In this document: positions 1 through 64,000 of the stretch, piece after piece
How the letters are laid out: each line of letters opens with the position of its first letter
Position numbering within the stretch: the stretch's first letter is position 1
Virus record (IMG/VR): IMGVR_UViG_3300036851_000176
Location: 64,001 to 128,000 of that record
Source: a virus
Length of the DNA: 64,000 nt
Strand: one strand, 5' to 3'
Translations under genes and position numbers: made by a program
The notes under the pieces: generated by a model
Databases searched by the model: none
Seen by the model: the letters and a program-made list of their open reading frames with translations, nothing else
What the model was told of the DNA's origin: nothing

Positions 1-433
1 TCGTGACCTGTCGGACCTCCCACACCGCGAGTTGGTCCTTCGTCTCGTCGGTGTCCTCGTACTTGTTCGTCTTCTCGTTCTTCTTGCGCACGGGACCGTT
101 GCGCCAGAGGACGTTCGCGTACATCACGAGCTTGCGCTTCGCGACCTCGTAGTCCTCGGCGTTCAGTTCGCAGCCGGGGCACTCGGACCCGATGCGATTC
201 CCGTCCTCGTCCTGATCGAGGCAGATCTCCAGCCTCTTCGGACGCTTCGGCTTCAGCGGCTCCAGTTCGTGGAAGTACGCGGAGTTGGTCAGGATCGTCT
301 CGATGTCTTCGAGAATCCTGATCTGCTCCTCTCCATCCTCGGGGACGCGGAAGAAATTGCCTCCTCCGCCGCTCGCTGCTGCCCTGGCGCGACGCTCTTC
401 CTGAGCACCGCGCAACTTCGCAAGTCCACTCAC
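1..433 (-). CDS. T4 gp32-like ssDNA-binding protein (5' part; runs off window)
   Basis: Not in ORF track. Manual translation from GTG 433 (AAGGAG upstream) gives MSGLAKLRGAQEERRARAAASGGGGNFFRVPEDGEEQIRILED...ICLDQ...CPGCE. It lies next to primase and helicase. Confidence 0.65.
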   Translation of the reverse strand, partial: MSGLAKLRGAQEERRARAAASGGGGNFFRVPEDGEEQIRILEDIETILTNSAYFHELEPLKPKRPKRLEICLDQDEDGNRIGSECPGCELNAEDYEVAKRKLVMYANVLWRNGPVRKKNEKTNKYEDTDETKDQLAVWEVRQVT

Positions 434-477
434 CTTATTCTCCTTCCTTTTCCTGTTTCCTTGGTTTACTGCCACTC

Positions 478-1518
478 CTAGGTGGCCCAAGAATTGTACC
501 ACGAATAAGCCCCGTCAAGCCACTCGGCGACCTCCTCGTCGCTCGCGTCAGCGGGGTCGGAATCGCGCTCGGGAACGATCAGAACTGGCATCACTATCTG
601 GATCATCTCAGCCGCGCGCTCTGCCTTTTCTTCCTCGTCGAAAAGCAAGACAACCTCGTCGGCTACGCGCGACAAAATCGCGACCTGAGCCTTGGACATG
701 AACTGTCCAGACATGCCGAGCACTCGCCGGTGACCGTATTGCTTCATCGCCAGCCTGTTCAATTCGCCCTCGCAAAGGATGACTCGACCAGAGGTTCCCG
801 GGATGTCGTGGATTCCATAGAGGGTCTGAGAAGCATCGAACGTGTCGAAGTTGTACCGGTCCTCCTTGCCTGGCTTGTTGCCGAGGAATCGGTACTTCGG
901 CTTCGCCTCGGGCCACCAAGCGCGCCCCTTGAATCCAATCAAGCGACCCTCTTCATCTCGATACGGGATGCTAATCATCCTGAGGATCGGGTCGAACCCG
1001 ATCTCGGCATCTTCGAGAGTCTGCTTCGTGAAACCACGCTGGAACATGTACATCGACCACTTCGGAGGCGCCGTATCGTCCATAAGCATGGCATCCCACA
1101 CAGCCTCCCAGTCCACCGCGCGATCCTCCTGTTCCTTCTCGTCGATTGGAACGATCGCTCTCTTCTCGGCAGTCACGTCCTGGTTGATGATTTTCTCGTA
1201 GTCGGACCAAAGATCGATCGTGTCGATGAAAGACGTTCCGTAGCGCTCTCTGAGTGCGGCCTTCGCAAGGAAGACGTGGATGCCCTGCACCTTCGACCAG
1301 AATTCGATCGCCGTGCCGGAGTTGCCGCAGACGAAACAGTTGAACGTATACCAGCCATGCTTGTCCGCAGGGCGAAAGGAGTTGTTGCGGTTCCCGCTCC
1401 CCGGCTTGTGACCAGGGAACGGGCACTTGAACCAGACTTCGTCGCCTTCCTTCTCGATCTCGGAGATTCCGAGAAAGTCGAGCATATCGACGATGTCGAT
1501 CTTGACGTTGTCTGCCAC
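478..1518 (-). CDS. DNA primase (Zn finger + TOPRIM)
   Basis: CPFPGH...FNCFVCG zinc finger, IGFKGR, ILCEGE..., LLFDE, DPAD motifs. Confidence 0.9.
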   Translation of the reverse strand: MADNVKIDIVDMLDFLGISEIEKEGDEVWFKCPFPGHKPGSGNRNNSFRPADKHGWYTFNCFVCGNSGTAIEFWSKVQGIHVFLAKAALRERYGTSFIDTIDLWSDYEKIINQDVTAEKRAIVPIDEKEQEDRAVDWEAVWDAMLMDDTAPPKWSMYMFQRGFTKQTLEDAEIGFDPILRMISIPYRDEEGRLIGFKGRAWWPEAKPKYRFLGNKPGKEDRYNFDTFDASQTLYGIHDIPGTSGRVILCEGELNRLAMKQYGHRRVLGMSGQFMSKAQVAILSRVADEVVLLFDEEEKAERAAEMIQIVMPVLIVPERDSDPADASDEEVAEWLDGAYSWYNSWAT

Positions 1519-2912
1519 TAGGAGACGATTTCTCCGGTAACTGCATCCACCGTCTCGTCGCCGACCTGAACGAGTTCACCGCGAGCGGCCGTGCCGAGTT
1601 TGTACGCGGCCTTCTTGTTGTCCGGGTCAGGCGCCGCCTCGGCCTCCGCCAGTTTGGTCGCCTCGCGAGTCTTGCGGATTTGCTCCATCATGTAATTGTC
1701 GGCGAACCGCATCTTCTTCATGTCCCAGTAGACCTCGGTGTCGAGAATCTCTCCGTCGCGGTTCTTGAGCAGTTTCACGTCCATGATGTTCTGATCGCGA
1801 TCCTCGTCCTCCTGATGAAGACCGATCACGATGTCGGCGTCCGCTCCGATCGAATACGATCCGCCGATGTTGTCCATCTGGGCGCCCTCTTTAGCCGACG
1901 ATCGATTCGTCTGACTGATCGCCAGGATTGGGGTTCCGGTCCGGAGAGCGATCTGCTTGAGGGATCGAGTCAGTGTTGTGAGATTCGCCCACCGCTGCTC
2001 GTCTGCTCTGTTGCTGCTCTCCATGAGCGTGAGGTAGTCGATCGCACACACGTCGGGCCTGTGCTTGAGGATCTCTCCGTGGACACGCTCCGAGGTCCAC
2101 GAACCTCCGTCCGAGACGACGATGATCTCTCGCTGAGATGCAGCCTCTTTCGCCTCCTTGGCCCATGCTCGCCAGCGCTTGATCTCCTCGTCAGTGAGGT
2201 TCAGCATCTTCAGGTGACGGTACGACGCGAACTGCTGGAACATCTGATCCCACTTGCGCATCAGAGCTTCGGCGGTCATCTCCAGCGAGATGTAGAGACA
2301 CTTCTTGTCCTGAAGGTAGAAGTTGCTGAGGATCCATTGCACGAGCGTTGACTTACCTGTGCCCTGCCAGCCGACGATGGCGACGAGTTCGTGAGGTTGG
2401 ATGCCGAGAGTGGCGTCGTCGATTTCCGGAATGCCCATCTTGATTCCGATGTAGGCATCTCCGGACGCGGCGCGCTCTTCGAACAGAGCAATGCGTCGTT
2501 CCGCATCGCTGAATCGCGACACCTCTCCGGTTGGGAGGATCTGCTTCAGTTCGCGCCCGTACTCCAACATGAGTTCGCTGAGACGACCGGCATAGGCTGG
2601 ATCGTTCGTTGCAGGTCCGAGGACTTCGCGGACGAATTCGATCGTCATGCGGCGCTCGACTGATTCGACGAACCGGTCCCGGATGTAATCGATCGGCTCG
2701 TCGCTCAACTCGAAGTTGAACTTGACGTTCTCCTGAATGGTCTGGATGGTCGGCTGCTTCGAATACTTCTCGGTGTGCGCGACCATGAAGTCCCAGCACT
2801 CGATGCAATCCTCGTGGATCATGAGGTCGGCGGTGAGTCCATCAGCGAGAAGATCGGACAGGCCCTTGCCCATATGCGCGACCTTGGAAACCAATGCTCG
2901 TTCTGCGTCCAC
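1518..2912 (-). CDS. DnaB-like replicative helicase
   Basis: Walker A GWQGTGKS, ISLEM, IDYLTLM, ISQTNR, ADADIVIGL, KNRDG. Confidence 0.93.
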   Translation of the reverse strand: MDAERALVSKVAHMGKGLSDLLADGLTADLMIHEDCIECWDFMVAHTEKYSKQPTIQTIQENVKFNFELSDEPIDYIRDRFVESVERRMTIEFVREVLGPATNDPAYAGRLSELMLEYGRELKQILPTGEVSRFSDAERRIALFEERAASGDAYIGIKMGIPEIDDATLGIQPHELVAIVGWQGTGKSTLVQWILSNFYLQDKKCLYISLEMTAEALMRKWDQMFQQFASYRHLKMLNLTDEEIKRWRAWAKEAKEAASQREIIVVSDGGSWTSERVHGEILKHRPDVCAIDYLTLMESSNRADEQRWANLTTLTRSLKQIALRTGTPILAISQTNRSSAKEGAQMDNIGGSYSIGADADIVIGLHQEDEDRDQNIMDVKLLKNRDGEILDTEVYWDMKKMRFADNYMMEQIRKTREATKLAEAEAAPDPDNKKAAYKLGTAARGELVQVGDETVDAVTGEIVS

Positions 2913-2942
2913 TTAAACGCTCCTTTCGGTCGGAAGGCTCGA

Positions 2943-2972
2943 CCATAGCGGCGACAGAAATTTACTCACAAG
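2943..2972 (-). promoter_or_regulatory. Putative promoter for helicase/primase
   Basis: TTGTGA-N18-TATGGT. The spacer motif TTTCTGTCGCC is shared with the promoter at ~11071-11098. Confidence 0.5.
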
Positions 2973-3259
2973 TCCTTTTCTGAACTTTCGTGTCAGGTTC
3001 AGGACGCGTGCTCTTGCGTCGCCCACCCCGCTCGCAACGGGCTGGCGCCCTGCGAGCGCGGAGCCGCGACGCCGCACGCCTATCCCGCGCACACGCTCGC
3101 GCGGAAAGAGAGGACCGAAGTACCATCGGCAAGATCTTCAATCCTCCTGGCCCATCGACATCGCTCCCGTCGCACGGGACCAGTAAGCGGCCAGGTGCGA
3201 CGGGAGCGATACGGGCGTGCGCGCGTATAGCAGGAAATTCACGGTCTGCGCAAGTCCTG

Positions 3260-3505
3260 CTATTTCGCCGAGTTTTCGACCATTTCGAGTACGTTCTCCC
3301 GGAAGTATTCCTTCATCCAGGATTCGACCGTCGCCGCGTTTTCCCGAATCCCAGCTGCGATCGTGTCGGGATCATCCTCGACGAAGCGAGTTACGCTTGC
3401 GCCGTAGGTGACGTTCGAGTAGTTCGCCAGACCGACCTTCTCTTCCAAGTGGGTCTGGACCTTCGCGAGCGGTTTCCCGTCCGCTCCTTCTGGCACTTCA
3501 CTCAT
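3260..3505 (-). CDS. hypothetical protein
   Basis: 81 aa ORF with RBS, in operon. Confidence 0.7.
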   Translation of the reverse strand: MSEVPEGADGKPLAKVQTHLEEKVGLANYSNVTYGASVTRFVEDDPDTIAAGIRENAATVESWMKEYFRENVLEMVENSAK

Positions 3506-3740
3506 TGGTATCTCCCTTCAGAAGATGTCTATTTTCTAGGTACCAGATGATCTTGGGATTCTTCAGTTCAAAGTCCTTTAGATCCTGGATCGTGTGCTTT
3601 CGACAGATTCCATAACTGCCCTCCTGCTTCATCGAGACGTTACGACACCAACGACCGATCGAGCGATCGTATCGGCAGCACAGGAGTTTTCCGTTCTTGA
3701 TCTCTCGCCCGATTTTGTCCACCTTTGGCGACTTCTTCAC
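3498..3740 (-). CDS. hypothetical Cys-containing protein
   Basis: 80 aa. GTG start overlaps the TGA of the upstream mini-ORF (GTGA). Confidence 0.6.
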   Translation of the reverse strand: MKKSPKVDKIGREIKNGKLLCCRYDRSIGRWCRNVSMKQEGSYGICRKHTIQDLKDFELKNPKIIWYLENRHLLKGDTNE

Positions 3741-3835
3741 GGCGCTGTCCAGTCGTTTCGGACGAACGCATCATGAGTCACCGGCATGACCTTGCCAAGC
3801 GTGATTGCCGCCGCGTTGGCGTAGCAGCGAATCAT
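3737..3835 (-). pseudogene. Displaced original 3' end of thyX (32 aa mini-ORF)
   Basis: MIRCYANAAAITLGKVMPVTHDAFVRNDWTAP aligns without gaps to the ThyX C-terminus EIRVYANMAERVLERYMPVTWEAFVDNGCIAP. Confidence 0.8.
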
Positions 3836-4290
3836 CGAACGCTCCGATCCCGGCCCTTAGTGTTCAAGGTCTTCAGATCTGACCACAATCTTTCTCGCTC
3901 TGCGTATTGTTCGTCGGACAAGGGACCATACCCGTGCGCGGCTTTCAACTCTACGAACTCTCTCACCACCATCGCCTGCTTTGCTTTGAGAAGAAGATGC
4001 GGCTGAACCACATCCAAGAAGGGAATGATCCTTCGATCGCTGGTTGCCCATGCAAAGGCTGGAGCGTGTTTCGACGAGGCTTGGCGCGCGGTGTTGATTT
4101 TCCAACCGCCAAACTGCTCTTTCCAGATCTCAAGAAGCCACTTTTCCCGAATCGTGATCGATGCTCGGGCCTGAAATGTCCACCCTCGCTTATGCCCGGA
4201 CCCCTTGTGGCGAGCAATGAAAAGAGTCCCTTCTCCATCGAAGAGACCGGCGACATATTTAGGGTCAAGGGGCGATACATCCATTGTCAA
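3832..4290 (-). mobile_element. LAGLIDADG homing endonuclease (single motif)
   Basis: YVAGLFDGEG motif, FLDVVQPHLLLKAKQA, LKTLN C-terminus. Confidence 0.9.
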
Positions 4291-4939
4291 CGAACGCCTC
4301 CCAGGTGACAGGCATATACCTCTCTAGGACTCGTTCGGCCATATTAGCATATACCCTGATCTCATACATGGCCTGCTCTGCGGTACGCAGACTAAGGAAG
4401 TGCATGAGGGAGCGAGGATTGCATGACCAGTAGAACTTCGTGTAGGTGGCGACCGGAAGCACCATGCGCGCCTGTTCCTTGGCAACTCCGCGCTCCAGCA
4501 GGCGCTCATAGGTCGCGAACGAGTTGATGTTCTCTTGCTCCATCTCCCACTGAGAGATCATCGCTTCTTCGCGTTCAATCTCTTCGAACGTATATGCCCC
4601 AGGCTTGCCGGTCTGGACACGAATGTGGTCGGGGATGTAGAACTCAGGCTCGATCACGGAGTAGCGTCCGGACCACTCATTGTACGAATGGCCGACACGA
4701 TGACGGTGCCACTCGCGGGCGACGAAGAGAGGACACTTCACGATGAAGCGGAAGAATCCATGCTCGAATGGAGTCCCATGCCTATTCTTCATCAGGAACC
4801 TGATCAGACCCTCGTCCTTCTCGGTCATCTTGTCGCTTCCCTGATTCAGGCTGACACGAGCCGCGTTTACTACGGCCAGATCGCTCGCGCAGTGAGCGTC
4901 AAGTTCGAGCGATCCATGATCCAGTACGTTGAACTTCAC
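4265..4939 (-). CDS. thyX: FAD-dependent thymidylate synthase
   Basis: VVNAARVS, HGTPFEH, REWHRHRVGHSYNEWSGRY (RHR-x7-S-xRY), EQARMVLP. Start placed at GTG 4939, coupled to the upstream stop. Confidence 0.95.
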   Translation of the reverse strand: MKFNVLDHGSLELDAHCASDLAVVNAARVSLNQGSDKMTEKDEGLIRFLMKNRHGTPFEHGFFRFIVKCPLFVAREWHRHRVGHSYNEWSGRYSVIEPEFYIPDHIRVQTGKPGAYTFEEIEREEAMISQWEMEQENINSFATYERLLERGVAKEQARMVLPVATYTKFYWSCNPRSLMHFLSLRTAEQAMYEIRVYANMAERVLERYMPVTWEAFVDNGCIAP

Positions 4940-5217
4940 AGGGAATCGATCTCCTGAAGATCCTTGTGCAGTTTCCACTGGTCTTCGAGACTCACACCGG
5001 CGAGTTCATGACAGGGACGCGTTCCATATCGATCCACTGGTCCGCACTCTCCATCAGCAGAACGACAACCCTCTGGATTCGCGCGACAACAGCCGATCAG
5101 GAGATCAAACCCCTTCTCAGTCAAATCCTTCAGACCTCGACCTTTCGTGTACTTCGGGTCAGCGTATTGATCCGGGGGACTCTTCACGGTTTCGCTGCGA
5201 ACTTGCCGCCCGCCCAT
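4936..5217 (-). CDS. hypothetical protein
   Basis: ORF in coupled operon; start uncertain. Confidence 0.55.
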   Translation of the reverse strand: MGGRQVRSETVKSPPDQYADPKYTKGRGLKDLTEKGFDLLIGCCRANPEGCRSADGECGPVDRYGTRPCHELAGVSLEDQWKLHKDLQEIDSL

Positions 5218-5317
5218 TGGGCGACACGGTAGGCGATGCGTTCACGCCAGGTGAGATTGCGCACCTTGCCGCCGTGGAAGCAGACGGTCTTTCCGACGCG
5301 CGTTGCGGGACGAGGGT

Positions 5318-5560
5318 TCATTGTGCCTCCGGTTCTGTTGCTCCGGCGAGCCGGAGATTCTTGATCTTGCGGTCGAGGTACCACAGCGCTTTCTCCAGAT
5401 CCTCAACCTCCTGCGCTGGCCCGCCCTTTTTGCCAGCGCGCGAAATGTACTTCACCGTGTTACCTAGGTGGAAGCCCAGACCCCAGTTCTCGATCACCTT
5501 GATCGCTTCGTAGGGATTGTCTCCACCGCCGTAATGGGCGGGGTGTTCGACGGCGCTCAC
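5318..5560 (-). CDS. DUF3310 / T7 gp1.7-like nucleotide kinase domain protein
   Basis: HPAHY..YEAIKVIE..GFHLGNTVKYISRAGKK..EDLEKALWYL. Confidence 0.85.
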   Translation of the reverse strand: MSAVEHPAHYGGGDNPYEAIKVIENWGLGFHLGNTVKYISRAGKKGGPAQEVEDLEKALWYLDRKIKNLRLAGATEPEAQ

Positions 5561-5747
5561 GCAGCCTCCGGCCGAGGTAGCAGGTCGCCGTTCCGGTCGA
5601 TGTCGCCCCAGTCAGCCTGTTCGCGATCTTCCGACTCGAACGAGAGTTGATCCTCGTCACGATCGACATCGATTAGCAGCTGATTCATGATCCTCCTTCC
5701 GCCAGGTCTGCTCTTCAAGAGTTGCGCAGCCTAGCAGTCACAGAACT

Positions 5748-6563
5748 TTACAGAGGGAACTCTGTCAGAACTTTTGGCTCGAAATTTACGACGACCGTGT
5801 GCTCGAACTGAGCGGCTAGAGATCCGTCCATCGTCCAGATGGTCCATCCGTCATCTCCGATCTTCACTTCGGGCGATCCGAGAGTGATGATCGGCTCGAT
5901 CGCGAGTGCCTGTCCCTGGTACAACTTGGCAATCTCGCCCGCGTAAAAGTTCGGGATCTGAGGTTCGTCGTGGTACTTGCTGTTGATCCCATGGCCGCAG
6001 AGTGCGCGGACAATTCCGTATCCTCCCTCCTCAACAACAGTCTCGATCGCTCGCGAAATCTGGCCGACCGTGTTGCCGGGTATGCACCTTGTGATCGCGG
6101 CTCTTAGGGCCAGATTGCAGGTGTAGATGAAGCGCTGGACCTCTGCGGATACGCCGCCGATCGAGAAAGTGAAGGCTGCGTCGGCGTGCATCCCGTCCAC
6201 TGTCACTCCCATGTCGAACGTAAGAACGTCTCCGTCCCTGAGCGACCGCGAGTTCGGGATGCCGTGGGACACCATGTCGTTCGGCATGAAGCACGTTGCG
6301 GCCGGGTATGGCTCATGGATCTCTCCTCGGTGGCGGTAGCCCTTGTTGGTCGGCGTCCCGCCAGCGGTTAGAACGAGGCGCTCTACGCGCTCGTCGAGTT
6401 CGGCTGTGGTGATCCCCGCTTTGGCGTGCTCGCGAACATACCGTGCTGCCTCGGACCAGATAGCGCCAGCCCGCGCTTGAGCCGCTGCGCGACGATCAAT
6501 GGATCCTCGTCGCCGTTCGGCTCTCGCGGCTTCCTTCTTCGCCTGGACAGCAGCTCTACTCAC
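5748..6563 (-). CDS. map: Type I methionine aminopeptidase
   Basis: HGIP, DMG..DGMHADAA, CGHGI..HDEP, AIEP, AAQFEHT metal-ligand motifs. Confidence 0.93.
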   Translation of the reverse strand: MSRAAVQAKKEAARAERRRGSIDRRAAAQARAGAIWSEAARYVREHAKAGITTAELDERVERLVLTAGGTPTNKGYRHRGEIHEPYPAATCFMPNDMVSHGIPNSRSLRDGDVLTFDMGVTVDGMHADAAFTFSIGGVSAEVQRFIYTCNLALRAAITRCIPGNTVGQISRAIETVVEEGGYGIVRALCGHGINSKYHDEPQIPNFYAGEIAKLYQGQALAIEPIITLGSPEVKIGDDGWTIWTMDGSLAAQFEHTVVVNFEPKVLTEFPL

Positions 6564-7005
6564 CTGGAGGAAGCGCTAGTTGTCCCTGTTCGAGCCGAGG
6601 GATCAGGATGTCTCCGACCGTCATGCCGCCCTGCGTTTCGATGAACGAGAGGAAAATGTCCTCGAACTTGATCAGACCGAACTGTGCGGCCTTGATCGTC
6701 CCTTCCAGATAGTGAGCCAGCCCTCGCCACGCCTGGCGCTCTCGCTGCTCCTCAGAGACTCTCCAGCCGCCTCTGGTGCCCCTCTCTGGAGCGAGCGGAC
6801 ATACTTCCAGCCTGACTACCTGCTGTAGGGCACCGTCTACGTTATCGATCGGCCAGATGAATCGGACGCGCATTCGAGGTTCGGGACCCCACTCCTCGTC
6901 AAATTGCACGCCGAGCGCTCCGGCCTGTTTGAGGAACCTCCGGATCTGGTCCTTACTCCGTTCGACGGAGACGGACGTGTCTTCGAATGGCGTGCGAGGG
7001 GCCAC
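6556..7005 (-). CDS. conserved phage hypothetical protein
   Basis: TSVSVERSK..., ERQAWRGL..., FEDIFLSF. Start placed at the GTG coupled to the upstream stop. Confidence 0.7.
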   Translation of the reverse strand: MAPRTPFEDTSVSVERSKDQIRRFLKQAGALGVQFDEEWGPEPRMRVRFIWPIDNVDGALQQVVRLEVCPLAPERGTRGGWRVSEEQRERQAWRGLAHYLEGTIKAAQFGLIKFEDIFLSFIETQGGMTVGDILIPRLEQGQLALPPGE

Positions 7006-7157
7006 TACGTGAACAGGTTGTACGCCAGCACGCCGCCAGCGACGGCTCCGAATGCGTAGAGGAACAGGACGAGCGTGTTGAGCAGTGCAGCGATGCGCCA
7101 CCAGCGCCAATAGCCGGGATCGCTACTGCTTCCGTTGGCTTCGATCAGCCCTCTCAT
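7005..7157 (-). CDS. small membrane protein
   Basis: Manual translation, 50 aa with hydrophobic C-half; overlaps both neighbours. Confidence 0.5.
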   Translation of the reverse strand: MRGLIEANGSSSDPGYWRWWRIAALLNTLVLFLYAFGAVAGGVLAYNLFT

Positions 7158-7390
7158 GATTCCTCCTCTGGGACGTTTAGCGTGTCGCCGGGGACGATGC
7201 GGACGGTGATGACGAGCGGGCGACCCAACTCCTCATACGTCTTGCGGCCGATGTAGACCGTCTTGTCGTGCGCGCTTCCTTCATCGTTCGAGTACCCGAT
7301 GAATTCGTCTTCTTCCAGAGAGATTTCGAGGACCGACTCGGTAGCAGCGAGTCTGCCTTCGGTGTCGATGTCCATTCTGATTGCACTCAT
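7154..7390 (-). CDS. hypothetical protein
   Basis: ATG with GGAGG RBS. Confidence 0.65.
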   Translation of the reverse strand: MSAIRMDIDTEGRLAATESVLEISLEEDEFIGYSNDEGSAHDKTVYIGRKTYEELGRPLVITVRIVPGDTLNVPEEES

Positions 7391-7418
7391 CGTTCCTCCA
7401 GTTGTTCGCGTAGCAAGG

Positions 7419-8072
7419 TCATCTCTTTCGTAGGATCTCCCTAGCCGTGTCTTTCTCTTCGGCCGTGTAAAGAGATGTTCGGACGACGGTGATGTCTCCA
7501 CCGACGTAGTTGTTGAAGGTGATCGCAGCCTGGACGGCCTTGCGCGCGATGGTCTCCGCTTTCGCTTCCGTCACAAGTTCCTGATTCGGATCATCGCCGA
7601 GCCGCTCGTGCAGCACTCCCATCGCGTTCTCCGCTCCGGAGCCGACTGCTTCGTAGGGGAGTCGATGCATGTTGACGGAAAAGTCCGCCTCCACGAGGAA
7701 CAGCGCTCCGCGTACCGCGAGCAAGAACGCCGACTCTCCGAAGCTCTCGACCTGGTTCTCTTCCAAGATGTGCAGGTGACCGTGCATGTGGGTCACGTCG
7801 CGCAAGTAGGGAATGAACTCTCGCACTGCCCAGTATTGCTCGTCCCGGCCCTCGCGAGGCAAGAACGGATCTTCGAGACTGTCGGTCAGGTGGTACGTGA
7901 GGATCTGGCCGAAACGCCCGGAGCCGCAGTATCCGACCGCAAGGGTTTCAAGCAGAGAGTGAACCTTAGGCTGCGTCACGTCCGCCATGCGGTTGTCGTT
8001 GTCCCACGACCACTGTGCGTCAGCGGCGAGAAGGACACCGTTCTTGTGCCTGACTCCGACTACTACCGTCAT
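7419..8072 (-). CDS. Ntn-hydrolase, proteasome beta/HslV-like protease
   Basis: N-terminal M-T-VVVG..LAAD, AVGSGA, VGGDITVV. Confidence 0.85.
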   Translation of the reverse strand: MTVVVGVRHKNGVLLAADAQWSWDNDNRMADVTQPKVHSLLETLAVGYCGSGRFGQILTYHLTDSLEDPFLPREGRDEQYWAVREFIPYLRDVTHMHGHLHILEENQVESFGESAFLLAVRGALFLVEADFSVNMHRLPYEAVGSGAENAMGVLHERLGDDPNQELVTEAKAETIARKAVQAAITFNNYVGGDITVVRTSLYTAEEKDTAREILRKR

Positions 8073-8365
8073 CCGTCCTCGATCTCCTTGATCCCGCCGT
8101 TGTCCGCCTGAAAGATGAAGCGCTCGTCGCTAGTCGGGAAGTTTACCGCCATAGCCTCCTTTGCCCGCTGAATCCAACCCTTCGACTTGACCGGGCGCAC
8201 GACAATCACGGACAGCAGCCTCGTGTCATCCACGTCGTCGGCAGCCACGTTGCCATAGCCGAGTTCGAGCACTTTGTCGCTGATGCCGAGCGAGAGGCGG
8301 GCGATCTCTTCCGGTCCCCAGTCCTCTTCGGGAACGAAGAGATTGACCTCGATAGCCAGGTTCAC
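8069..8365 (-). CDS. hypothetical protein
   Basis: 4-bp overlaps at both ends. Confidence 0.65.
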   Translation of the reverse strand: MNLAIEVNLFVPEEDWGPEEIARLSLGISDKVLELGYGNVAADDVDDTRLLSVIVVRPVKSKGWIQRAKEAMAVNFPTSDERFIFQADNGGIKEIEDG

Positions 8366-8862
8366 TCGATCCCCGTTTTCTCTGCACCGGTGAGAGGGTA
8401 TCGTTTGAGCGCTCGACGCATCAGTTCGTCGAAGACGATGCTGGAATCCGCGTCGAACTTCGCTTTGAGTTCGATCAGTTCGCCGTCGTCCAGTTCTTTC
8501 ACAAGGTCGCCGAGGCGATGGAAGTCGGCGCGGATTCCTGTGTTCGGGATCAACTGGATGGCTCGGTCATCCCAGAGTTGCACCATCTGGTAGTCCTTGC
8601 CGTTCGTGATCTCCAACTCCTGCCCGATGTGCTCGATGCACCATTTGCGGATCACATCAGCTACGACGGCGGCGTCGCGACCTTCCTGCTCGCACACTCG
8701 CGCCGTCAGAATCTTGACCGTGCGTCCTTCTTCCAGCCAACGCTTGACGCGCTCGACCATGCGCGGAATCGGCTCTCCGATGTGGAACTCGTCCACCCAC
8801 TTGTCGTACCTCGCGAGGGTGCCATCGAGGTCTACTCCCCACCAGCCAGGAATCTTGCTCAT
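8362..8862 (-). CDS. HAD-family phosphatase (PNK 3'-phosphatase-like)
   Basis: GVDLDGTLA, ILTAR, LWDDRA. Confidence 0.8.
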   Translation of the reverse strand: MSKIPGWWGVDLDGTLARYDKWVDEFHIGEPIPRMVERVKRWLEEGRTVKILTARVCEQEGRDAAVVADVIRKWCIEHIGQELEITNGKDYQMVQLWDDRAIQLIPNTGIRADFHRLGDLVKELDDGELIELKAKFDADSSIVFDELMRRALKRYPLTGAEKTGIE

Positions 8863-9122
8863 GCGTTCTTGGCGGCGCGCGCCCGCTCGATGTTGGCGCC
8901 GAGGCGCAGGTCATTGGCGATCATCCACTCACGGATGTGCTCGACCAGTTCCTCGGAGTAGCGACGGTCTCCTCGCGAGTTTCGCTGCGGCCGAAGATTC
9001 TCGGGAAGCCGTGGCCCAGATCCAGTGGCGCGCTCCCATTCTCGAAGGCATCGAGGCGTCCGATTGAGCCTTTTCGCCGCCTCGGAGATCGAGAGGAGGT
9101 ACGTTCCCATGGACATCAGCAT
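8859..9122 (-). CDS. MerR-type HTH DNA-binding protein
   Basis: ISEAAKRL..LREWE..RNSRGDRRYS. Confidence 0.8.
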   Translation of the reverse strand: MLMSMGTYLLSISEAAKRLNRTPRCLREWERATGSGPRLPENLRPQRNSRGDRRYSEELVEHIREWMIANDLRLGANIERARAAKNA

Positions 9123-9262
9123 AGCAGAGGGCTATCATGTCAACTACGGATAACCACAAGGCCACTAGTGACGGTGAGGGCTAGTTGTGGAGGCGCCGTG
9201 GGGTGGGAGTACGGGCCATCGTCGCCCGGTCTCGCAGCAGAGGATGGCCTGGTCTGCGAGGA

Positions 9263-10696
9263 CTACGTGATCGTGAGGCCCTTGCGCCGGTAGACCCGCA
9301 TGCGCTCCTTCAACTGATTGTCGGAGACGCGGAAGGCGTCGAGGTAGTCGTAAACCACCGGACGCTTTTTCTCGGGGTGGTAACGAGCGATCCGACCGAT
9401 CTGCTGCTCGACCAATCCCTCCTGCCTGTTCGGAAAAGGCAGCACTAGAGTGTCAAGACGAGGAATGTCCAACGCTTCGTCCGCCACGGTCGAAAAGATG
9501 ACGATGTTCCCAGAATCGGCCAGATTCTGTGTCTCCGACCGTTCACGCGTCTCCTCTTTCCCGGACATGCGGTACACATCCTCGGGTCCGATCTCCGCGA
9601 TCACGCGGCGAGCGATGTCGTCGATCTGTTTATGACGACGAGAGATGACGAGGATCGTGCGTCCCTCTTTGTACGCAGAGACGATGTCGCGAGCGACGAT
9701 GTCGTTGCGAGCATCGTCCACGATCAACTCGTTCACGAGCGCTGAGTAGTTGTTGCGATGGATGAGACCCTTCGCCGTGCAGCCACGCTGGGCGTGCTCG
9801 CACGTCATCTCTTCCGTGTTCGGATCCTTGTATGCGCGGTGTGTTGGCAGGAAGTTGTACGTAAAGCCGGTCTCGCGGATCACCACATCTCCCTCCATCG
9901 ACTCCTCGAATTTAAAGACGGTCGGGCCGATCGCCGCTCGAACGAGAGCAGCGCGCCCTTTCTGCTTCTTGGGAGTGGCCGAGAGGCCGACGCGGTATCG
10001 AGAAGGGAAGCGCTGAATGATGTCGTAGAATGTCTCGGCGCTCGCGTGATGACACTCGTCCAGGCAAACCAGGCCCCAGGTCTCCCACCAGCCGTCGAGT
10101 GAGTCTCGCCGCGACCACAAGGTCTGCTGCATGGCGATCGTGAGATCATGCTCGACCCACTTGGCGTCTCCGACGAGACCGACCTCGCTGAGACCAAGAT
10201 GCTCACGCGCCCTTGCCCGCCACTGTTCGGCGATCGTCGTGTTGTTGACGATGATGAGTGAGCGCTGTCCGATGCGCCGGATAGCCTCCAGCATCGTGAC
10301 CGTCTTGCCGAATCCCGGCGGGGCTTGGATCACGCCCTGCGCGAAGTCTTGGATCGCCACAACCGCCGCCTCTTGTTCATCGCGCAGAATCGGGTTCTGC
10401 CACAGGGAGGTCTTGACGGGAGCCGAGGTCATCTCGTTCTCCCACTTGATCTTTGAAGCGAGCACTTCGTCGAGATCGTCTCCCACACCACGCGGGATCA
10501 GGTAGCCGATCTCGGTCTCCCGCCAGAGTTCGATCTTGTCCGGCATATCCTCTGCGCCGTAGACGTGCTCGCGCACCGCACGATCCTTGTCCGGGTTCGG
10601 GATCGTCAACGCGTCGGTGAGACGCGCGATCTGTTCTGGCCGGAGATCCTCGCCGTTCAGCTCGATGTGAGACCTCACACGAGCGCGTACACTCAT
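9263..10696 (-). CDS. SF2 (DEAH/ResIII-like) helicase
   Basis: APPGFGKT, DECHH, LSATP, LDIPRLD, QQIGRIAR. Confidence 0.92.
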   Translation of the reverse strand: MSVRARVRSHIELNGEDLRPEQIARLTDALTIPNPDKDRAVREHVYGAEDMPDKIELWRETEIGYLIPRGVGDDLDEVLASKIKWENEMTSAPVKTSLWQNPILRDEQEAAVVAIQDFAQGVIQAPPGFGKTVTMLEAIRRIGQRSLIIVNNTTIAEQWRARAREHLGLSEVGLVGDAKWVEHDLTIAMQQTLWSRRDSLDGWWETWGLVCLDECHHASAETFYDIIQRFPSRYRVGLSATPKKQKGRAALVRAAIGPTVFKFEESMEGDVVIRETGFTYNFLPTHRAYKDPNTEEMTCEHAQRGCTAKGLIHRNNYSALVNELIVDDARNDIVARDIVSAYKEGRTILVISRRHKQIDDIARRVIAEIGPEDVYRMSGKEETRERSETQNLADSGNIVIFSTVADEALDIPRLDTLVLPFPNRQEGLVEQQIGRIARYHPEKKRPVVYDYLDAFRVSDNQLKERMRVYRRKGLTIT

Positions 10697-11061
10697 CGGA
10701 TTGGTCTGCCCCTTCCCCTCGGCTCCCAGCCGCACTCCAAGATGAAGTCGTCCCACGATCCAAATGCACGGATGCACGTCAGGTACGACGGCCACTTCGT
10801 GCCGGTGACCAACTTCCAGTCCTTCGCAGTCGGGGGAGCACCATGTTGACGCTGCCAGTCGTGGGCTAGATCGATGAGTCTCTGTCGCTTTTTGTCGGCG
10901 ATCGTAGCCACCCGCTCGCCGCGCAGGGATGACAGCACATCCCTGACAAGAGGCGCCACAATGTCCTCGTGTGGCCCTCCCTTCGCCAACTTCATCGCCG
11001 CTTCGAGGCGCGCTTCCGCGTCTGCGATGCGTTCCTTGGCTGTCATCGCGGAGTGCTCCAT
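10693..11061 (-). CDS. protein with homing-endonuclease-associated repeat (DNA-binding)
   Basis: PTAKDW...PSYLTCIRAFGSWDDFILECG. Confidence 0.6.
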   Translation of the reverse strand: MEHSAMTAKERIADAEARLEAAMKLAKGGPHEDIVAPLVRDVLSSLRGERVATIADKKRQRLIDLAHDWQRQHGAPPTAKDWKLVTGTKWPSYLTCIRAFGSWDDFILECGWEPRGRGRPIR

Positions 11062-11070
11062 GCTGTTCCC

Positions 11071-11098
11071 ATCATAGGCGACAGAAAACTTCTGTAAA
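11071..11098 (-). promoter_or_regulatory. Promoter in divergent control region
   Basis: TTTACA-N16-TATGAT. A + strand TTGACA lies at ~11168. Confidence 0.55.
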
Positions 11099-11231
11099 CC
11101 CCTCTTGCGAAATTTCCCGCCTGCCTGTGTAAGTCTTTGTAAACTCTGTCAGCGGCTCGGAAATACCTTGACATCCGGGGTGCTCTCCGCTACAAACAGT
11201 CTACCCCATACATCAGATGAGGAGGCTCGCC

Positions 11232-11558
11232 ATGAGCATCTTCGCAGACATGAACGTCGTGGTCATGAACCACGCCGTGTATCAGTTTGCTCTGCGATTT
11301 CCCGAAGACAGCCCGACAACGAAGGAGGATCTGACCGACCGAGACCTCCGCTCCATCAAGACATTGATCGAGTCCGAAGTACGAGAAGCGCTTGACCACC
11401 TCAGGATTTCACCCCACAAGCCATCTTCCCTCTTCCCACCAGATGATCCAGCCTGCACATACGCATGGACACCGGCCGAGCTGCGAATCTACGCGCTTAA
11501 GCCGAACTTGGACTGGACCACGTACTACGTCCACACGGTCATGAGGGCCGAGCGATGA
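11232..11558 (+). CDS. hypothetical protein
   Basis: GAGGAGG RBS; first of a short + strand operon. Confidence 0.65.
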   Translation: MSIFADMNVVVMNHAVYQFALRFPEDSPTTKEDLTDRDLRSIKTLIESEVREALDHLRISPHKPSSLFPPDDPACTYAWTPAELRIYALKPNLDWTTYYVHTVMRAER

Positions 11559-11827
11559 GAGTCGAACTCGGGGACTACGGCACGACGATCATCTTGTCGC
11601 GGCGCAACCTGGAATCTCTGCTCGCGAAACTCGACGGCAACCCTCCCGACTCTGTTTGTGAGATCGGGGCGCCGGACATCTACGGCTCGTTCTCCGTCAA
11701 AGCAGAGGAGAATGGCCCTCACTATGCCCATGAGTCAAGAGGCGACGTGAAGGGCATCGCGGGCCAGATGCACCCGGACACCGAAGGGATCATCGGTCAC
11801 GAGGACGTGGAGGTCGAGAAGTGGTGA
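11555..11827 (+). CDS. hypothetical protein
   Basis: ATGA overlap. Confidence 0.65.
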   Translation: MRVELGDYGTTIILSRRNLESLLAKLDGNPPDSVCEIGAPDIYGSFSVKAEENGPHYAHESRGDVKGIAGQMHPDTEGIIGHEDVEVEKW

Positions 11828-12030
11828 TCGCCTACCTGAACGGGTGGCTAGAGTTTCTGATCGGCGTCCCAATCTTCCTCGGAGTCATGCTCGTCATCGG
11901 CCTTCTGATTGCCTATGCCTCCGAGAAGGAAATGGAGCGCCACGTCCGCAAGTTCAAGGAAACGCACGGTCGTGCTCCCGATCCGAACGATCCGGCCGAC
12001 TGGCCCGAACCTCCGAGCATGTGGCCGTGA
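11821..12030 (+). CDS. small membrane protein
   Basis: single TM segment. Confidence 0.6.
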   Translation: MVIAYLNGWLEFLIGVPIFLGVMLVIGLLIAYASEKEMERHVRKFKETHGRAPDPNDPADWPEPPSMWP

Positions 12031-12236
12031 CCCTTCGCGAGTACGACGTAGCTGTCCTCAATGCCCTGGTAGACCATCCAGAGTGGCGTCGGGGTCAGAC
12101 GTACTTCAACGTCCTCTACGACCTCGATCCGGATCTAGCGAACGAAGTTCGCGGTACGGAGTTCGACCCGTTCTACAACGACAGCATTTGCCCTGATTTC
12201 GCGCGCTGGCTGTACGAGAAAGTTGATCACGGATGA
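12027..12236 (+). CDS. hypothetical protein
   Basis: GTGA overlap; WRRGQTYFNVL...DPFY phage-type motif. Confidence 0.65.
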   Translation: MTLREYDVAVLNALVDHPEWRRGQTYFNVLYDLDPDLANEVRGTEFDPFYNDSICPDFARWLYEKVDHG

Positions 12237-12345
12237 AGCGTCGGATCCGCAAGACGATCTTCTTCTTCCGAGTGCGTGCTCAGCGCCGAGGATTGTTCGG
12301 CATCGCTCGCTGGCTCACCTGGCAGGAAGAGAAGTTTCTGACTAA

Positions 12346-12543
12346 GTGAGGCACTCTCAGAACATCGGCAAGCGCGAGCGACTAGAGCGCGCGGCCAAGC
12401 GGGGAGAGAAGCAGCACAACCATCGACAGAAGATCCTACAGGGTCGCCTGATGGTGGCCTGGGGCCGTACGATCGAGGAACATGGCATCACGGACTTCAA
12501 TGACTGGGTCAAAGCTGTGAATGCGGGCCGCGTCAGAGGCTGA
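12346..12543 (+). CDS. hypothetical protein
   Basis: 65 aa; converges on tail genes. Confidence 0.55.
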   Translation: MRHSQNIGKRERLERAAKRGEKQHNHRQKILQGRLMVAWGRTIEEHGITDFNDWVKAVNAGRVRG

Positions 12544-14350
12544 ACTCCTGTAGGACGAAGTGTCCGTAGTAGTACACGGTGATCGTGCGCCCAGTATTCT
12601 GCCAGATCTCCATGCGCAGTTGGTGGTTTGCGTCGAGGCTAACGAATCCAGGATAGGCTCCGCTCTGAGAGTCACAATGAAACTGAATCCCCCACGCCCC
12701 TGTTGGAACTAGTGTCCCGTCTGGATTTACGTCTTTCTCGTCCTCGCTCCCGACCACAGTTGCGCCAGCAGTGAGATCTCTAATTCGTCCCTTCCACTGA
12801 CTGTTCGGATACAGGCGAAAATCGACTCCTCCGTTGAAGTTGTTTTGGCTGATCCAGCGAGCATCGGGAAGGAAAAGATAGCCTGTGCAGAGATACTCCT
12901 GGCTCATTGTTGTCCAGAAAGTCTTCCCACCATCTCTGGAGGCGGGGGTGGTGTTGGCGACCCAATAGTCAGGATCGATGTACCCGCTATCCCACTTCGG
13001 AGCAGCAGGACCGATCAGCCGCTCTTGCAGTCCAGTCGGAGCGAACCAATGCTGGAAGCGGGGAATTCCCCCTTGGCCTCCTTCATACTCTGACGCAGGA
13101 ACAAAAGAATCGTAGCGATGAGTTCGATCAGGTCCAAGAAACTCAGGAGGCTCTCTCAGGATGGTTTCTTTATGGCCGTGGTTGAACCCTTCGAAGAAAT
13201 AGTCAACTCCTCGAATGTTGGAGTAAATCTGTTGCAATTCCGGAAACTCCACGGCGGTCCATGTCCCGCTTGGAACAGAGACACTCCGCAATTGGCTGTA
13301 TTTAGGAGCAGCGAACATAGACGCTCCGTGTGCGTCCCGATATGGCCAGGATTTAATGAACTCTCCCTCCGGAAAGTCTTTTGGCAACCGAGAGTCGCTA
13401 GGATCGGCCAAGTAAAATGGAGCGGGGCTGAAGTCACTACCTGCGTCTCGAATTTGCTGGGGAAGAGTTTTGAACGTCCCGGTCGAATCGATCGACTTCG
13501 GTTGAAAGAAGAGAGGGTTGAAGTAAGCGACGCACGGACCTTTGAGGAACACGTTGTTCGAGGCATCCGTGTATGGCTTGAGTTCATTCAGACCAGGAAC
13601 GTCATGCCAAACCTCCCACTGGACCAAATCTCCGGCACTTAGTTGCCCGTAGATTAGCCCCAGTCCAACTCCGCTCGCTTTCTGCCAAGTAACGTAGTCG
13701 GGACCTCCAATTCCCTCGTGCGAATTAGCCAACTGAAAGACCGTTCGAGTTTCTTCAATCTGTGGGACTCCGTTAACAGTCACTCTGGCTTTGAAAACGC
13801 TTGTTTTCGCGATGTCGTACACGAGACGACTGTTCTCATAGTGAGCCAACCTCAATCGAAAATGAAGTTCAGCCACGTATTGCCAGAAATTGTTCTTGGA
13901 CGCGCCCGAACTGACCGTTGCAGTGAAAACGTGATGGTCTGAATCAGGTAGAGTCGTCCACGATCCGGCTGGCCCTGGGACGCGTTCATTGTATCCAAGC
14001 AAAACGTACGTCCCAAAGACGTTCTGAATTCTGATCTCTTCCCTGAAGTCTGTGATACTACCGATCCGAGGAAATGGAACAGCCGTCCAGGTTTCAGGAG
14101 GACAGGAAAACGCAGCCGTGCTATATCCGACAAAACCCCTACCGGGCTGATAGAAATTCTCGGTGTCCGGACTGCTCGGATTGAAGGGATTACTGGTCGG
14201 AACCTTCTGCTTGCGGCCGATGCTGGGCACGAAAATCTCGTCCGAAGGAACAGGTCCTTCTCGGATTCCCGTGAAAATCTCCGCGATAACTGAACTCCCT
14301 CCGTAGGCTCGATCAAGAATCGCGTTTCTTGAATCTAGAGTTCCGCTCAA
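12533..14350 (-). CDS. putative minor tail / receptor-binding protein
   Basis: Last gene of tail block, beta-rich, internal WTAVxFP repeat. Confidence 0.55.
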   Translation of the reverse strand: MSGTLDSRNAILDRAYGGSSVIAEIFTGIREGPVPSDEIFVPSIGRKQKVPTSNPFNPSSPDTENFYQPGRGFVGYSTAAFSCPPETWTAVPFPRIGSITDFREEIRIQNVFGTYVLLGYNERVPGPAGSWTTLPDSDHHVFTATVSSGASKNNFWQYVAELHFRLRLAHYENSRLVYDIAKTSVFKARVTVNGVPQIEETRTVFQLANSHEGIGGPDYVTWQKASGVGLGLIYGQLSAGDLVQWEVWHDVPGLNELKPYTDASNNVFLKGPCVAYFNPLFFQPKSIDSTGTFKTLPQQIRDAGSDFSPAPFYLADPSDSRLPKDFPEGEFIKSWPYRDAHGASMFAAPKYSQLRSVSVPSGTWTAVEFPELQQIYSNIRGVDYFFEGFNHGHKETILREPPEFLGPDRTHRYDSFVPASEYEGGQGGIPRFQHWFAPTGLQERLIGPAAPKWDSGYIDPDYWVANTTPASRDGGKTFWTTMSQEYLCTGYLFLPDARWISQNNFNGGVDFRLYPNSQWKGRIRDLTAGATVVGSEDEKDVNPDGTLVPTGAWGIQFHCDSQSGAYPGFVSLDANHQLRMEIWQNTGRTITVYYYGHFVLQEFSL

Positions 14351-15597
14351 AATCCTACCGACCCTCCAATCGATCTCGGACCATCCATCACATCGTTGTA
14401 GATGAACAACTCGTCGAGCAAGCCTCGGAAGTAGCAGACAGTTCCGGAGAGATTGAGATTGAAGTCTCCCGCACCGACATGGAACTTAGCATCAGAGTGG
14501 TACTCCTCCAAATATGACGATCCGAAAAATCCTCCCACTCCCGTGTCGTAAACCCGACCGACCTCTCCCCCGTCCAGGTACATGCGATGATAGAAGCCAT
14601 CGTAAGTCGCAACTACATGATGCCATCCGCTGCCGAGCATCGTTGGCCCATAAATTGTTGATCCGTGCTGAGGAGCGGCCTGGGGACACATGCGCTGACT
14701 GACCACTTGGTACGACCCGTTTGGTCCTAGTCCATATCCACCCAGGGGCTTGATCCACAGACGATATCCATTTCCGTTCTGAAGTCCCGTATCGAATCCG
14801 CCAGCGCAGACCAAAGGTCTCGCGCTAACCGTGTTGTGCTGGAAAAAATCTCGTTCGTCCGGGGATCCCTCCGGAGGCTGCGTGATCGAGTTAGTGTCGA
14901 TGAGGAACCAGATTCCGACAGTGAATTTGCCCAGGTCCTTTGGATCAATCGGATGAAGTACCGATGATCGGTCTCCCATTCGAGACCCATCCAGGAACTG
15001 CTCCCCCGTCATGAAGAATCTTCTTGTGAAATGGCCTCTTCCGAATTGTCCAATTGATCGGTCAGTTACTCCAGGCAGTTTTGTACTACCCGGTTCTAGC
15101 GGAACCCAAGTTCCTCTCCACCCGTTGGTACCTCCCGCCGTTCCGGGAGCATTGATCGGGCTTGAAACGTGACTTCGAATGCAGTACCAGTAATTCGAGT
15201 ATCTGCCATCTCCTCCGAAACTCAGCCCCCCTCCGCCAGGATCGGTTGGGACCAATTTGTGATGCACAATGTCGCGCACATCATGATGGTTTCCTCGATA
15301 GACCTTGCCCTCTTCCCACTCCCCTCGATCGTTCTTGTCCTGTCCGTAGAGAGTTTCCGCCCACGACGTATTCGAAAATCCGCGCCTCGCCCCCGAGTAA
15401 TAGGTCTCCCCGCTACCGTCGTATCGCCAATCCATGTCGTAGTTATTGCCGGAGATGTCGTAAGCGATTCCGGACGCGTCCGGGTCCTTCAGCGTTTCGC
15501 CCAGGGGCCACCATCCCCACAGATCCGGGATGTTGATTCCCTCCCCCTCGGTCGCGGGATTGCGGAACGAGATTCCCCTGAAGTCGCCATCAGGCAT
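14347..15597 (-). CDS. LamG/concanavalin-like tail protein
   Basis: WWPLGE, WHHVVATYDG..MYLDG, YFRGLLDELFIYN. Confidence 0.8.
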   Translation of the reverse strand: MPDGDFRGISFRNPATEGEGINIPDLWGWWPLGETLKDPDASGIAYDISGNNYDMDWRYDGSGETYYSGARRGFSNTSWAETLYGQDKNDRGEWEEGKVYRGNHHDVRDIVHHKLVPTDPGGGGLSFGGDGRYSNYWYCIRSHVSSPINAPGTAGGTNGWRGTWVPLEPGSTKLPGVTDRSIGQFGRGHFTRRFFMTGEQFLDGSRMGDRSSVLHPIDPKDLGKFTVGIWFLIDTNSITQPPEGSPDERDFFQHNTVSARPLVCAGGFDTGLQNGNGYRLWIKPLGGYGLGPNGSYQVVSQRMCPQAAPQHGSTIYGPTMLGSGWHHVVATYDGFYHRMYLDGGEVGRVYDTGVGGFFGSSYLEEYHSDAKFHVGAGDFNLNLSGTVCYFRGLLDELFIYNDVMDGPRSIGGSVGF

Positions 15598-15785
15598 TAA
15601 GACTCCGTTGGTCTAGCTGAACGAAATCGGATATCTACGAACTGACGAGGAATGCTCGCCCAGATATCTTCGTCGGTGTGAGGAGCGGGAGGGTTGTTGT
15701 CGTTGACGTTCTCCACCTCACGCGATCGATGATGGTGGTAGAAAGCGTTAACGTGTCCGGGCGGTCCAGTCTCTCCTGTCGGCAT
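15597..15785 (-). CDS. hypothetical protein
   Basis: coupled small ORF in tail block. Confidence 0.5.
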   Translation of the reverse strand: MPTGETGPPGHVNAFYHHHRSREVENVNDNNPPAPHTDEDIWASIPRQFVDIRFRSARPTES

Positions 15786-15925
15786 AAATCACCTCGTAAA
15801 GACCGAGACGGCTGCCGAAACGCGAGCAGGAAGATATCGCCAAATGGCGGATGCGGTGATGGTGATCTGGAGGAAGACAGAGTTTTTCGCCTTGAAACTC
15901 GTTCCGATGGCTCCCAGATCAGCCA

Positions 15926-16897
15926 TCAGTTCGTCTCCAGAGTGTTACTCGTTTCGACTGCGCAAGCCCAGTTGATTGGTGTTGATCCTGTCTTCAGGTT
16001 GTTGACGATCATGAAGGTCTTCCCGGCCAAGTCTCCGGTGCCCGAAAATGTATCTCCGTCCGAAAAGGATGTTGGCAAATGCGCCATCGTCCACAGGCCG
16101 CGCAAGCGTCCTCGAATCACACGCGCAGTCGCTCCTTCGTGAACCCAAATGGGTGACATGTAAAGACCGCCATCTGCTCCGTTTGGGTAAGTCAAGTCCG
16201 ATCCAGCTGAGGCAAGCCCCAGTTCATCCGTACCACCCGGAATGATCGGAAGAGTATGCCGCTTACCGGCTCTCAAAATTGTTGTTGCTCCGTTGTGATT
16301 GCGCGCCATCGTATTGTTGTTTCCCGCTGCTGTGCCGAGATTGGAAGCGCGTCCGATTCCTTCCGACATACCAGCGACCAAAGCCGAGTTGCTTGTCTCC
16401 TTTGCCATCAGGATCGTGTTGTAAGAATCCGCGCTCGACTTAATCGAGTAAATCTCTCCGAAGCCATACCCGATTCGGAATGAACCGGAGTCGCCAGTAG
16501 TGATGAAGAGATAGAAGGTGCGTGCGTCTGCAAACATGACCCATTCTCGTGCAGTTGTGTCCGCCGAAAATGACTTGCGGATGGTGAGCGCGGACCCTGT
16601 TGCTGGAAACTGATTTGTTCCCGTGTCCCATGCCGTCATCGCCTCGAATCCCCAAACGCTTGCCTCTTTCACGGTCACGGGCTGATTGTCATTCACCTGG
16701 AGATAATGGCGAAGGCCGCTGGGCGCGCGGTAATCCGCTGCGTTCGTGGATGAGTATTCCTTCGTCCACCCGGCTGCCGCTTTCGATCCATAGCCGTTGA
16801 CCAAGACGGCATCGAGCAGTGCGACGAGTTTCCCCACCTCACCCGTCAGAACGGGAGCGCTGGTATCCGAGCTTCTGTATACGGTGAACTGAGCCAT
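15926..16897 (-). CDS. virion structural / tail fibre-associated protein
   Basis: YRSSDTSAPVLTG..LDAVLVNGYGSKAAAGWTK N-terminus and RGRLRGL C-terminus, typical of phage tail proteins. Confidence 0.7.
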   Translation of the reverse strand: MAQFTVYRSSDTSAPVLTGEVGKLVALLDAVLVNGYGSKAAAGWTKEYSSTNAADYRAPSGLRHYLQVNDNQPVTVKEASVWGFEAMTAWDTGTNQFPATGSALTIRKSFSADTTAREWVMFADARTFYLFITTGDSGSFRIGYGFGEIYSIKSSADSYNTILMAKETSNSALVAGMSEGIGRASNLGTAAGNNNTMARNHNGATTILRAGKRHTLPIIPGGTDELGLASAGSDLTYPNGADGGLYMSPIWVHEGATARVIRGRLRGLWTMAHLPTSFSDGDTFSGTGDLAGKTFMIVNNLKTGSTPINWACAVETSNTLETN

Positions 16898-19557
16898 TAC
16901 GACATTGTACCTTCCAATTGGACGCTCCAGGTATCTCCGCCAACACCCATCGCCGAAACACGAATCCGGATCAAGTTTCCAGTTGTCACTGAACCGAGGC
17001 TGGTTGAGACGGCTACCTCGTTCTGTCCGGTCGTCAGCGAGAGAGTCGTGACTGTTGTGGCCGAAAATTCTCCCCCTCCCGCTGATTTCTCGATCACGAA
17101 ACTGTACGTTCCGGAGTCTGGCGAGTCCTCAAGACGCAGGATCGCCTTGTCGAGATTGAATGTCTTGGACACTCCTGCCACTTCTGGGACGCGTAGGATC
17201 GCCGGAACGACCTGCGGGTATCCGACCATGCCGCCCTGCCAATCGAACGAGATTGCGGTAGCTCCTGCCGCCCCGGTGGCTCCGGTGGCTCCGACGCTTC
17301 CCACTCCTCCCGCCCCAGTGGCTCCAGCGGGTCCAGTGGCTCCTGTCGCGCCACCTGCTCCTGTTGAGCCTGTGGCTCCTCCTGCTCCGGTTGCTCCGGT
17401 GGCGCCGTTCGCTCCGGCTGCTCCGGAAGGCCCGGTCGGACCCGTAGATCCAGAATCTCCGGGAAGTCCATCCAGTCCAGGCAGACCCATCTCGGCCATC
17501 AGGTCCCAGTACGTCTCCCAATCCACCCCGACTCCAGGCTCACTCGCGGCCGATGCTGTATGAGCCAGGATGCAAATGTAACTGGATCCTCTATTGAACA
17601 CGGCATCATTGACCGCATATACTGTTCCGGTTGCGCCCTTGATTCCGACGATCGCCGTTGCAGATGATTCTCCGGAGGCCGTAGAGCCAGTCGTCGCGGT
17701 CGGCGTTTCGGAGATCGATCCTGCGGTTGTCTGGACTTTGTCAGATGCCTCAAACGCTGTAGCGAACTGCGCACTGTTCTGGTCGAAACGCTCTGTGTAT
17801 CCAGAAGGCGGCGTGACTGCCGATCCGGATCCTCGGAACGCACAGAAGACGACGATCATCTCGCCGTCTTCGGTTGTCACAATCGAGTTTGTGGGGAAAC
17901 TGGATGTTGCTCCATTGTGCTTCTTGCCAGCGTCGTAGACATCGACATCGCTGGCGTCCTGATATGCAAGGATGTGAATGTTCCACGAGGTTGCCTGCGT
18001 GTTATCTGACCACGTATAGTCACCGGATTCTCCGGAGGCGACCTTCTTCCAGATCTGCTGTCTAGAATCTCCGCTCGCCGTCGCCCGGAAACGCACGTCG
18101 GAGAGTTTCGTCCAGCCAGTCGGTCCGGTAATGTCGTCAGTTCCGTTGGCATCGTAAACGACGACATCGGCGAGCATCACATCGCCATTTGAAAGCCCCG
18201 CTGGCGGCGATACTGCTTGTGTTGTGCTAGACGCGCTTGCGGCAGACGACACGTTTCGAAATGTCGGACTCGTTTCTGATCCGCCAACTGCTGTCCAGCC
18301 ATCTCTCCATACGATTCCACTTCCGGCTGCGCCGGATGCTCCGGTTGCGCCAGGAGGTCCGGTCACTCCAATCGAACCGGTTGCTCCCGTAGCCCCGGTT
18401 GCTCCCGTTACTCCAAGCCCCGTGGCTCCCGTGTTTCCGCGAGGTCCAGTGGCTCCAGTGGCTCCAGTGGCTCCACTCGCGCCGGTGGCTGGAACGATTC
18501 CGGTCCCGTTCTGATATGTCGCTAGAAGAACATCACCCGATTGCGGCTTTTCGCTCGCAATGAAAACGATCGTATCTCCGGTTAGGTTGTACTCGTTTCC
18601 GTCTTCGAGCAGAAGTCCATTCAGGTACAACTCCAAGGAATTCGTTGGATCGGGAGACATGTCGAGCACGAATGTGTCGTTGACTCCATCGATTGTCCCA
18701 GCAGGCGTCTCGTTCCAAATGATGTCTGACCGTGACAACGGACCAGTTGCGCCAGTGGCTCCTCCCGGTGATCCGGTAGCTCCAGCAGGGCCAGTTGATC
18801 CTGTTGCCCCAGAACCGCCAACCGCTCCTGTCGCCCCATCTTCGCCTTGCGCTCCGGCTGGCCCTGATGGCCCCATGAGTCCATCGAGACCAATGTCTCC
18901 CGGAGGTCCTGCCGGTCCTGTCGGTCCCGTGGCTCCTGTTGCGCCGCCAGGGCTTCCTGGGTCACCTTGAGGTCCGGTGGCTCCTGTGGCTCCTCCGGGG
19001 CTACCAGAGGCTCCTGCGGGGCCTGTGGCCCCTGTGGCGCCCGATCCTGTTGCTCCCGTTGCTCCCGTTGCTCCGGCAGACCCCGTGGCGCCAGTCGATC
19101 CCTTGGCACCAGGAGTTCCGGCCGATCCTGTCGCTCCCACGTTCGAAGTCGAGAGATACCACACCGAACCATCCGGATCGATCTGGACGTGTGCCACGAA
19201 TCCATCGACGGCAGGGATGACGAACTGTTCGCTCTTCTCTGGTCGGAACCCAACTGGAAGGACGAACACGACCGTATTCGGATCTCCATTCTGGAAGGCT
19301 CCTCGAATTCGAATCTCGCCATCGGCAGATCGATAGAACGACACTGCCACGTAATCTCCGCCAACATTTCCCCACCCGTTCTTGAAAACGGCGGTAAATC
19401 CCCCATTTTCTGATCCAGGATCTCCATCAGGCAAATCTGCCGTGCTGTCAACAACAGGGATCCAGCCCGTGTCCGGGAGTTTGCGAGGTCGGCGAAGTTC
19501 CTTGATCGTGTCCGTCAGGTCACGATTGAAGTGCCGAAGATCGGGACTCTTGCTCAT
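16897..19557 (-). CDS. collagen-like tail fibre protein
   Basis: Three Gly-X-Y (GATGAT) tracts separating globular domains. Confidence 0.85.
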
Positions 19558-20819
19558 GACTCTGGAACCTTACTGTGGAAGTCACTGGCGATTCGGAGAG
19601 ATGCCGTCTCAACACAGTTGTCAGAGAGCGACAAGATGACCTCGTAAATGCGCTGCTTCACATTCGAGACCGAGAGCGCGCCCTTGCTGGCGTTAAGCAT
19701 GACAAGATCACCGAGTCCGTAGTGATACCCGTAATAGGGAGGCTTCAGCGCCGCCTGCTCAATTGCGTACACGACTGGTTTGTCTCCGAGGCGCTGCAAT
19801 GCTTCCTTGGCCTGCTTGTCGAGGATTCCAGTCTCGTCCACCATGTCCTCTGAATCCGAGTCCACGATGAACATGTAGTTACCGACAGAGTTGACTGAGT
19901 AGTCGCCAGTGTCCTGGTTGAATCGAACCTTGCGATGCGTTTCGGGGTCGTTGTTTCCGACCGCCCAGACGAAGTTCGAGAAGTTACCGTCCTTTCCGAC
20001 AACGACCTCTTCCGTTTCTACGAAATCGTCCAGGTTCGACGCACCTGTGCAGAAATCGAAACTGACGCTACTGCTCACATCACTGCCCCTCTGTGGCGAA
20101 GTCTTGAAGTACATAAGCGCGTAGTCTCCGCGATTGATGTACTCAGGAATCAAATCAGGAGCCGGGTTGCCGTCCTCGTAGGTGAATATCATCTCCTGAA
20201 TCTCGTCCCAAACCCAATTTCCTCGACGCACGTTTCTGCCATTAGCGATCTGGATCGTTTTCTCCCAATAGGGAGGCCCAGTCGTTGGCTTGATGATGCC
20301 GGTTAGGGCTACATCTGTCTCTGATCCCAACTGATGATTTACGAGATCGATCAGGCGCCAGCAGAGAGCGGACACATCCCACTTCAGTCCGTCCATGTTT
20401 CCGCCGTCCCAGCCGTGACTGAGGTTCTGTCCCGCGTAGTCGATGACCAGTTTCCAGTTGTTGCGGTGGAATCGTCCCTGAAGACGCCAGAACGGTGACT
20501 GAGCAAGCACGGACAGAGTGTTGGCCTGTCCAGCCTTCTCGCATCTGGTGATGATCCCCGCAAAGCACGGAGTTCCTGGCGGGTCGGTATAGAAAACCGA
20601 GTTGATTGGATCGTTGATCGTGCGCCACACCTTCACAGTGCGTCGAAGCGCCTTCAACTCGTTCGCGTTCTCGTTGTCCAACCATACCGTGAACGAGCAC
20701 GAGTCGATTCCGTTGAGAGGAAGCGAGAGCGTCTGGTCTGTCGCGCCCTCGATCGTGCAGACCTCCGTTCCGTCCAGTTCGAAGATCTTGATGAGCCAGG
20801 TGAGGGTGATCTGCGCCAC
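19554..20819 (-). CDS. minor tail (baseplate hub/Tal-like) protein
   Basis: Position after Dit; YGLGDLV C-terminal motif. Confidence 0.7.
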
Positions 20820-20824
20820 TCAGA

Positions 20825-21313
20825 TCACATCCAGGACTGAAACTTAGTGGTGCCTCCGACGTAATAGATGGTCGGATCGTCCGCGCGCAAGCCAACAGTC
20901 CAATCCTGTCGCCAGTTGCCGGTCGCGTCGTTCCACTCATCTGTGATCACCAGCGGCTGATTGCAGTATGCGGTGATGTATACCTGTGCGTACTTTGGAG
21001 AGAAGTAGAACGCGAGCTGATGTTCTTGAAGGTCATAGAACATTCGCATCAGTTCCAATTCTCCGTCACGAAGGTCGGTGAGGTTGCGCGCATAAATCCT
21101 TCCGGTGAGGACAACCTGCTTGCCGGAGCGCTGCACCTCTCCGTGGACCTCTCCCGGGCCGCACGGGTTCGGGTGTGTCTCGGTGCGGATCTCGTCTCCG
21201 AAAAGACCATCCGCGTTCGTAACCGGGATCCAGTAGTAGGGGCTAACCATCAGACTTGCTTTAGCGCCATCGTTGAGAGTGCCGCTGTTGAAGGTGATTG
21301 GCTTTTCGATCAT
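20825..21313 (-). CDS. distal tail (Dit-like) protein
   Basis: Follows tape measure; LRADDPTIY. Confidence 0.7.
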   Translation of the reverse strand: MIEKPITFNSGTLNDGAKASLMVSPYYWIPVTNADGLFGDEIRTETHPNPCGPGEVHGEVQRSGKQVVLTGRIYARNLTDLRDGELELMRMFYDLQEHQLAFYFSPKYAQVYITAYCNQPLVITDEWNDATGNWRQDWTVGLRADDPTIYYVGGTTKFQSWM

Positions 21314-21316
21314 CGC

Positions 21317-24300
21317 TTATCCGCTCTCCGCATGGATCTTGGCGACGCGCATCACATAGTCGATGTCCACCTTCGGTGATGCCGTGATGATCTCGAACGT
21401 CTGATTGGTCTGCTTCGTTGCCCCCGTGGCCTTGGGAGTCGCTCCTCGTGCCACCACTCCCCCGGCTGCAAAACTCTGGTGAGGCACGGACGCGGGCTGG
21501 AATCCAACCACGCCGCCGCTGCCGTAACTCCACAACTTGCTGCGCATGATCGCTCCGATCGCCGCCTGTCCTCCTTCTCCTTCATGGATCCCCAGGCCGC
21601 GCATGACGTGTCCTCGCTTCCAGGCATTGATCTGCGCACGCGTCGCTCCCGCATAACCCTGTGCGCGCTTCACATACTCAGGGATCCAGAATCCCTTGCT
21701 CTTGATGATGTATTGGAGATCGTTTCGCGCAAGGTTGACGTACTGACCCAGAGGCGTGTCGATGAACAGGGGTGATCGGGCTTCTCGTGCCTTCTGCTGC
21801 GCAGCGGTCCCTTCTCCGCCGGGAACTCCCAACTCTGTTCCGGCCCAATCGTCGATGTCAGGACTGAATCCGAACCACTGTCCCATGCGATCGTTGTCGA
21901 ATCCATGAGCGAGATTTCCGACGCCAGCCAGGAGTCTTCGTGCCTGCTTTCGCTTGCGGATATGCTCAGACATCGACTCGCCCCTGCTCTTACCGAACAA
22001 GAACTCCTTGATGAGTCCCACTGGCAGGCCGAGAGCGTGAGCAATCTGCGACTGCTGTCCCTGATTGAGCACCCATTCTCCAACGTGAGCAGTGATAGGA
22101 ACAGCTGCTCCCAATCCGGCGCCTCCGACTTCTCCGCCCTGGTCGTAACTTCCTCCGTATCGCTCAGCGAATCGTTTGAAGGCATCCTGTCTCTGCTTAG
22201 CCGTTGCGTGCGGGTGTGCGCGTGACCAGGCTCGATACGCCTGCATCGCTCGTGGCGACAGAGTTGCTTCTCCGCCGCTATCTCCTTTCCCGAACAGATC
22301 GGCTGCGAGTCTTCCGGGTGCTCCCAGCGGGCTATCGGCGGCTGCCTTCGCCACTCTTTTTGTCCACTGAACTGCGTCGTAGGCGAGGCTGCCAAGGATC
22401 TTTCCCAATCCCTGCAAGGCTCCTCCGAGGATGGGAATCCTTCGAATGACCTTCGAAAGTTCGTACCCCGCGATGAGCGCAACACCTGCGAGACCAGCAC
22501 GCAGACCAAGTTTCAGGATGAGGCTGTTCGTTGCTGGCAACAAGTTTCTCGTCATGATTCCACCAACGATCGGCAAACGCGCTCCCCACCTGTTGAGAGC
22601 ACCACGAAGGCGTCCGAGTCGAGTTGTAGTAGTCACGGTTTCTCGGCCCAGCGCTCTTTCGGCATCGCGAGCCTTCCAGTATGCGTCTCCTTCTGCCTTG
22701 CCCATCTTGCGTCCACTGAAACCTCCGCCTGCGCCTCCGAGAGTAATCGCCTCGACAAGAGTCGCAGTCTGAGCAGCCTTGGCGGCAAGTTCGGCTGCCG
22801 CAGTTTGCTCGATTGCTGTCACTTCTGGATTCAGAAACTTGCCAATCGCTCCTGAAATTCGAGAAGCGCCTACACGAGCGGCAAGAGCGGCTGTTCCTCT
22901 AGCCAGTCCTCTGATGATCTGTCGCAGCGCGAATCCCACGCCCGGAACGATCTTGGAAGCGAGGACCAGAGCGACAAAGATCTCTGTGATTTGCTTGAGA
23001 CCTGGCTGTGAAGCAGCGACTGCCAGAATGCGGAACAATCCTCCGTAAGCCTCTCCAACGTGCTTGAGCGCAGGAAGGCCAATCGTCTCCAGGTCAGTCA
23101 GGAATGTCGTGAAGGCCGAGTTCTGCGACAGATCGAACAGTACCTTGATCAACTTTCCGAAGAATTCGAGAATCTGACCCGAAATTTCGATTGACTTCAA
23201 GAAGAATTCGCGAGCCGCCTGGTGTTTCGGTCCGTTGAGTTCGTCAGCCCATCTCTGGAATGCTGCCGTCATTCTCTCCAGAGCCGTACCTCCCGGACCA
23301 GCAGCGACCCCGATCACGGCTCCGAGGAAGTGGAAGAACGCCCCCAGGAACTTCATGAACTGGTCCAGGAAGCCCTGCGATCGTTCGGCGAATGCTCCGA
23401 GACGATTCTGCTGGAACCCGGCACCTGCCCGGGCTGGCTGACCTGCGCGCTCATTCTGACGACCCAGGAAACCACTCACTCCGCCAAGGATGTGAGAGAA
23501 TACTGGTGCGAACGCCAATGCGATCTTTTCGACCAGAGTGAAGATCTGCTCGAAGATGCGGACGATCGTCGGCAGATTTTTGTTCGCGAGGTTGATGAAG
23601 CTCGTGAAGAAGGCTCTCTGTTCTGGACTCGTGAAAAATCGCGCCAGTTCTCGGATAGAGTTACCAATCGTCGTCGCGAGTCCTCTCCACGCCGCCATGA
23701 AGTTCTTGTCTGCGAACAACTTCTCCAGGGTTTGAATCGCATCCCCGATCGCGTCAAGGATCGCGTCTGTCAGGGGACGAGTTGCTTTCTTCCACAGAGC
23801 CTTGAATCTGTCTACGATTGCCAGGAGCCGACGCTCGGTCGGGTCCAGCCCCTTGAGTGCCTGCTGAGCCGCGTCTTCTCCGGCTGCTCCCTGAGGTTTC
23901 GTGACGTACCCTGTTCTCTTTGCTCGCGCCGCATCCTCAACAGCGCGCTGCCTCGCAATCGTCGCCTCTTTCTGACGCTGCGCTGCCTCCTGAACAGCCA
24001 ATTGTGCTCGACGCTTTTCGAGATCCTGAGTGTTGGCCGCTGCTGCGTTTTTGGCCGCGTTGAACTGCTGTTGGGCTGTGGCGAGTTGGGATAGCGCTGC
24101 GGAGATTGCCGCAGGATCTCCGGTGGCCTGTGCCAAAGCCAGAGCCTGCTGCGCCTGGGTGACGTTTCCCTTGAGGACACCCAGTTCACGCTGATCCTGA
24201 GCCTCTGCTCTAGCCATGTCGCGGAGCCGCTGCTTGGCTTCGAGCAACGACAGGCGTGCGCTCTTCTCTGCAAGGATCGCATCGATCTTCTGGTTCTGAA

Positions 24301-25078
24301 TGTCAACCAAATCGCGCGCATTCTTGCGTTCCTCGCCAGCAAGATCGCGAGTGGATCTGATGTGTTCCTTCTGGAGCAAGGTCGAAGCGTTCAGAACAGC
24401 CTTGAGGCGACCGACAGCGGCGACGAGCAGACCGACCACGGGGATAGCCTGCATCACGCCTGCGACGAGGGCACCGCCGATCGCCGCCGCTGCCAGTGTT
24501 GCCGCCGAGGCCACAGAAATCAGCGCTGCGGCTAGGTTCAATACCGCCGTGACCAGCGAGAAGATCACGGGAGCCAGAAGGGCTGCTACCGTGTTCATTC
24601 GCGTCAGGCTCTTGACGGCGTTGTCAAATCCTCTCGAAGCGTTGTAGGCGAAGTTGAAGAATGCTCCCTGCGCCTGACGAGTCGCGTAGTCCATATCGCG
24701 GACGCCTCGCCTCAGATCGAAAAACTGACGCTGGATACCGAGCGCTGCCTGGCGAACTCGTCCAAATCCCTTTTCGAGAGCATTGTTGCTTCTCAGGAGG
24801 CGCTGAGTCTCCAAGTCGAGCATGTGCATCGTATGCACCTTGTCTTTGATCACGGCCACTTCTCTGTTGGCCGCAATGACCGCTCGCTCCGCAGCCTGAG
24901 ACGAATTTCTGGAGGCTCCGGCCTGTCTGGTCTGCGAAACCGTCACCCGGTCCGTGGCACTGGACAGCCCTTCGGCTTCGGCCTTGAACGCCCTCAATTC
25001 CGCGCTCGCCTTGGCAAGCGTGGCCGTGAGGTTGTCGCGCCCCTGGAGAATAATTTCAATGAAGTATTCTGCGTCCAT
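21317..25078 (-). CDS. tape measure protein
   Basis: 1253 aa, Ala-rich helical, TM-like segments, GGEV..AHVGEWVL and FAAGGVV motifs. Confidence 0.9.
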   Translation of the reverse strand: MDAEYFIEIILQGRDNLTATLAKASAELRAFKAEAEGLSSATDRVTVSQTRQAGASRNSSQAAERAVIAANREVAVIKDKVHTMHMLDLETQRLLRSNNALEKGFGRVRQAALGIQRQFFDLRRGVRDMDYATRQAQGAFFNFAYNASRGFDNAVKSLTRMNTVAALLAPVIFSLVTAVLNLAAALISVASAATLAAAAIGGALVAGVMQAIPVVGLLVAAVGRLKAVLNASTLLQKEHIRSTRDLAGEERKNARDLVDIQNQKIDAILAEKSARLSLLEAKQRLRDMARAEAQDQRELGVLKGNVTQAQQALALAQATGDPAAISAALSQLATAQQQFNAAKNAAAANTQDLEKRRAQLAVQEAAQRQKEATIARQRAVEDAARAKRTGYVTKPQGAAGEDAAQQALKGLDPTERRLLAIVDRFKALWKKATRPLTDAILDAIGDAIQTLEKLFADKNFMAAWRGLATTIGNSIRELARFFTSPEQRAFFTSFINLANKNLPTIVRIFEQIFTLVEKIALAFAPVFSHILGGVSGFLGRQNERAGQPARAGAGFQQNRLGAFAERSQGFLDQFMKFLGAFFHFLGAVIGVAAGPGGTALERMTAAFQRWADELNGPKHQAAREFFLKSIEISGQILEFFGKLIKVLFDLSQNSAFTTFLTDLETIGLPALKHVGEAYGGLFRILAVAASQPGLKQITEIFVALVLASKIVPGVGFALRQIIRGLARGTAALAARVGASRISGAIGKFLNPEVTAIEQTAAAELAAKAAQTATLVEAITLGGAGGGFSGRKMGKAEGDAYWKARDAERALGRETVTTTTRLGRLRGALNRWGARLPIVGGIMTRNLLPATNSLILKLGLRAGLAGVALIAGYELSKVIRRIPILGGALQGLGKILGSLAYDAVQWTKRVAKAAADSPLGAPGRLAADLFGKGDSGGEATLSPRAMQAYRAWSRAHPHATAKQRQDAFKRFAERYGGSYDQGGEVGGAGLGAAVPITAHVGEWVLNQGQQSQIAHALGLPVGLIKEFLFGKSRGESMSEHIRKRKQARRLLAGVGNLAHGFDNDRMGQWFGFSPDIDDWAGTELGVPGGEGTAAQQKAREARSPLFIDTPLGQYVNLARNDLQYIIKSKGFWIPEYVKRAQGYAGATRAQINAWKRGHVMRGLGIHEGEGGQAAIGAIMRSKLWSYGSGGVVGFQPASVPHQSFAAGGVVARGATPKATGATKQTNQTFEIITASPKVDIDYVMRVAKIHAESG

Positions 25079-25245
25079 TACTGCTTAGCCCTTAGGCGTT
25101 CCAACTCCCTTCGCTTCGCTGCGATCTCTCCTTCGATCTGCGCTCGTCTTGGGAGGAGATCTGCCTCTGCTGCTAGCGCCTGATGCTGCGCCTCCAGCAA
25201 GCGGATCTCCTCCCGCACTCTGTCGATGCGCTCCTTCCGGTTCAC
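25078..25245 (-). CDS. small coiled-coil protein
   Basis: Manual translation MNRKERIDRVREEIRLLE...; GTGA and TAATG overlaps. Confidence 0.5.
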   Translation of the reverse strand: MNRKERIDRVREEIRLLEAQHQALAAEADLLPRRAQIEGEIAAKRRELERLRAKQ

Positions 25246-25676
25246 TCTGAGTCGAGTTCCCCTTCCCGGCCAGCCGCTTTGTAAGCGACGACCAGAGCGG
25301 CATCGATTGTCTCCAGACCCTTACGGGCCGGGTCGAGAGCGGCGACGGTGTCCAGGAAATCCTGGGACATGCCGAGCGCCCCGATGTTCTTCTTGCGCAG
25401 TTCCAGGCGCTTGATCTCTGCGATCTGACGCTCCTTCGCTTCGCTGAGACCGACGATGGTTTTGTTCGCCTGCATCTTGGTCTTGAGTTCAAGCAAGATG
25501 TCGGCGTCCACCTGAACGGTGTCGATGCCGTCCATCGGCGTGACAGCCTTCGTCGTCTCCAGCTCGCGCACCGCGTCCGCCGAGAGCTGCGCGTGGTTAA
25601 GCGACTTGAACTTCTTCCAGTCGCTGTACACGACGCGCTTCGTCTTCTTCAGGCCCCTTGCGGTTCCTGTGGTCAT
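25242..25676 (-). CDS. hypothetical protein
   Basis: AAGGAGG RBS before ATG 25676. Confidence 0.65.
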   Translation of the reverse strand: MTTGTARGLKKTKRVVYSDWKKFKSLNHAQLSADAVRELETTKAVTPMDGIDTVQVDADILLELKTKMQANKTIVGLSEAKERQIAEIKRLELRKKNIGALGMSQDFLDTVAALDPARKGLETIDAALVVAYKAAGREGELDSE

Positions 25677-25695
25677 TCGGGCACCTCCTTCGTTA

Positions 25696-25989
25696 CTAGT
25701 CGAGACCCGACATACCGAGTCCCGTGGTGAACGCCTTGCGGCGCTTGTGCTTACGGATGTATCTGCGTGCTGCTTCGATCTGTTCTGATGCTCTCCGAAG
25801 GGCTTCCTCTGCTTGCAATTCGGCGTATCCGTTCTGACCCTTCGCCAGGTCTTTGGCATGGATCAAAAGATCCTCAGCGGCATCCAACTCATCTCCGAGT
25901 CGGCTGACCTCTTTGGACAGACCAGAGACTAGAGATTCGAGTTCTCGCTCTCGTCTCCGACACTCGTCATGCACGCCTGATTTGCTCAC
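25696..25989 (-). CDS. hypothetical coiled-coil protein
   Basis: GTGA overlap with upstream ORF. Confidence 0.6.
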   Translation of the reverse strand: MSKSGVHDECRRRERELESLVSGLSKEVSRLGDELDAAEDLLIHAKDLAKGQNGYAELQAEEALRRASEQIEAARRYIRKHKRRKAFTTGLGMSGLD

Positions 25990-26507
25990 GTCTGGTCGAT
26001 CTCCTTCTTGAAATCCTTCATGAGTCTCTCCGAGCGATCTTGTCGGACTGCTGCCTCTTCCATCATCCCTGCGATGATCGCGTCTTCTGTGCCGATGCGC
26101 GGCGATTTGATGGCTGCGAAAAACGGATCTGTCCAGTCGATCTCGTTATCCTCTGGCTTAACGCCGGTACGGATTTCGACGACCGCTCTATTGAATCCAT
26201 CTTCAATCTGTTGCAGCATTCCTGTCCTTGATCCCTCCTTGCCTTCCTCCTGGGGGTCGTAGTTCGAGTTGCCCCAGACTCCAGCGATCATCATGTTCTT
26301 CACTTCGATGAGTTGTGCGATTGCTTTGCGCTTCGCGTGAGCCTCGAACATTTTCTCGAACAGTTTCCAGTAGGTCTCCTTCAGTTGTTCGATTGTCTCG
26401 GGGTGTTCGCTGCTGTACTCCTCCAGAGCCTCTACGACTGTGATGGCGGGGACTTCATCTTGCTTCCCGCCTTCTCCGCTAGTGGCGCGATCTGCTCCTT
26501 GAAAAAA
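25986..26507 (-). CDS. tail assembly chaperone, -1 frameshift extension (gpGT-like)
   Basis: The -1 frame is open from slippery T TTT TTC (26507-26501) through ORF 25986..26351. Confidence 0.8.
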   Translation of the reverse strand, partial: FFQGADRATSGEGGKQDEVPAITVVEALEEYSSEHPETIEQLKETYWKLFEKMFEAHAKRKAIAQLIEVKNMMIAGVWGNSNYDPQEEGKEGSRTGMLQQIEDGFNRAVVEIRTGVKPEDNEIDWTDPFFAAIKSPRIGTEDAIIAGMMEEAAVRQDRSERLMKDFKKEIDQT

Positions 26508-27010
26508 TCCCGCAGCACTTCCCAGTTCTGATCGAAGAAGGTGTCGAGGATCGCGGCGCCATCGGCGTCACTCAGCCCGCCTTTCTCTTCGTCCAGTTCG
26601 AAGATCTCCTTCACGATCTCGCGCTGTCCGCGCGGAACGTTCAGGATCGTGCAGTACAGATCTCCGACGATCTCTGGGGCATACGAGATCAGTTTGGCGA
26701 CACCGCGAACGAACGTGTCGGCGTCCTTTACGTCCTCGATCAGATTTCCGGATCGCTCCGGAGTATCGAGAAGGTCTCCGACCGAGATGCCGGTCGGTCC
26801 GGTCATCGCACGGTCGAGCGCACGACCCAGGACGGCGAAGAAATCGAGCTTGCCGAAGAAGGTCAGTGGCTTCTGCTGAAACGTGAACTCGTAGTCGTCT
26901 TTACCGACGACCTGAACACGCGTGGCGACACTCGGCACGAGAATCTCTGCGGGATCCACAGCCTCTGTCTCCTGGTCTTTGGTTTCTACTGCTGATGCTA
27001 CTGCGGTCAC
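26432..27010 (-). CDS. tail assembly chaperone (gpG-like)
   Basis: Upstream of TMP, acidic, slippery site near 3' end. Confidence 0.8.
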   Translation of the reverse strand: MTAVASAVETKDQETEAVDPAEILVPSVATRVQVVGKDDYEFTFQQKPLTFFGKLDFFAVLGRALDRAMTGPTGISVGDLLDTPERSGNLIEDVKDADTFVRGVAKLISYAPEIVGDLYCTILNVPRGQREIVKEIFELDEEKGGLSDADGAAILDTFFDQNWEVLRDFFKEQIAPLAEKAGSKMKSPPSQS

Positions 27011-27028
27011 TTTGTGACTCCTTTCTGT

Positions 27029-27562
27029 TTACCTGGCAATCTGACGAGCCAGTCTATGAATGCGAAGCGGAATTTCTGAGCGCTTCGCGATTTCGAACGC
27101 TTCAGTCAAGAAGGGCTGTGGTCTCTGTCCCTTGTTCTCAACCCTCTTTCGGAAGTACACCTCTCCATCTCCCGCCGTCAGTTTGAGGACGTTGCCGACC
27201 GCTGGATTTCTTCGTCCTAGTCGATCGATTCCCCAGTTCGGCGGGAAGTTCGTCTGCTGCTTCTCGATCACGAACGGCCGATGAAGCGGGCCGTAGATAC
27301 CGGTTCCGCCATGAACGAACTTCGCGTGCTTTGGAAATCTCCGAACGCCAACGCCGCCTCGGTAGTGTCCTCCGCCCATCGGATGGGCCGGTGTCTCCCC
27401 GACTGCCTCTCCAAGTGCTCCCGGAGCCGCAGCGCGAGCCAGCCTCCCGATGGTTCCGCTGATGTCATCCATCGCTTCCATGAGGTAGTGCCCCGTTCGA
27501 GCGATGGTCGCATCAACGTCACGGTAGAACCTCTGTTCCCCGACGACCTTGACTTGGATCAC
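27029..27562 (-). CDS. HK97 gp10-like tail completion protein
   Basis: AKFVHGGTG, GQRPQPFL. Confidence 0.8.
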   Translation of the reverse strand: MIQVKVVGEQRFYRDVDATIARTGHYLMEAMDDISGTIGRLARAAAPGALGEAVGETPAHPMGGGHYRGGVGVRRFPKHAKFVHGGTGIYGPLHRPFVIEKQQTNFPPNWGIDRLGRRNPAVGNVLKLTAGDGEVYFRKRVENKGQRPQPFLTEAFEIAKRSEIPLRIHRLARQIAR

Positions 27563-27750
27563 GCCGCCGATGTCCCTTCGTTGGCTGTCGTACTGTCGGG
27601 ACGCTTGTACGTGACCTTGCCTCGATTGATGACAACGGGAGAAGCGGGAACGATCCGCTCGTAGAAGTCGTCTCCGTCCGAGTCGGTCATGTTCGGCTCC
27701 GCCTCATAACTGTCATCGTTGTCGGCGTTATGCGGAATCACTTTCGCCAT
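27559..27750 (-). CDS. hypothetical protein
   Basis: AAGGAGG RBS. Confidence 0.55.
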   Translation of the reverse strand: MAKVIPHNADNDDSYEAEPNMTDSDGDDFYERIVPASPVVINRGKVTYKRPDSTTANEGTSAA

Positions 27751-27765
27751 GGCTTGCCTCCTTCC

Positions 27766-28407
27766 TTACGTTGTCGCGATCGACCCCGGATACGTGACCC
27801 ACTGATCGATCCTGTAATCAAGACGCGCTCCCTGCCAGAACCAGCGGGGTCCGTGTCCTTTCTCCTGACGACGAACAAAAACGTCAGTCTTGATGATGTT
27901 CGGTTGGTTACCGATGCGCGGCACGATCTTTCCAAGGGAGCGAGCATCGTCGCTCATGAGCACTTTGTGAGCTGCTGCGATCGTGCGGTCAAGACGGCTG
28001 CCAACAAGGATACAGGCATTGACGTTTTCGTCAACGTCCAGTCGGTCATCCGTTCCGACAGCCTTCACCATGATCTCGATCGCCAGGTTCACGAGATACC
28101 TGTCCTGGTGGTCGCTGTTAGTCGCCTGAGCATCGGCTCTCCAAGCAAACGCGGAAACGTTCGGGTAGCGCTCGATCGGAGCGTCCAGTAGCGAAGGCTG
28201 GATCCCCGGATAGAAATTCCGAGCCTCGATCTCCTCCACCTCGATTGTCGGGAGAGCACGACCAGTAAACGCCTCGAAGTCGGCGTCCTCTTCCGCCCAG
28301 TTGGCAGCGTCACTGATGACCTGGTCGTTAAGGTAGGCAAGGAGAAACCGCAGCGCTCCACGCTGGATTCGCTCGAACTCGATCTGATCAGTGATGATCC
28401 GCCCCAA
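27766..28407 (-). CDS. putative tail terminator
   Basis: Position in neck block; YPNVSA motif. Confidence 0.6.
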   Translation of the reverse strand: MGRIITDQIEFERIQRGALRFLLAYLNDQVISDAANWAEEDADFEAFTGRALPTIEVEEIEARNFYPGIQPSLLDAPIERYPNVSAFAWRADAQATNSDHQDRYLVNLAIEIMVKAVGTDDRLDVDENVNACILVGSRLDRTIAAAHKVLMSDDARSLGKIVPRIGNQPNIIKTDVFVRRQEKGHGPRWFWQGARLDYRIDQWVTYPGSIATT

Positions 28408-28959
28408 TTACACCAACTCCTCTCCGAGGAAATGGTCCAGCGAGGGGATGACACCAGGGACACGAGGTCTACTCTTGATGACCGGTCCGAACTCCTGGGG
28501 ATCCGGGGTGATGAGGATGCCGCGACCGTTGTCTCCGTATGAAACTCCTGGCGCCCAACTGGTCTTGCCAGAGATGCCGAGAACCTCGTCCCACTCGTCC
28601 GCGACTTCTGCGCTGAGGCGCTTGAAGAGTTCCTGAAGGTGGGCCAGTCGGCTCGGGAAATCTTCCGACTCCTCCGGTCCATGAGTTTCCACGGTCTCAG
28701 ACTGATCCATCCAGTAGTCGATCGCAGCAGGGATGAACTTGAGGGTTGTGACCTTCCCGATGAACTCGATTTGTCGCGGGTTGAACTCGGCTTCCTCAGT
28801 TGGATTTGCCAATTCCGTGCTGAACAGCCGGAAGATGACGTAGTTAGCCAAGGTCTGAAGGTCGTTCAGGGAGTAGTAGTCCGTCGTTTCGGACGGCCCG
28901 ATCATGGCCTTGTAGGTCGCCGGGACGTGCCGACGCACGGATTCTGTGATTGCTCCCAT
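28408..28959 (-). CDS. putative head-tail adaptor
   Basis: Size and position. Confidence 0.55.
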   Translation of the reverse strand: MGAITESVRRHVPATYKAMIGPSETTDYYSLNDLQTLANYVIFRLFSTELANPTEEAEFNPRQIEFIGKVTTLKFIPAAIDYWMDQSETVETHGPEESEDFPSRLAHLQELFKRLSAEVADEWDEVLGISGKTSWAPGVSYGDNGRGILITPDPQEFGPVIKSRPRVPGVIPSLDHFLGEELV

Positions 28960-28991
28960 CTACCCTCCTTTCCGCTTACGAATCCGTGCTG

Positions 28992-29462
28992 TTAGGACCT
29001 TGCTGCCGCGCCGACGAGAAAGGTGTTGGCGCCTGTCTTGCCGATCTGCTTCTCCGCTGTGTAGTACACGCGACTCGGAGTGACGAACTCCTGCTGAGTC
29101 TGAGCCTCCATGGTGACGATCTTCACGTCACGCTCGTCCTCGGCATACACGAGTTCCTCGACCTCTCCCGCCTGGACCGCTTCGACCAGTTCAGGCTGGA
29201 CTTCGGCGACCGCGACATACTGGCCGAGAGCGAGAACCTTCGATCGAACCTCATCGACGCGAGGTGCTTCCGCGTCACGAGCATCCTTTTCTCTTTCCTC
29301 GTCCTCGTCCTTGATCAGATGGATCTGAATCGATCCGTCTTTCTTCGTGCAGACGAGAAAACCCGTCGTCGATGTGACTTCGGGCTGTGTCTGCGAATCC
29401 TGTTCGGGGACTTCTGCTGCCGTCGTCTCGGCTGTCTTCTTCGTATCGGTGCTCTTGGGCAC
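28992..29462 (-). CDS. hypothetical (virion-associated) protein
   Basis: AAAGGAG RBS; acidic. Confidence 0.6.
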   Translation of the reverse strand: MPKSTDTKKTAETTAAEVPEQDSQTQPEVTSTTGFLVCTKKDGSIQIHLIKDEDEEREKDARDAEAPRVDEVRSKVLALGQYVAVAEVQPELVEAVQAGEVEELVYAEDERDVKIVTMEAQTQQEFVTPSRVYYTAEKQIGKTGANTFLVGAAARS

Positions 29463-29484
29463 TGTGTCTCCTTTTCATTGGGGT

Positions 29485-29511
29485 GAAGCCACCCCCGAAG
29501 GGGTGGCCTCA
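29485..29511 (-). terminator. UUCG-capped hairpin after major tail gene
   Basis: GCCACCCC-TTCG-GGGGTGGC; no U-tract. Confidence 0.55.
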
Positions 29512-29545
29512 CTGATGACGATTTTCTTCACTTCTTCGGCCTGGC

Positions 29546-30163
29546 TTAGACCTCGTTCGTCACGTCCGTGTCGAAGATCATGAAGTACCGCTGGAGCTGG
29601 TCCGGGATGCTGGTGTCGGCCAGTGCCTTGAAGCGAACTGGCACGGTCTGCTGCTCCCCGGTCTTCGCGTACACGATTGACGACTCCTGCGGAGTGCGCT
29701 GTGTCTTCCGGAAAACGTACGCACGAATGTTTCCGTTCTCCTTCTGGAACAGCACCGCGAGGCGACGCCGCGTGTACGTGAGTGGGTTACCGACACCCAT
29801 CGTGGTCTGACCCGCTGCCGCGTCTACGACAGGAGTCGAACCTTCCCAAGCCAGCGCGAGGTGCTTCAGGCTCATCTCGGCCAGTGCGGTCGAGACTTCA
29901 CACGTCCAGCCCGTAGGCCGCGAGTCGATGTCGCCGTAGACCTGGTCCACGTCGAACGTCTCCTCCGTGTTGTTCACGGTGATGGTGATTCCGGTCTTCG
30001 TCGCTCCGAGGTCATGCCAAGCAGTCTTGGCGTTGTAGACCGTCGTATCGATGATGTCCTCGATCTCACTCGGGAACGCCACCGTAGCGCCAGCCCACAA
30101 GAAGCGGGCGGCGCCACGGATGAAGTTGTCCTCGTTGAGCTCTACTCGATGGAAGTCAGTCAT
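29546..30163 (-). CDS. major tail tube protein
   Basis: DLGATKTG..., FDVDQ, PVRFKALAD. Confidence 0.85.
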   Translation of the reverse strand: MTDFHRVELNEDNFIRGAARFLWAGATVAFPSEIEDIIDTTVYNAKTAWHDLGATKTGITITVNNTEETFDVDQVYGDIDSRPTGWTCEVSTALAEMSLKHLALAWEGSTPVVDAAAGQTTMGVGNPLTYTRRRLAVLFQKENGNIRAYVFRKTQRTPQESSIVYAKTGEQQTVPVRFKALADTSIPDQLQRYFMIFDTDVTNEV

Positions 30164-30176
30164 TCAGACCGCCCCC

Positions 30177-31268
30177 TTACGCGACTGTCGCAGCGATCAC
30201 TGCGTCCGGGTAGTTCAGGCGCGGGATGCGCGCGCTGGACGCCCGAAGGTAGTGAGTCCGCGACATTCCGTCGAGAAGCACCTCGGCCTGGAAGCCCTGG
30301 CGATTCTCTGTCTTGTTCCAGTCCGTCAGGACCATGACCTGGCCGTCCAGGGTCTGCGCGATCGGCACACCCTCGATTGCCAGCGGGCCGAGCACGAGCA
30401 CCTTGTTGTCGGGCAGGTACTTCGTGAGCGACGGCCGACCGACGCCAGCCTCGCCCTCTGCTCGGTATCCGTTGTCGTAGATCGTGATGTCCTGGTTGAC
30501 CGCGAACGACGTGAACATCTCCAGGATGTCCTGCTTGCGTGGGCGCTGGATCGGTGCCGCGCCCTGCGCGAAGAAGTTGATCGTGTTGATGATCTTCGTG
30601 TTGCGGATCAGGTAGTCGAACGTCTTCGAGGTCATGTACAGATGGCGCGCGTAGAAGCCCGCGTCGTCTGCCATGAGTTCCGACCACGTCTGGATGTCGG
30701 CGACCGGATCGGCCGTCGCGACCTGACTCCATCGAGCACCTGCCGTCAGGGTTGGCAGGTGGTCAGCGGCCACGTCGTAGTCCACCTGGAGAGTGTTACC
30801 TCCGGGGTACGTGATCGTGAGCTTGCCGTTGAGCAGCATGTCCCAACGCATCGCCTCTGTGAGGCGCTCGTTGCGGAGCCGGAGAATGCGCCCACGCTCG
30901 ACCAGTTCGACACCGGCCGACCGCAGAACGTTCTCGTCGTCGCTCTCGAGCTTCATCCACTCTTCCTCCTCGATGGGGTGGATCTCTTCGAGGATGACGA
31001 GTCCGATGATCTTCTCCTGCCACGACAGCTCGGGGCTGTACACGGCAGGCGAACCGTCGGGAGCGCGGAACTGCCCAACGCCGAACGGCTTCAGCTCGCG
31101 CACGCGCTGCTTGACCGTCCGCGTCGTGACGCTCTTGTTGGGAGCGAGGGTCTCACCGAGACGAGTCTCGGCATCCTCCGCCGCCCCGGGATCGCGGCCA
31201 GCCGCCGGACGAGTGATCTCCTCCGTCAGCGCTGCCTGATCCCATACGTCAAACACTTGCATAGGCAT
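30177..31268 (-). CDS. major capsid protein (lambda gpE-like family)
   Basis: 363 aa, WS..TADPVADIQ, YDNGY, YLPDNKV, IPRL..PDA. Confidence 0.88.
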   Translation of the reverse strand: MPMQVFDVWDQAALTEEITRPAAGRDPGAAEDAETRLGETLAPNKSVTTRTVKQRVRELKPFGVGQFRAPDGSPAVYSPELSWQEKIIGLVILEEIHPIEEEEWMKLESDDENVLRSAGVELVERGRILRLRNERLTEAMRWDMLLNGKLTITYPGGNTLQVDYDVAADHLPTLTAGARWSQVATADPVADIQTWSELMADDAGFYARHLYMTSKTFDYLIRNTKIINTINFFAQGAAPIQRPRKQDILEMFTSFAVNQDITIYDNGYRAEGEAGVGRPSLTKYLPDNKVLVLGPLAIEGVPIAQTLDGQVMVLTDWNKTENRQGFQAEVLLDGMSRTHYLRASSARIPRLNYPDAVIAATVA

Positions 31269-31291
31269 GGTTGTTCACACCTCCTTTCGGG

Positions 31292-31759
31292 TTACGAGAG
31301 CGGCGAACCGCTCGGGTCATGTGCGAGGAACTCGCACGTTGGGAGCGCGGTGGCAGCGCGGGTCACAGCGGGGCTGTTCTCCGACACTTCGACTCCACCT
31401 GCGATCTTGAGCTTCGACACGTCGAACGAGACCAGACGGTAGAACGCTCCGAAAGGCTCGTCGCCCTCCGTGACGTTCCCTGCAAGGTCCACGTTCTCGA
31501 TCAGCACGCCGACGATCTCGGCAGCGCTGTCTCCAGCGGAGTTGTCTCCGCCGTAGGCCGTCACCTTGCCATCCCGTGTCGAGTTGACGAGGATCGTGCC
31601 TGCCGGAGCGAAGAAGCGCGAGCCGTCAGTCGGCGACGCGAACGCACCGTCGTCCGTGGCGTCGAGCACGACGTTCTTGCGAGGCGTGCCCACCGGCGCC
31701 GCGAAACGCAGCGGCGAAACGCTGCCGTAGCTTGCCTTCTTCACGATGTTTGCTGGCAT
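31292..31759 (-). CDS. head decoration protein
   Basis: APAGTIL, GVL..VDL; lies between scaffold and MCP. Confidence 0.75.
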   Translation of the reverse strand: MPANIVKKASYGSVSPLRFAAPVGTPRKNVVLDATDDGAFASPTDGSRFFAPAGTILVNSTRDGKVTAYGGDNSAGDSAAEIVGVLIENVDLAGNVTEGDEPFGAFYRLVSFDVSKLKIAGGVEVSENSPAVTRAATALPTCEFLAHDPSGSPLS

Positions 31760-31779
31760 TTGGACTTACCTCCTTTCGA

Positions 31780-34389
31780 TTACTCGGACTTCTTCTCTGC
31801 CTTCGCCTCGGCCTCGGCCTTGGCGACAGCCTCGTCGGACGACAGGCCCTCCTCCAGGAAGAGCTGGCGTGCCCGACGCTGAACGTCAGCCGAAAGTTCG
31901 ACCTCTTCGGTCGTCTCCTCGGGCTTCGTTCCCTCGGTCGTGTCCTTGTCCGTGACCTGCTTGTCTTCCAGGTTCACGGCCCCACTGAGATCGACGAGAG
32001 CCTCGACCACATCGGACAGCGTGAGTCCGGTCGTCTTGGACTTCGGATCGTCGGAGAGCGTGATCTTGCCCTCGGACTTCGATCCCGGAACCTCGGCGAT
32101 CACCGTTCCGTCGTCGGCGAGCATGAACGCCTCGGCCGCTGCGAGAATGGCAGGAGCCTTCTTCTCCTCTGCCCACTCGCTCAGCTTCGCCTCCACCTTC
32201 GCCTTCTTCTGGGACTCCTTGAGCGCCTCGCGCTCTTCCAGAGCCGCGCGGATCTCGTCCTCCGAGAGTCCGAACGTCTCCACGTAGTCCACCGTTGCTT
32301 CGTCTGGCATTTCGTTACCTCCCTCCGATGCAGTCGATGTCACCTCCTGACTCAGTAGAACCAGAAGGTTCTCGCGGGTCAGTCTTGCGTCGCTCATGTT
32401 CACCTTGACGCCGTACTTCTTCAGCGCGGCGCGGATGCGAGCCTTGATCTTGCTGAGTTGCCCGCTGCTGTACTGCGCAGCGTTCTGTGCCTGGTTGATG
32501 TACGACCAGGCGGCTCGACAGTGCTGCTCGGTGTCGAGCGGGTATCGCTTCTTGCCGTCCTTCTGGTAACCGGGGTCGGCGTACTTCACGTCGCCGTACG
32601 GTTTCTTCGGGTCGGCGGCGAGATCAGCCTTCTCTTCGGATTCCTCGGTCTCCTCAGCAGCGGCCTCTTCCTCTGCTTCGGTCACCTCAGTCTCCTCAGC
32701 GACAACTTCCTCGCCCTCCGGGGCCTTCTCTTCGTCAGAGAGTTCGACATCCGCCTTACCCTCAGCGGCCCCGTCGTCCGTCTTCTCGACCTCCTTCTCC
32801 TCGGGCTTCTCTTCGGCGAGCATCGCCTCCAATTCCTCGTCGGAGATTTCGGTCACTTCCTCTGAGAACGTCACGACTGTCTTCACCTCCTCATCAGTTG
32901 CGGCCATACCGAAGGGCTTCATCCCACTCAGCCACGGCCGGTTCGTGAGCGCGACGTGTTCGAGCACGGCGTTGAAACGCTTGCCGTCTTCCTTACGCGG
33001 GTAGTCGAAGAGGACTCCTGCGCTGGTGTTGGCGATCGTTCCGTTCTGTGCCTTGCCCTTCACGTCAGGCTCCGTGAAGTCATGCGCCGCCTGAAGCGTC
33101 ACACGACCCTTTCCATCCTTCTTGAGCCGCAGCCCTCGGATGAAACCTGTATTTTCGAGAACTTTGTTGTCGTGCGATGTCGGGATCGTGACATGCTCAA
33201 CCGCCCCGTCCTCGTAATTCTTGAGCAACTCGCTCATCGAGATGACGAGCTTCGCGGGATCAGACTTGCCCTTCGCAATTACCGTGATCGGCTTCGAAAC
33301 CGGGCGCTGTCCAGGGCCAGGAGACAACTTCCACCTGCCCTCGCGCATGATCGTCTTCCAGATGTACCCATCCTTGTCCGCAGCGAGTTCGATTTCTCCG
33401 CGCGCGGTCTTATCATCGAAGAAGAACTCTCCCATCCATGGCTCGTCGTCCGACAGGCTCATTCCCATCGCGCGTGCCGGGTGGGGAGCCTTGTCGAGCG
33501 CCTTGTCCGCTCGATCCTTGGCAATGAGACCGTGGATGCGGCGGAAAATGTCCTTCATCTCGAACCGATCGCTGTCATCGGTCTCGACCTTCAAGTAGGA
33601 CAAAGCCGCGTCGGCGACGTGCTGAAGGATCTGGATGTTCGTCTCGGCAGCGAGATTCACACGCTCGGCAGATTCGGAGAGCAGCGTTTCGACCTTCTCC
33701 TCGTCGAGCGACTCGACGAACTTTGCGAGGTCGGTGTACTCCTCTTCTGTCCAGTCGAAATATTCGCTCAGAACAACCGGCTTCATCTTGGACTCCGCCT
33801 CCGCGCTCTTGCGCCAAGCGGTCGAGTGGTAGATGAGATCCTTGATGATTCCGGCATACCGCTGAGCATTCTCCTCTCCGAACTCTTCCTTGTAGTCGGC
33901 GAAGCACTGAGCAAATGGGTGCGAGAACTTAGCGTAGTAACGGAGCAGCGGGAGCAATTTCTGGTAGTCCTCCGCGCTCACGTTCGCCGTTCCGGGACTG
34001 AAGCCGCCCTGGAGGTTCTCGGCGCTGTACTTCTGGAAGTCTTCATCGCTCAGATCCACTTCGAGAGACACGATCGGGTCTTCGATCTCCGAGAGGCGGG
34101 CCTTTGCCGCGCGACTTGCTGCGGCCTTCGCCTTCAGCGCCTCCCACTCAGCGACAGCCTTGAGTGCCGCCGCGCGAGTCTCGGGCTTGACGTTTCCTCC
34201 GCCGCGCGCCCATCGCTTCACGGTGTTGATCGCCGTAGCGATGGCTCGCGATTCCGTCATACCCTTCTTCTTCAGCTCGTTGGCGATGTGCTGAATGTAG
34301 GCAGGAAGTTGCCAACCTTTGTGCTTCCACAGGGGCTTGGTGCCTACTGGCTCGTGGATCGTGGCTTTGGCGAGACTGCCTACTGCCAT
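31780..34389 (-). CDS. capsid maturation protease/scaffold fusion
   Basis: LEHVALTNRPWL protease motif, acidic scaffold tail, YADPGYQ.DGKKRYPLDT domain. Confidence 0.85.
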   Translation of the reverse strand: MAVGSLAKATIHEPVGTKPLWKHKGWQLPAYIQHIANELKKKGMTESRAIATAINTVKRWARGGGNVKPETRAAALKAVAEWEALKAKAAASRAAKARLSEIEDPIVSLEVDLSDEDFQKYSAENLQGGFSPGTANVSAEDYQKLLPLLRYYAKFSHPFAQCFADYKEEFGEENAQRYAGIIKDLIYHSTAWRKSAEAESKMKPVVLSEYFDWTEEEYTDLAKFVESLDEEKVETLLSESAERVNLAAETNIQILQHVADAALSYLKVETDDSDRFEMKDIFRRIHGLIAKDRADKALDKAPHPARAMGMSLSDDEPWMGEFFFDDKTARGEIELAADKDGYIWKTIMREGRWKLSPGPGQRPVSKPITVIAKGKSDPAKLVISMSELLKNYEDGAVEHVTIPTSHDNKVLENTGFIRGLRLKKDGKGRVTLQAAHDFTEPDVKGKAQNGTIANTSAGVLFDYPRKEDGKRFNAVLEHVALTNRPWLSGMKPFGMAATDEEVKTVVTFSEEVTEISDEELEAMLAEEKPEEKEVEKTDDGAAEGKADVELSDEEKAPEGEEVVAEETEVTEAEEEAAAEETEESEEKADLAADPKKPYGDVKYADPGYQKDGKKRYPLDTEQHCRAAWSYINQAQNAAQYSSGQLSKIKARIRAALKKYGVKVNMSDARLTRENLLVLLSQEVTSTASEGGNEMPDEATVDYVETFGLSEDEIRAALEEREALKESQKKAKVEAKLSEWAEEKKAPAILAAAEAFMLADDGTVIAEVPGSKSEGKITLSDDPKSKTTGLTLSDVVEALVDLSGAVNLEDKQVTDKDTTEGTKPEETTEEVELSADVQRRARQLFLEEGLSSDEAVAKAEAEAKAEKKSE

Positions 34390-34574
34390 CAGAGCGCCTC
34401 CCTTCCTAGGAGCCATTCCTTGATGATCTCTTCATCGATGCAAGGCGCAAACTGCCAACGACAGTGTGGGCACTTGTAGATGGGAGTTGTCTCCCTCGCG
34501 TATTCTTCGATCATTCGCATGCGGGTGTACTGAAGAACATCGTGCTGCTGCTTGCATCGAGGGCAGCGCATCAT
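34389..34574 (-). CDS. small Zn-ribbon protein
   Basis: CPRC...CPHC. Confidence 0.65.
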   Translation of the reverse strand: MMRCPRCKQQHDVLQYTRMRMIEEYARETTPIYKCPHCRWQFAPCIDEEIIKEWLLGREAL

Positions 34575-34755
34575 TCGCCCTTCGATCAGTGGGCGGCGGG
34601 GGCGTGCTGGTGACTGGCCGTCCGTCGCCACTAGCCCAATGTAACCATTAGAGGGTATTTCTGGCTGGATTTGGCAAGGGTTCGCGCAGGTAACAGACAG
34701 TTTCCTGCTTATCTTGTCAACCCGGACAATTTCACCTACGATTCGAAGTGGTAAA

Positions 34756-35109
34756 ATGATCGACGTGCCCCCTAAGGATCTGACGCGATGCCGCAAAGGT
34801 CATCGCAAGGCTCAAACAAGCGGTCGGTGTCGTCAGTGCAAGCGAGAAGCCGACCTTCGCTATCGCCATTCCGAGAAAGGTAGGGCGCAGAGGGCTGTCT
34901 ACGAACAAAGCGAGACGGGGAAGACTCGCAAGGCTCGTTTTCGATCTACCGAGACCAATGCCGTCATCCAGTCCCGGTACAGTCATTCCGAGAAAGGGCA
35001 TGCTCGCAGGGCGCGCTACCAACACAGCGATAAGGGACACGCGACGGCAAGCAGATTTCAACAGTCTGAGCGGGGGCGAAACATCGCCGCTCGAAATCGA
35101 CACAAGTAA
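34756..35109 (+). CDS. basic repeat protein (HNH N-terminal-like)
   Basis: CRQC followed by repeated ~13 aa Y/F-xxSEKG units. Confidence 0.65.
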   Translation: MIDVPPKDLTRCRKGHRKAQTSGRCRQCKREADLRYRHSEKGRAQRAVYEQSETGKTRKARFRSTETNAVIQSRYSHSEKGHARRARYQHSDKGHATASRFQQSERGRNIAARNRHK

Positions 35110-35118
35110 GGAGGTCTA

Positions 35119-36243
35119 GTGGCTGAAACAAGACAGTGCGGTAAGTGTCGAGAAGACAAGCCCGTGACCGACTTCGACGACACGCGAGTGTCCAACGGAG
35201 TCAGTCGCAAGTGTGAGGCTTGCTACGAAGCAGAGGGCAGAGGCCGACGACCGAACGTCGCCGAGCCAAGCGAGATCGAGAAGTCAACTCTCGAAGCCCT
35301 CAAGAAGCTGGGAGATACGGCGTCAATCGAAGAGATCGCCGACTACGCCGACATCGCGCCGAAGCGAGTGCGCGAGGCTCTGGAATCCCTTGGGCATCAA
35401 GGATTCCGTCTGGAGCACGAGGGAGATCACAAGGTTACCCTCCAGAAAGTCCCCCGACCGAGCACCATGGAGCACAAGGTGCTGTTCAAGGGCGAGACCT
35501 ATCGGTTCGCCATCATCTCCGACGTACACCTCAACTCGAAGCACTGCCGACTCGATGAACTCCACATCGCGTATGACATGGTGGCCTCCGAAGGAATCTC
35601 CGACGTGTACAACCCGGGAGACATCGTGGCCGGTCGCGGCATCTTCAAGGGCCAGGACCACGAGATCATCAACCACACGTTCGAGGCACAGAAATCGTTT
35701 GCGATCGAGAACTACCCGGTGCGTGATGGGGTCACGACCTACATCATCTCCGGGAACCACGACTGCGAAGGCGACTTCGGCAAGGCCGGAGCCGATGCCT
35801 GCCTCGGAGTGGCAAACGAGCGCGAGGACCTGATCTGGGGCGGAATGTATGCCGCCGACTATGTTCTCCCGAACGGAGCCGTGATGACGATGCGGCACCC
35901 GATGGGCGGATCGTCCTACGCGAAGTCGTACAAACCTCAGAAGTTCGCTGAATCGTTCGAGGGCGGCACGAAGCCCGCGATCGTCCTCTTCGGCCACTGG
36001 CACAACTTCGAGGTCGGTTTCCACCGCAACGTGTACATGATCAACTGCGGCACCTTCGAGGGATACGGCGGGACCTTGGGTCTCCGCGTTCCTCTCGGAG
36101 CGCCCGCTGTCGGCTTCACGATCGCCGAAGCAACTCTCGGCGATGACGGATCACTCGTCCGCTTCAAGCACGAGTGGTTCCCGTTCTACGCGGGCCGACG
36201 CATGGGCAAAGGAAAGAGCCGTTCCGGCCGCAAGGCTGCGTAG
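35119..36243 (+). CDS. HTH + calcineurin-like metallophosphoesterase
   Basis: SDVH, GDIV, SGNHD, MRHP, GHWH. Confidence 0.88.
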   Translation: MAETRQCGKCREDKPVTDFDDTRVSNGVSRKCEACYEAEGRGRRPNVAEPSEIEKSTLEALKKLGDTASIEEIADYADIAPKRVREALESLGHQGFRLEHEGDHKVTLQKVPRPSTMEHKVLFKGETYRFAIISDVHLNSKHCRLDELHIAYDMVASEGISDVYNPGDIVAGRGIFKGQDHEIINHTFEAQKSFAIENYPVRDGVTTYIISGNHDCEGDFGKAGADACLGVANEREDLIWGGMYAADYVLPNGAVMTMRHPMGGSSYAKSYKPQKFAESFEGGTKPAIVLFGHWHNFEVGFHRNVYMINCGTFEGYGGTLGLRVPLGAPAVGFTIAEATLGDDGSLVRFKHEWFPFYAGRRMGKGKSRSGRKAA

Positions 36244-36641
36244 TGGGCGGTCTATCCATCCCCGACCGGATTCTCAGTGAGGATGCCACCGAAAGGTGGT
36301 GTCCTTGCTGTGAGACCTGGAAGTTGATGGACCGCCAGCACTTCTATGTCGCCTCGAACACGAAAGCAGGATTTCGTCGGACGTGCAAGGCGTGCCAGAA
36401 ATTGAAAGATGCACGCAATCGACATCTCGAATACAACGGGTATGTCTACATGAATAGAGTCCGGCCGTGGCTGCGCGCTCTCGTCGAGAAACTCGGCTTC
36501 ACCGGTGCAGCCGAAGCCCTCGGCGTCTGGAAAGGCCAATTGGCCGGATGGATGAGCAAGCGCCGCAGACGTATCCAGCGGCGCAACGCGGCCCGCATTC
36601 TCCGCGTGTGCGGAGAGCATGGGATTCGCATCGCTGTTTAG
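36243..36641 (+). CDS. Zn-finger/HTH DNA-binding protein
   Basis: CPCC..CKAC, GAAEALGV. Confidence 0.65.
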   Translation: MGGLSIPDRILSEDATERWCPCCETWKLMDRQHFYVASNTKAGFRRTCKACQKLKDARNRHLEYNGYVYMNRVRPWLRALVEKLGFTGAAEALGVWKGQLAGWMSKRRRRIQRRNAARILRVCGEHGIRIAV

Positions 36642-36642
36642 G

Positions 36643-36713
36643 CTGGCACGGAAGGAATCGAACCTTCATCACTCGGTTAACAGCCGAGGGTTTTACCGTT
36701 AAACTACACGCCA
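36643..36713 (-). tRNA. tRNA-Asn(GTT)
   Basis: cloverleaf, CTCGG-CTGTTAA-CCGAG, GGTTCGATTCC. Confidence 0.9.
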
Positions 36714-36803
36714 TCGATTTACTGCTGTCGCAGTAGTTATTTCGTCAAACCGGCCAATTCCCTGGTCCAGGAAATTAGCCTTCGTGCAACGTTTCCGTTC
36801 AAA

Positions 36804-36879
36804 TGGGGGGTCGCCAGGGACTTGCACCCTGCTCAACCAGAGTCACAGTCTGGGATCTCGCTGCCTAGATTTACGACCC
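36804..36879 (-). tRNA. tRNA-His(GTG)
   Basis: CCAGA-CTGTGAC-TCTGG, C73-CCA, T-loop TGCAAGT. Confidence 0.85.
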
Positions 36880-36881
36880 AG

Positions 36882-36950
36882 CTGGAGAGGCAGGGGTCGA
36901 ACCTGCGCTACGAGGTTCAGAGCCTCGCTGTCTACCATTAACACCCTCCA
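36882..36950 (-). tRNA. tRNA-Gln(CTG)
   Basis: CGAGG-CTCTGAA-CCTCG. Confidence 0.85.
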
Positions 36951-37043
36951 ATGTAGGGAGACCACTCGCTTCCCACCCCGGCTTGGAGACCCCGGTTTGA
37001 TGGGGGTTTATCCTCACGGGCCTTAGCCTTGTCCGTCTCCCAG

Positions 37044-37114
37044 TGGACCGAGAAGGAGTTGAACCTTCACCTCCCGCGCTTCAAGCGGGCGCTCTACCTC
37101 TGAGCTACCAGTCC
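37044..37114 (-). tRNA. tRNA-Phe(GAA)
   Basis: CCCGC-TTGAAGC-GCGGG. Confidence 0.88.
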
Positions 37115-37126
37115 ATGTCTTGCTAG

Positions 37127-37195
37127 CGGGCCAGGAAGGAATCGAACCCTCTCCTAACGGGTTGGAGCCGTTTTGGACACCATGTCCTCTCGCCC
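37127..37195 (-). tRNA. tRNA-Trp(CCA)
   Basis: AACGG-CTCCAAC-CCGTT. Confidence 0.85.
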
Positions 37196-37262
37196 AAGTT
37201 GGACGATCGTGCGCACCGGGGGAATGCTCTTATCACCGGTGCCCAGTGCGCGCGTCGTCCGA

Positions 37263-37335
37263 TCAGGCTGAGAGGATTCGAACCTCTACCGCTCGCTCCC
37301 AAAGCGACCGTGCTGCCGTTGAACACTACAGCCTG
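37263..37335 (-). tRNA. tRNA-Pro(TGG)
   Basis: TCGC-TTTGGGA-GCGA, C1-G72. Confidence 0.9.
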
Positions 37336-37408
37336 TTGTGACTGTCTTCGCGGCTCGAACTTCGGTGCTTATGTGATGGTGCTTGAAGAGAGACGCGCAG
37401 ACAGCGAA

Positions 37409-37471
37409 TTAGACCCCTGGAAACCAGGGGGTATTCGGCTGATGCTGTTGCGATGTCATCTCGATCTTCAT
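37409..37471 (-). CDS. putative leader peptide MKIEMTSQQHQPNTPWFPGV of the Pro/Trp/Phe/Gln/His/Asn tRNA operon
   Basis: ATG 10 nt after -10 box; residues match downstream tRNAs. Confidence 0.75.
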   Translation of the reverse strand: MKIEMTSQQHQPNTPWFPGV

Positions 37472-37481
37472 TGCGCCACCA

Positions 37482-37510
37482 ACGTTACATGAATGGTCGT
37501 GGTCTGTCAA
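37482..37510 (-). promoter_or_regulatory. promoter, tRNA operon 4
   Basis: TTGACA-N17-TAACGT. Confidence 0.75.
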
Positions 37511-37511
37511 G

Positions 37512-37661
37512 CCGAGGCCGCTTGCTCAACCGCCAGTTTCCCAAGCGGCTCAGCGAAGCGGCCCAACACAAGGCCGATATTCCCAGTCGCCGCTGACACG
37601 GCTCCTGACTGCCTCGGATCCGGTGTCAGCCGGAGAGCCGAGCGGGCGCTTGCGCCTCGGA
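37512..37661 (-). ncRNA. unassigned structured RNA
   Basis: Closing CCGAGGC/GCCTCGG; GCTGACAC/GTGTCAGC and GCCGCTT/AAGCGGC stems. Confidence 0.4.
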
Positions 37662-37667
37662 CACGCT

Positions 37668-37868
37668 TCAAACGTCTGGCATCGAGAGGAAGTCCTGGTA
37701 ACTCTCCTGCATGTCGGCCAAGCGTTCCTCGAAAAACTCCCGAATCTCTTCTTCGCTGGCGCGAGGGATCAGAGCAGCAAGGGCATGGTTCATCTCGTCC
37801 GCTGCGTACTCTCGTGTTCTGTCGGGGATCTTCATGATGTGGGGTGGCAGACTATTTGAACGGCTCAT
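37668..37868 (-). CDS. hypothetical protein
   Basis: 66 aa with GGAGG RBS. Confidence 0.55.
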   Translation of the reverse strand: MSRSNSLPPHIMKIPDRTREYAADEMNHALAALIPRASEEEIREFFEERLADMQESYQDFLSMPDV

Positions 37869-37963
37869 GTGATGCCTCCGCTTAGCGGCCTGCCAGCGAC
37901 CTTACGCACTGGTTCTGTTCCCACGCCAGCGTGCGCCCCGCGCGGCCCCGAAGGGCATTTCAG

Positions 37964-38283
37964 TGGAGCCGCCGGGTATCGAACCCGGGTCCGTCTCGTC
38001 CGTACAAACAGATCTTCTAGCAGCTTCGGGGTGGTATACGCCACCTCCACCAGGGCAGACCTTTGGTCTCCGCGTCACCGTTGAATGGGGTCGGTGTCCC
38101 GTCCTACTGGTACATCATCCCGGACTTCTGTTCCTACCGGCCGGGGCGGCGCTCGTGGCCGTTAAGCCGCGAGAGGAAGCACGTATGCTTCGTCGTTTCG
38201 TTTGCCCTCCGGGCCGGTGCGGTAGGCCGCAACCCGCTGCGATCTCCTTGCCGTTTTCGAGGCGTCGAATCCAATTCGGCCCC
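37964..38283 (-). ncRNA. ssrA: tmRNA
   Basis: 5' GGGGCCGAATTGGATTCGAC, 3' GACCCGGGTTCGATACCCGGCGGCTCCA (G3-U70), tag frame ...NDEAYVLPLAA*. Confidence 0.93.
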
Positions 38284-38290
38284 ACACGGG

Positions 38291-38318
38291 ACTATACACA
38301 TTCCGGGCGTTTTGTCAA
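38291..38318 (-). promoter_or_regulatory. tmRNA promoter
   Basis: TTGACA-N16-TATAGT with TG extension. Confidence 0.75.
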
Positions 38319-38572
38319 CCCACCTCGCGCCATATCCCTCGTTCGAGGTACCCGTGCCAGCCATCCTTGTTATCGGCCAACTTCTCCAGGATCGATGGAG
38401 AGACGGTCACGGTGCCGTCCTGGTGCTCGGTCACGTCCCATTCTTCGAGACGTGCGGGGCCAGATCCGTTCGGGAGGCAAACCCACAGGAATCTCGATGG
38501 GCCTCGGAAACAGTAGTCGCCCGCTTCGAGTTCCCACGGCAGCGTGTTATCTGGGCGTCGTCGTCCTTTCAT
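38315..38572 (-). CDS. DUF6527-like protein
   Basis: W..TEH.DGTVTVSPSIL..WHGYL..G.W. Confidence 0.65.
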   Translation of the reverse strand: MKGRRRPDNTLPWELEAGDYCFRGPSRFLWVCLPNGSGPARLEEWDVTEHQDGTVTVSPSILEKLADNKDGWHGYLERGIWREVG

Positions 38573-38774
38573 GTGTTTACCGCAGACGACCCGCGCAAGG
38601 CGGGTCGTCGCGAGACTCAGGATCACCTCCCCGTTAGAAGGGCCACTCTTCCTGTACGGCCACCGCTACGGGGAGGCCGTTGAGTCTTGCCACGTAGACC
38701 ACCTCCTTCCTCCAACAAGGTGAGTCTACCGCAAAGTTTTTGGGCACAAAACATTGCAGTGGTACGCTAAAGGG

Positions 38775-38912
38775 ATGCCAATCGACCCCGAAACTGGACG
38801 CTACTGGACGCCGCGCTATCGATCGAAGTTTGAGGCGGTTCGAACCGTTGCCTCGTGCGTGTCTGCGGTTGGAACGATCTTCGTTCTGCTCAGAGTTTTC
38901 GGCAAGATCTAA
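38775..38912 (+). CDS. small membrane protein
   Basis: Manual translation, 45 aa with C-terminal TM; promoter-like TTGGGC..TACGCT upstream. Confidence 0.45.
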   Translation: MPIDPETGRYWTPRYRSKFEAVRTVASCVSAVGTIFVLLRVFGKI

Positions 38913-38913
38913 G

Positions 38914-38998
38914 CGGCGGGTGAGGGGATCGAACCCCCACAGGTGTTACCCCATCACCGGGTTCAAGCCGGATAAGCACGCCAGCCATGCGACCCGCC
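38914..38998 (-). tRNA. tRNA-Ser(TGA)
   Basis: CCGG-CTTGAAC-CCGG, long V arm, G73. Confidence 0.85.
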
Positions 38999-39070
38999 GA
39001 GTGGACGATGTAACGCATTTTGCGTCACTCTGTCCATTCAAACCATTCCGCAATCGGAACAATTATGAAA

Positions 39071-39151
39071 TGCGCACCCCGGGATTCGAACCCGGACGCC
39101 TCGCGGCACCAGCCTCTCAGACTGGCGTGTCTACCGTTCCACCAGGCGCGC
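39071..39151 (-). tRNA. tRNA-Leu(GAG)
   Basis: CCAGT-CTGAGAG-GCTGG, long V arm. Confidence 0.9.
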
Positions 39152-39187
39152 AAGTGTCAAGTTTTATGGCAAGAAAACTTGACAAAG

Positions 39188-39271
39188 CGGAAGGCCGAGG
39201 TCACGATCCCCACGCCTTTCGGCGCGATCCGGCTAGCAACCGGTCCCCGGGCCATCCCAGGTTGACCTTCC
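39188..39271 (-). tRNA. tRNA-Ser(GCT)
   Basis: CCGG-TTGCTAG-CCGG, long V arm. Confidence 0.85.
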
Positions 39272-39275
39272 GTAG

Positions 39276-39349
39276 TCCCCACGCCAGGATTCGAACCTGG
39301 ATCCCTCCGGTTTGAGCGGAGTGCGTCTGCCGGATTGCGCCACGCGGGG
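39276..39349 (-). tRNA. tRNA-Leu(CAA), short variable arm
   Basis: CTCCG-CTCAAAC-CGGAG. Confidence 0.88.
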
Positions 39350-39359
39350 CTATGTCGAG

Positions 39360-39446
39360 TACGGGAGGCGGGAGTCGAACCCGCACGTCCTTTCGGACAC
39401 CGATTTCTGAGACCGGCGCGTCTACCGAGATTCCAGCCACTCCCGT
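39360..39446 (-). tRNA. tRNA-Leu(CAG)
   Basis: CCGGT-CTCAGAA-ATCGG. Confidence 0.9.
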
Positions 39447-39454
39447 ATGTCGAG

Positions 39455-39527
39455 AGCCGATGGCAGGAATCGAACCTGCGTGGACGGGGTTGCAATCCGT
39501 CGCCTGGGACCACTCGGCCACATCGGC
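39455..39527 (-). tRNA. tRNA-Cys(GCA)
   Basis: loop TTGCAAC, U73. Confidence 0.9.
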
Positions 39528-39528
39528 T

Positions 39529-39602
39529 TGGTGGGCGCCCTAGGATTTGCACCTAGTCCTGCGGGGTTACGGCCCGGAATGCTCTAACTACACCAGACGC
39601 CC
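39529..39602 (-). tRNA. tRNA-Tyr(GTA), short variable arm
   Basis: CGGG-CCGTAAC-CCCG, encoded ACCA. Confidence 0.8.
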
Positions 39603-39609
39603 AAGTAGG

Positions 39610-39666
39610 TCAGTCCGCCGAGGCGGACTGGCTAAGACTTAGGCAATACAACTGGTGCGCGAACAT
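39610..39666 (-). CDS. putative leader peptide MFAHQLYCLSLSQSASAD of the Tyr/Cys/Leu/Ser tRNA operon
   Basis: ATG 10 nt after -10 box; LYCLSLS core; stop 7 nt before tRNA-Tyr. Confidence 0.75.
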   Translation of the reverse strand: MFAHQLYCLSLSQSASAD

Positions 39667-39676
39667 AACGTGCCGG

Positions 39677-39705
39677 AGTATAGACGAAGATTGCTGATTT
39701 CGCAA
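39677..39705 (-). promoter_or_regulatory. promoter, tRNA operon 3
   Basis: TTGCGA-N17-TATACT. Confidence 0.75.
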
Positions 39706-39928
39706 GTATCTTCTCTACTTGAGCAATCAGAGGTACTCGACGTGAAGAGTTCCGCCGAAGGGGAGGGTGCCATCGAAGAGGAACATTCCAAGTTCGTCAC
39801 CTTGGTAGGCCAGAATCGAGGGTATTTTCCTCGCGATCTTCTTGCTCCAGCGCCCACGCCGAGATGATCTTTCCAAGAGGAGGATCCGGAAAGAGGGGAC
39901 GACCCAGTTCGTCTCGATCGTCGGGCAC

Positions 39929-40189
39929 TTACTTCGCCTGGAACATCGGCTTCAGCCGAGGTCGCGTCTCTGGCTTAGGGTCTCCCTCGTCCTCTGGGTA
40001 ATCCACCGGCTGGCCCGAGATGCTGATGTCTCCTGTCCCGTTTTCTACAATCCTGTTCACGTTGTATCGGACGCGAAAGTCGTTCGAGTAGACATCGTTG
40101 TCGATTTCTAGGGTCTCTCCTTCTCCCGGAAGCAGCACATACCCAACCGCGAAGACAAAGCAGTTATCCGTGTGGTTCGTGAGGATCAT
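39929..40189 (-). CDS. hypothetical protein
   Basis: 86 aa ORF. Confidence 0.6.
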   Translation of the reverse strand: MILTNHTDNCFVFAVGYVLLPGEGETLEIDNDVYSNDFRVRYNVNRIVENGTGDISISGQPVDYPEDEGDPKPETRPRLKPMFQAK

Positions 40190-40192
40190 GAC

Positions 40193-40579
40193 TCAGGCCG
40201 GGTAAGGAACGATGTTGTACAGGACCACCAGAATCCCGCTGGCTACCGATCCTCCCGTCACATGAGCACTGATCTTTCCATCCTCGCTGGCAATGGATTT
40301 GATCCCGGATCCGAGTTCCGCCAAAACCGCGTAAGACGTGGCCGGAATGGAAGAGCCGGATGTGATCGAGTTGTCGGCTCCGATCCCTACACCCAACGAT
40401 CCAGATCCAGAGAACGCTTTCAGGACGACTACGGTGCTGACGATTGCCCAGCCCTTCGGAATCAGATCTCCGAATTCGTAGGTTCCGGCAGAAAGACCGG
40501 GGCGAGCATCGAAGGTGGCGACCTTTGAGGTTTGTCCACCCTTCATCAGGGCGTAAATCTCTGAAAGGGGAGCAGTCAT
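40193..40579 (-). CDS. hypothetical beta-rich protein
   Basis: Leaderless ATG 6 nt after TACACT. Confidence 0.6.
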   Translation of the reverse strand: MTAPLSEIYALMKGGQTSKVATFDARPGLSAGTYEFGDLIPKGWAIVSTVVVLKAFSGSGSLGVGIGADNSITSGSSIPATSYAVLAELGSGIKSIASEDGKISAHVTGGSVASGILVVLYNIVPYPA

Positions 40580-40606
40580 GGTGCGAGTGTACCATGCAAA
40601 ATCAGG

Positions 40607-40679
40607 AGCCGGGGAGAGGAGTCGAACCCCCACCGCAACCGTACAAAGGGTGCATGCTAGCCATTAACACCACCCCGGC
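40607..40679 (-). tRNA. tRNA-Thr(TGT)
   Basis: loop TTTGTAC, GCC 5' end. Confidence 0.85.
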
Positions 40680-40735
40680 TCGATCGTTCACTGGTGCAAG
40701 AAACTACGTTATGACTTAGTTTTCCGCACCAGTAG

Positions 40736-40808
40736 AGGCCCTAGGAGGATTCGAACCCCCGACTCACGCGGTAGAAACGCGCAGCTCTGTCCCCTGAGCT
40801 ACAGGGCC
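40736..40808 (-). tRNA. tRNA-Arg(TCT)
   Basis: GCGCG-TTTCTAC-CGCGT, GGA in D loop. Confidence 0.88.
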
Positions 40809-40838
40809 TTGGTAGTCATTACACGTACGATGTATCTG

Positions 40839-40929
40839 TCAGGCGCTAGTCTCCCTTGACCACTCCTGCCTCTCGTCCGCTGGTACCCGCTCGCGAGCGC
40901 ACGCCGGAATCGAACCGGCCGTCTCCTGA
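40839..40929 (-). ncRNA. circularly permuted tRNA-like RNA (Y RNA/YrlA-like candidate)
   Basis: T arm GCCGG-TTCGATT-CCGGC lies 5' of D-arm-like TGGTC-AAGGGA-GACTA; closed by TCAGG/CCTGA. Confidence 0.55.
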
Positions 40930-40931
40930 AG

Positions 40932-41003
40932 TGGATCCCCGAGGACTCGAACCCCGATCTCATGGCTTAAAAGGCCAGACTCTGCCTGTTGAGTTAGAGA
41001 TCC
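40932..41003 (-). tRNA. tRNA-Lys(TTT)
   Basis: TGGC-CTTTTAA-GCCA. Confidence 0.88.
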
Positions 41004-41045
41004 ATGTGCCGCAATTGGAAGGGGATGCGGCCAACCGTCTTCGAG

Positions 41046-41118
41046 TGGACCGGCCGAGATTCGAACTCGGATCGCACGCGGTGCAAGCGCGGCAGGTTCC
41101 CATTACGCCCACCAGCCC
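41046..41118 (-). tRNA. tRNA-Ala(TGC)
   Basis: loop CTTGCAC, G3-U70. Confidence 0.88.
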
Positions 41119-41129
41119 AGGTGTTGCTA

Positions 41130-41204
41130 TCGGCCGAGGAGGATTCGAACCTCCGACTGACACGGGTTCGAAGCCCGCCGCTCTGTCCACTGAGCTACCA
41201 GCCG
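41130..41204 (-). tRNA. tRNA-Arg(TCG)
   Basis: GCGGG-CTTCGAA-CCCGT. Confidence 0.88.
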
Positions 41205-41212
41205 TTATGTAG

Positions 41213-41285
41213 TGCGGCGAGCAAGAGTCGAACTTGCGTCCTCCGGGTTCGCAACCCGGCGCTCTGTCCTCTGAGCTATCGTCGC
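41213..41285 (-). tRNA. tRNA-Arg(GCG)
   Basis: CCGGG-TTGCGAA-CCCGG. Confidence 0.88.
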
Positions 41286-41334
41286 GCGTGTCATGCAATA
41301 CACGTTTTTCATGTACAACGTGACAGTCTTGCAG

Positions 41335-41407
41335 TGGCGCCCCGAGGACTTGCACCCCGTTCGCGCGGCTTAAGAGGCCGGACTCTGGCTCGTTGAGTTA
41401 GAGCGCC
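41335..41407 (-). tRNA. tRNA-Lys(CTT)
   Basis: CGGC-CTCTTAA-GCCG. Confidence 0.85.
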
Positions 41408-41415
41408 ATATGTAG

Positions 41416-41486
41416 TAGGCATCCAGAGACTTGAACTCCGATCTCCTGGGTGTAGGCCAGGTGTCCTCCCATTGGACGAGACGCCT
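41416..41486 (-). tRNA. tRNA-Val(TAC)
   Basis: CCTGG-CCTACAC-CCAGG. Confidence 0.82.
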
Positions 41487-41499
41487 ATGTTGTTTCGAG

Positions 41500-41572
41500 T
41501 GGACCGGGGAGCGATCGAATCTCCCGCCTCTCCTTTATCAGAGGAGCGCTCTGCCGTCTGAGCTACCAGTCC
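41500..41572 (-). tRNA. tRNA-Ile(GAT)
   Basis: CTCCT-CTGATAA-AGGAG. Confidence 0.88.
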
Positions 41573-41593
41573 ATGTTCCGTGCTGGACTGCGG

Positions 41594-41689
41594 CTATGCG
41601 ACGGTAATGCGCGTCGCGGCCAGCACGGTGCGGACGACGGTTCTCGTCGTTCGCTTGAGTTTCCTCTGTGCTGTCCGCGTGAAGTTCAT
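41594..41689 (-). CDS. putative leader peptide MNFTRTAQRKLKRTTRTVVRTVLAATRITVA of the Ile/Val/Lys/Arg/Ala/Thr tRNA operon
   Basis: Leaderless ATG 7 nt after -10; 25 of 31 residues are I/V/K/R/A/T. Confidence 0.8.
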   Translation of the reverse strand: MNFTRTAQRKLKRTTRTVVRTVLAATRITVA

Positions 41690-41696
41690 GATCGTG

Positions 41697-41724
41697 ACCT
41701 TAGCAGGTTTCGAGAAAAAGTCAA
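41697..41724 (-). promoter_or_regulatory. promoter, tRNA operon 2
   Basis: TTGACT-N16-TAAGGT with TG extension. Confidence 0.75.
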
Positions 41725-41725
41725 G

Positions 41726-41798
41726 AGCCACCGATCGGATTTGAACCGATCCTACAACGTTGGCAACGTTGCGTGCTACCGCTAGACACTACGGTGGC
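41726..41798 (-). tRNA. tRNA-Gly(GCC)
   Basis: CAACG-TTGCCAA-CGTTG, U73. Confidence 0.88.
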
Positions 41799-41927
41799 AA
41801 ATGGAGAGCCTAGGTCCTCAGTTATTCCCCGCCGGGGAGGACTCCACGGCATCACTCCTAAGAGTGGCGGGCCAGATGTCTCCGATGTCAACTCTCCTGG
41901 GAGACCCACGGTCTTTGGTTTTTCCAG

Positions 41928-42001
41928 AGCGCCTGCTCGGATTCGAACCGAGACTGCCAGCTTGGAAGGCTGGCGTGCTGACCGTTAAACACTACGGGCG
42001 C
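41928..42001 (-). tRNA. tRNA-Gly(TCC)
   Basis: CCAGC-CTTCCAA-GCTGG. Confidence 0.92.
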
Positions 42002-42029
42002 GTGCTTGCCATGGTACCTGAAACGAGAG

Positions 42030-42101
42030 CGGGTCTACGGAGGATCGAACTCCGATCTGTGCCTCGACAGGGCACCGTCCTAGCCATTGAACGACAGACC
42101 C
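42030..42101 (-). tRNA. tRNA-Asp(GTC)
   Basis: GTGCC-CTGTCGA-GGCAC, G73. Confidence 0.9.
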
Positions 42102-42194
42102 AAGGATGAGGAGTGAGCGGTGCAAATCGACCACCCTCATCAGCAACTCCTGTCCGGATGCATCCCCGGCTCAGGTCAGCAGCGTCCTACTGAG

Positions 42195-42268
42195 TGTCCC
42201 GACCGGGATTCGAACCCGGGTCGCCGCCGTGAGAGGGCGGTATCCTAGACCAACTAGACGATCAGGAC
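42195..42268 (-). tRNA. tRNA-Glu(CTC)
   Basis: CCGCC-CTCTCAC-GGCGG. Confidence 0.92.
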
Positions 42269-42320
42269 GTATCGGGGTTCTTCATCTCCGGGCCTGAACC
42301 CGAAGCGAGTGCTACCCCAG

Positions 42321-42394
42321 TGCCACCGGCGGGATTCGAACCCGCATCGCCGAGCTTGAAAGGCTCGCATCCTAAGCCATTAGACGACGTTGGC
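42321..42394 (-). tRNA. tRNA-Glu(TTC)
   Basis: CGAGC-CTTTCAA-GCTCG. Confidence 0.9.
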
Positions 42395-42395
42395 A

Positions 42396-42680
42396 AGTCC
42401 CCTTGCGGGGAGCGCCCAGTCCGCTTGCCCTCTACCGGGGGCCGACCGGGCAATGATTGAGGCACCTGCGGGCCGTGCCTCCCTGCGCCCTCCGGAGAAT
42501 CCATGAGGCTGCGAGCGGTGGAGAGTCGATCGCGCCTGGGATGTCAATTCGGGAGGGTCATGACTCCCTCCCGACCTGGCCGTCGCCAGGATTTCAGTGT
42601 TGCTCCGTCGAGCACCCCTCGGCCCGGACAACCGCCGGGACGGAAACGCGAGAGGCCACTGTCTCCGGGTTTCCCCTTCG
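42396..42680 (-). ncRNA. unassigned multi-stem RNA between tRNA-Met and tRNA-Glu
   Basis: At least six hairpins, e.g. CCTGGC-GACG-GCCAGG, TCGGGAGGG/CCCTCCCGA, GAGGCAC/GTGCCTC, TCCCC-GCAA-GGGGA. Confidence 0.5.
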
Positions 42681-42682
42681 AG

Positions 42683-42755
42683 TAGCGGGTACGGGAGTCG
42701 AACCCGCTGTCTTCGGCTTATGAGGCCGCTGTGGAAGCCGTTTCACTCCCCCGCT
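42683..42755 (-). tRNA. tRNA-Met(CAT)
   Basis: CGGC-CTCATAA-GCCG. Confidence 0.85.
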
Positions 42756-42761
42756 CGTCGG

Positions 42762-42789
42762 AGTATACATGCCGGAGATGGCATGTCAA
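42762..42789 (-). promoter_or_regulatory. promoter, tRNA operon 1
   Basis: TTGACA-N16-TATACT; ACATGCC/GGCATGT inverted repeat spans the spacer. Confidence 0.8.
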
Positions 42790-42793
42790 GGGC

Positions 42794-43162
42794 TTACTTG
42801 CAGTTCTGTGGATCGACCGCCTGGACGTTCTCCGGCTTCACGACTCCGTTGGGGATCTGAAACAGGAAGTCTCCACAGGCCGACTGACTTCCGTCTGCGT
42901 TCGACACGACGGCCAGGCACTCGAAGCGAATGGAGTTCTTGGGATCCTGAGCACACTTCACGATGCGCGCGATCTGGATTCCTTCGGCTGCCTCGGCCTT
43001 GTTGAAGTCTCGCTTCAGCGCGATCCCGGCTTTCTGCGTCACCGTCAGGGGTTTCGGCTTGGGCTTCGAGTCACCGCCCGTCGTCAAGACGATCGCGGCA
43101 ACAACGGCAGCTACTACGACCACGGCGAGTACGGCGTAACTGACGATCTGGTTGCGCTTCAT
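42794..43162 (-). CDS. membrane-anchored/secreted protein
   Basis: N-terminal TM, four Cys. Confidence 0.7.
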   Translation of the reverse strand: MKRNQIVSYAVLAVVVVAAVVAAIVLTTGGDSKPKPKPLTVTQKAGIALKRDFNKAEAAEGIQIARIVKCAQDPKNSIRFECLAVVSNADGSQSACGDFLFQIPNGVVKPENVQAVDPQNCK

Positions 43163-43668
43163 GGCTTTCCTTTCTCTTGAGGGATAGGTGGCGGCAATGC
43201 GTAAAAGACGAACTTACCGGGCTTGTTCGACCGTCCCGATCTATGAACCGCTACCGGAGCGGCTCCTTGTTGCCGACTCTGCGTGGTTGCTTCGACACAC
43301 TGCTTATGCAAGTCACGGTCGTACGGCAATTTGTACCCTCGCGGCTCGTCCGGGATCGACGAATACCCAAACGGACTTGCGTAATGCTTCTGCGGAATGA
43401 GCCAGAGATAGATCGCTCCGGTGCTGGGATCGGATTGGTCCTGTGGTTCGACGACATGACAACCCGCGAAAATGCTCTTCCTTGGCGGCTCGTTCGGAGT
43501 CGGCCATCCCGTGCCAGTGACTCTATAGTGGATCACAGTGAAATTGAGGCCGACGACGACCAGGATGGCGGCAAGTTTCAGCCCCCAGTACCCCCATCCC
43601 TTTGCACAAATCGCCCAGAGCAGAATCGCGTCTAGGATCGTCAGGGAGAGAAAGAGGCTAGAGATCAC
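43159..43668 (-). CDS. membrane protein (TolQ-like module)
   Basis: 2 TM, IYLW...PRGYKLPY..LH. Confidence 0.7.
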   Translation of the reverse strand: MISSLFLSLTILDAILLWAICAKGWGYWGLKLAAILVVVGLNFTVIHYRVTGTGWPTPNEPPRKSIFAGCHVVEPQDQSDPSTGAIYLWLIPQKHYASPFGYSSIPDEPRGYKLPYDRDLHKQCVEATTQSRQQGAAPVAVHRSGRSNKPGKFVFYALPPPIPQEKGKP

Positions 43669-44321
43669 GGGGCGCCCCCGCCGTAGTAGTCAGGAGCGCG
43701 CGTACCGTTTCCGCCGGAGGAGTCATAAGACACTCCTGCACTTGGATCAGCGGAGTAAACGACGTTCTTGGGAAGTTCGTTGTGTCCCGTCATTCTCCCC
43801 TTGGCATCGAGAGTGAAACGGAAAGGAGTCAGCGCCTGTCCCTCTCGGACAAGGACTACGTTGCGAGAGATCAGAGACTTGTCGTTGCCACGCAATCGCC
43901 ACAGTTCGACATGTACCTTGATGCTTCCTCGATCACTCTTCATGTAGAGATGAACGTTGACCGAATACTCACCCACGACCGCTCCCCTGATGACGACTCG
44001 TTCTCCGTTCTGAACCACCCTGACGGATCCTTCGGTCTCGGACGCTGCGGTTCCGAGGTCGTCGTGCTCAAGGTGCATGAGACCGACGCTGTCGGAACCG
44101 AAGTAAACGACGTTTCCTTCGGGATCCTCGACGTAAAGATCCACGTCATCATTCGATCCGTCCTTCCATGAGATCGTGACCGCGTACACACCCAGCGTGT
44201 CCACGGCCGTCGTCTTCTTGGGTGGCGGCTGAAGAAGAACGAGGATGATGAGAAGGAGACAGAACAGCGTATCGATCGCTGCCCATGCGACCGCCGCCCT
44301 AGCGCTGTCGCGGTGTGGCAT
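43665..44321 (-). CDS. single-TM protein with YfaP/DUF2135-like domain
   Basis: TM with Asp (IDTLF), W...DDVDLYVEDPEG, GEYSVNVHLY. Confidence 0.7.
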   Translation of the reverse strand: MPHRDSARAAVAWAAIDTLFCLLLIILVLLQPPPKKTTAVDTLGVYAVTISWKDGSNDDVDLYVEDPEGNVVYFGSDSVGLMHLEHDDLGTAASETEGSVRVVQNGERVVIRGAVVGEYSVNVHLYMKSDRGSIKVHVELWRLRGNDKSLISRNVVLVREGQALTPFRFTLDAKGRMTGHNELPKNVVYSADPSAGVSYDSSGGNGTRAPDYYGGGAP

Positions 44322-44733
44322 GATCTTTGAGGGGAAGCTGAAGCAACACGAGCACGACCGCGCAAGAGATTCCCACGAACGTCGCAAGCAATCCGCTTGA
44401 AGCGCCCGCGACCTTCTGCTGGAAATTCGTCACGTCACTCGAATCGCTGCTGAGCGCCATGAGGAATCCAGCGACCGTCCCGAGCATCGCCACCATCGGG
44501 CAGAGACCGATCGCCTCAGAGAGATGATGCTTCTCGTCCTTCTGCTCGTCCCATGCCAACTTCCCCGCGTATGCGCTAGCAACAGCGAACACACTGAAAA
44601 CAGCGCCAATCGCCAGTTTGGCCGGAGTGGGGATGCTGCCCGAATAGGAAATGTCTGCTGTGACAAGGCTTGCTACGAAGAGCACGTTGATCAGTGCCCA
44701 ACGGAGGAAGAGTTTCCTGTCACGAACCCTCAT
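44299..44733 (-). CDS. MotA/TolQ/ExbB-like membrane protein
   Basis: PMVAMLGTVAGF..., LLATFVGI. Confidence 0.75.
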   Translation of the reverse strand: MRVRDRKLFLRWALINVLFVASLVTADISYSGSIPTPAKLAIGAVFSVFAVASAYAGKLAWDEQKDEKHHLSEAIGLCPMVAMLGTVAGFLMALSSDSSDVTNFQQKVAGASSGLLATFVGISCAVVLVLLQLPLKDHATPRQR

Positions 44734-44759
44734 TTACTCACCTTACCAGAATGACCCGA

Positions 44760-45050
44760 CTAGTCAATTTTCGGAAGCATCGACTGCGGTTGGGAGATTC
44801 CTTTCTCGTCAACGGGCGTAATCAAGCCGTTCTGACAGGCCAGGAGAACGGCCTGGGCCAGATTCCGCGCTCCGAGTCGATCCTTAAGATCGCGGGTCAC
44901 TCGATTGATCTCGCTGAGCGAGAGATACTCCTCCTTGGCGATTTCCTTCAACTTCACCCCTGACGCTGTGCGCGCGAGGATGCGAGTTTGAAGGACCGTC
45001 AACGTAGGCTTTCGAACAGCTCGATCCACTGTGGTGCGATCAGGCGCCAT
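44760..45050 (-). CDS. LuxR-type HTH protein
   Basis: LT...ASG..KEIA...LGARNLAQAV..A..GLI. Confidence 0.75.
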   Translation of the reverse strand: MAPDRTTVDRAVRKPTLTVLQTRILARTASGVKLKEIAKEEYLSLSEINRVTRDLKDRLGARNLAQAVLLACQNGLITPVDEKGISQPQSMLPKID

Positions 45051-46090
45051 TGTCTCCTTTCTGCGAATGATCTGCCCGCCGTCGCGAGAGCCATGTATGT
45101 GTCGCGATCTTCCAGCACGTCCGTAAGCGCTCCAAGATAGTCGTCGTCTCGGAATGGAAGTGGAACGATTACCGCCGCTTCCGAAAACTCTTCTTCAAGA
45201 CAATCGCAGTTCGTTGTAACTACCGGCTTGCCCGCTGCCATGGCTTCGATGACTGTAATGCATCCAGTCTCGGTCGGAGACATAGTGTCACACGGATACG
45301 CAAGAGCGCTGCTCTGTCGATGCAAACGTGCGATCTCTGACTGTGGGAGACGACCAACATCCTCGACTCCATCTTGTCGAAGTCGGTGCCCGATCTCGAC
45401 AGCCATTGCTCCTCCCTGCGAGTGTCCCCAGATATTCGCCGCGACCCAATTGGACACTCCATACGCCACCTTCAATTCCGCTCCCGGCCAGCGCTCTCTG
45501 ACCTTGGGCCAGATACGCAGGAGATGGATCAGTCCACGATCGGGACTTGACGTATAGACGAAGCGCTTTTTGCGAGGCAACGTCAGGGTCTTGGGCCAAG
45601 GGAAGTGCTCCAGATCGACCCCGTTCGGAAGGACATAAAACGGACCGTCATTTCCCTCGTGAGCCAAGAAGTCAACATGCCACTGACTGAGTCCGATGAT
45701 GCCCGTTGCGAACTCCTGCGCGGCCTCTTTCCGCATGCCGGGAAGGTGCGCGCATTGCATCTCTACGAGACGGATGGGGTTTCTCTCGACAACGCGAGGG
45801 TCGGCAAATACGTCCGGGCATTCCCACGCGACGCAAGAGTCGTACTCGAACGTAGCCATACAGGTCATCGCCAATTTGTACGGCACGAACTCGAAGAACC
45901 CGCCGCTATCGTCGTAGACACGAGAAGGGGTCGTGGTAGGAACGAAATTTGTGACCTCGTGCCCTAGTTTCGCCCACTCCCGGGAAAGACGAATTAGGGC
46001 ACCTTCGCGACCGCCGACTCCGCGTTCGAGCGTCTCGTTGTTGATCTCTCCCCAGGCGTCAGATCCAGAGAGTGCCTGCGCGATCTTCAT
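44999..46090 (-). CDS. GT4 glycosyltransferase
   Basis: PNGVD, YTSSPDRGL, ETGCITVIEAMAAG. Confidence 0.9.
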   Translation of the reverse strand: MKIAQALSGSDAWGEINNETLERGVGGREGALIRLSREWAKLGHEVTNFVPTTTPSRVYDDSGGFFEFVPYKLAMTCMATFEYDSCVAWECPDVFADPRVVERNPIRLVEMQCAHLPGMRKEAAQEFATGIIGLSQWHVDFLAHEGNDGPFYVLPNGVDLEHFPWPKTLTLPRKKRFVYTSSPDRGLIHLLRIWPKVRERWPGAELKVAYGVSNWVAANIWGHSQGGAMAVEIGHRLRQDGVEDVGRLPQSEIARLHRQSSALAYPCDTMSPTETGCITVIEAMAAGKPVVTTNCDCLEEEFSEAAVIVPLPFRDDDYLGALTDVLEDRDTYMALATAGRSFAERRQWRLIAPQWIELFESLR

Positions 46091-46244
46091 CCGACGAGTC
46101 GAACCTTCCTCTTGCCGATGACGGTTTCGTGCAGGACATTCTGGCTAGTGAGCGGAGTCCGCACATTCGCGTAGTAGCAGAGCAACGTGAATGGACCTAC
46201 CTGGCGCGTCCACCACGTTCTCTTGGTCGTCTTGAGTCGCTCCA

Positions 46245-46625
46245 TCACGCCGCTCTCCGGTTGTTGATCTTCTGGCGTCGGCGACGAGCCTGCGCCGCGA
46301 TCTGCTGGTTTCTGCGACGAGAGGCACGCGCTCTCTTGTTCTTTGCCCGTCTTCGTTGTCTCTCTGCTTCCGGAGTTGACGCACGACGAGCGCTGCGAAG
46401 CAAGGCCGCGAACTCTGGCGAGTACCCGATTGCTGCGTTGAGAAGTTCGAGAGGGATCTTGTCTCCTGGCTCGACCTGGGCCAGCGGGCCTCTGGCCTCT
46501 TGCTCCTTCCGCACCTCTTTGGCGCGAGAGATGATATCGAACGCCTTGCTGCCCATCACGCGATCGAGGAACGACTTCTCGTTCTCTTTCGGATCGCGCT
46601 CCCAGAATGGTCTGCCGTCGCTCAT
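46245..46625 (-). CDS. hypothetical basic protein
   Basis: ATGA overlap; Arg-rich tail. Confidence 0.6.
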   Translation of the reverse strand: MSDGRPFWERDPKENEKSFLDRVMGSKAFDIISRAKEVRKEQEARGPLAQVEPGDKIPLELLNAAIGYSPEFAALLRSARRASTPEAERQRRRAKNKRARASRRRNQQIAAQARRRRQKINNRRAA

Positions 46626-47083
46626 GCTACTTGCTCCTTCGCGAGTAGGGTTTGTTCTCCCGCTAGTTTATCAGCCTTTTCGTTGTGCTCGACGTGATGA
46701 GCCTTCGCGGGGTCGTCGTTCTTCTTGTGGCCGCGAACGTGGATGAACGCCACCGACTTGTGACGATCGGCGGCTTCAATGAGTTCTTTCCACAGGTCCT
46801 GGTTCTTGACGTGACTCGGCCACCCGTTCGGGATCCAAAGACGTTGCATCCACTGGGTGTATCCGAGGACGACGTACTGTGCGTCTGAAACTACGGTAAC
46901 GATCGATCCCTCCGGAAGTGCATTAAGACCACCGATGACGGCAGTCAACTCCATGCGCCCGTTCTTCGTTTCGGTCTCGTAACCGACCGAAGTCAAGGAG
47001 TCATCTTCGATGCACACAGACGCCCAACCGCCGGGACCTCCCGGTTTCGGGCACGAGCCATCCGTGTAGATCGTGAAGCGCAA
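46622..47083 (-). CDS. rnhA: ribonuclease HI
   Basis: YTDGSC..GPGG, NGRMELTA, SDAQYV, KNQDLW, HVRGH, NEKADKLA. Confidence 0.93.
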   Translation of the reverse strand: MRFTIYTDGSCPKPGGPGGWASVCIEDDSLTSVGYETETKNGRMELTAVIGGLNALPEGSIVTVVSDAQYVVLGYTQWMQRLWIPNGWPSHVKNQDLWKELIEAADRHKSVAFIHVRGHKKNDDPAKAHHVEHNEKADKLAGEQTLLAKEQVA

Positions 47084-47086
47084 CGC

Positions 47087-47296
47087 TTACGCGGTTTTCT
47101 TCGGACGACCGCGAGGCTTGGCCTTCACGCCAGCTGCCTTGCATGCTGCGCGCCACGAACCAAACTCACGCTCGGCCGCGCCTCGGAGTCCGCCCCCGAC
47201 CGTCTTGTAGCCGACGAAACCGTTCTCGTCAGCCTCGGCCTTGAGCGCCTCCTTGATGCGGTCCTTCGTCCACTCCTTCGGTCTTCCCCTAGCCAT
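47087..47296 (-). CDS. small DNA-binding repeat protein
   Basis: WTKDRI..FGSWRAACKAAG, AT-hook-like RGRP. Confidence 0.65.
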   Translation of the reverse strand: MARGRPKEWTKDRIKEALKAEADENGFVGYKTVGGGLRGAAEREFGSWRAACKAAGVKAKPRGRPKKTA

Positions 47297-48038
47297 TCAA
47301 CTCCACCTCCAGGATGTCGATTTCGCCGTCGCGGATGAATGCACCCGCAATTCGATTCGAATGGCGACCGCTCCCGAGGTCGATGCAATACGAGCCAGCA
47401 GCCGGTGAGCCATGCGTTCCGAACTGTCTAACTGTATCACCCACAGAATGACCGATCAGTTGACGTATCTTCTGGTACTTGGGTTCGCTGTAATCCGACC
47501 AGAGAATTCCACCCTGAGGATAATTCCCTCCCCTGATTGGGCCGCATGCGTCGAACAGTTCTCCAGTAGCGTCCCGGCGCCAGCGCTCCTCGATCAGGGC
47601 GCACGCCTCATCTGAGTCATTCGAACCAAGAAGGGTTCCGAAGTAGTGGCTGAGTCCCGCATGAGAGACCAGAATTCCGTCGATTGACGCCGAGGCTGCA
47701 ATGTACCCGGACTGTTCGAGATCGAACATCATTGAGGCGATGCGATCGTCGTGAAAGAACCCTCCGAATGGGTGTCCTCCCCAGTATGGGTGCTCGTGAT
47801 TTCCGACGATCAGCAGATCGATCCAGTCTCCAACGCGCTTGAGACATTCGAAATCATTCTCGGTTCCATCACGGTAGGGATCCTCCGCGCAGTTGGCAAG
47901 GTCTCCAAGACTGATGACATCGATGTCCCAATCCTTGCGTTGGCCGGTTTTGGGGTCAACGATTCCCGCGTCTTCCAGCAAGGCACGCAGGTTCAGGTGC
48001 ATGCCATGAATGTCAGGTACGACGAAGACATTACTCAC
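47289..48038 (-). CDS. metallophosphoesterase
   Basis: DIHG, GDL, GNHE, SHAG, IGHS. Confidence 0.88.
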   Translation of the reverse strand: MSNVFVVPDIHGMHLNLRALLEDAGIVDPKTGQRKDWDIDVISLGDLANCAEDPYRDGTENDFECLKRVGDWIDLLIVGNHEHPYWGGHPFGGFFHDDRIASMMFDLEQSGYIAASASIDGILVSHAGLSHYFGTLLGSNDSDEACALIEERWRRDATGELFDACGPIRGGNYPQGGILWSDYSEPKYQKIRQLIGHSVGDTVRQFGTHGSPAAGSYCIDLGSGRHSNRIAGAFIRDGEIDILEVELNG

Positions 48039-48116
48039 CGGAGAACCACCACTTGAGGTCTCGCCAGGCTGCGCCCATCACAACGAGCGAAGCGATCAAA
48101 AGTGTGCTGAGTTTCT

Positions 48117-48395
48117 TCATGTAATTGGTTCTCCGCGTTTCTTACGCCAGCGCCGAATGGCTGCGGTTGCACGATTGTCACGGAAGACCTGAAAGAATAC
48201 CCGGTACTTTCCATCGACGCGTTTCACGGAGAAGTTGAAGGTGTGGACCAGTCCACAATCACAGCAGGACATCTTGTATCCCTCCATAACGGGACGAACC
48301 CACTCTCCCGCCTCCGGCTCGTAGTAGCGCTCTTTGACGGCCATCACATCAGAAGGCCGTTCCGCAGTTCGTACAGAGGAATCTCTCGTCATCAT
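48117..48395 (-). CDS. hypothetical protein
   Basis: CCDCGLVH motif; start probably 48345. Confidence 0.6.
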   Translation of the reverse strand: MMTRDSSVRTAERPSDVMAVKERYYEPEAGEWVRPVMEGYKMSCCDCGLVHTFNFSVKRVDGKYRVFFQVFRDNRATAAIRRWRKKRGEPIT

Positions 48396-48548
48396 TGCCG
48401 ATTCCCTGGTATGGAATGATCACCAGGCTTCCGCACGAAGGGCACGGTCCTGAAACACGACCGCAGCGGCAGCCACAGTAGTTGCCGCCGCAGTCGTAAC
48501 GAACGACATGCCCTCGCCTAGAGCAGATCCAGTCCGAAAGCCACGCCG

Positions 48549-48731
48549 TCATTCGCGCTCTTCCAGCGCGCGAGCGGCGCGATCTTTCAGGAACACCGCG
48601 CCGTCGCGAAGTTGCTTCAGTTCGTCCTTCGTGAACTGCCGAAGATGATCCTCCAGGGCGAGAGTGTCGGACTCGCACGCCATCAGAAAGGCGTCGCTCT
48701 CGATATATTTGCTGTCGTAGATCGACGACAT
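48549..48731 (-). CDS. hypothetical protein
   Basis: coupled ORF. Confidence 0.55.
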   Translation of the reverse strand: MSSIYDSKYIESDAFLMACESDTLALEDHLRQFTKDELKQLRDGAVFLKDRAARALEERE

Positions 48732-48982
48732 CAGTCGGGTAGTTTGGTCTCGTTCTCTGACCGAAACGTCTCGAACGCTTCGATCTCTGCATCGACGCTC
48801 GCGACGATGGAATCCAGGCCGAGTGCGAGCGCACGAGAGCGATAGTCCTTGATCGCCAGGAGTGCGGTTTCGTCGCGCGCTCTCAGAACGAACACCGGCT
48901 CGTCATCTGCGATCTTGCCGATGTCTAGCTTTCCGTACTTGGTTGAAACAGCCATCAGTATTTCCTCCTTGTATCTTCCCAT
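48731..48982 (-). CDS. conserved phage protein
   Basis: DEPVFVLRARD...KLPD. Confidence 0.7.
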   Translation of the reverse strand: MGRYKEEILMAVSTKYGKLDIGKIADDEPVFVLRARDETALLAIKDYRSRALALGLDSIVASVDAEIEAFETFRSENETKLPD

Positions 48983-49227
48983 TTTTCGAGGTAATCGAGG
49001 GCCGCTCTGAACTCCTTGAGACTCAGTTCCGGCACTTCGATTTCCTTCTTCCTGCTCTTGGACAGATCGTCCACACTTCCGTCGAAAACGCTGATGTAGA
49101 GCGAGTCACCAACGATCGACACTTCTATCTCTCGATCGGGCGGCTCGTAGCGTTCGTCAACTCCTTCGAGGATTACCTTCCTGACGCTCACTCTTCGTCC
49201 TCCAGGAGCCGCAGCCCTCCGTCCCAC
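48955..49227 (-). CDS. hypothetical protein
   Basis: coupled ORF. Confidence 0.55.
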   Translation of the reverse strand: MGRRAAAPGGRRVSVRKVILEGVDERYEPPDREIEVSIVGDSLYISVFDGSVDDLSKSRKKEIEVPELSLKEFRAALDYLEKWEDTRRKY

Positions 49228-49520
49228 TCCATGCTGTAGGGATCGTAGTTGCTGAATGCTTCAATCTGGAACTCTCCGGCCGCTAGTGTTGTCCAATCCG
49301 GATAGAGACCATCGAGTCCAACGTGGTAAACCTCGTGCGCGACCATGCAGTCGTACGCTTCTGTCTTCGTTCCGGGAATCAACGGATCCTCTTCCTCGAA
49401 CTTCGGGCAGTCGTCCGGATGAACAACCTCCCACTCGCGGTACGGAATGTGAGTCTCCGGATCTCTTGCTTCCAGTTCGGTGATGATCAGAAGATGGGGT
49501 TTGCTTACAGATTCGGCCAC
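49188..49520 (-). CDS. hypothetical protein
   Basis: 110 aa, acidic. Confidence 0.6.
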   Translation of the reverse strand: MAESVSKPHLLIITELEARDPETHIPYREWEVVHPDDCPKFEEEDPLIPGTKTEAYDCMVAHEVYHVGLDGLYPDWTTLAAGEFQIEAFSNYDPYSMEWDGGLRLLEDEE

Positions 49521-51643
49521 TGATGCGTCCCTTCTGGCTTCTTCAGTCCGGCGCCTTTGAGCAGATCCATCACATCATCTCCAAACACTTCCTTCTCCTC
49601 GACCATGCGTGAAGCAATCTCCCCCACGGCGTTCTTGTTCTGAAGGATCGTGTTGTACGCGATCAGGAAAGCGTGACCGAGCAGAAGAGCCTCATCTCTG
49701 CGCTTGTCAGGAGGTAGTGGGATGTCGCCGGGATTTCCGATCGTAAGGAGTTGCTTGCCGAGTTTCTCCATGCTGCGCAGATCGTCTCGCGACAAGTTGG
49801 GCGGGAGGATCGGAGCCATGCCCCACCGACCTACCATTGTTCCGGCAAGCGCCGAGGCGCTGCCCAGGTCTCCTCCAACTCCCTGCGTGTTGTGACCGTA
49901 GAAGACGATCTCAGCTGCGTAGGCGCCCAGGCCCCAGATCAGATTCGAGAAAAGTTCGTCTCGCGTACGGAACGTGCGCTCCTCGGTTCCGATCGCCTGG
50001 TGGTGACCGCCAGTCTCGCCTCGTCTCCTGATACTCAGCCGTGTACTCTCGTGATCCTCCATGAAGAGGTAAGAACAAACTGCGTGACCGGCTTCGTGGA
50101 TCGCCGTCGAACGCTCCTCCATTTCAGACTCGTATCCCCATCCGAGAGCGGTTCCGGCCTCGTTCGTGACCATCGCTTCTGTCAGATCTTCCCGCGAGAA
50201 GGCGTGGCGACCGTCGTGGTGCGCATACGTTAGAGCCAACGAGCACGCCTGCTCGATCTGAGCAGGGGAATACCCTTCCATCATGCGTGCGAGTTCGTCG
50301 CGGGCCTCTGATGAGTCCAGAGAGTCCTCGTGTGCGACCTTGCCGAGGTACAGATCCAGGATGTCGATGCGGTCTTTCTTGGTCGGAGTTCGGAAATGAA
50401 TGTGGCGTCCCATGCGTCCGGGACGAACGAGCGCCGGGTCGAGTGCGCTCAGTGGAACGTTCGTCGCGCCGACAAAGTAGATCTGATTCCCAGTGGGCTT
50501 GGCGTGCGGAAGACGTAGGGGTACGTCGCCCAGACGACGCGGGACGATGTAACTGGCATCGAGCCAAGTGTTGACCTTGTTCGTCATGACCCGCTTCATG
50601 AACGGGGGCGAATCGATACCGTCCATGACGACGAGGAGCTGGTTGATCGCCATGCCGCCTCCGTACATGCCGCCCATGGCACCACCGGGGATCTGAGGCT
50701 TCGTAAACCCTCCCAATCCGCCGCCGCCCAGGCTACCTCTTCGCATTCCCACGGCGTCGATTTCGTCGATGAAAACGATGCACTGTCCACCCCACTTCGC
50801 GGCCAACTTGCGCGCCTTGCGCGCCATGTAGCGGACGATGATGACATCCATGCCGATGAAGGTCTGCGCGAAGCCAGAGCCGGGGATCGTCACGAGCGGG
50901 CAGTTGAACCCGGTCGCGATGGCCTTGGCGAGCATCGTCTTACCGACGCCAGGGGCGCCGAGGAAGAGGATGCCGCGCTCGCGCTTGCCGCCAGCGCTCA
51001 CGAACTTCTCGCCGGACTGCCAGAGCGTGATGACCTTGTGGATCTCTTCCTTCGCTTCCTTCTGGCCGCGCACGTCCTCAAGACGCACGCCCCAGTCTGC
51101 GTCACCCGGCTCAAAGCCTCGGATCTGCGACACACCCATCATCATCATGGGGCCGAAGAACAGGAGAAAGTTCGCGAGGAAGAAGATCGGCAGGATGATC
51201 AGCTGCATCAGGACCTGCGGATTGGAGAGCAGAGAAAGGCCGCTCCATAGCCACTCGGCGTTGCTTCCCCACGTCCCGCCACGCTTGAGCCAGGTCAGCG
51301 TGATCAAGGACAGCACGATGACGATCCAGCGCAACTTCTTGGACCAGAAGTGAATGCGTCTGCGGTTGAGCGCATCCTCGGCTCTCAATTCGTCCGAGTT
51401 CGTTCCATACAGGCTCGCAAAGGGGACCAACTTGCGGTACACCAGATCGAGAAATCCACGCAGAACGAGCACGCAAGAGGCCAGCGCCAAAGACCCGGTG
51501 GCGGAACGTCCCTGATGGAGGTAGAACAAGAACACCATCGGGAATGTAAAGGCCGTGATCAGGTTCGCGACGAGATTGAAAGAGCGTCGCTGGCGGCGCA
51601 GATACTCCTGCTGGTCTACCGAATCAATCGCAACGTCAGACAC
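49505..51643 (-). CDS. FtsH-like membrane AAA+ / M41 Zn protease
   Basis: ~4 N-terminal TMs, GAPGVGKT, FIDEID, DPALVRPGR, HEAGH, AEIV, GDL. Confidence 0.9.
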   Translation of the reverse strand: MSDVAIDSVDQQEYLRRQRRSFNLVANLITAFTFPMVFLFYLHQGRSATGSLALASCVLVLRGFLDLVYRKLVPFASLYGTNSDELRAEDALNRRRIHFWSKKLRWIVIVLSLITLTWLKRGGTWGSNAEWLWSGLSLLSNPQVLMQLIILPIFFLANFLLFFGPMMMMGVSQIRGFEPGDADWGVRLEDVRGQKEAKEEIHKVITLWQSGEKFVSAGGKRERGILFLGAPGVGKTMLAKAIATGFNCPLVTIPGSGFAQTFIGMDVIIVRYMARKARKLAAKWGGQCIVFIDEIDAVGMRRGSLGGGGLGGFTKPQIPGGAMGGMYGGGMAINQLLVVMDGIDSPPFMKRVMTNKVNTWLDASYIVPRRLGDVPLRLPHAKPTGNQIYFVGATNVPLSALDPALVRPGRMGRHIHFRTPTKKDRIDILDLYLGKVAHEDSLDSSEARDELARMMEGYSPAQIEQACSLALTYAHHDGRHAFSREDLTEAMVTNEAGTALGWGYESEMEERSTAIHEAGHAVCSYLFMEDHESTRLSIRRRGETGGHHQAIGTEERTFRTRDELFSNLIWGLGAYAAEIVFYGHNTQGVGGDLGSASALAGTMVGRWGMAPILPPNLSRDDLRSMEKLGKQLLTIGNPGDIPLPPDKRRDEALLLGHAFLIAYNTILQNKNAVGEIASRMVEEKEVFGDDVMDLLKGAGLKKPEGTHQWPNL

Positions 51644-51809
51644 GTTTGATTTCCTCGGCCTCTTCTTTCGTTACAGTCGGGCCAGGAGCCTCGTCCTGAA
51701 TCGATTTCGCCCAAATGACATAAGCGGCGGCGATCTGTCCCAGTGACACTCGGATGCCGATCAACTCGAATAGAGCGACGACAATCACGATGGTGTAGAT
51801 GATGTTCAT
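51636..51809 (-). CDS. small membrane protein
   Basis: GGAGG RBS, hydrophobic. Confidence 0.55.
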   Translation of the reverse strand: MNIIYTIVIVVALFELIGIRVSLGQIAAAYVIWAKSIQDEAPGPTVTKEEAEEIKRV

Positions 51810-52204
51810 TTGTCCTCCGGAGGGATTGGATGGGGCATCTCGTATTCGGATTCCGGCTCTGTTGCGCCTCGTGGCACTGGAGCCAACCCGGCGTCTTCGA
51901 GTTCGAGTTGAAGCAACGCCAGCGCTCGCCACGCCAACTCAGCCGAATGCCGTAGTCCGGTGTCGGGGTCAATACCACCACGATCGATCAGATGGCGACC
52001 GATGGCGTCTGCCTGATCGGTGGACTTTCCGCGCGCCCAATGAATCGGCTCGCCGGGATTGTGCTTGTCGTTTCCCGCCTTCGAGACACGCGCAACTTCC
52101 GCAAGAGCCGCCGGGAAGTAGTCGATCACTCCCGAAACGATCGGAGTGTCCTTTCGGGCTTGCGAGTCACTCGGCAGCGTGTCAGTTCGGGATGTTTGGC
52201 TCAT
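51806..52204 (-). CDS. dATP/dGTP diphosphohydrolase-domain (DUF5664-like) protein
   Basis: AEVARVS..G..KH..W..G...AIGRHL..DPDTGLRH. Confidence 0.8.
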   Translation of the reverse strand: MSQTSRTDTLPSDSQARKDTPIVSGVIDYFPAALAEVARVSKAGNDKHNPGEPIHWARGKSTDQADAIGRHLIDRGGIDPDTGLRHSAELAWRALALLQLELEDAGLAPVPRGATEPESEYEMPHPIPPEDK

Positions 52205-52514
52205 ACTCGTCCTCCTCGAATCGAGACGGCGGAGGTTCCGGAAGGTCTCGGCGCGCTAGTTCGAGTTGCCTGGCCGTGACCAGAGAAGTCGGCGCTGCGT
52301 TCTTCGGCACCCCGCCAATCGCGCGCTGGTTTTCCAGCACTTCAAGATGGCCGTTCAACTTGTCGTAGATCGCCAACTCTTCTTGACGCAATTCAAGGTC
52401 GTGTTCCAGGGCCAACTCGAAGAGAAAGTTGTACGAACTGACGATCGTTCGCGTCTCTTCCTCTGTCAAGGCGTACAACGAATCGGGAGAGCGGTCCGTG
52501 CTCGTATGCCTCAT
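52182..52514 (-). CDS. hypothetical protein
   Basis: ORF in operon. Confidence 0.55.
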   Translation of the reverse strand: MRHTSTDRSPDSLYALTEEETRTIVSSYNFLFELALEHDLELRQEELAIYDKLNGHLEVLENQRAIGGVPKNAAPTSLVTARQLELARRDLPEPPPSRFEEDEYEPNIPN

Positions 52515-52640
52515 AAGCCGAGAGCCTTGGTCACAAGACTGAACACCGGAGCCTTCTCCCAGATGACGTGCTCGACAGGGAAGCCAAGGGTGAACAGGAC
52601 GCAGCGAAAGCAGATCTTGCCGTGCTTCGTGCAGTAGAAC

Positions 52641-52823
52641 CTATGCGCCAATCTCTTCATCTGACCTCCAGAACGGACAGTGGGGCTGCATGACGTGGAC
52701 GACTCCGTAGTTGTCGCAGTCGCAAGGAACGTGGATCGACTGCGGAAACGGCTTCTTGAACTTCGGAGGTTCGAGCGCAGCCACTCGTTCCTCCAGAGCC
52801 TCTATTCTCTCTTCGAGGGTCAT
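52641..52823 (-). CDS. hypothetical protein
   Basis: ATGA overlap. Confidence 0.55.
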   Translation of the reverse strand: MTLEERIEALEERVAALEPPKFKKPFPQSIHVPCDCDNYGVVHVMQPHCPFWRSDEEIGA

Positions 52824-53035
52824 GTTTCGGTCAGAACACGCTTCTTACGGATGCCTGCTTTGACCTCGATAGGAAGTTCGTTGCGGCCGTTGAACTCCTG
52901 GGCCAGAGCCTTGCGACGGGCCTTGACGGGCTTCCACTCGTCAAGGTTCTCGACGTTGCGCGGGAGCGAGTCGTACTCACGCTCGAGCTCGTCGAGCGTC
53001 ATCTCGCTAACCGGCCGGGTGCTGATCTCTGTCAT
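52820..53035 (-). CDS. hypothetical protein
   Basis: TAATG overlap. Confidence 0.6.
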   Translation of the reverse strand: MTEISTRPVSEMTLDELEREYDSLPRNVENLDEWKPVKARRKALAQEFNGRNELPIEVKAGIRKKRVLTET

Positions 53036-53811
53036 TACAGATCCTCTCGCTTGAGTTTGAAGAATACGCGGCTGCGGTTGTGATCGAATAGATAGGGATC
53101 GGTGCGCGCGATCACTCCTTCTGCGTACGGAAGATCGTTTGCGTTCTCGAATTCGACACCCGAATCCTCAGCCGCTACAGCGGAGCGCAATTCGGGTACT
53201 CGTTCGACGATCTCTTCGAGGGGAGCCGTCGATGACAGAACGGGAACGGTCTTGATTCCGATGACTTCGGCTGCGTCGGCGACATCATCCCACCGACGCC
53301 ACATCGGCGAACCCCAGTGTCCGTGCTCGGCCTGGCCGCGATAGGTCGTCGCGTCGAATGCGCGAAACTGCTTGGTCGGTGAGTAGTAGCCACCCTTCTG
53401 GATGCCAGCGCCGTATCCCTCTCCGTAGATAACCAGCATCGTCGGATCGCGCGTGATCTTGTCGGTGAGTTCCTCGTCGGACTCACCGCCGTGGATGATC
53501 ACCTTGAGAGCGCGAAATACGCGATCGGTCAGTTCATATGCCTCTTCGACACCGAACGCCTCCTGCAAGAATCCCTTAGGGACCGTCGCCTTGTCGCTCC
53601 GCCCGCGAACATCCACGATTGGACGCCAACGATCCTCTTCCTCGTCGTAGGCCCAGTCGAGGATGATCCGCATGTTCGTCCCATCGATCTTCTCGGTGAC
53701 AAGCCAGTCCTTGATCTGGCGCACGTAGGGGTTGCGGAAGTCGCCGATGTTCAACTTGTGCGTCTCTTCGTTGCGAGTGAAGAGGTTCTCGGTCTTGCCG
53801 TACTCCGTCAC
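53035..53811 (-). CDS. ATP-dependent RNA ligase (Rnl2-like adenylation domain)
   Basis: TEKIDGTN, YGEGYG, FRAFD, AEGVI, FKLK nucleotidyltransferase motifs. Confidence 0.85.
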   Translation of the reverse strand: MTEYGKTENLFTRNEETHKLNIGDFRNPYVRQIKDWLVTEKIDGTNMRIILDWAYDEEEDRWRPIVDVRGRSDKATVPKGFLQEAFGVEEAYELTDRVFRALKVIIHGGESDEELTDKITRDPTMLVIYGEGYGAGIQKGGYYSPTKQFRAFDATTYRGQAEHGHWGSPMWRRWDDVADAAEVIGIKTVPVLSSTAPLEEIVERVPELRSAVAAEDSGVEFENANDLPYAEGVIARTDPYLFDHNRSRVFFKLKREDL

Positions 53812-53996
53812 ACCAGCACCTCGACAGCCTTGACGACACCGACGATGCCCCAGAACACGACGTTGATCCAGATGAGCATCATCGCGAGCAGAGTCATCCA
53901 GATCGAAAGGCTGTACGTGCCGGTCTCGCCGCTCGCGTTCTTGCGTGTGACGTAGACGGGCGCGGCGAATGAGAGGTTCCCGTTGAACATGCTCAT
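53808..53996 (-). CDS. small membrane protein
   Basis: Promoter TTGACA-N17-TAAGGT and AGGAG RBS upstream. Confidence 0.6.
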   Translation of the reverse strand: MSMFNGNLSFAAPVYVTRKNASGETGTYSLSIWMTLLAMMLIWINVVFWGIVGVVKAVEVLV

Positions 53997-54037
53997 GATT
54001 CTCCTACCTTATCGATTTTGTGGGCGTTTGTCAAAGT

Positions 54038-54073
54038 GGAGAAGGGCCAGGGTGGCGGTCCCGGCCCCTCTCC
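54038..54073 (-). terminator. intrinsic terminator-like hairpin
   Basis: GGAGAGGGGCCGGG...CCTGGCCCTTCTCC followed by ACTTT. Confidence 0.6.
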
Positions 54074-54091
54074 TCGCGCGCGGCGCGATCC

Positions 54092-54514
54092 TTACGGACG
54101 ATCGAAGTTCGGAATGAGCGCCTCGGGCTTGAAAATCACGCGATAGCGCGATGTTGAGACCTGGACGGGTTCGAGCTGCTCCACGACGAAAGACACGTTG
54201 TCGGAGAGGCCGAGGAAGGTCTTTTTGTAGCCGACCTTGCCGGTCTTGGCGTCCACCACTCGGCAGGTCACTTCGAGAGCACCGGCGAGTCCTGAGTCCG
54301 TCGTCTCGACGGAGCAGTATCCGACAACCTCGAACAGGTACTTGTCCGTGATGCCGTTGATGCCGACGATGTGACGCGGAATTTCGAACTGCTCAGCCGC
54401 GACCGAGAGGTTGTGTGCCGCCACGTCTGCGTCGGACGGACCGCAACCGGAAATCACGAGTGATGTCGCCAGTGCTGCGAGGGCGACAAGGATGACGGTG
54501 ATGCGCTTTCTCAT
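54092..54514 (-). CDS. phage lipoprotein
   Basis: Signal peptide + ISGC lipobox; FEI.R.IV.INGITD.Y. Confidence 0.8.
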   Translation of the reverse strand: MRKRITVILVALAALATSLVISGCGPSDADVAAHNLSVAAEQFEIPRHIVGINGITDKYLFEVVGYCSVETTDSGLAGALEVTCRVVDAKTGKVGYKKTFLGLSDNVSFVVEQLEPVQVSTSRYRVIFKPEALIPNFDRP

Positions 54515-54537
54515 TTGATTCCTTTCGTCGAGGGGTT

Positions 54538-54888
54538 TCAGAAGGGAATTGTTCCTTCGATGCGCTCGTAGCGAGCTGTAACGGGGAGACAGGATCTGAT
54601 CCACGAGCCGCGACCGAGAGCCTTGACCTGCGCCACGTTGTGTTCCTCGTACTGCGTAGGCACGTCTACGAGATCACCGATTTTGAGATCGAGACCGGGA
54701 TCCTCGTAGCAGTAGAGAGACGAGGAATAACTGCCCCCGATGAACTCGACGCGGACATACGTGCCGAGGTCCTCTTCTTCGAGATCGAATTCACCCTCGA
54801 TTACGAGGCCGACGATCTCCTTGCCTTCGAGCAGTTCGTAAAACTCGAACCCCTCTCCGGCGTCTTCGATGATGAACTTGCGCTTCAT
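54538..54888 (-). CDS. hypothetical protein
   Basis: ATGA overlap. Confidence 0.6.
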   Translation of the reverse strand: MKRKFIIEDAGEGFEFYELLEGKEIVGLVIEGEFDLEEEDLGTYVRVEFIGGSYSSSLYCYEDPGLDLKIGDLVDVPTQYEEHNVAQVKALGRGSWIRSCLPVTARYERIEGTIPF

Positions 54889-55178
54889 TCGTCGTCCCTT
54901 CTGAGCAGGAGTGTTGTCGATGAGTCCTGATCGATCTGTCCGAACAACTCGCGATCGGCGAAGATCGATCCTTCGGTGGCCTCGAACAGTTCGATGATGA
55001 TGTCATCGAGGTCCATCCATTCCTTGATGTCGATCACGTCAGGATTGTCGTTGACGAACACCAACACCTTGTCCCGGTCGTATTCGTACTCCTCGGTGAT
55101 CGTGCGCTTAAGGATGTACTGCATCACGGACCCATCTTCGGGAAGAGGGGAGGGCCGATCCAGACTCCGTGAATCCAT
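54885..55178 (-). CDS. hypothetical protein
   Basis: acidic ORF. Confidence 0.55.
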   Translation of the reverse strand: MDSRSLDRPSPLPEDGSVMQYILKRTITEEYEYDRDKVLVFVNDNPDVIDIKEWMDLDDIIIELFEATEGSIFADRELFGQIDQDSSTTLLLRRDDE

Positions 55179-55211
55179 CTCCCCAACATAGGCTTCGGCT
55201 TCTTCTTCATC

Positions 55212-55595
55212 TCAGCCGTCACAGTGAAGGTCGGCTCGATGAGAGTCGAGTCTGCTTCCGATGCTCAGGGTGCGCCAGTAGGACGGCGCCACGCAGACTA
55301 GGGAGTACGTCTCGTACCACCCGTCGTACGTGTAACGATTACCTGGCAGCGGCTCGATGTAGAGGGCATAGTCGTAGTTGCCCGCCTCCGAGCACTGCTC
55401 TACGTATGGAACGGCAGAGAGCATCGTGCATTCCTCATGCGAGCCCTCAGGAGCGATCCGCGCGGTGACGATGCCGACGTAGTGCGGAGTGTAGTTCGGA
55501 CTCCGAATGTCCCTCTCGGGTCTGCCGTTATCGTTGCTACCGCCGCACCCGGCGAACAGGAAGGTGATCGGAACGAGAAGCAGCAGCCGCTTCAT
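55212..55595 (-). CDS. lipoprotein
   Basis: FAGC lipobox. Confidence 0.7.
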   Translation of the reverse strand: MKRLLLLVPITFLFAGCGGSNDNGRPERDIRSPNYTPHYVGIVTARIAPEGSHEECTMLSAVPYVEQCSEAGNYDYALYIEPLPGNRYTYDGWYETYSLVCVAPSYWRTLSIGSRLDSHRADLHCDG

Positions 55596-55843
55596 GACTG
55601 CTTGAGATCTTCGAGGTCGATTCGAATGTCCGAGAGCGTCTGCTGAACGCTCGCCAGGTCTGCCTCTCGGATCGAATCGTTCATCTTGGTCCAGACGCCA
55701 CCGTCCGGGTTGCCCTCTTCGAGGGTGAAGTGGCGGTGGCGATAGACCATGTCATGAAGGTTGCCGACGAGGCTTGAGAGCACTACCACCGCGTCGATGA
55801 TCTGGTCCAGAGCCGGGTCGCTGATGGTGACCTTGCGCTCCAT
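55592..55843 (-). CDS. hypothetical protein
   Basis: coupled ORF. Confidence 0.6.
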   Translation of the reverse strand: MERKVTISDPALDQIIDAVVVLSSLVGNLHDMVYRHRHFTLEEGNPDGGVWTKMNDSIREADLASVQQTLSDIRIDLEDLKQS

Positions 55844-56268
55844 CAGCCCACCATCTCCTCTGCTTCTAGTTCCTCGCGGATCTCGTCGAGGTCGAGGCCG
55901 TATGCGTCGGCGATCTCTTGTGCCGATCGATCCAGGAGTTCTTCGATCCCGACAGCGATGTCCATGCCATCGATCGGCTCCTTGATCTCTGCACCGCTGA
56001 TGATGTCCTCGCCGTTGACCGCTACGACGAAGTACGACGTGCCGGGGTGGGCGAGGAAGTTGATGAGGCTCAGGCGAGTCTTGGTCTGATTCAGACCCTC
56101 GTCGAGAAAGCTCGCGGCGTCGTACGCCTCTTCGCGTTGCTTGATCAGCGAGATCGCTCGCTCCTGTTCGTAATCGACCATCTCGTAGAGGTGGTCCCGA
56201 TCTGCCGCCACGACGTTGAGTTGATCCTCCAAGTCGATGAGGAGACTCTTGCGTACGAATCCGAACAT
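55843..56268 (-). CDS. hypothetical protein
   Basis: coupled ORF. Confidence 0.6.
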   Translation of the reverse strand: MFGFVRKSLLIDLEDQLNVVAADRDHLYEMVDYEQERAISLIKQREEAYDAASFLDEGLNQTKTRLSLINFLAHPGTSYFVVAVNGEDIISGAEIKEPIDGMDIAVGIEELLDRSAQEIADAYGLDLDEIREELEAEEMVG

Positions 56269-56504
56269 CAGATTGCCTTTCTGTAGTGGAGCGTTCCGTG
56301 AACGTTGAGTCTGCCGAGAAGGTAAGGTCTGTACTTCAGGTTGCGCCCGATGTTGAGTTCATCCTCTCGCTTCAAGTTGTCGAACTGGATCTGAGACATC
56401 TCTCGATAGACCGCTCCGAGGATGCGGCCGATCTCTTCGTAACTGCCGTCCAGTTCCAGCGTGAAGCCAGAGATCGGCGTGTCTTTCAGAGGCTCTGATT
56501 CCAC
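56268..56504 (-). CDS. hypothetical protein
   Basis: coupled ORF. Confidence 0.55.
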   Translation of the reverse strand: MESEPLKDTPISGFTLELDGSYEEIGRILGAVYREMSQIQFDNLKREDELNIGRNLKYRPYLLGRLNVHGTLHYRKAI

Positions 56505-56812
56505 TCCTCTTCCCTCTTCTCTAGTCGCTTGATCTCGGCCCAGATGATGCCGCGCTGCCTAGGCGTCTTGGCTTTGTCGTACTTCTTCATCAACTCAGTT
56601 CGACGATCGATCAGCTTCTTCTGCTCGTCGTGCATCAGGCCGACAGGGAACTTGCCACGGCACTTCGAGCAGACGATGTACATCTCCCACAACACTCCCG
56701 TAGGCTTCCGCCGCTCGACCTGAATGAGCGCCCCGGCTGCATTGCAGTTCGGGCAGTCATCCGTGCCGAGTTTCTCTACGGTTGGGTTCGCCACAGGTCT
56801 TGAGGAGACCAT
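56486..56812 (-). CDS. Zn-ribbon protein
   Basis: CPNC..CSKC; leaderless start after TTGACT..TAACCT. Confidence 0.65.
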   Translation of the reverse strand: MVSSRPVANPTVEKLGTDDCPNCNAAGALIQVERRKPTGVLWEMYIVCSKCRGKFPVGLMHDEQKKLIDRRTELMKKYDKAKTPRQRGIIWAEIKRLEKREEEWNQSL

Positions 56813-57033
56813 CGAACGGAGGTTAGCAGAAAGGCCCGGAAAGTCAAGAGGCGGGCGGCAAGATCGTCGTCCCGGGTTCGTACTCGTTGAGTCGAGGACG
56901 AAGGCAAGTTGCACACTGGCTTCGATAGCCAGGCTGGGGGCCATGTTCCGGGCAGCACCAGGGCTGAGGGGCTGGCTTCATCTTCTTCTTCTGGATCATG
57001 TTGCCTCCAAAGCCGCGCTTGCTCTCGCTGTAC

Positions 57034-57393
57034 TCAGTCATCCCGCTCTCGAAGCATCCCTTGCAACTTGTCGGCCAGGTCTGCTGCACTCATGTTCGGC
57101 TGATTGAAAGGGAGGTAGTGCTGCTGAAGTTTCGATCGCAGTTGCTCGAACCAATCTCCATTCATCAGCGGGTAAAGTCTGGCTTCTCGAATCGCGTCGA
57201 GTGCCGCCTTCAGGTTCGCGATCTCGTACCCGTCGAGCCAAACGTGCGCTCCGTTCCCGTCAGCGAACGAGCACGGTCCAAGATGACCCTCCTCGCGACC
57301 GCATACCTGCGCGTGAACAGTCTCGGTGTAGCGCGTGCTCTGGCAGAGTCTTCTCATTACCCGCAGGCACAATCGCCGCAACCGCCAACACAC
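57034..57393 (-). CDS. hypothetical protein
   Basis: ORF in operon; start probably 57357. Confidence 0.5.
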   Translation of the reverse strand: MCWRLRRLCLRVMRRLCQSTRYTETVHAQVCGREEGHLGPCSFADGNGAHVWLDGYEIANLKAALDAIREARLYPLMNGDWFEQLRSKLQQHYLPFNQPNMSAADLADKLQGMLRERDD

Positions 57394-57575
57394 GAGCCGG
57401 GAAGCGACTTCGTTCCGACGATCAGAGAGAAAACCTGATCAGCGATATTTTGCGCGGGCGTCAAGATAACATAGCCCTCTTCGTCCTCTTCGAGATCCTC
57501 GATCTTCGGATCAAAATCAGCGTGGAACTCTACGCCCGCATCGGAATCTTCGAAGGTGAAGGTGACTTTTGCCAT
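57357..57575 (-). CDS. small protein with Cys-rich tail
   Basis: CVGGCGDCACG; leaderless start after TATACT. Confidence 0.6.
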   Translation of the reverse strand: MAKVTFTFEDSDAGVEFHADFDPKIEDLEEDEEGYVILTPAQNIADQVFSLIVGTKSLPGSCVGGCGDCACG

Positions 57576-57592
57576 GCGATCAGTATAGACGA

Positions 57593-58015
57593 TTAGGAGG
57601 GGAGCGAGAAGGTCAGGGCGTATGGCTCGGGACCAACTTCGATCTTCCAGCCCGCACTCGCGTACGAATCCTTGATCTTTCCGATGTCGTCGTCTTCGAG
57701 CATGAACCGAAGAAGATCAACGATCACGCTCGCCTCTCCGTCGTCGATGATTGCTCGACCGATCAGAGCTTCGATGTGATCGTAAGCAGGCTTAATCCTT
57801 TGCTGCTCGCGCTTCATTTGTTGCATCGCACGCGCCATGCTGGCGGAGGTCACTTTTCCCTTCGACTGAGGAGGATCGATCTCGATGACATCAGGAGGCC
57901 CGCCCACATCTGCCGATCCCCGACCGGTGATGGGGGTGCTGAGCAAGCGCTCCTCTTCATCAAACAGTGCCTCGTTCGCTCCGATAACCGGGATCACATC
58001 ATCGTCTTCGTCCAT
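57593..58015 (-). CDS. hypothetical protein
   Basis: Leaderless start after TAAGGT. Confidence 0.6.
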   Translation of the reverse strand: MDEDDDVIPVIGANEALFDEEERLLSTPITGRGSADVGGPPDVIEIDPPQSKGKVTSASMARAMQQMKREQQRIKPAYDHIEALIGRAIIDDGEASVIVDLLRFMLEDDDIGKIKDSYASAGWKIEVGPEPYALTFSLPS

Positions 58016-58144
58016 GCGCTTACCTTAGCAGAAAAGGGGCGAAAAGTAATCGCCCCGGGGGCGTCAACAGCTCGAAAGCCGGACTGCAACCCCGGGGCGC
58101 TGTCCCCTCGTCCGGAATACTACACGAAGGTTTACTTGTCTGCA

Positions 58145-58321
58145 CTATCCGCGACAGATGTGGGTGTACCGGCTCTTGCTGCTGTTGATTGTGATGATCC
58201 GGTAGCACTGTGCGCAACGGCCGGTTGTGCGCTCGATTCCGAGCCTCTTCATGTAGGCGGCGCGCGCCTTGTCCTTCGCGCTTCGACGCGCGGCGGCGCC
58301 GCCCTGACTGGACTGAGCCAT
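58145..58321 (-). CDS. small basic Zn-finger protein
   Basis: Manual translation MAQSSQGG...CAQC...HIC; AAGGAGGTGA RBS. Confidence 0.65.
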   Translation of the reverse strand: MAQSSQGGAAARRSAKDKARAAYMKRLGIERTTGRCAQCYRIITINSSKSRYTHICRG

Positions 58322-58604
58322 GCGTGTTCACCTCCTTCCTAGCGACTTCTGGTCGTCGCTAGGCGCTCAACAACACGCATATGTGGCTCACCTCCTTAGA
58401 ACTCGCGGGCGTAAAGAGGGGCCACCCCGCTAAGAGCGGCCCCTCGACACTGGCTGACGAACCTTCTCTGGTGCGCCTACGAGATTCCTCTGCCTCGGCT
58501 GCCCTCAGAAAGCGCGGCTCTGCATGACCCGGTGACCAAACCGGCCGTAGGACGAGTGTTCGTGGCCCTGTGCTGTTGTCAGAGTATCATCTTGCGTTTC
58601 CCTT

Positions 58605-58862
58605 GTGCAAGACTATGATCAGAACATGCAACCAGACCTGAGCGATCCATATTTCCAGGCTGGCCTCATTTCAAGCGGCTATGCGCAACTCGCCGAACAG
58701 CTCAAGTGTCTGACGAAGCGCATGAAGGAAGATCTAGAGTGGACGGAGACCGAGGCGCGCTCTGTCCTCTACCTCGTCGGCGTCCCCAAGGATCTTGCCG
58801 ACGCTTCGCTCGTCATCACGTATCACCGCGAGGAACTCCTCGCAGAATGCAGCGGGCGCTAG
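58605..58862 (+). CDS. hypothetical protein
   Basis: isolated + strand ORF. Confidence 0.55.
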   Translation: MQDYDQNMQPDLSDPYFQAGLISSGYAQLAEQLKCLTKRMKEDLEWTETEARSVLYLVGVPKDLADASLVITYHREELLAECSGR

Positions 58863-59098
58863 GGACCTAAGATCACGTAAGGCGTCTCTGGCGGTTCAGG
58901 GCCGTCGTATTTGTCCACCCAGTCAATGATCGCGAAACGGCGCCGCTGCCCCCAGCATCCCGGAAAAAGCGCCACAGAGTAGTCAAGCAGCGCTCCGTTC
59001 GCGATAATCGTTGCGTCGAGTTCGTCCTGAGCCTCGACAATCACCGAAGCCCGCTCTTGTGTGCGCCGCTGGTCGTTGTACGCGATCCAGAGACTCAT
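58859..59098 (-). CDS. hypothetical protein
   Basis: ATGA overlap. Confidence 0.55.
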   Translation of the reverse strand: MSLWIAYNDQRRTQERASVIVEAQDELDATIIANGALLDYSVALFPGCWGQRRRFAIIDWVDKYDGPEPPETPYVILGP

Positions 59099-59382
59099 GC
59101 CCAGGCGGGGATGCAGTTACAGTCCGCGCTGTTTTGAGTCTTGACCGCTCGACACTTCGGATTGTGAAGAGGCACAGCCGGTCCGCGCATAGGCTCTTCC
59201 AAGACTCGTTTCGCCATATCCCTGATGTCCTGAATCGGATCAGCGTCTGGCCGCGACCAGGAAAGAGTCTCGAACTTCAAGTCCTTGAAATCGATCGTCA
59301 TCGGGATCAGTTCGATCTCACCGCGCTCGATTTTCTCGCGAACCGCACGCTGCGCGTCTGTCTCAGGAGGTACGAGTGGCAC
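59095..59382 (-). CDS. hypothetical protein
   Basis: ORF in operon. Confidence 0.55.
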   Translation of the reverse strand: MPLVPPETDAQRAVREKIERGEIELIPMTIDFKDLKFETLSWSRPDADPIQDIRDMAKRVLEEPMRGPAVPLHNPKCRAVKTQNSADCNCIPAWA

Positions 59383-59605
59383 CTGACCTCATATCCACAG
59401 CTTCGGGGAACCACCGCCAGGGAACGTCCGTGCGGTAGACCTGGAAGTCTTCTTCGTCTCGATCGATCTCCAAAAGGTCCCCGTTGGGCTCTTGCTCGTA
59501 GTAGATCTTTTCCGGCCAAAACACGACGATGTAGTCAATCCCGCCGAAGTTGAAGTCTCCGACGATGCGTGGCCGAACGTCTCGCTCAGGATCCAACATC
59601 GACAT
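59363..59605 (-). CDS. hypothetical protein
   Basis: ORF in operon. Confidence 0.55.
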   Translation of the reverse strand: MSMLDPERDVRPRIVGDFNFGGIDYIVVFWPEKIYYEQEPNGDLLEIDRDEEDFQVYRTDVPWRWFPEAVDMRSGATRTS

Positions 59606-59801
59606 CCTCTGCTGTGTACTGCGAGTCGTCCATAACTTCGAGCGTTACCGCGACCCTACAGCGCAGGCCATCGAGCAAGAATTCTACGCACCATGTCGGC
59701 CCGTACCATCCCTGATTCAAGAGGGTTGCTCCTTTAGGAATCAAGCAGTCGCGGGTCACCTTCGGCAACCTAATCTCTCGATACTGAACGAGGTTAGTCA
59801 T
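59586..59801 (-). CDS. hypothetical protein
   Basis: ORF in operon. Confidence 0.5.
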   Translation of the reverse strand: MTNLVQYREIRLPKVTRDCLIPKGATLLNQGWYGPTWCVEFLLDGLRCRVAVTLEVMDDSQYTAEDVDVGS

Positions 59802-59994
59802 TCTTCCCTCGACAGAGATGCATTGCCGCGCCGATCAAGTATATGACCGCGATGGCCTGATGTCTTCGATGCATGCGAGTGACGCTCGTGATCTTCGGCA
59901 GCATCCCTCGATAAGCCAGCGCTTCCCACGCACCAAGAGCGATCACTGTCGCTCCGTAGAACTCACGACGTGCGCGGTCCAGGCTCATTCTCAA
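59794..59994 (-). CDS. small membrane protein
   Basis: two hydrophobic segments. Confidence 0.5.
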   Translation of the reverse strand: MRMSLDRARREFYGATVIALGAWEALAYRGMLPKITSVTRMHRRHQAIAVIYLIGAAMHLCRGKND

Positions 59995-59997
59995 ATT

Positions 59998-60606
59998 CTA
60001 CACTTGGTCAAAGACGCCGTAGTAAGCCTTGCCGACGCAGCCGCCCTCGTTCATGTACTCGACGAATCCGCGAGACCCGAACCACTCGTTCAGTTCGTCG
60101 GCCGTGAGGGTGTGCGGGTGGCCGGTATGGGGCGGTGTCTCGATCCAGTCGAAGATGCGCACTCGCTTCGCCATGCGGCGGGCGTTGGCGATCACCTTCG
60201 CTGGGTTCTCGACGTGCTGCAAGACGTTGTAGATCCACGCCTCGTCCCAGAAATGCTTGGTCCGCTTGACCTTCGAGTTGAACTCCTCGGCGGGCAAGTG
60301 ATTGACCGCGATTCCGCAAGTCTCGTAGCGATGGTCAACCCATCCCGGGAAGCGGCAAGGATCGATGATCAGACCCTCTCGCAGGTTCTTGCACTTGAGG
60401 AGCAGCGAGGCCGGTCCACCGCCGATGTCCACGATGCGACGATCCATGGCGTCGAACACCGGCCAGTGGCCCTCTGGGTCCTGGTACGGATCGCCCAGGC
60501 CCATCTTGCGCGCGTAGACGAGTTGCTTGAGTTCCTCGTTGAGCGTCCACTGGCACTTACCCCACCAGTTGCGCTCCCAGTCCTGAACGCTCTCAGGCAT
60601 CGCCAT
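59998..60606 (-). CDS. class I SAM-dependent methyltransferase
   Basis: IVDIGGGP, IDP, YNVLQHVENP. Confidence 0.85.
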   Translation of the reverse strand: MAMPESVQDWERNWWGKCQWTLNEELKQLVYARKMGLGDPYQDPEGHWPVFDAMDRRIVDIGGGPASLLLKCKNLREGLIIDPCRFPGWVDHRYETCGIAVNHLPAEEFNSKVKRTKHFWDEAWIYNVLQHVENPAKVIANARRMAKRVRIFDWIETPPHTGHPHTLTADELNEWFGSRGFVEYMNEGGCVGKAYYGVFDQV

Positions 60607-60916
60607 CGAAGACGTGCCACACTGTGCCGTTGTCGTGGACTGCTGTTCCGATGAACCGTCCGTGCCCGTAGCGCGGCGCGTCGAACTTCTCGCCAGTGTT
60701 GACGACGATCAGGCGTCGGCGTTCGTCGTGGATGCTTGAGATTCGGTCAGCTACGAGCATGACCCACAGAACCATCTCGTCTCCCTGAAAACCGACGCTG
60801 AGAATCTCGGAGCGCGGCGGGATCTCCACATAGGAACGCCCGCGCGAGTCGGGGCGCTCGATCGGGAACTTCCAGACGACGGCCGGTACCTCTTCGCTGT
60901 AGTGAATGTCGCTCAT
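60593..60916 (-). CDS. conserved phage protein
   Basis: VWKFPI, ILSV..Q, TG, FIGT, VWHVF. Confidence 0.7.
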   Translation of the reverse strand: MSDIHYSEEVPAVVWKFPIERPDSRGRSYVEIPPRSEILSVGFQGDEMVLWVMLVADRISSIHDERRRLIVVNTGEKFDAPRYGHGRFIGTAVHDNGTVWHVFDGDA

Positions 60917-61132
60917 CGTGTCAGGAGGTAGATGGTTCCGCCGAGCAGCGCTCCGCCCCAGAGGATCACGGCCCACCGGACGATTCGCTCGAAGAGTGCG
61001 ATCAGTTCGCCGGGAATCATCTGTGCGCTCGGTTGTCGGGGACAAGCCAAGCGTGGTAGTCGTTCTCTTCCTCGTGGTACGACGCGAGATCGTTGGTGAG
61101 TAGGCGACAGAGCCAGCGAGCGAGTCGTAGTC

Positions 61133-61471
61133 TCACCACCAGCCTCCATCTTCGTCGGTCTCCCGATCTTCGTCCGCCGTCACTTCGACGTGATGATCCC
61201 AGGCCCGATCGGCAGCATCTTCGTCCTCATGCCCGCCGCTGAACCACTTGCAGTAGTGACAACCGATCTCGATCGTGTCATCGTCCATGTAGTTCTCGTA
61301 GCGAGAGTGGTCGGTCACGGCTCGATGCTCTGATCTGCGCACAGAATCTCGTAGATCTGGCGCGTCCAGTCCTTCGAGACCTTCTTCGCCTGGCCCGCCA
61401 ACCTCCAGCGGAGACGCCAGAGCGCGAAGCGAGACATCTCTCTCATGAGTTTCTCTTCCGCAGTTCGTCAC
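61133..61471 (-). CDS. hypothetical protein
   Basis: ORF with CHYC; start uncertain. Confidence 0.4.
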   Translation of the reverse strand: MTNCGRETHERDVSLRALASPLEVGGPGEEGLEGLDAPDLRDSVRRSEHRAVTDHSRYENYMDDDTIEIGCHYCKWFSGGHEDEDAADRAWDHHVEVTADEDRETDEDGGWW

Positions 61472-61776
61472 GGATGTCCTTGAGCATGTCCTTGACTCCG
61501 TACAAAGACGGGCTGGCCGCGCTGGCTACGAACAGCAGGACGAAAATGATGAGCATCCCATGATGCAGATAGACCTCTCCGTCGTGGTACGAGAGGATGT
61601 GGACGGCGATCACTCGGGCACCTGAATGTACACGCGGTGCCAGTTGGTGTGATAACCGCCGTCTAGGACAGCCTCGACCGACACGATCGTCTCGCCCTCG
61701 TTCAGTTCCACGTCGTAGTCCTTCGTGGTGTCGTCGGCCCCGTTCAGGGCCTCGAAGTATGCGATGCGGATCTTCA

Positions 61777-63171
61777 TCAGTCTTTGTACGGATCGAAGGT
61801 GTCGGGCGACGCCATCACGACGCCGAGAGGTCGCAGCACTTCGAGCACTTCGATGTTCGAGTGCGCCTCGATCACGTCAGCCAGCGGCTTGTACACGCCC
61901 GGGCTTTCGTCCGCCCCCGCTCCGAGCACGCAGATTCCGCGACCCTTGAGGTCGTCGCGCGCGAAATCCCAGTCGATCGCGGCCGTGCTCTTGTCGCGCG
62001 TGCGCACCTTGCGCATTTTGTGCTCGTGCTCGGGCGGCGGCTTGTTTCCCTCCGAGCGAACCTGGAAGTCACAGTCGCGCTCACTACATACCCACATCTT
62101 GCGCAACTTGCCCGCCGCAGCAGTGCGGGACATGACGCGACCGGCCCCATGAGGGGCGCTGCCGATCGCGCCAATGTCCACGACAGTTTTTCCGTTTCGA
62201 GACCAGTCCTCATAGGCATCGAGTTCGATCTCTGACGGAGGCCAAGAAACCTTTCCCTTCACGATCACGCTGATGTCTCCCATGCTTCCGCCGATGAAGG
62301 CGGGTTCTGTTGTCAGCGGAGTCGCCCCCTTGCGCACAACCCATAGCCCGTTCTCGAACCACGCGTAATTGTGATGGTTGTGGACGGTCGCTGTCACTTC
62401 GGGATTTCCGAGGATGCCAAGCACCTGCTCGATTACGAACTCGCGACCTGCATATGCGTACTCGCCCGCGAGTTGCATCGCAGCAACATAGAATGTTCCG
62501 AGTTCTTCTTTCGTGCTGAACACGACCCCGTTCTCGCTCTCTTTCGTTCGATCGGTGAAATCGAGACCTTCAGCTGCGGCCATGAACCCGGAAGCGATCG
62601 AGTGTCCAAGTCCGCGCGAGCCGAAGTGGTTCGCGATCCAGACGTTGCCTTCGTCGTCGTAGAGCAAGTCCACGTAGTGATTGCCGGAACCGACCGTGCC
62701 GAGTTGGGCGCGAGCCTTCTCCTTCAGGTCCGTTCCAAACTGTCGGTTGATTTCGCTCCAAATTGCGGAGTCGAAAAGTTCATGTTCAACAGGCGTTTTG
62801 CTCTTTCCGCCAACACCGAACTCGACCTTCTTCTGGATCTCGCGCATGATTGGCTTGAGCCGTTCGACGAACAGGTCAGGCTTCGCGTAGTCCTCGACAT
62901 CGGTCACGTCCACGAGTTCGTTGACGGTGAGGTCCGTGCGCACGGCCATGTTCCCGCACGCGATGTCGTATCCGACGCCAGTCGGGCTGATGTGGTCCTC
63001 GTAGGCCACGACGCCGCCGATGGGCATCGCGTAGCCGAGATGGTGGTCGGCCATCAAGGCGCCCTTGACCGCCCCCGGGTGGCTCAGACAGTTCGCCATC
63101 TGATCGATGGCGTTCTCGTAAGGCTCGATGCCCTCGGGGTGGAAGACTGTGAAGTTTGGGGTATCAATCAC
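61777..63171 (-). CDS. rtcB: RtcB RNA ligase
   Basis: MADHH.GY..PIGGV, VGYDIACG, GTVGSGNHY, HNHHN, RKGAT, GSMG, HGAGRVMSR, DESPGVYK. Confidence 0.95.
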   Translation of the reverse strand: MIDTPNFTVFHPEGIEPYENAIDQMANCLSHPGAVKGALMADHHLGYAMPIGGVVAYEDHISPTGVGYDIACGNMAVRTDLTVNELVDVTDVEDYAKPDLFVERLKPIMREIQKKVEFGVGGKSKTPVEHELFDSAIWSEINRQFGTDLKEKARAQLGTVGSGNHYVDLLYDDEGNVWIANHFGSRGLGHSIASGFMAAAEGLDFTDRTKESENGVVFSTKEELGTFYVAAMQLAGEYAYAGREFVIEQVLGILGNPEVTATVHNHHNYAWFENGLWVVRKGATPLTTEPAFIGGSMGDISVIVKGKVSWPPSEIELDAYEDWSRNGKTVVDIGAIGSAPHGAGRVMSRTAAAGKLRKMWVCSERDCDFQVRSEGNKPPPEHEHKMRKVRTRDKSTAAIDWDFARDDLKGRGICVLGAGADESPGVYKPLADVIEAHSNIEVLEVLRPLGVVMASPDTFDPYKD

Positions 63172-63238
63172 GAAGGGGGAGTGGGGCGGATGCTGACACC
63201 CGCCCCAGAGAGAGGAGGTCTCTCGCTTGCAGGTTCTG

Positions 63239-63267
63239 AGACTAGATCAAATCGAACGATTTGTCAA
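63239..63267 (-). promoter_or_regulatory. rtcB promoter with palindromic operator
   Basis: TTGACA-N17-TAGTCT; CAAATCG-TT-CGATTTG in spacer. Confidence 0.6.
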
Positions 63268-63554
63268 GCCTTTTCGGCGCCAGCGAGGAACTTCTCGTAG
63301 GCTCCGTGCCCGTCTCCCATGATTTCGACCGTCTCGGCGACCGTCGTGCGCTTCGTGTTCTCGAAGTTCACGATCCGTAGCCGCCAGAGCGTCTTGGCGA
63401 GAAGGTGCGGAATGCGAATGGCGAACCCTGTGCCCAGTTTCCAAGGCAGACAGGCTGGCTTGCCATCAATGGTGATGAAGAGTGTCTTCGTCCCCGTCTT
63501 GAGTCCCTTGCCAGCCGGGATCCGCTCTGTGTTGAGAATTAGGTACCTCGTCAT
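63264..63554 (-). CDS. hypothetical protein
   Basis: AAAGGAGG RBS. Confidence 0.6.
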   Translation of the reverse strand: MTRYLILNTERIPAGKGLKTGTKTLFITIDGKPACLPWKLGTGFAIRIPHLLAKTLWRLRIVNFENTKRTTVAETVEIMGDGHGAYEKFLAGAEKA

Positions 63555-63825
63555 GCTTGCCTCCTTTGGATGGCGCGTCGGCCTCTGCTCGACGCTGCAA
63601 TCCAGAAAGGCTAGCAGGCCGATTCGAAATCCAGTTCGCTAGGTTCAGCAGCGCAATCAGTGGTCCGAGGAGAATCAGGCTGACGATCAACAAAGCGAAG
63701 CCGAGAATGATCACTCCCGCTGCAATTCCGAATGCGTAGAAGATCACGCTCGGGAACAGGAAGAACACGATGATCGCCTCGATCCCCAGAACCAAAGCGG
63801 CAGATTGGGTGATACGAAGTATCAT
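63466..63825 (-). CDS. membrane protein
   Basis: two TM segments. Confidence 0.55.
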   Translation of the reverse strand: MILRITQSAALVLGIEAIIVFFLFPSVIFYAFGIAAGVIILGFALLIVSLILLGPLIALLNLANWISNRPASLSGLQRRAEADAPSKGGKHDEVPNSQHRADPGWQGTQDGDEDTLHHH

Positions 63826-64000
63826 CGCTTGAACGGACTCTCGCGCTCCAAGTCGGCGGCTTCTTGCTCGAGCTGGGTGAGCCGAACCTCAACAACGGGA
63901 GCCGTAACTGATTGTTTCGCATCGGCAGGCTTAGGAGGGGGCTTCGTTGGTTCTTTGAGCAACGAGATCGCCGCGTTGTCGAGCACGTATCGCGCCCAAT

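Follow-up and report, generated by a model that had tools for sequence, protein, structure and literature searches.

Short leader ORFs that list the amino acids of the tRNA blocks behind them: candidate ribosome-mediated attenuation of tRNA genes in an uncultured phage

Background

Do the short open reading frames (ORFs) that head blocks of tRNA genes in a phage genome sense the supply of the very amino acids that these blocks serve? The question is raised by a 64,000-nt stretch (the window) of a 146.6-kb virus record, whose source is an uncultured soil phage. We found no paper on leader-ORF control of phage tRNA genes. Obtained directly in this study are the anatomy of the locus, its statistics and the co-variation across genomes; we infer translation of the ORFs, the direction in which they act on the tRNA blocks and the step at which they do so.

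Organization of the tRNA genes

All tRNA genes of the virus record are located between positions 36641 and 42755 of the window, on the minus strand, as are all window features described below. Of the 28 tRNAs in the initial annotation, 27 are backed by ARAGORN and Rfam, 24 of them at default settings; those beyond the default set are Met-CAT (42755-42683), Leu-CAG (39446-39360) and Lys-CTT (about 41407-41334). The 28th is a Ser-GCT-like copy (about 39272-39190) called by neither program; it is degenerate, with an altered T-loop, and homologous to a good Ser-GCT gene in a relative.

As read from the sequence, these genes form four promoter-led blocks that cover 20 of 20 amino acids, with no amino acid in two units. 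These are the same non-overlapping units as annotated initially, and random placement of 28 genes gives such a split in 4 of 1,000,000 cases. Unit 1 (41725..42755) consists of Met-CAT, Glu-TTC, Glu-CTC, Asp-GTC, Gly-TCC and Gly-GCC; it has no leader ORF, and tRNA-Met directly follows the promoter-like site (TTGACA-16-TATACT, 42762..42789). Unit 2 (40605..41572), with its promoter-like site TTGACT-16-TAAGGT at 41697..41724, contains Ile, Val, Lys-CTT, Arg-GCG, Arg-TCG, Ala, Lys-TTT, Arg-TCT and Thr tRNAs. Unit 3 (38913..39602; TTGCGA-17-TATACT at 39677..39705) contains Tyr, Cys, Leu-CAG, Leu-CAA, the degenerate Ser-GCT-like copy, Leu-GAG and Ser-TGA, and unit 4 (36641..37335; TTGACA-17-TAACGT at 37482..37510) contains Pro, Trp, Phe, Gln, His and Asn. 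A tmRNA gene (37961..38318) has a promoter-like site of its own, TTGACA-16-TATAGT.

Leader ORFs of the window

The initial annotation placed an ORF of 18-31 codons at the head of three units, with ATG 7-10 nt after the -10 box, and this is what we see. The unit 2 leader (41594..41689) has 31 codons and starts 7 nt after the -10 box; the leaders of unit 3 (39610..39666, 18 codons) and unit 4 (37409..37471, 20 codons) both start 10 nt after it. The ORFs end 7-73 nt upstream of the first tRNA, with which they probably share a transcript.

None of these leaders lacks an amino acid that its unit serves and, also in agreement with the earlier reading, all three are enriched for them. The unit 2 leader has Thr8, Arg6, Ala4, Val4, Lys2 and Ile1, i.e., 25 own-unit residues of 30; five Arg codons are represented in it, as are the two for Lys. 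Unit 3 has 9 of 17 (Ser4, Leu3, Tyr1, Cys1), and unit 4 has 10 of 19 (Gln3, Pro3, His1, Asn1, Trp1, Phe1). Against own-unit background fractions of 0.39, 0.19 and 0.19 for units 2, 3 and 4, the binomial P values are 7e-7, 1.6e-3 and 1.1e-3, respectively. The match is one of amino acids and not always of anticodons: leaders use the Leu codons TTG, CTA, CTT and CTC where the block has only Leu-CAG, and the Gln codon CAA, none of which is read by the anticodons of the block itself.

GC-rich DNA gives many short ORFs, and the leaders could in principle be small protein genes or chance ORFs, with a composition match due to coincidence or shared ancestry. The numbers speak against such an explanation: the probability of coverage and enrichment jointly is at most 5e-4 for each window leader, and the leaders are unique or nearly so when set against all ATG ORFs of comparable size that the genome contains. 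Both properties are found in 1 of 246 and 1 of 363 such ORFs for two of the units, the leader alone in each case, and for the third unit in 2 of 390, the leader plus one other ORF.

Co-variation of leaders and blocks in related genomes

We compared the window with three relatives, namely a 146-kb NCBI contig, a Logan contig and an 89-kb IMG/VR genome, in which homologous blocks have six further leaders. Their peptides differ and the coverage rule is the same. In the nine leaders from four genomes, block amino acids are present in their own leader in 47 of 47 cases and non-block amino acids in 38 of 124 (Fisher P 6.5e-19, for pairs that are not phylogenetically independent). When leader-block pairings were shuffled, the observed fit was reached 2 times in 100,000.

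The leaders also follow changes in the tRNA content of their blocks, and three differences between genomes, a gain or loss of Phe, Ser or Gly, are mirrored in this way. The Tyr-Cys-Leu block of the 89-kb genome has no Ser tRNA, and its leader has no Ser codon, against 4 and 6 in the other two leaders of this type. The Gln-Pro-Asn-Trp-His block of the same genome lacks a Phe tRNA, and there is no Phe in the leader (1, 1 and 2 in the others). In the 146-kb relative, Gly tRNAs stand behind the Ile/Val/Lys/Arg/Ala/Thr leader, which has two Gly codons; the counterpart in the window has none. ORF composition had been expected to track the downstream anticodons in related clusters, and full coverage in nine of nine pairs, together with these gains and losses, supports the view that leader and block are functionally linked through translation. 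The translation signals of the leaders appear to be kept by differing means: the start codon is exactly 7 nt after the -10 box in five of the nine leaders and 9-10 nt after it in three, and the remaining one instead begins with GTG and is preceded by a Shine-Dalgarno sequence.

The explanation by chance or inheritance can point to the fact that the nine leaders are homologous cassettes and so non-independent, and that leaders are absent from some tRNA blocks. It fits poorly with peptides that diverge while the rule holds and with a composition that shifts with tRNA content, and we consider it very improbable. Blocks devoid of a leader include unit 1 of the window and a Phe-Arg tRNA pair in the 89-kb genome.

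Leader-block pairs in an unrelated phage

The cultured Cellulophaga phage phi38:1 (NC_021796) has three tRNA blocks, each located behind an ORF of 25-29 codons that covers all amino acids of the block. Own-block residues amount to 17/24, 15/28 and 17/28 on the diagonal of the leader-by-block comparison and to 2-8 off the diagonal. We detected no sequence similarity between the phi38:1 units and those of the window, and phi38:1 appears to be an independent lineage, an unrelated phage obeying the same leader-block rule, which again argues against chance ORFs.

The order of elements is likewise shared: promoter, covering ORF, RNA structure and tRNA block, with three units per genome. The phi38:1 ORFs are not leaderless, and each is followed, 40-70 nt past its stop codon, by a canonical hairpin with a U-run, whereas the window hairpin sits on the stop codon, has no U-run and stops just short of the first tRNA. 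Folding of phi38:1 block 1 predicts that a ribosome at the stop codon allows the terminator to form and that alternative pairing occurs otherwise; so modelled, this is the classical layout, in which stalling leads to read-through.

Hairpins at the stop codons of the leaders

The hairpins that the initial annotation saw over the 3' codons of the leaders are well supported by folding, with z-scores given relative to dinucleotide shuffles. The unit 2 structure (41578..41628, z = -3.0) has a 9-bp outer stem, within which the final codons and the stop lie, and it comes to an end 5 nt short of tRNA-Ile. The final bases of the unit 3 hairpin (39611..39630, z = -3.2), which has 8 bp and a tetraloop, belong to the stop codon, and 8 nt separate it from tRNA-Tyr. 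The 7-bp hairpin of unit 4 (37414..37430, z = -4.8) is formed by Pro-Trp-Phe-Pro codons and ends 2 nt before the stop codon; a second, long imperfect stem-loop (37341..37405) lies between this leader and tRNA-Pro. A hairpin overlapping or abutting the stop codon is found in all nine leaders (z from -1.4 to -4.8, mean -2.7). Since the stem sequences are unrelated across the nine, it is probably the structure rather than the sequence that is kept. The distance from hairpin to first tRNA is 5 to 73 nt in the window and 3 to 73 nt over the nine leaders, and 3-10 nt in six of them.

There is no U-run after the leader hairpins, and a terminator scan calls no intrinsic terminator (hairpin and U-run) between leader and tRNAs in the window or the relatives; the same scan does call a hairpin with a T-run at the end of another RNA in a relative. 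Minimum-energy folds of the leaders give no clear mutually exclusive alternative that could act as an antiterminator. Base pairing with the first tRNA, whether by the leader ORF or by the 3' arm and spacer, does not exceed that of shuffled sequence.

Hairpins that lack U-runs and mostly end where RNase P binds its substrate would also suit post-transcriptional control, with ribosome and hairpin acting as 5' stabilisers or processing gates and transcription left unregulated. A stalled ribosome or the hairpin would then block 5'-to-3' decay or alter the access of RNase P or RNase E at the first tRNA; in Bacillus, ribosome stalling on the ermC leader stabilises the downstream RNA. We think this distinctly improbable. 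The hairpin is near the first tRNA only, but the composition of the leader reflects all tRNAs of the block; in addition, the leader-tRNA pairing is not significant, and phi38:1 has canonical terminators.

Ribosome-mediated attenuation as the likeliest mode of control

Because coverage recurs in the window, in its relatives and in phi38:1, the leader ORFs are almost certainly translated sensors that couple each tRNA block to the decoding of its own amino acids. The mechanism that we favor, with a probability of roughly 55%, is ribosome-mediated attenuation of the tRNA blocks with negative feedback as its likeliest sign. Each of the three blocks would be transcribed as a single RNA from its own promoter. 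The short translated ORF, which has at least one codon per amino acid of the downstream tRNAs and a stable hairpin at its stop codon, would begin right at the 5' terminus of this RNA or no more than a few bases into it. The position of the first ribosome on the leader would set the yield of mature tRNA from the block. Slow decoding of any listed amino acid would keep the ribosome on the leader, which would thus report the supply of exactly those aminoacyl-tRNAs. Stalling would most likely lead to more read-through, or more survival, of the block; the candidates for the controlled step are termination, pausing, Rho or processing.

Several observations go against the simple read-through version of this mechanism: the missing U-runs and antiterminator, the non-significant leader-tRNA pairing, the distant Tyr and Cys codons, and the leader Leu and Gln codons that do not match the anticodons of the block. 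In the Tyr-Cys-Leu(-Ser) leaders, 15-23 nt lie between the Tyr and Cys codons and the hairpin downstream of them, so that stalling at these codons would not melt it. Moreover, translation is known to repress terminators located a few bp past a stop codon, and a ribosome that gets as far as the stop should prevent a hairpin in contact with it from acting (PMC4824070), which, simply read, gives control of the opposite sign.

Under such translation-licensed, stringent-like control, the hairpin would be a pause site or weak terminator overcome only when a ribosome reaches the stop codon and melts it, so that a stall at a hungry codon would lower transcription of the block, and the phage would avoid adding tRNA that cannot be charged. 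The placement of the hairpin in nine of nine leaders and the lack of an antiterminator fit this well, as does the presence, in three of three Tyr-Cys-Leu leaders, of a codon for each sensed amino acid far enough upstream to spare the hairpin; unmatched Leu and Gln codons suit sensing of amino acids or charging over that of a single tRNA species. We nevertheless regard the opposite sign as unlikely. Selection for complete coverage (47/47), with the rare Trp, Cys and His among the amino acids covered, makes more sense where the lack of a codon carries a cost, which is the case for induction on shortage; block 1 of phi38:1 has the classical stall and read-through layout; the Trp and Phe codons of unit 4 lie inside the hairpin, so that a stall there would melt it; and a role in counter-defence would be defeated by shutting off the tRNA that is lacking.

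A further reading, which we advance tentatively and at somewhat less than even odds, is that the tRNA supply of phages is self-regulating, each block being turned on when ribosomes stall at the codons of its own amino acids. Should anticodon nucleases or phage-induced decay deplete host tRNAs, the corresponding phage tRNAs would be supplied within seconds, and the response would be shut off again once decoding recovers. Here the switch would need no canonical terminator and would work via the hairpin at the stop of the ORF, which would be leaderless.

Relation to known regulatory systems

One close likeness is to the multivalent leader-peptide attenuators of enterobacteria (thr, ilvGMEDA, ilvBN), which also have a 5' short ORF enriched for the codons of several amino acids; ilvBNC of Corynebacterium glutamicum is another such attenuator (PMC11857589). 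Both here and there RNA structure adjoins the stop codon of the leader, and the signal is, or would be, the speed of the ribosome on the ORF. The window leaders share with leader-peptide attenuators the short ORF at the 5' end of the presumed block transcript and the enrichment in cognate codons. They differ in that they precede tRNAs for the listed amino acids instead of biosynthetic enzymes, often have one or a few codons per amino acid and not runs, have a hairpin with no U-run and no demonstrable terminator/antiterminator pair, and mostly appear to be leaderless.

Leaderless sensory short ORFs are established in mycobacteria, where poly-Cys attenuators form a 'ribulon' (bioRxiv 10.1101/834739), and in M. 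tuberculosis the VapC4 toxin cleaves tRNA-Cys, so that ribosomes stall at Cys codons (PMC13096801). In these systems too the sensory ORF is the first cistron; the stalled ribosome alters the downstream RNA structure, and tRNA loss by a nuclease is a demonstrated input. What the mycobacterial structure masks is the site at which ribosomes bind to a protein gene, whereas the next gene in the window is a tRNA, and therefore there is no such site downstream of the leader. The mycobacterial poly-Cys ORFs list one amino acid, compared to four to seven per leader here.

In conditional termination that is Rho-dependent or linked to an upstream ORF, exemplified by the tna operon, a translated upstream ORF likewise decides on continuation with no canonical intrinsic terminator. 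Termination of this kind has been mapped by Term-seq in M. tuberculosis (bioRxiv 10.1101/2022.06.01.494293). The leaders are 33-96 nt long, with no consistent excess of C over G, and the structured tRNA directly after them leaves little room for Rho loading.

T-box riboswitches also sense tRNA charging in cis and control translation-related genes; they have no ORF and bind tRNA directly via a specifier codon, in contrast to the leader ORFs of the window. An Rfam scan of positions 35500-44000 at E up to 0.1 found no T-box, and only tRNA and tmRNA-type matches. RtcB is encoded in the window, and an RNA ligase gene lies between the tRNA blocks of a relative, which would fit a conflict over tRNA integrity.

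tRNA units and their leader ORFs

All tRNA genes of this genome (source record of 146,625 bp, G+C about 58%) are located within one minus-strand region, 36641-42755, and 27 of them are supported by ARAGORN and/or Rfam; a tmRNA gene is found on the same strand at 38283-37961. The initial annotation counted 28 tRNAs. The additional one, a Ser-GCT-like copy at about 39272-39190 on the minus strand, is called by neither program; its T-loop is changed, its D-arm is odd, its homolog in a 146-kb relative (see below) is called, and it may be a decaying tRNA.

Reading of the sequence bears out the proposed division of the cluster into four promoter-led units without overlap in amino acids, all on the minus strand. 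Unit 1 follows a promoter-like TTGACA-16-TATACT site and consists of Met, Glu, Glu, Asp, Gly and Gly; unit 2 (TTGACT-16-TAAGGT) consists of Ile, Val, Lys, Arg, Arg, Ala, Lys, Arg and Thr; unit 3 (TTGCGA-17-TATACT) of Tyr, Cys, Leu, Leu, Ser, Leu and Ser; and unit 4 (TTGACA-17-TAACGT) of Pro, Trp, Phe, Gln, His and Asn. Units 2, 3 and 4 are separated by protein genes. Not a single amino acid is common to two units, which random placement would produce in 4 cases per million, tandem duplication accounting for part of this non-overlap.

Units 2, 3 and 4 are each headed by a short leader ORF, of 31, 18 and 20 codons, respectively, with the ATG 7, 10 and 10 nt from the -10 box. Each leader contains every amino acid served by its own unit, and own-unit residues occupy 25/30, 9/17 and 10/19 positions, against backgrounds of 0.39, 0.19 and 0.19; compared with the other units, the same leaders fit poorly, with 0-5 residues and several amino acids absent. 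Joint probabilities of coverage and enrichment, computed under the phage's own amino-acid usage, are <3e-6, <5e-4 and <3e-4. Among ATG ORFs of similar length across the genome, full coverage and enrichment coincide in 1 of 246, 1 of 363 and 2 of 390, the leader itself being included each time. The earlier claim of cognate composition is upheld in all three units. The hairpins reported over the 3' ends of the leaders are likewise confirmed, as in all three the stability exceeds that of dinucleotide shuffles (z = -3.0, -3.2 and -4.8). Leader codons are not rarer than the genome's synonymous usage.

There is no convincing leader in unit 1: ORFs in the Met-Glu spacer enter the tRNA, and their Glu, Asp and Gly content is unremarkable. 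About 37 nt of this spacer (approximately 42452-42414, minus strand) are near-identical in the 146-kb relative (approximately 2990-3030) and lie, in both genomes, within an ORF that enters tRNA-Glu; outside this stretch the two spacers are not alignable. Structured RNA, a remnant and a Glu/Asp/Gly leader are all conceivable identities of the stretch. The interval that separates unit 3 from the gene upstream of tmRNA contains another ORF, of 19 codons, with a very strong Shine-Dalgarno sequence (38693-38634, minus strand); a 10-bp GC-rich hairpin comes next (38609-38585), no tRNA follows, and the composition of this ORF has no obvious match.

Co-variation of leaders and tRNA blocks in relatives

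Two relatives, a 146-kb NCBI metagenome contig (146,274 bp; 69% capsid identity) and a 21-kb Logan contig, were found via the capsid protein, and a complete 89-kb IMG/VR genome, along with a fragment of the same phage, via 20 nt from the anticodon arm of tRNA-Tyr. In the 146-kb relative, tRNA blocks are rearranged and their membership is kept: Met and Glu are followed by Tyr, Cys, Leu, Ser and Ser; past protein genes, Asp is followed by Gly, Gly, Ile, Val, Lys, Arg, Ala, Arg, Thr and Arg; and, past further genes, there are Pro, Trp, Gln, Phe, His and Asn. Three of these blocks are headed by ORFs of 16, 27 and 21 codons, which encode peptides unlike those of the window, and each contains all amino acids of its block. 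In the Logan contig, Pro, Trp, Gln, Phe, His and Asn stand behind a leader of 21 codons. Two small blocks in convergent orientation are found in the 89-kb genome, one with a 16-codon leader and tRNAs for Gln, Pro, Asn and His plus a Trp-CCA with a reduced D-arm, called only by relaxed ARAGORN, and another with a 10-codon leader and tRNAs for Tyr, Cys and Leu. These leader-headed blocks are situated between the terminase and portal genes and share a bidirectional hairpin between them. Elsewhere in that genome, a Phe-Arg pair has no matching leader, the upstream ORF being of 4 codons only (positions for these features of the 89-kb genome: G001 7.6-8.3 kb and L048 1429-1572).

Among the nine leader/block pairs, three from the window and six from the relatives, block amino acids are present in 47 of 47 cases, against 38 of 124 for non-block amino acids; random re-pairing of leaders and blocks matches the observed fit 2 times per 100,000, the nine pairs being homologous cassettes and not independent. 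Differences between homologs are informative despite this non-independence. The Tyr-Cys-Leu block that lacks a Ser tRNA has a leader without Ser, and the other two leaders of this type have 4 and 6; the block that lacks a Phe tRNA has a leader without Phe, and the remaining ones have 1, 1 and 2; and where two Gly tRNAs stand behind a leader of the unit 2 type, two Gly codons are present in it, compared with none in the unit 2 leader of the window. Thus the test suggested in the initial annotation, whether the composition of small ORFs in relatives follows the tRNAs downstream, comes out in favor of a link between leader and block, by complete coverage and by tracking of the Ser, Phe and Gly changes. 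We conclude that the observation is real, has strong statistical support, and is conserved together with its co-variation.

The distance from the -10 box to the start codon is exactly 7 nt in five of the nine leaders and 9-10 nt in three, and the remaining one has a good Shine-Dalgarno sequence ahead of a GTG start; judging from these sequence features, signals for translation appear to be preserved by differing means. All nine have a hairpin at the stop codon (mean z = -2.7), with stems of unrelated sequence.

No tRNAs are found nearby in IMG/VR capsid relatives at 51-55% identity, in a capsid relative at 62% identity, or in IMG/VR relatives collected with the portal gene from the 89-kb phage as query. 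Capsid relatives at 62-73% identity are available as short Logan contigs only. In the metagenome collection, the tRNA-Tyr 20-mer retrieves the same 89-kb genome plus chance or unrelated matches only; a tRNA-Tyr 5' pattern has 64 matches in IMG/VR, none of them a further relative. The single match to the peptide pattern of the unit 4 leader was rejected as a chance one. Three tRNA-rich phages (G008, with 30 tRNAs, G007 and G006) show neither the amino-acid grouping nor matching leaders, and in mycobacteriophage ScoobyDoobyDoo and Streptomyces phage Karimac, judged by tRNA order only, tRNAs are not grouped by amino acid.

The same rule in Cellulophaga phage phi38:1

The cultured Cellulophaga phage phi38:1 (NC_021796, 34800-39200) has three tRNA blocks, and ahead of each there is a copy of a repeated promoter-like box, about 35 nt long, then an ORF, and then a canonical hairpin with a U-run. 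The ORFs, 25-29 codons long, contain the complete set of amino acids of their own blocks, which make up 17/24, 15/28 and 17/28 residues; with respect to the other blocks there are 2-8 residues, and mostly 3-4 amino acids are absent. The first of these leader ORFs is annotated in part as hypothetical protein gp066. In block 1, masking of a ribosome at the stop codon lets the terminator form, and without it an alternative pairing is favored in the RNA. The leader-block rule is therefore common to two groups of phages that are unrelated, as are their hosts, and because of this there is almost no room left for chance.

Possible mechanism

Sensing by translation is the sole explanation for ORF composition that follows the tRNAs downstream, and we put the probability that a translation-based link between leader and tRNA block is real at about 0.9. 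The initial annotation proposed that ribosome stalling on a leader allows read-through or processing of the matching tRNAs. The sensing part of this interpretation is supported; its sign and step are candidates among others.

With regard to the step, several results speak against a classical attenuator: no U-run follows the leader hairpins, and a terminator scan makes no call at them in the window and relatives; the same scan does call a hairpin with a T-run that ends another RNA in the 146-kb relative. No antiterminator is evident in the leader folds, and shuffled sequences pair with the first tRNA as well as the real ones do, both for the leader ORF against the 5' strand of that tRNA and for the 3' arm of the hairpin plus spacer against the tRNA. 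Rho-dependent control looks unlikely, as the leaders are short, have no consistent excess of C over G, and are directly followed by structured tRNA. Post-transcriptional control, by stabilization of the 5' end or by access of RNase P, may be an alternative.

With regard to the sign, the leaders are not uniform in geometry. Tyr and Cys codons of the Tyr-Cys-Leu(-Ser) leaders precede the hairpin by 15-23 nt, so that a ribosome stalled at them would leave it intact; in the unit 4 leader of the window, the hairpin is made of the Trp and Phe codons themselves. A ribosome that reaches a stop codon should melt a hairpin touching that stop (PMC4824070), and both signs are therefore possible. On a slight balance of probability, stalling would raise tRNA output: complete coverage, including the rare Trp, Cys and His, would be expected under strong selection, because a missing codon would mean failure to respond, and the classical layout of phi38:1 and the presence of RNA repair genes would point the same way. 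The opposite response, in which stalling lowers output and the phage avoids adding tRNA that cannot be charged, fits the placement of the hairpin on the stop codon, as well as several Leu and Gln codons in leaders that are not read by the anticodons of their own blocks; we consider it rather improbable.

Relation to known systems

The sensor is shared with multivalent leader-peptide attenuators of amino-acid operons, including actinobacterial ilvBNC (PMC11857589), and with the mycobacterial leaderless poly-Cys sensory ORFs (bioRxiv 10.1101/834739), where cleavage of tRNA-Cys by VapC4 causes ribosomes to stall (PMC13096801). Unlike in both of these, the target in the window is tRNA genes, and, in contrast to the classical attenuator family, two defining features, a U-run terminator and a demonstrable antiterminator, are lacking. 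Full-text literature searches returned no description of leader ORFs controlling tRNA genes, and two papers that link phage tRNAs to host nucleases cutting tRNAs (PMC10264068, PMC11464382) do not mention leader ORFs. We regard the system as ribosome-mediated attenuation in a new form, unpublished as far as we searched.

Why phages carry tRNAs, and how these are controlled, has been debated for decades. If the proposed regulation is true, no earlier case is known in which tRNA genes are controlled through the decoding of the amino acids that they serve; the sensor would directly reveal which tRNA pools the phage monitors, would account for isoacceptors staying together in blocks, and could be turned into compact, programmable parts for responding when a chosen tRNA is lost. 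What the window contributes is a version that is GC-rich and probably leaderless, a variant lacking the canonical terminator, and, with its relatives, natural gain and loss co-variation across four genomes.

Other features of the genomes

Genes in the window include those for a lambda-E-type capsid protein, a tape measure protein, a DnaB-like helicase, an FtsH-like AAA protease (49505-51643, minus strand) and RtcB RNA ligase (61777-63171, minus strand), the latter with best genome matches, at 42-47% identity, in Thermoleophilia and Paenibacillus. Near and distant DNA searches of INPHARED give no near relative of this phage, only scattered tRNA matches, and for the proteins inside or beside the tRNA cluster, neither IMG/VR nor a set of 5.8 billion proteins contains relatives. 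In the 146-kb relative (L036), a PF09414 RNA ligase is encoded between the tRNA blocks (5453-6268). RNA ligases, the FtsH-like protease, a full tRNA set and tmRNA suggest a lineage specialized for sustained translation.

A unit of about 300 nt, with a promoter-like site and a canonical terminator at its ends, lies between the Tyr block and tmRNA of the 146-kb relative (L036 4310-4655); it contains no notable ORF, matches nothing in Rfam and lacks an equivalent in the genome of the window, and its fold is no more stable than shuffles (z = -0.65). In the Logan contig (L038 190-575 and 1180-1540), a duplicated 5' tRNA fragment precedes tRNA-Pro and tRNA-Phe, and after each fragment there is an ORF, about 110 codons long, in which HNH-like Cys/His motifs occur; these insertions look like homing endonucleases in tRNA genes.

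Follow-up and report, generated by a model that had tools for sequence, protein, structure and literature searches.

The tRNA array and the probable control region of its fourth operon

The DNA considered here derives from one IMG/VR virus record of 146,625 bp (IMGVR_UViG_3300036851_000176, estimated 95% complete) that represents an uncultured phage, and the window is the whole 64,000-nt stretch at positions 64,001–128,000 of that record. ARAGORN places 25 tRNA genes in the window, every one of them on the minus strand, and Rfam adds a tRNA-Met(CAT) at 42755–42683 and a tRNA-Leu(CAG) at 39446–39360. Between 36641 and 42789 lie four promoter-defined tRNA units that partition the 20 amino acids with zero overlap into the sets {M,E,D,G}, {I,V,K,R,A,T}, {Y,C,L,S} and {P,W,F,Q,H,N}. 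The last set belongs to a six-tRNA operon (operon D, 37335–36641, minus strand) that opens with tRNA-Pro(UGG) at 37263–37335 and continues with tRNA-Trp(CCA), Phe(GAA), Gln(CUG), His(GUG) and Asn(GUU) between 36641 and 37195. The stretch directly upstream, 37336–37510, is probably the control region of this fourth tRNA operon, a judgement made jointly with the whole leader-sensor explanation set out below.

Read along the minus strand, the region begins with a sigma-70-type promoter whose −35 hexamer (TTGACA, 37505–37510) is separated by 17 nt from a −10 hexamer (TAACGT, 37482–37487), and 10 nt beyond the latter stands the ATG of a leader ORF of 20 codons plus stop (37409–37471, with the ATG at 37471 and the TAA at 37411–37409). 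Codons 8–18 (37418–37450) form the core of putative sensing codons, over the end of which the P-W-F-P-G codons can fold into an apical hairpin, CCCCUGG-UUU-CCAGGGG, of 7 bp and a 3-nt loop (37414–37430). From the stop codon to tRNA-Pro runs a 73-nt spacer (37336–37408; C 24, G 15) that includes a pyrimidine-rich block of 16 nt (37385–37400) and a 30-nt tract with C 12 and G 2. The spacer is neither tRNA-like nor a match to any Rfam family, which rules it out as a decayed tRNA, and a longer TTG-started ORF is not credible because its start would fall inside the −35 hexamer, 37510 being the position of that TTG and not of a start codon.

No Shine-Dalgarno-like sequence precedes the leader ATG in the window or in the three related phages described below (L004, L001 and L008), and the distance from the −10 hexamer to the ATG is 9–10 nt in all four. 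Given that the usual gap between a −10 element and the transcription start is 6–8 nt, we infer a near-leaderless transcript with a 5′ untranslated region of about 3 nt.

Other features of the array deserve mention in their own right. A tmRNA gene (window 37963–38318, minus strand) has its own strong promoter, TTGACA and TATAGT separated by 16 nt at 38318–38291, and a predicted tag that is unusually long (ARAGORN); a tmRNA occupies the corresponding position in L004, and that of L008 is on the opposite strand with a short tag. At 41332–41404 (minus strand) lies a tRNA-Lys(CUU)-like sequence, missed by both ARAGORN and Rfam, that is paralogous to tRNA-Lys(UUU) at 40931–41003 and has an altered T-loop, possibly a tRNA in decay or one of non-canonical type. 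A 146-residue ORF within the tRNA array has no homologue besides itself. Operon A (Met, then Glu, Glu, Asp, Gly, Gly) is without a leader ORF. Its tRNA-Met and tRNA-Glu are separated by about 290 nt (window 42395–42682, minus strand; L004 8628–8826) that match no Rfam family, and a hairpin in this spacer is kept in L004 via compensatory changes with differing reading frames; the spacer may be a structured RNA.

Relatives and conservation of the leader

Relatives of the phage were not found by the usual routes. In cultured phages, DNA searches at close and remote range matched tRNA genes only; with the flanking phosphoesterase as query, neither an exact-word nor a profile scan of IMG/VR gave a match, and a degenerate back-translation of the leader core matched nothing in IMG/VR or in a metagenome collection. 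Because the closest capsid matches are to Arthrobacter phages at no more than 29% identity, the lineage must be treated as uncultured, and an actinobacterial host is no more than putative.

A 374-residue metallophosphoesterase that adjoins the array (35119–36243) has many homologues and served as the anchor gene, and the contigs that carry these homologues gave three independent relatives with tRNA arrays: L004 from a JGI metagenome (80% identity in the anchor gene), L001 from an NCBI assembly (75%; a 146-kb contig, of which L002 and L003 are identical copies) and L008 from a Logan assembly (62%). tRNA scans near the anchor gene in the contigs of eight further relatives found no tRNAs, and a search of the genome collection added a single locus, which has no tRNAs. 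The same six tRNAs as in operon D are present in L004, L001 and L008, in the order Pro-Trp-Gln-Phe-His-Asn in L001 and Pro-Trp-Phe-His-Asn-Gln in L008; the tRNA-Trp of L004 falls below the score threshold, yet aligns with the weak tRNA-Trp of the window itself. L004 also has an extra tRNA-like element that is absent from the window, between tRNA-Trp and tRNA-Phe (2302–2366, minus strand; 43.6 bits, truncated anticodon arm).

The sequence-only reading had tied the leader ORF to the Pro-Trp-Phe-Gln-His-Asn operon and had staked this on the presence of such an ORF in relatives with the same tRNAs. That core reading is strongly supported, since a promoter-proximal ORF stands directly before tRNA-Pro in 3/3 relatives, in each case on the minus strand and with all six amino acids: 19 codons with 10/18 residues in the set in L004 (2665–2724), 21 codons with 15/20 in L001 (12374–12439; p = 7e-8) and 22 codons with 10/21 in L008 (13683–13751). 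Own-set p-values for the six-amino-acid leaders of the four phages range from 7e-8 to 5e-3.

The window and L004 leaders can be aligned. Within the core they differ by four substitutions, each of them synonymous and at a third position, and the comparison also shows one whole-codon in-frame indel of 3 nt and two conservative replacements. Identity is 53/63 nt over the ORF and falls to 6/17 and 4/10, or about 40%, across the promoter spacers, whose two hexamers are retained; the −35 hexamer is the same at 6/6 positions amid scrambled flanking bases, and the pyrimidine-rich block past the stop codon is the same at 16/16. Purifying selection of the coding type on the leader ORF is evident from this comparison of sequences. 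The peptides of L001 and L008 have their residues in another order and cannot be aligned with that of the window, and because they nevertheless carry all six amino acids it is composition that is the conserved property. Common to the leaders are the distance of the start from the −10 hexamer, a size near 20 codons and the set of amino acids encoded, a pattern that fits selection on decoding and not on the peptide product. The phages thus have in common a leader ORF, a promoter geometry and a set-matched composition, conserved while the sequence itself changes.

The tRNA-operon promoters of L008 (13760–13775, 15545–15560 and 16760–16775, minus strand) have GTGTGG directly before the −10 hexamer, as in the extended −10 type, and no clear −35; those of the window, L004 and L001 are unlike them in these features.

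Composition of the leader and its match to the tRNA cargo

As the sequence-only reading had it, 10/11 residues of codons 8–18 fall within {P,W,F,Q,H,N} with no member of the set missing, and the leader uses the Pro codons CCG, CCC and CCA together with both Gln codons. In a six-frame scan of the whole genome (∼293,000 windows of 11 residues), the leader core was the sole window outside polyproline with at least 10/11 residues in the set, and just 0.24–0.40% of stop-free windows of 19–21 residues contain all six amino acids. A strict rule for promoter and ORF (TTGNNN, 16–19 nt, TANNNT, 5–12 nt, ATG and an ORF of 10–60 codons, on both genome strands) gave seven matches genome-wide, of which three head tRNA operons (ATG at 41689, 39666 and 37471) against an expectation of 0.18. 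Each of the window's three leaders matches its own tRNA set only, with p-values on the diagonal of 1e-6, 8e-3 and 1e-3 and off-diagonal values above 0.4.

The same relation holds among siblings. Across ten leaders from four phages, the amino acid of each downstream tRNA is represented, and the leader's own class has the top in-set fraction in 10/10. The operon-B leader of L001 has two tRNA-Gly genes downstream and contains Gly, whereas the window and L004 have their Gly genes upstream of that leader, which is free of Gly; likewise tRNA-Cys lies downstream of the operon-C leaders of the window and L004, which contain Cys, and upstream of the operon-C leader of L008, which does not. Leader composition thus covaries with tRNA cargo, which supports a link between the two. 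The operon-C leader of L008 (15324–15386, minus strand) lacks a promoter of its own and begins just 3 nt beyond the tRNA-Cys 3′ end. Only tRNA processing could place its AUG at a 5′ terminus.

An automated scan picked up the leaders of each of the four phages, and mismatched-set controls gave p < 1e-3 in 0/109 cases. The same scan found no leader in Mycobacterium phage ScoobyDoobyDoo or Streptomyces phage Karimac, and at 80 unrelated IMG/VR tRNA-Pro loci (36 of them with at least six tRNAs) 0/319 candidate mini-ORFs reached p < 1e-3; these cultured-phage and unrelated-locus scans rule out a matched leader as a general property of phage tRNA arrays. One look-alike was rejected. It lies in L155 (IMG/VR 3300036893_000006, 41% GC), an unrelated contig on which a 15-codon ORF (1418–1465, minus strand) draws 7/14 residues from {W,N,F,P}. 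This ORF stops 14 nt short of a tRNA-Trp gene that is followed by those for Asn, Phe and, further on, Pro, and a hairpin pairs its Pro/Thr/Asn codons with the Trp codon and stop; its p = 2e-3 among ∼380 candidates is at chance level, and its relatives are without tRNA arrays.

The matching is at the level of the amino acid and not strictly of the codon. L008 has tRNA-Pro(CGG) but uses CCC and CCA in its leader, the latter partly because its hairpin needs CCA, and the window has tRNA-Gln(CUG) but one CAA. A preference for rare codons can be dismissed as a family feature, as minor codons (TTT, AAT and CAT, 18–40% usage) occur in the window leader, a choice not seen in its relatives. Trp, Phe, His and Asn have one codon each in the window leader, and with most of the putatively sensed amino acids thus represented by a single codon weak sensitivity is to be expected, which counts against a sensor.

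Predicted RNA structure and candidate stop signals

The hairpin that had been proposed over the P-W-F-P codons is borne out, and when compared with dinucleotide shuffles its extended local fold scores z = −3.9. A predicted hairpin at the end of the ORF, over the last sensing codons and the stop, appears in each phage with z = −3.9 in the window, −2.5 in L004, −1.6 in L001 and −5.2 in L008, and in 3/4 of them it pairs the Trp codon UGG with a Pro codon CCA. Its outermost pair is C-G in the window and U-A in L004, a compensatory change. A second, long-range helix is predicted between the pyrimidine-rich block (37385–37400), which supplies its 3′ arm, and the start-codon region (37458–37469) together with 37449–37452; minimum free energy folds agree on it, and the consensus fold of the window and L004 retains it with one U·G to C-G change. 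This helix involves the G of the AUG together with codons 2–5 and is common to the two alignable leaders. Once transcribed it would hide the 5′ AUG, so that under this folding model only a ribosome loading during transcription could read the leader.

The absence of a U-tract after the leader, claimed earlier, also stands: only 1–2 U occur in the 9 nt past the ORF-end hairpin in all four phages, and a scan of the window for terminators found no terminator-like site on this strand. With no U-run after the hairpins, a classical terminator/antiterminator pair is therefore missing. The distance from stop codon to tRNA-Pro is 73 nt in the window, 66 in L004, 10 in L001 and 7 in L008, and over a range of 7–73 nt a single shared output mechanism is hard to draw.

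Two further suggestions of the sequence-only reading survive in part. The C-rich, G-poor tract past the stop codon is real in the window and L004 (30-nt tracts with C 12–15 and G 2, starting 16–18 nt after the stop), but a Rho loading site at that place is not family-wide. In L008 a tract with C 15 and G 4 lies inside the ORF, and that of L001 is weak (C 13, G 7). A post-stop Rho site cannot be the family's common mechanism because tRNA-Pro starts only 10 nt (L001) or 7 nt (L008) after the stop; an output of the Rho type may still apply, since the tract within the L008 ORF is comparable. Mycobacterial Rho is reported to be insensitive to bicyclomycin, which may bear on an actinobacterial host. 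Similarly, the sub-orders P-W-F and Q-H-N of the peptide do match gene order in the window, but order is not colinear in L001 and L008, which differ in both tRNA and peptide order, and the colinearity is probably coincidence.

Permissive searches of the region with Rfam found no match to a T-box or other regulatory-RNA family. Predicted base pairing between leader and tRNA acceptor strand was rejected, being no better than in shuffled leaders.

Comparison with known leader systems

Several enterobacterial operons are preceded by leader-peptide attenuators, among them trpL, hisL and pheL and the multivalent leaders of thr, ilvGMEDA and ilvBN. The phage leader resembles these in being a short ORF upstream on the same transcript (promoter, ATG, ORF and tRNAs in turn, with conservation of the coding type), in its enrichment in codons for several specific amino acids that match the downstream genes, in a hairpin over the sensing codons and stop, and in a start region that would be sequestered after transcription. 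It is unlike them in that its cargo consists of tRNA genes and not biosynthetic enzymes, in being phage-encoded, in its predicted near-leaderless start and in its six amino acids with mostly one codon each; moreover, an intrinsic terminator with an exclusive antiterminator is absent from all four phages, neither a U-tract terminator nor an obvious antiterminator being found. The pheM leader of Escherichia coli, which controls the pheST operon for phenylalanyl-tRNA synthetase, offers another likeness, as a component of the translation apparatus is there controlled via decoding of leader codons for its own amino acid. Unlike the phage leader, pheM regulates a synthetase, through a canonical terminator and one amino acid.

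T-box riboswitches also couple the state of a specific tRNA to the expression of translation-related genes, but they recognize a single tRNA by direct binding, with no translation involved, whereas the in-frame arrangement, fixed start and in-frame indel of the phage leader argue that it would be read by translation and not as a T-box.

Leaderless polycysteine short ORFs in mycobacteria are attenuators (Canestrari et al., bioRxiv 10.1101/834739) in which, much as is proposed here, a leaderless short ORF heads a polycistronic transcript and a stalled ribosome opens an RNA duplex. Those ORFs are host elements that sense one amino acid, unlike the phage leader, which is followed by tRNA-Pro and so by neither an ORF nor a ribosome-binding site. 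Conditional Rho-dependent termination linked to upstream ORFs in mycobacteria is described in two further reports (bioRxiv 10.1101/2022.06.01.494293; PMC12360218), and such systems and those of the tnaC type have a translated upstream ORF beside C-rich, G-poor RNA with no U-tract terminator, an arrangement that the leaders of the window and L004 may resemble; the phage family differs in that the C-rich tract is without conserved position and the downstream genes encode structured RNAs. A long tRNA array borne on a cyanobacterial plasmid and induced by translational stress (PMC8421152) likewise ties a tRNA array to trouble in translation, there on a bacterial plasmid and here in a phage, and neither leader peptides nor attenuators or terminators are mentioned in that paper. 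Full-text searches of one literature library yielded no description of a leader peptide or attenuator ahead of tRNA genes. Ribosome-read leader control is a known kind of regulation; phage tRNA operons would be a new class of cargo for it.

Proposed mechanism and alternatives

There is reason to think that the leader lets ribosomes gauge the supply of the six tRNAs and tune their production, and this is the explanation that we consider most likely. Transcription from the sigma-70-type promoter would yield an RNA that starts a few bases before the AUG, and a ribosome would read the 20-codon leader, the second half of which consists of Pro, Trp, Phe, Gln, His and Asn codons. The dwell time of the ribosome on those codons would report how efficiently they are decoded, and the ribosome would hold open or free the helices that enclose them, namely the ORF-end hairpin and the long helix between the start region and the post-stop block. 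The state of these helices would in turn determine what share of the tRNA transcripts is finished or processed to maturity. A homeostatic sign is favored, such that slow decoding keeps the helices open and more of the six tRNAs are made; against this, a simple one-hairpin model with a closely coupled ribosome gives the opposite sign. The input side, by which decoding would depend on the operon's six amino acids, is well supported by the leader comparisons. That the leader is translated and that it regulates we infer from sequence, and the sign of the regulation and its output step are proposed on the same footing.

If the opposite sign were to hold for the same sensor, the tRNA block would be made only while the leader codons decode well: a coupled ribosome would block the ORF-end hairpin or Rho, and upon a stall the polymerase would run ahead and be stopped. 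Such control of the polarity type is consistent with a hairpin at the extreme end of the ORF and with tRNAs that begin 7–10 nt past the stop in L001 and L008, a distance too short to accommodate a separate terminator/antiterminator pair, and matching at the level of the amino acid and not the codon fits the sensing of amino-acid supply. Nevertheless, it would place the tRNA pool under positive feedback, with no homeostasis, and would leave unexplained why the leader of each operon is matched to its cargo when any translated ORF would serve, and it seems unlikely to us. Another reading is a tna-like, Rho-dependent stop in which the C-rich tract is a Rho loading site that is masked by a ribosome stalled on the last codons, a reading to which we give a small but appreciable weight. 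Structured tRNA transcripts are, as a matter of general knowledge, poor Rho substrates; the tract has no conserved position, is weak in L001 and is in part the very block predicted to pair with the start region, and the sibling operon-C leaders have just 4–9 nt between stop and tRNA. To be set against these difficulties are the C-rich, G-poor tracts past the stop in the window and L004, the similar tract in the ORF of L008 and the lack of U-tract terminators, and the combination of Rho with translated upstream ORFs is reported to be common in M. tuberculosis (bioRxiv 10.1101/2022.06.01.494293).

The output could also be post-transcriptional, if the leader RNA entered into competition with the 5′ strand of the first tRNA's acceptor stem, or shaped the precursor in some other way, with ribosome occupancy controlling processing by RNase P/E or precursor stability and not transcription. 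Two of the phages do place the tRNA 7–10 nt past the stop, and the predicted probability of pairing between acceptor strand and leader is 0.90 in L001, 0.83 in L008 and 0.44 in the window, dropping to 0 when the ORF is held unpaired. Yet shuffled leaders equal this pairing in 8–65% of trials, the value in L004 is 0.02, and such competition would affect tRNA-Pro alone when the leader covers six amino acids, all of which makes it improbable. Finally, the ORF might encode a functional micropeptide or be a chance match unlinked to the tRNAs; nothing specific speaks for this beyond the fact that short ORFs are common in phage genomes. It is hardly compatible with a composition that is kept when sequence and order are not, with a combined chance below 1e-7 for three independent peptides that each contain all six amino acids, or with the lack of matches in unrelated tRNA arrays, and we consider it very improbable.

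A bolder form of the preferred explanation, in which the leader gauges tRNA supply, may be ventured only tentatively. It holds that this phage lineage might have sorted tRNA genes for the 20 amino acids into four non-overlapping operons, three of them with a ribosome-read gauge coded in the amino acids of its own cargo, and that the output might be an undescribed step other than a classical terminator, for example a refolding of the leaderless tRNA precursor, under ribosome control, that settles whether the precursor is finished or matured.

Implications for phage tRNA biology

Phage tRNA genes are usually viewed as fixed cargo that compensates for codon usage or replaces host tRNAs destroyed by defence nucleases (e.g. 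PMC11555353; PMC11464382). If the explanation favored here is true, the phage would gauge demand and adjust its tRNA supply group by group, leader-peptide sensing would extend from amino-acid metabolism to the tRNA pool itself, and the leader of operon D would be a compact natural sensor of six aminoacyl-tRNA pools simultaneously. Were the four-operon reading also to hold, tRNA supply during infection would be driven by demand, possibly countering host defences that deplete tRNAs.

Follow-up and report, generated by a model that had tools for sequence, protein, structure and literature searches.

Our analysis points to a short open reading frame (ORF), lying between a promoter and a block of tRNA genes in this virus, as a probable sensor that is read by the ribosome. 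We put the probability at about 0.5 that this frame, leader ORF C, is translated, nearly leaderless and one of three sensor ORFs that head tRNA blocks B, C and D. We give the same even odds to the wider arrangement, in which four blocks together make up a complete 20-amino-acid tRNA set and three of them are controlled by leaderless sensor ORFs, each composed of the amino acids that its own block serves, so that they would be expressed on demand and with no canonical terminator. The trigger would be slow reading of the codons of a block, caused for example by host tRNA-cleaving defences or by codon mismatch. The case for sensor leaders depends on the set of three and not on leader C alone.

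The window, that is, the whole 64,000-nt stretch of DNA analysed, corresponds to bases 64001-128000 of one 146,625-bp virus record with 59% G+C. All tRNA genes (about 28) and a tmRNA gene lie on the minus strand between positions 36641 and 42755, and promoters divide the tRNA genes into four blocks. Block A consists of a tRNA with a CAT anticodon, beginning at the 7th nucleotide after its -10 element, followed, after a 285-nt structured spacer, by Glu, Glu, Asp, Gly and Gly; block B of Ile, Val, Arg, Arg, Ala, Lys, Arg and Thr; block C of Tyr, Cys, Leu, Leu, a Ser-like element, Leu and Ser; and block D of Pro, Trp, Phe, Gln, His and Asn. Written as amino acids, the blocks read M,E,D,G / I,V,R,A,K,T / Y,C,L,S / P,W,F,Q,H,N, each of the 20 being present once. 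An ATG-started ORF directly follows the promoter in blocks B, C and D. Sister leader ORF B (41594-41689, minus strand) has 31 codons, with its ATG at the 8th nucleotide after the -10 element, and sister leader ORF D (37409-37471, minus strand) has 20 codons, with its ATG at the 11th. No ORF was found after the promoter of block A, the sole block of this kind; the spacer of that promoter is filled by a palindrome, ACATGCC-N6-GGCATGT (42766-42785, minus strand), which may be an operator. Elsewhere in the genome, outside the window, four perfect hairpins of 9-12 bp are clustered at G000:C1 133230-134281, and three of them are closed by AGCGG...CCGCT.

The minus strand at block C reads, in order, promoter C, 10 nt, the ATG, leader ORF C, 7 nt and tRNA-Tyr. 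The elements listed in a preliminary description of this locus were found in place, namely a TTGCGA-N17-TATACT promoter before the ORF, a set of Leu (TTG, CTA, CTT), Ser (AGT, AGC, TCC, TCG), TAT and TGC codons within it, a perfect palindrome over the last codons, and 7 nt between the stop and tRNA-Tyr. Promoter C (39677-39705) is of sigma-70 type, with the -35 element TTGCGA at 39705-39700, a 17-nt spacer and the -10 element TATACT at 39682-39677; this -10 has the TANNNT form common to the other promoters of the array and to the promoters of leaderless genes. Leader ORF C (39610-39666) starts at ATG 39666-39664, the 11th nucleotide after the -10, runs for 18 codons (MFAHQLYCLSLSQSASAD) and stops at TGA 39612-39610. 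It is preceded by no Shine-Dalgarno sequence and fills almost the whole 67-nt leader. Codons 6-12 (39631-39651), TTG TAT TGC CTA AGT CTT AGC, form a tract of cognate codons, L-Y-C-L-S-L-S, that contains the palindrome CTAAG-T-CTTAG; two further Ser codons lie at 39627-39625 and 39621-39619. The spacer between the stop codon and tRNA-Tyr occupies 39603-39609.

The end of the frame is covered by junction hairpin C (39611-39630, minus strand), a perfect 9-bp inverted repeat over codons 13-19, the stop included, with arms CAGTCCGCC (39630-39622) and GGCGGACTG (39619-39611) separated by 2 nt; as RNA it is effectively an 8-bp stem with a CUCG loop. Its predicted stability is -16.9 kcal/mol (z = -4.97), none of 200 shuffled sequences was equally stable, and only about 13 perfect hairpins with a stem of at least 9 bp occur in the whole 146.6-kb genome. 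Hairpin C thus exceeds chance expectation. The leader-tRNA hairpins of block B (41567-41590, minus strand) and block C are both closed by CAGTCC...GGACTG, a stem-base pair that occurs three times in the whole genome. In block B the first 6 bases of tRNA-Ile serve as the 3' arm of the hairpin, and its 5' arm repeats the 3' acceptor strand of the same tRNA. An imperfect inverted repeat with 15-nt arms (87% complementary; 39694-39730, minus strand) overlaps the -35 element of promoter C, and hairpins here and at promoter D (37519-37560, minus strand) adjoin or overlap the -35; they may serve as operators or terminate the units before them.

Block C itself was examined with two gene finders. The order Tyr-Cys-Leu-Leu-Ser-Leu-Ser given in the preliminary description was not confirmed as a whole: ARAGORN calls five of the seven genes, one Leu gene was detected by Rfam only, and the first Ser was called by neither tool. 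tRNA-Tyr(GTA) (39529-39602) and tRNA-Cys(GCA) (39454-39527) are ARAGORN calls. They are followed by tRNA-Leu(CAG) (39360-39446), the Rfam-only gene, of class II with a score of 41 bits, and by a tRNA with the anticodon CAA, Leu by its anticodon (39275-39349). Next comes a putative tRNA-like element with a GCU anticodon loop (39188-39271), read by eye, which has a long extra arm, a 7-bp acceptor stem and an aberrant T-loop, AUCGUGA. Neither ARAGORN nor Rfam called this element, even at lax thresholds, and it may represent an unusual or a decayed tRNA-Ser. The block continues with the called genes tRNA-Leu(GAG) (39070-39152) and tRNA-Ser(TGA) (38913-38998), the latter being its last gene; all lie on the minus strand. 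Two of these tRNAs are unusual in form. The CAA tRNA is of class I and has a C1-G72 pair, which is atypical for a bacterial Leu tRNA, and tRNA-Tyr has no long extra arm, the T-loop UGCAAAU and an encoded CCA, which is atypical for a bacterial Tyr tRNA. A perfect 11-bp hairpin (39155-39184) separates the Ser-like element from tRNA-Leu(GAG); a TTGACA in the 3' arm of this hairpin lies 3 nt upstream of the tRNA.

Whether leader ORF C could be translated was judged from the other genes of the phage. Among 16 minus-strand matches to a TTGACA-like/TANNNT promoter, seven have an ATG or GTG at the 7th-10th nucleotide after the -10. These seven starts open ORFs of 62-322 amino acids with a GC3 of 0.66-0.90, as do only 7% of random positions. 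The corresponding protein genes start on the minus strand at window positions 56812, 53996, 44733 and 11061, and at G000:C1 131779, 130890 and 56530, behind TTGACA or TTGACT, a spacer of 16-18 nt and TANNNT. By its sequence, the phage, with at least seven such genes, clearly appears to use leaderless mRNAs. The tRNA at 42755 starts at the 7th nucleotide after its -10 and the tmRNA at 38283 at the 8th. Because these two genes and the leaderless genes show such spacing after the -10, the transcription start site (TSS) of leader C is predicted at 39669-39670 (minus strand), 3-4 nt 5' of the ATG; with their ATG at the 11th nucleotide, leaders C and D would therefore have a 5' untranslated region of 3-4 nt and not of 0. 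Pooled over leaders B, C and D, the GC content by codon position is 0.49/0.49/0.75, which is the coding pattern of this phage (P for GC3 = 0.003). Taken together, these features make translation of leader ORF C plausible. Leaderless leader peptides are known in Actinobacteria, for instance that of ilvB (PMC5784534), and there are leaderless Cys short ORFs on which stalling ribosomes keep an RNA duplex from forming (10.1101/834739). There are homologues in phages of Microbacterium and Streptomyces, as well as in a contig labelled Gaiella; these homologues, the leaderless genes and the TANNNT promoters suggest that the host is probably of a high-GC, actinobacterial type.

One feature of an attenuator leader is an ORF between the promoter and the regulated genes, and leader ORF C lies between the -10 and tRNA-Tyr; another is enrichment in codons tied to the regulated genes, and this enrichment was also observed. 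In leader C, L, Y, C and S make up 9 of 17 residues. The p-value of this match was 0.007-0.013 under binomial models, 0.008 among 631 small ATG ORFs and 0.014 against all open six-frame windows of the genome, or 0.002 if all four residues were required; 74 of the 4845 possible sets of four amino acids do equally well (p = 0.015). Of the open six-frame windows of the genome, a fraction of 1.2e-4 contain a run of seven cognate residues out of seven, as in the tract. Taken alone, the composition of leader C is modestly beyond chance, and its p-value is weakened further because LSLS is a single palindromic event (CTAAG-T-CTTAG): counted once, it leaves roughly 7/15 and an estimated p near 0.06. 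Against the open six-frame windows of the genome, leader B, with 25 of 30 residues cognate, reached p = 4.6e-5, and leader D, with 10 of 19, p = 4.7e-3; leader D holds all six amino acids of block D, and with that condition its p-value was 1.9e-4. Each leader fits its own block only, the off-diagonal p-values all being above 0.3. When all ORFs within 260 nt upstream of any block were scanned, leaders B, C and D took ranks 1-3. Their joint match is 44 of 66 residues; when the amino acids were partitioned 4/6/4/6 at random 300,000 times, the highest value obtained was 43 (p < 3.3e-6).

The codons of the leader had been described as nearly colinear with the tRNA order, as running against the GC3 bias and as a sampling of isoacceptors. 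For the given composition, colinearity of LYCLSLS with the genes did not reach significance (p = 0.06, or 0.19 when the uncalled Ser was left out and 0.14 when all nine cognate residues were counted), and it is absent from the sister leaders (p = 0.97 for D and 0.999 for B). Nor does the leader depart from the GC3 bias: its GC content by codon position is 0.50/0.44/0.78, the last value being like that of phage coding DNA, and only four codons of its core end in A or T. Five of the seven tract codons are rare in the phage, as measured by their share of the synonym family (TTG 0.11, TAT 0.21, CTA 0.04, AGT 0.08 and CTT 0.12). The sampling of isoacceptors was borne out in part. TTG, CTT, TAT, TGC and TCG can be read by called tRNAs of block C, but AGT and AGC require the uncalled Ser(GCU)-like element and CTA has no reader in the block, as none of its three Leu tRNAs reads this codon under standard wobble.

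A frame with such a composition might also arise by accident. The region would then be a promoter followed by the structured 5' leader of a tRNA precursor, with a hairpin that serves stability, pausing or processing, and the frame would be meaningless. On its own leader C deviates from chance only at p 0.01-0.015, a 5-bp palindrome suffices to generate the LSLS repeat, the locus has neither a Shine-Dalgarno sequence nor a terminator tail, the order of the codons is not significant and distant relatives have no such ORFs. We nevertheless regard a chance frame as fairly unlikely, though a serious rival reading of leader C by itself, since leaders B and D are equally placed and fit their own blocks, to a joint extent that random partitions never reach, and since the three outrank all other upstream ORFs, with the ATG of leader C at the spacing of leaderless genes and a coding-like GC3. 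The last two properties would equally suit a micro-protein that acts through its peptide and not through the act of being translated. This is scarcely credible, because the peptides of B, C and D are mutually dissimilar, their common trait being the match to the neighbouring tRNAs, and the 18-residue peptide of leader C has no recognisable motif.

The above findings suggested a model in which leader ORF C senses the supply of the tRNAs encoded behind it; in this model we infer translation, the TSS, stalling and, above all, the output step. Host RNA polymerase would start at the predicted TSS, 3-4 nt before the ATG, and a 70S ribosome would load at the 5' end and read the 18 codons. Nine of these specify Leu, Tyr, Cys or Ser, mostly by rare codons, and these are the amino acids served by the downstream tRNAs. 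If charged cognate tRNAs were scarce, the ribosome would be expected to linger on the tract. With its A site at about codon 10 or later it would cover the 5' arm of hairpin C, and the polymerase would continue into tRNA-Tyr and the remainder of block C. With a good supply the ribosome would finish and depart, the hairpin would form and output would be lowered by termination or pausing. That hairpin termination specifically is the output of the sensor ORF we consider clearly less probable than the sensor ORF itself.

Hairpin C is not a canonical attenuator, since it has neither a U-tract nor a significant alternative helix. Directly after it we found ACCUACUU and no U-tract; a terminator scan did not list it, and the few canonical terminators detected in the genome included none in the leaders. 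No competing antiterminator helix was seen in the fold of leader C, which apart from the hairpin showed weak pairings only (whole-leader z = -1.03). The preliminary description had proposed that ribosome position could govern termination or RNase P access. In folds with a 27-nt ribosome footprint, the hairpin persisted while the A site lay at codons 2-9, about half of it was lost at codon 10, and none was left from codon 11 onwards. Stalls at S10, L11, S12, S14 and S16 would therefore open it, and stalls at L6, Y7, C8 and L9 would leave it in place. A ribosome that reads through also melts the hairpin, so that the sign of the response is not fixed by geometry, and the leader could act like pyrBI.

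Two other outputs would keep the sensor ORF and replace the role of the hairpin. In one of them, resembling tnaC, the C-rich leader would be a loading site for Rho after the departure of the ribosome, and a ribosome detained on hungry codons would mask it and let the block be transcribed to its end. The C/G ratio of the leaders is 1.22-1.35 (1.25 over the 67 nt of leader C), as compared with 0.91 for the strand, and 80-nt windows that begin within leaders D and C or shortly before them are among the most C-over-G-skewed of the array. Canonical intrinsic terminators are scarce in the genome, the ORF occupies nearly the entire leader, and all cognate codons would count under this mechanism and not just codons 10-16. 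A 67-nt leader with 20 nt locked in a hairpin, however, offers Rho little room to load, the skew is only slight, the top windows do not include leader B, the tRNA downstream is highly structured and the hairpin would be left without a role; on balance an output through Rho seems unlikely to us. The second would act on tRNA maturation, the free leader pairing with the 5' acceptor strand and D arm of tRNA-Tyr so as to block folding or RNase P, and a stalled ribosome preventing this. RNAfold gave a probability of 0.00 for the acceptor stem of tRNA-Tyr behind a free leader C, about 0.95 with a ribosome over the cognate tract (A site at codons 5-13) and 0.82 at codon 14, and the joint fold of leader and tRNA gained 9.5 kcal/mol over the separate folds. 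Adjoining tRNA-Ile, leader B repeats 7 nt of the 3' acceptor strand of this tRNA, and the mycobacterial Cys short ORFs likewise block a duplex (10.1101/834739). Masking of tRNA-Tyr proved to be non-specific, though: leader C placed before other tRNAs also gave 0.00 in 11 of 22 cases, 28% of shuffled leaders gave 0.05 or less, the gain in folding energy ranked only 3rd of 22 natural controls, and the leader-tRNA duplex test gave p = 0.35. Pairing with tRNA-Tyr was set aside because these controls indicate that most GC-rich leaders fold in this way. Leader D holds nothing comparable, and just the first tRNA of the block would be controlled, so that we consider a maturation output very improbable.

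Close relatives were sought by DNA and protein searches in a phage collection, through the neighbouring proteins in viral contigs, and with tRNA-Tyr patterns in viral as well as metagenome contigs. The phage, viral-contig, metagenome and protein collections yielded no relative with this array, and a neighbouring 128-amino-acid protein is an orphan among 5.8 billion proteins. The hairpin had one exact match in the viral contigs (L001), which was judged to be chance because it lies inside an unrelated coding region without tRNAs. Distant phages that share an 878-amino-acid protein (L024/L027/L028, L054, L051, and L056 from G003) have tRNA arrays without codon-matched leaders, and no comparable leader was detected in four distant phage arrays. 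For the MotA-cassette partner protein, no tRNA arrays lie near its relatives, which comprise L058-L061 and 80 viral loci. In L058 (a 157-kb JGI contig), L060 and L061 the partner is 47-60% identical and an FtsH-like protease adjoins the cassette, with no tRNA genes. As the cassette relatives lack tRNA genes at the syntenic position, the array of this phage looks like a lineage-specific insertion. Streptomyces phage Karimac was considered for comparison and rejected, its tRNAs being scattered among genes. In Cellulophaga phage phi38:1 (L142, NC_021796; 35253-35360), gp066 ends 162 nt before a Lys-Ile-Gly-Asp-Thr-Val-Arg block, and its last 24 residues, after an internal Met, hold all seven amino acids of that block (17/24). 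Our literature search found no published leader-peptide control of tRNA genes.

The leaders of the E. coli ilvGMEDA, ilvBN, thr, leu and his operons are multivalent leader-peptide transcription attenuators of amino-acid operons. Leader C resembles them in having a short ORF between promoter and regulated genes, several cognate and often rare codons, an RNA hairpin that lies across the end of the ORF or behind it, and the ribosome as the proposed sensor. It differs from them in that it precedes tRNA genes and not biosynthetic genes, in that it lacks a U-tract terminator, antiterminator or pause helices and a Shine-Dalgarno sequence, and in that its ORF extends across the hairpin, whereas theirs end before it. 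The pyrBI leader of E. coli, which responds to UTP by way of polymerase pausing and possesses a true terminator, shares this last geometry: its ORF reads through the regulatory hairpin, and a close-following ribosome suppresses the hairpin. Unlike our model of leader C, the pyrBI geometry would give the opposite sign for hungry codons upstream of the hairpin. The tna operon is controlled through tnaC by Rho, with a specific arrest peptide and a long rut-containing spacer. There, as in the Rho output considered here, a ribosome detained near the stop of a short leader ORF masks RNA that would, if left free, terminate transcription, whereas the spacer of leader C to the tRNA, at 7 nt, is unlike the long rut spacer.

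Two further cases are actinobacterial. The Corynebacterium ilvB leader, likewise from a high-GC host lineage, has its start codon at a mapped TSS and controls a biosynthetic operon (PMC5784534); leader C differs in its regulated genes and in a TSS that is predicted and lies 3-4 nt before the ATG. The leaderless polycysteine short ORFs of mycobacteria, the 'Cys ribulon', offer a sensory short ORF on which a stalled ribosome blocks a duplex, and they have in common with the present array several independent short ORFs and, in our model, control at the level of the operon (10.1101/834739). They sense one amino acid and control translation by freeing a ribosome-binding site (10.1101/834739), whereas leader C would sense several amino acids and nothing downstream of it is translated. 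What follows leader C is a tRNA gene, which offers no ribosome-binding site to free, unlike in the mycobacterial Cys type.

The mini-gene before block C is thus probably a ribosome-read sensor of tRNA supply. The purpose of phage tRNA genes and the timing of their expression are debated, codon compensation and escape from tRNA-targeting defences being the main ideas (PMC10264068). If our reading is true, a sensor before each tRNA block would allow phages to gauge decoding speed and to respond with the matching tRNAs. Reporters, and nucleases directed at single tRNAs, for example VapC4 for tRNA-Cys (PMC13096801), allow a direct test of the idea. Leader-peptide attenuation would then extend from amino-acid supply to tRNA supply, and the present case would add a form that is leaderless and has no terminator, in a phage whose host is probably of the high-GC, actinobacterial type.

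Follow-up and report, generated by a model that had tools for sequence, protein, structure and literature searches.

Short reading frames matched to the tRNA blocks that they precede suggest leader-peptide control of tRNA genes in an uncultured soil phage

Several enterobacterial attenuators are multivalent: the leader of ilvGMEDA contains Ile, Val, and Leu codons and the thr leader contains Thr and Ile codons; further leaders of this group are trpL, hisL, and pheL. In the classical attenuators, the terminator is located beyond the ORF. In E. coli, the pheM leader attenuates pheST, which encodes an aminoacyl-tRNA synthetase; a single amino acid is sensed and the terminator is canonical. The pyrBI attenuator senses UTP by polymerase pausing and contains a U-tract terminator. 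T-boxes directly bind one uncharged tRNA and are characterized by a conserved T-box motif, a specifier loop, and the absence of an ORF. The purpose of tRNA genes in phage genomes has been a matter of debate for decades and, to our knowledge, the control of these genes is hardly known. A recent view is that phage tRNA genes contribute to the evasion of defence (PMC10264068, PMC11464382). The leader-peptide attenuator pheL has been described (PMC3082878) and, in mycobacteria, leaderless polycysteine short ORFs act as amino-acid-responsive attenuators heading operons (10.1101/834739; background in PMC4633059). In the literature, we found leader-peptide attenuators for protein-coding operons only and no paper on leader ORFs preceding tRNA genes.

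The locus described here, a spacer preceding a block of phage tRNA genes, probably combines the logic of leader-peptide attenuation with a tRNA cargo, codons for six amino acids, a leaderless start, and the absence of a canonical terminator. As in the ilv, thr, trpL, hisL, and pheL leaders, a short promoter-proximal ORF is enriched in codons that would report on the regulated function. This ORF lies within predicted alternative pairings that would be set by the position of the ribosome and, as in the ilv and thr leaders, more than one amino acid would be monitored. The phage leader differs from the ilv, thr, trp, his, and phe leaders in being borne by a phage, in having tRNA genes instead of biosynthetic enzymes as cargo, in covering six amino acids, in having its stop codon inside the last hairpin, in lacking a U-tract terminator, and in its probable leaderless initiation. 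For pheST, as would be the case for the phage leader, leader-peptide attenuation acts on a component of the translation apparatus, the substrate of the enzyme being the sensed tRNA, whereas the phage leader heads the tRNA genes themselves, covers six amino acids, and has no canonical terminator. Like the polycysteine ORFs, the phage leader is a short ORF heading an operon with a proposed start at the 5' end of the transcript, which is deduced here from promoter spacing only. Unlike these ORFs, which contain runs of a single amino acid and precede protein-coding genes, it interleaves six amino acids. As in pyrBI, a hairpin lies within reach of the translating ribosome, so that coupling alone can prevent its formation, but the phage leader has no U-tract terminator and the proposed signal is codon supply. 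The proposed control of translation-system genes by tRNA status is shared with the T-box riboswitches.

The window, i.e. the whole stretch of DNA analyzed here (64,000 nucleotides), corresponds to bases 64001-128000 of a 146,625-bp IMG/VR virus contig that originates from a soil metagenome and is estimated to be 95% complete. The contig carries genes for a major capsid protein, a tape measure protein, and tail proteins. It also encodes DnaB, a helicase, an FtsH-like protease, RtcB, and a glycosyltransferase. None of the isolated phages is close, the best capsid identities being approximately 30%, and comparison of the leader region with GenBank phages by blastn returned short tRNA matches only.

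The tRNA genes of the window are all located on the (-) strand between positions 36641 and 42755, with a tmRNA gene among them (ARAGORN, Rfam). The 25 ARAGORN calls correspond to 24 tRNA genes and the tmRNA gene, and Rfam adds further tRNA matches. This cluster of tRNA genes in a phage genome is thus a phage tRNA gene array. It comprises four blocks, which do not overlap and together account for all 20 amino acids (Table 1). One of the matches detected by Rfam only (39360-39446, - strand) displays an anticodon loop, CU-CAG-AA, and a long variable arm indicative of a tRNA-Leu(CAG). A separate near-consensus promoter, TTGACA-16-TATAGT, precedes the tmRNA gene (37963-38318, - strand), with 7 nt between the two. 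A tmRNA gene is also present in the array of the relatives, and the tag peptides that ARAGORN predicts are of an unusual kind and vary among the phages. No homologue was found for a 128-residue protein encoded inside the array.

Table 1. Positions and characteristics of the leaders, their cargo, and associated elements. Numbers refer to the window unless preceded by an L number, which designates a related phage.
Feature	Position	Strand	Characteristics
-35-like hexamer TTGACT	41719..41724	(-)	Read from the sequence; directly after tRNA-Gly(GCC), 16 nt before the -10-like box
-10-like hexamer TAAGGT	41697..41702	(-)	Preceded by TGC (extended -10 type); ATG 7 nt downstream
Leader B ORF	41594..41689	(-)	31 codons + TAG; ATG at 41689, TAG at 41596-41594
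5' segment	41668..41679	(-)	Codons 4-8; potential pairing partner of the hairpin 2 5' arm
Hairpin 1	41630..41654	(-)	Codons 12-20, inside the ORF; predicted fold
Hairpin 2	41578..41628	(-)	Encloses the stop codon (41596-41594)
CAGTCCA	41584..41590	(-)	Complement of the tRNA-Ile acceptor 5' strand (41573-41567); shares 3 nt with the 3' arm of hairpin 2
Block B, cargo of leader B	40605..41572	(-)	tRNA Ile, Val, (Lys-CUU candidate), Arg, Arg, Ala, Lys, Arg, Thr; ARAGORN, Rfam
tRNA-Lys(CUU)-like gene	41340-41414	(-)	Directly 3' of tRNA-Val; alignment only
Block A		(-)	tRNA Met, Glu, Glu, Asp, Gly, Gly; consensus promoter 6 nt 5' of mature tRNA-Met
Leader C	39610..39666	(-)	18 codons; 9/17 in Y/C/L/S; behind TTGCGA-17-TATACT
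Cargo of leader C			tRNA Tyr, Cys, Leu(CAG), Leu, Leu, Ser
Leader D	37409..37471	(-)	20 codons; 10/19 in P/W/F/Q/H/N; behind TTGACA-17-TAACGT
Cargo of leader D			tRNA Pro, Trp, Phe, Gln, His, Asn
Leader B of L010	L010:11995-12090		31 codons; 24/30 in-set; peptide 52% identical to that of the window
Leader B of L007	L007:7577-7660		27 codons; 20/26 in I/V/K/R/A/T, 22/26 counting Gly
-10-to-start distance, 7 nt			Window B; L010 C and D; L007 C; L009 D
-10-to-start distance, 8 nt			L010 B
-10-to-start distance, 9 nt			L004 D
-10-to-start distance, 10 nt			Window C and D

Block B is encoded by the same DNA strand as leader B and includes tRNAs Ile(GAU), Val(UAC), Arg(GCG), Arg(UCG), Ala(UGC), Lys(UUU), Arg(UCU), and Thr(UGU). 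The initial annotation of this DNA had listed nine tRNAs in the block. Eight of these were called, and the remaining one, the first tRNA-Lys, was missed by both ARAGORN and Rfam/Infernal. The acceptor stem of the sequence at this position is good and its anticodon loop contains CUU, whereas its D arm and T loop are atypical; the sequence aligns with canonical tRNA-Lys(CUU) genes located at the matching position in three relatives (L010, L007, and L011). Lys(CUU) is therefore considered here as a candidate only. Block A is the one block that has no leader. A spacer of approximately 285 nt (42396-42680, - strand) separates tRNA-Met from tRNA-Glu in this block; at the same place, L010 contains a called 59-codon ORF that is not enriched in Met, Glu, Asp, and Gly codons.

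The spacer between tRNA-Gly(GCC) and tRNA-Ile(GAU) comprises 152 nt (41573-41724, - strand) and harbors the leader B ORF, which lies between a σ70-like promoter and the tRNA block and ends 21 nt before tRNA-Ile. The arrangement is that of an attenuator in this respect, a short ORF being present right after the promoter and before the putatively regulated genes. The -35-like hexamer did not appear in the list produced by a scan for consensus promoters because the associated -10 box is weak. The -35 boxes of the sister units of the array are TTGACA and TTGCGA, and in nearly all units, 6-10 nt separate a consensus promoter from the downstream start codon or tRNA 5' end. The distance between the -10 box and the start codon is 7-10 nt in all ten leaders identified in the window and in related phages (see below), with the exception of leader B of L007. 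Initiation of leader B translation at position 41689 would probably be leaderless, as judged from the 7-nt distance separating the start codon from the -10 box.

Leader B is dominated by residues specified by the tRNAs that follow. Twenty-five of the 31 residues, or 25 of the 30 that follow the initiator Met, are Ile, Val, Lys, Arg, Ala, or Thr (T8 R6 V4 A4 K2 I1), and our recount reproduced the composition given in the initial annotation. The codon count also agreed with the five different Arg codons (CGG, AGG, CGA, AGA, and CGC, the latter twice) and both Lys codons (AAA and AAG) that had been reported. The ORF thus covers all three Arg codon boxes served by the three Arg tRNAs of the phage, in addition to both Lys codons. 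None of the 30 residues belongs to the set of the tRNA block located just upstream (Met, Glu, Asp, and Gly).

The codon content was compared with that of 152,493 stop-free 30-codon windows from the six frames of the phage genome, the initiator Met being left out. The mean number of in-set residues was 11.8 in this background, against 25 of 30 in leader B (P = 4.6e-5). None of 5000 dinucleotide-preserving shuffles of the ORF reached 25. The antisense frame -2 of the ORF also contained 21 in-set residues of 31, indicating that the bias stems in part, although not wholly, from the ACG/CGT-type sequence that forms the hairpins. The empirical P values obtained for leaders C and D in the window phage were 1.4e-2 and 4.7e-3, respectively, and combining the three leaders of the window by Fisher's method led to a P value of approximately 7e-7. 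For the three leaders of the distant relative L004/L007, taken alone, the P values were 3.4e-3, 5.3e-3, and 6.4e-5. In a matrix matching each leader with each of the four amino acid sets, the count for the leader's own set was the highest in 10 out of 10 leaders from four phages. The putative regulatory codons are therefore enriched for amino acids tied to the genes that follow, as expected for an attenuator, and the match between the codons of the leader ORF and its cargo is not due to chance.

At the codon level, AGA and AGG together account for 14% of the Arg codons in the long genes of the phage, and AAA for 15% of the Lys codons. AGA, AGG, AAA, and AAG are present in each of the three B leaders, which matches the presence of tRNAs Arg(UCU), Lys(UUU), and Lys(CUU). 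Except for AGR and AAA, no enrichment was detected beyond amino acid identity. About 7 of the 25 in-set codons of leader B (ACC, GTC, and GCC) are not read by the U34 tRNAs of the phage under standard wobble rules. Since codons of this type are common in the ORF and U34-read codons are not enriched, the match mainly holds at the amino acid level.

Relatives of the window phage were sought with homologues of the capsid protein and of the glycosyltransferase in NCBI, JGI, and Logan assemblies. Searches of IMG/VR with the MotB-like protein, the phosphoesterase, or the capsid protein did not reveal any close relative. The exact stem word of leader B had a single chance match in IMG/VR, located in a coding region (L003), and contigs of viruses, metagenomes, and genomes contained no match to the conserved tRNA-Ile word. 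In L013 and L014, which are more distant relatives, no tRNAs were located near the glycosyltransferase and capsid genes. All three types of leaders recur among three related uncultured phages, and the match to the cargo is retained at leader B peptide identities of 25-52%.

The JGI contig L010 encodes a glycosyltransferase 66% identical to that of the window phage. Its leader B region consists of tRNA-Gly(UCC), TGT-TATACT, 8 nt, ATG, a total of 31 codons, TAG, 17 nt, and tRNA-Ile, which is followed by tRNAs Val, Lys, Lys, Arg, Arg, Ala, and Thr. The start, stop, length, and frame of the ORF are conserved. In the comparison with the window, the indels are of 3, 3, and 6 nt inside the ORF, versus 1 and 5 nt after the stop codon. 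Nine of the 14 replaced positions are in-set on both sides, and five identical residues are specified by different codons. The motifs R-T-A and K-L-K-R of the peptide are conserved. L004 and L007 belong to a single NCBI contig of 146,274 bp, whose capsid protein is 69% identical to that of the window phage. The tRNA blocks of this contig are rearranged, each having kept its leader. Leader B of L007 is preceded by a Shine-Dalgarno sequence and encodes a peptide 25% identical to that of the window. Its cargo consists of tRNAs Gly, Gly, Ile, Val, Lys, Arg, Ala, Arg, Thr, and Arg, and the leader has gained two Gly codons. In a second soil metagenome run, a relative of approximately 90% identity covers positions 41409-41692.

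Leaders C and D follow the same rule with other sets of amino acids (Table 1). Homologues of leader C were found in L010 and L007, and homologues of leader D in L010, L004, and L009, L009 contributing a leader of the D type. In leader D of L004, 15 of 20 residues belong to the leader's own set (P = 6e-5), and the corresponding count is 14 of 20 in L009. The in-set codons of leaders C and D are clustered directly upstream of the 5' arm of a hairpin or within it. The second soil metagenome run contains a variant of leader D (37409-37471, - strand) with an in-frame insertion of 6 nt corresponding to two additional CAG codons, a Val-to-Phe replacement at the last codon, and a synonymous Phe change (TTT to TTC). 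Each of these changes is either neutral or increases the number of residues belonging to the set of the block. Thus, the leader ORF is constrained in frame, in composition, which tracks the cargo (as exemplified by Gly in L007), and in RNA structure (see below).

Two explanations not involving a sensor were weighed against these data. The ORF could be incidental, the spacer containing only an internal promoter and a structured 5' leader and processing hairpins, with the bias in Thr, Arg, Val, and Ala resulting from ACG/CGT-rich stems. The in-set content of the antisense frame is in line with this explanation, as is the fourth relative, L011, in which no leader ORF was found in the Gly-Ile spacer before tRNA-Ile. 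We consider it improbable because the dinucleotide shuffles never reached 25 of 30, because L010 retains the start, stop, length, and frame of the ORF and has in-frame indels only within it, and because leaders C and D obey the same rule with quite different compositions and stems. Alternatively, the product itself might be functional, for example as a small arginine-rich RNA-binding peptide acting on the tRNA transcript or on the ribosome. The peptide is indeed strongly basic (8 Arg or Lys of 31 residues) and its R-T-A and K-L-K-R motifs persist in L010. However, set membership is maintained in the L007 homologue at only 25% identity, exchanges between chemically dissimilar residues, such as R to T and T to V, remain within the set, and the sister leaders C and D are left unexplained, making a functional peptide similarly improbable.

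Two Gly-Ile spacers without leader ORF, L007:7826-7911 and L011:15831-15976, share the sequence GCGCAGGGAGGCA approximately 30 nt before tRNA-Ile. Genes for HNH-type homing endonucleases are inserted in the tRNA arrays of relatives (L009:187-580 and L011:15434-15772). The endonuclease gene of L009 is preceded by a 5' fragment of tRNA-Pro and followed by a complete tRNA-Pro. The gene of L011 is located before tRNA-Gly, at the position occupied in other phages by the B leader or by its promoter.

The predicted folding of the spacer is better than that of shuffled sequences, with z scores of -2.7 for the whole spacer and of -3.0 to -3.6 for sub-segments. Hairpin 1, which lies inside the ORF, is the best-supported structural element: four of its eight pairs differ on both sides between the window and L010 and remain paired (compensatory changes), and L007 also has a hairpin at this position. 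On the (+) strand, the same positions (41630-41654) are followed by a T-rich tail and were listed as terminator-like; hairpin 1 could also stop antisense transcription into the array on that strand. In hairpin 2, the outer stem is formed in the predicted fold by CCGTGCTGG (41628-41620) and CCAGCACGG (41586-41578), and the inner stem by GCGACG and CGTCGC (41617-41612 and 41603-41598). The initial annotation had proposed that this 9-base stem enclosing GCGACG/CGTCGC would be opened by a translating ribosome. The stem exists as part of the predicted fold, and the ORF ends within a hairpin, which would have to be opened by any ribosome arriving at the stop codon. The particular stem is not conserved, since its 3' arm, CCAGCACGG, is deleted in L010 and since L007 has a different hairpin. 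Covariation was found instead in the mid-ORF hairpin (41654-41630), which contains the four compensatory pairs. What stands of the earlier interpretation is therefore a conserved, in-frame ORF that tracks its cargo and ends with a stop codon in a hairpin.

The 5' arm of hairpin 2 is identical in L010, where it pairs with the segment containing the stop codon, and the same pairing is available in the window. In L007, an unrelated 9-bp hairpin has a 3' arm that starts at the last base of the stop codon. A GC-rich hairpin holding or touching the stop codon is present in 10 out of 10 leaders. In the B and C leaders, as well as in the D leaders of L004 and L009, 3-12 nt separate the end of this hairpin from the first tRNA. 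The hairpin of leader D displays a double change, C-G to U-A, between the window and L010. A classical 1:2/2:3/3:4 scheme based on the near-repeats of the window ACGACG, CGTCGT, GCGACG, and CGTCGC was discarded, as the 2:3 pairing is unavailable in L010.

Predicted alternative pairings involve the 5' segment of the ORF, which in the form GGACAGC can also pair with positions 41591-41585. Pairing of the 5' segment is part of the minimum-energy folds of the window and of L010, if the first bases of tRNA-Ile are included, and of the RNAalifold consensus. Adding the first 13 bases of tRNA-Ile switches the minimum-energy folds of both phages. In the switched fold, codons 6-8 (CAGCAC) become the partner of the hairpin 2 5' arm, and the 5' strand of the tRNA-Ile acceptor stem is paired with CAGTCC(A). 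CAGTCC is conserved in L010 beside an identical 5' end of tRNA-Ile. The window and L010 share the sequences of the segments engaged in these pairings, with no covariation.

None of the B hairpins is followed by a U tract, and the terminator scan did not reveal any terminator-like site on the (-) strand of the spacer. Since hairpin 2 lacks a U tract, it is not a canonical intrinsic terminator. No intrinsic terminator was found between the leader and the tRNA genes, and the sister leaders have weak U-rich tails only. Canonical terminators are hardly more common in the phage than in shuffled sequences, with one good example at 58056-58036. The absence of a canonical terminator at the leaders of this lineage suggests that the read-out may differ from the textbook case.

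The complementarity between leader codons and the anticodons of the downstream tRNAs would also be expected for direct sensing of tRNAs by codon-anticodon pairing, without ribosomes, in the manner of a T-box. We regard this possibility as extremely unlikely. An Rfam scan of positions 34000-45000 with E values up to 1 returned tRNAs, the tmRNA, and chance matches only, and neither a T-box nor another Rfam family was matched in the spacer. In addition, the frame, start, and stop of the ORF are conserved, and many of its codons lie in stems.

The conservation of the match between ORF and cargo in related phages indicates that the leader is probably a sensor read by the ribosome, which would tie tRNA output to decoding speed. 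The simplest explanation would be that the ORF is translated and that the progress of the ribosome through the codons of the block provides the regulatory signal. We favor, with reasonable rather than high confidence, the view that the spacer is a leader-peptide gate of the attenuation type acting on the phage tRNA genes and sensing shortage. According to this model, the spacer would be the control region of one tRNA transcription unit, in which the σ70-type promoter would start the RNA at the ATG or a few bases from it. A ribosome would then translate the 31-codon ORF through codons of the six amino acids whose tRNAs follow. The ORF runs through two GC-rich hairpins, the second of which contains its stop codon. 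Which of the exclusive pairings is formed would therefore depend on how far the ribosome has advanced. Slow decoding, if the matching charged tRNAs are in short supply, for example following cleavage or decay of host tRNAs, would shift the fold, leading to increased transcription or maturation of the downstream tRNA block. We infer translation of the ORF, the sign of the response, and the output step, which might be termination, pausing, or the folding of tRNA-Ile or its processing, for instance by RNase P.

The sign of the response deserves separate consideration, since the presence of the stop codon inside the last hairpin and the absence of a downstream terminator are also compatible with a translated leader having the opposite sign or another output. 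A ribosome keeping close behind the RNA polymerase, or arriving at the stop codon, would melt the stop-codon hairpin in a coupling of the pyrBI type and allow the first tRNA to be transcribed or processed at its 5' end. The output of tRNAs would then follow translational capacity instead of shortage. Three observations fit this alternative: in each of the ten leaders, the stop codon is located in the 3' arm of the terminal hairpin or beside it; the distance between this hairpin and the tRNA is short (3-12 nt) in the B and C leaders; and the ORF is not followed by a separate terminator. However, positive feedback does not explain why the leaders sample every amino acid of their own block, and a ribosome stalled at the in-set codons of leaders C and D would likewise prevent the hairpin from forming. 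An opposite sign is thus rather unlikely in our opinion. Sensing of shortage is favored because it accounts for the sampling by each leader of every amino acid of its own block and because the lineage encodes tRNA repair enzymes and a tmRNA.

The FtsH-like AAA protease and RtcB are encoded by the window phage at 49505-51643 and 61777-63171, respectively (both on the - strand). Relatives carry an RNA ligase (PF09414), which adjoins RtcB in L011. The FtsH-like protease, RtcB, and the RNA ligase look like a tRNA-repair and proteostasis module of the lineage. RtcB, the RNA ligase, and the tmRNA are in keeping with a possible importance of tRNA damage and ribosome stalling for this lineage. A more far-reaching proposal, which we put forward tentatively, is that the four blocks providing tRNAs for all 20 amino acids, three of which would be gated by leaders rich in the amino acids of the respective block, constitute a viral sensor of tRNA shortage, such as that caused by attack of host anticodon nucleases, operating without a canonical terminator in a lineage of high GC content. 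A possible route would be competition of CAGTCC for pairing with the acceptor strand of the first tRNA of the block. In addition to transcription termination, the folding or processing of this tRNA would then depend on where the ribosome stands.

If shortage sensing by the leaders is correct, the phage would measure decoding speed for defined groups of codons and adjust its supply of tRNAs block by block. The question of when a phage needs its tRNAs would become testable. Leader-peptide attenuation, a textbook mechanism for biosynthetic operons, would then extend to genes for stable RNAs.
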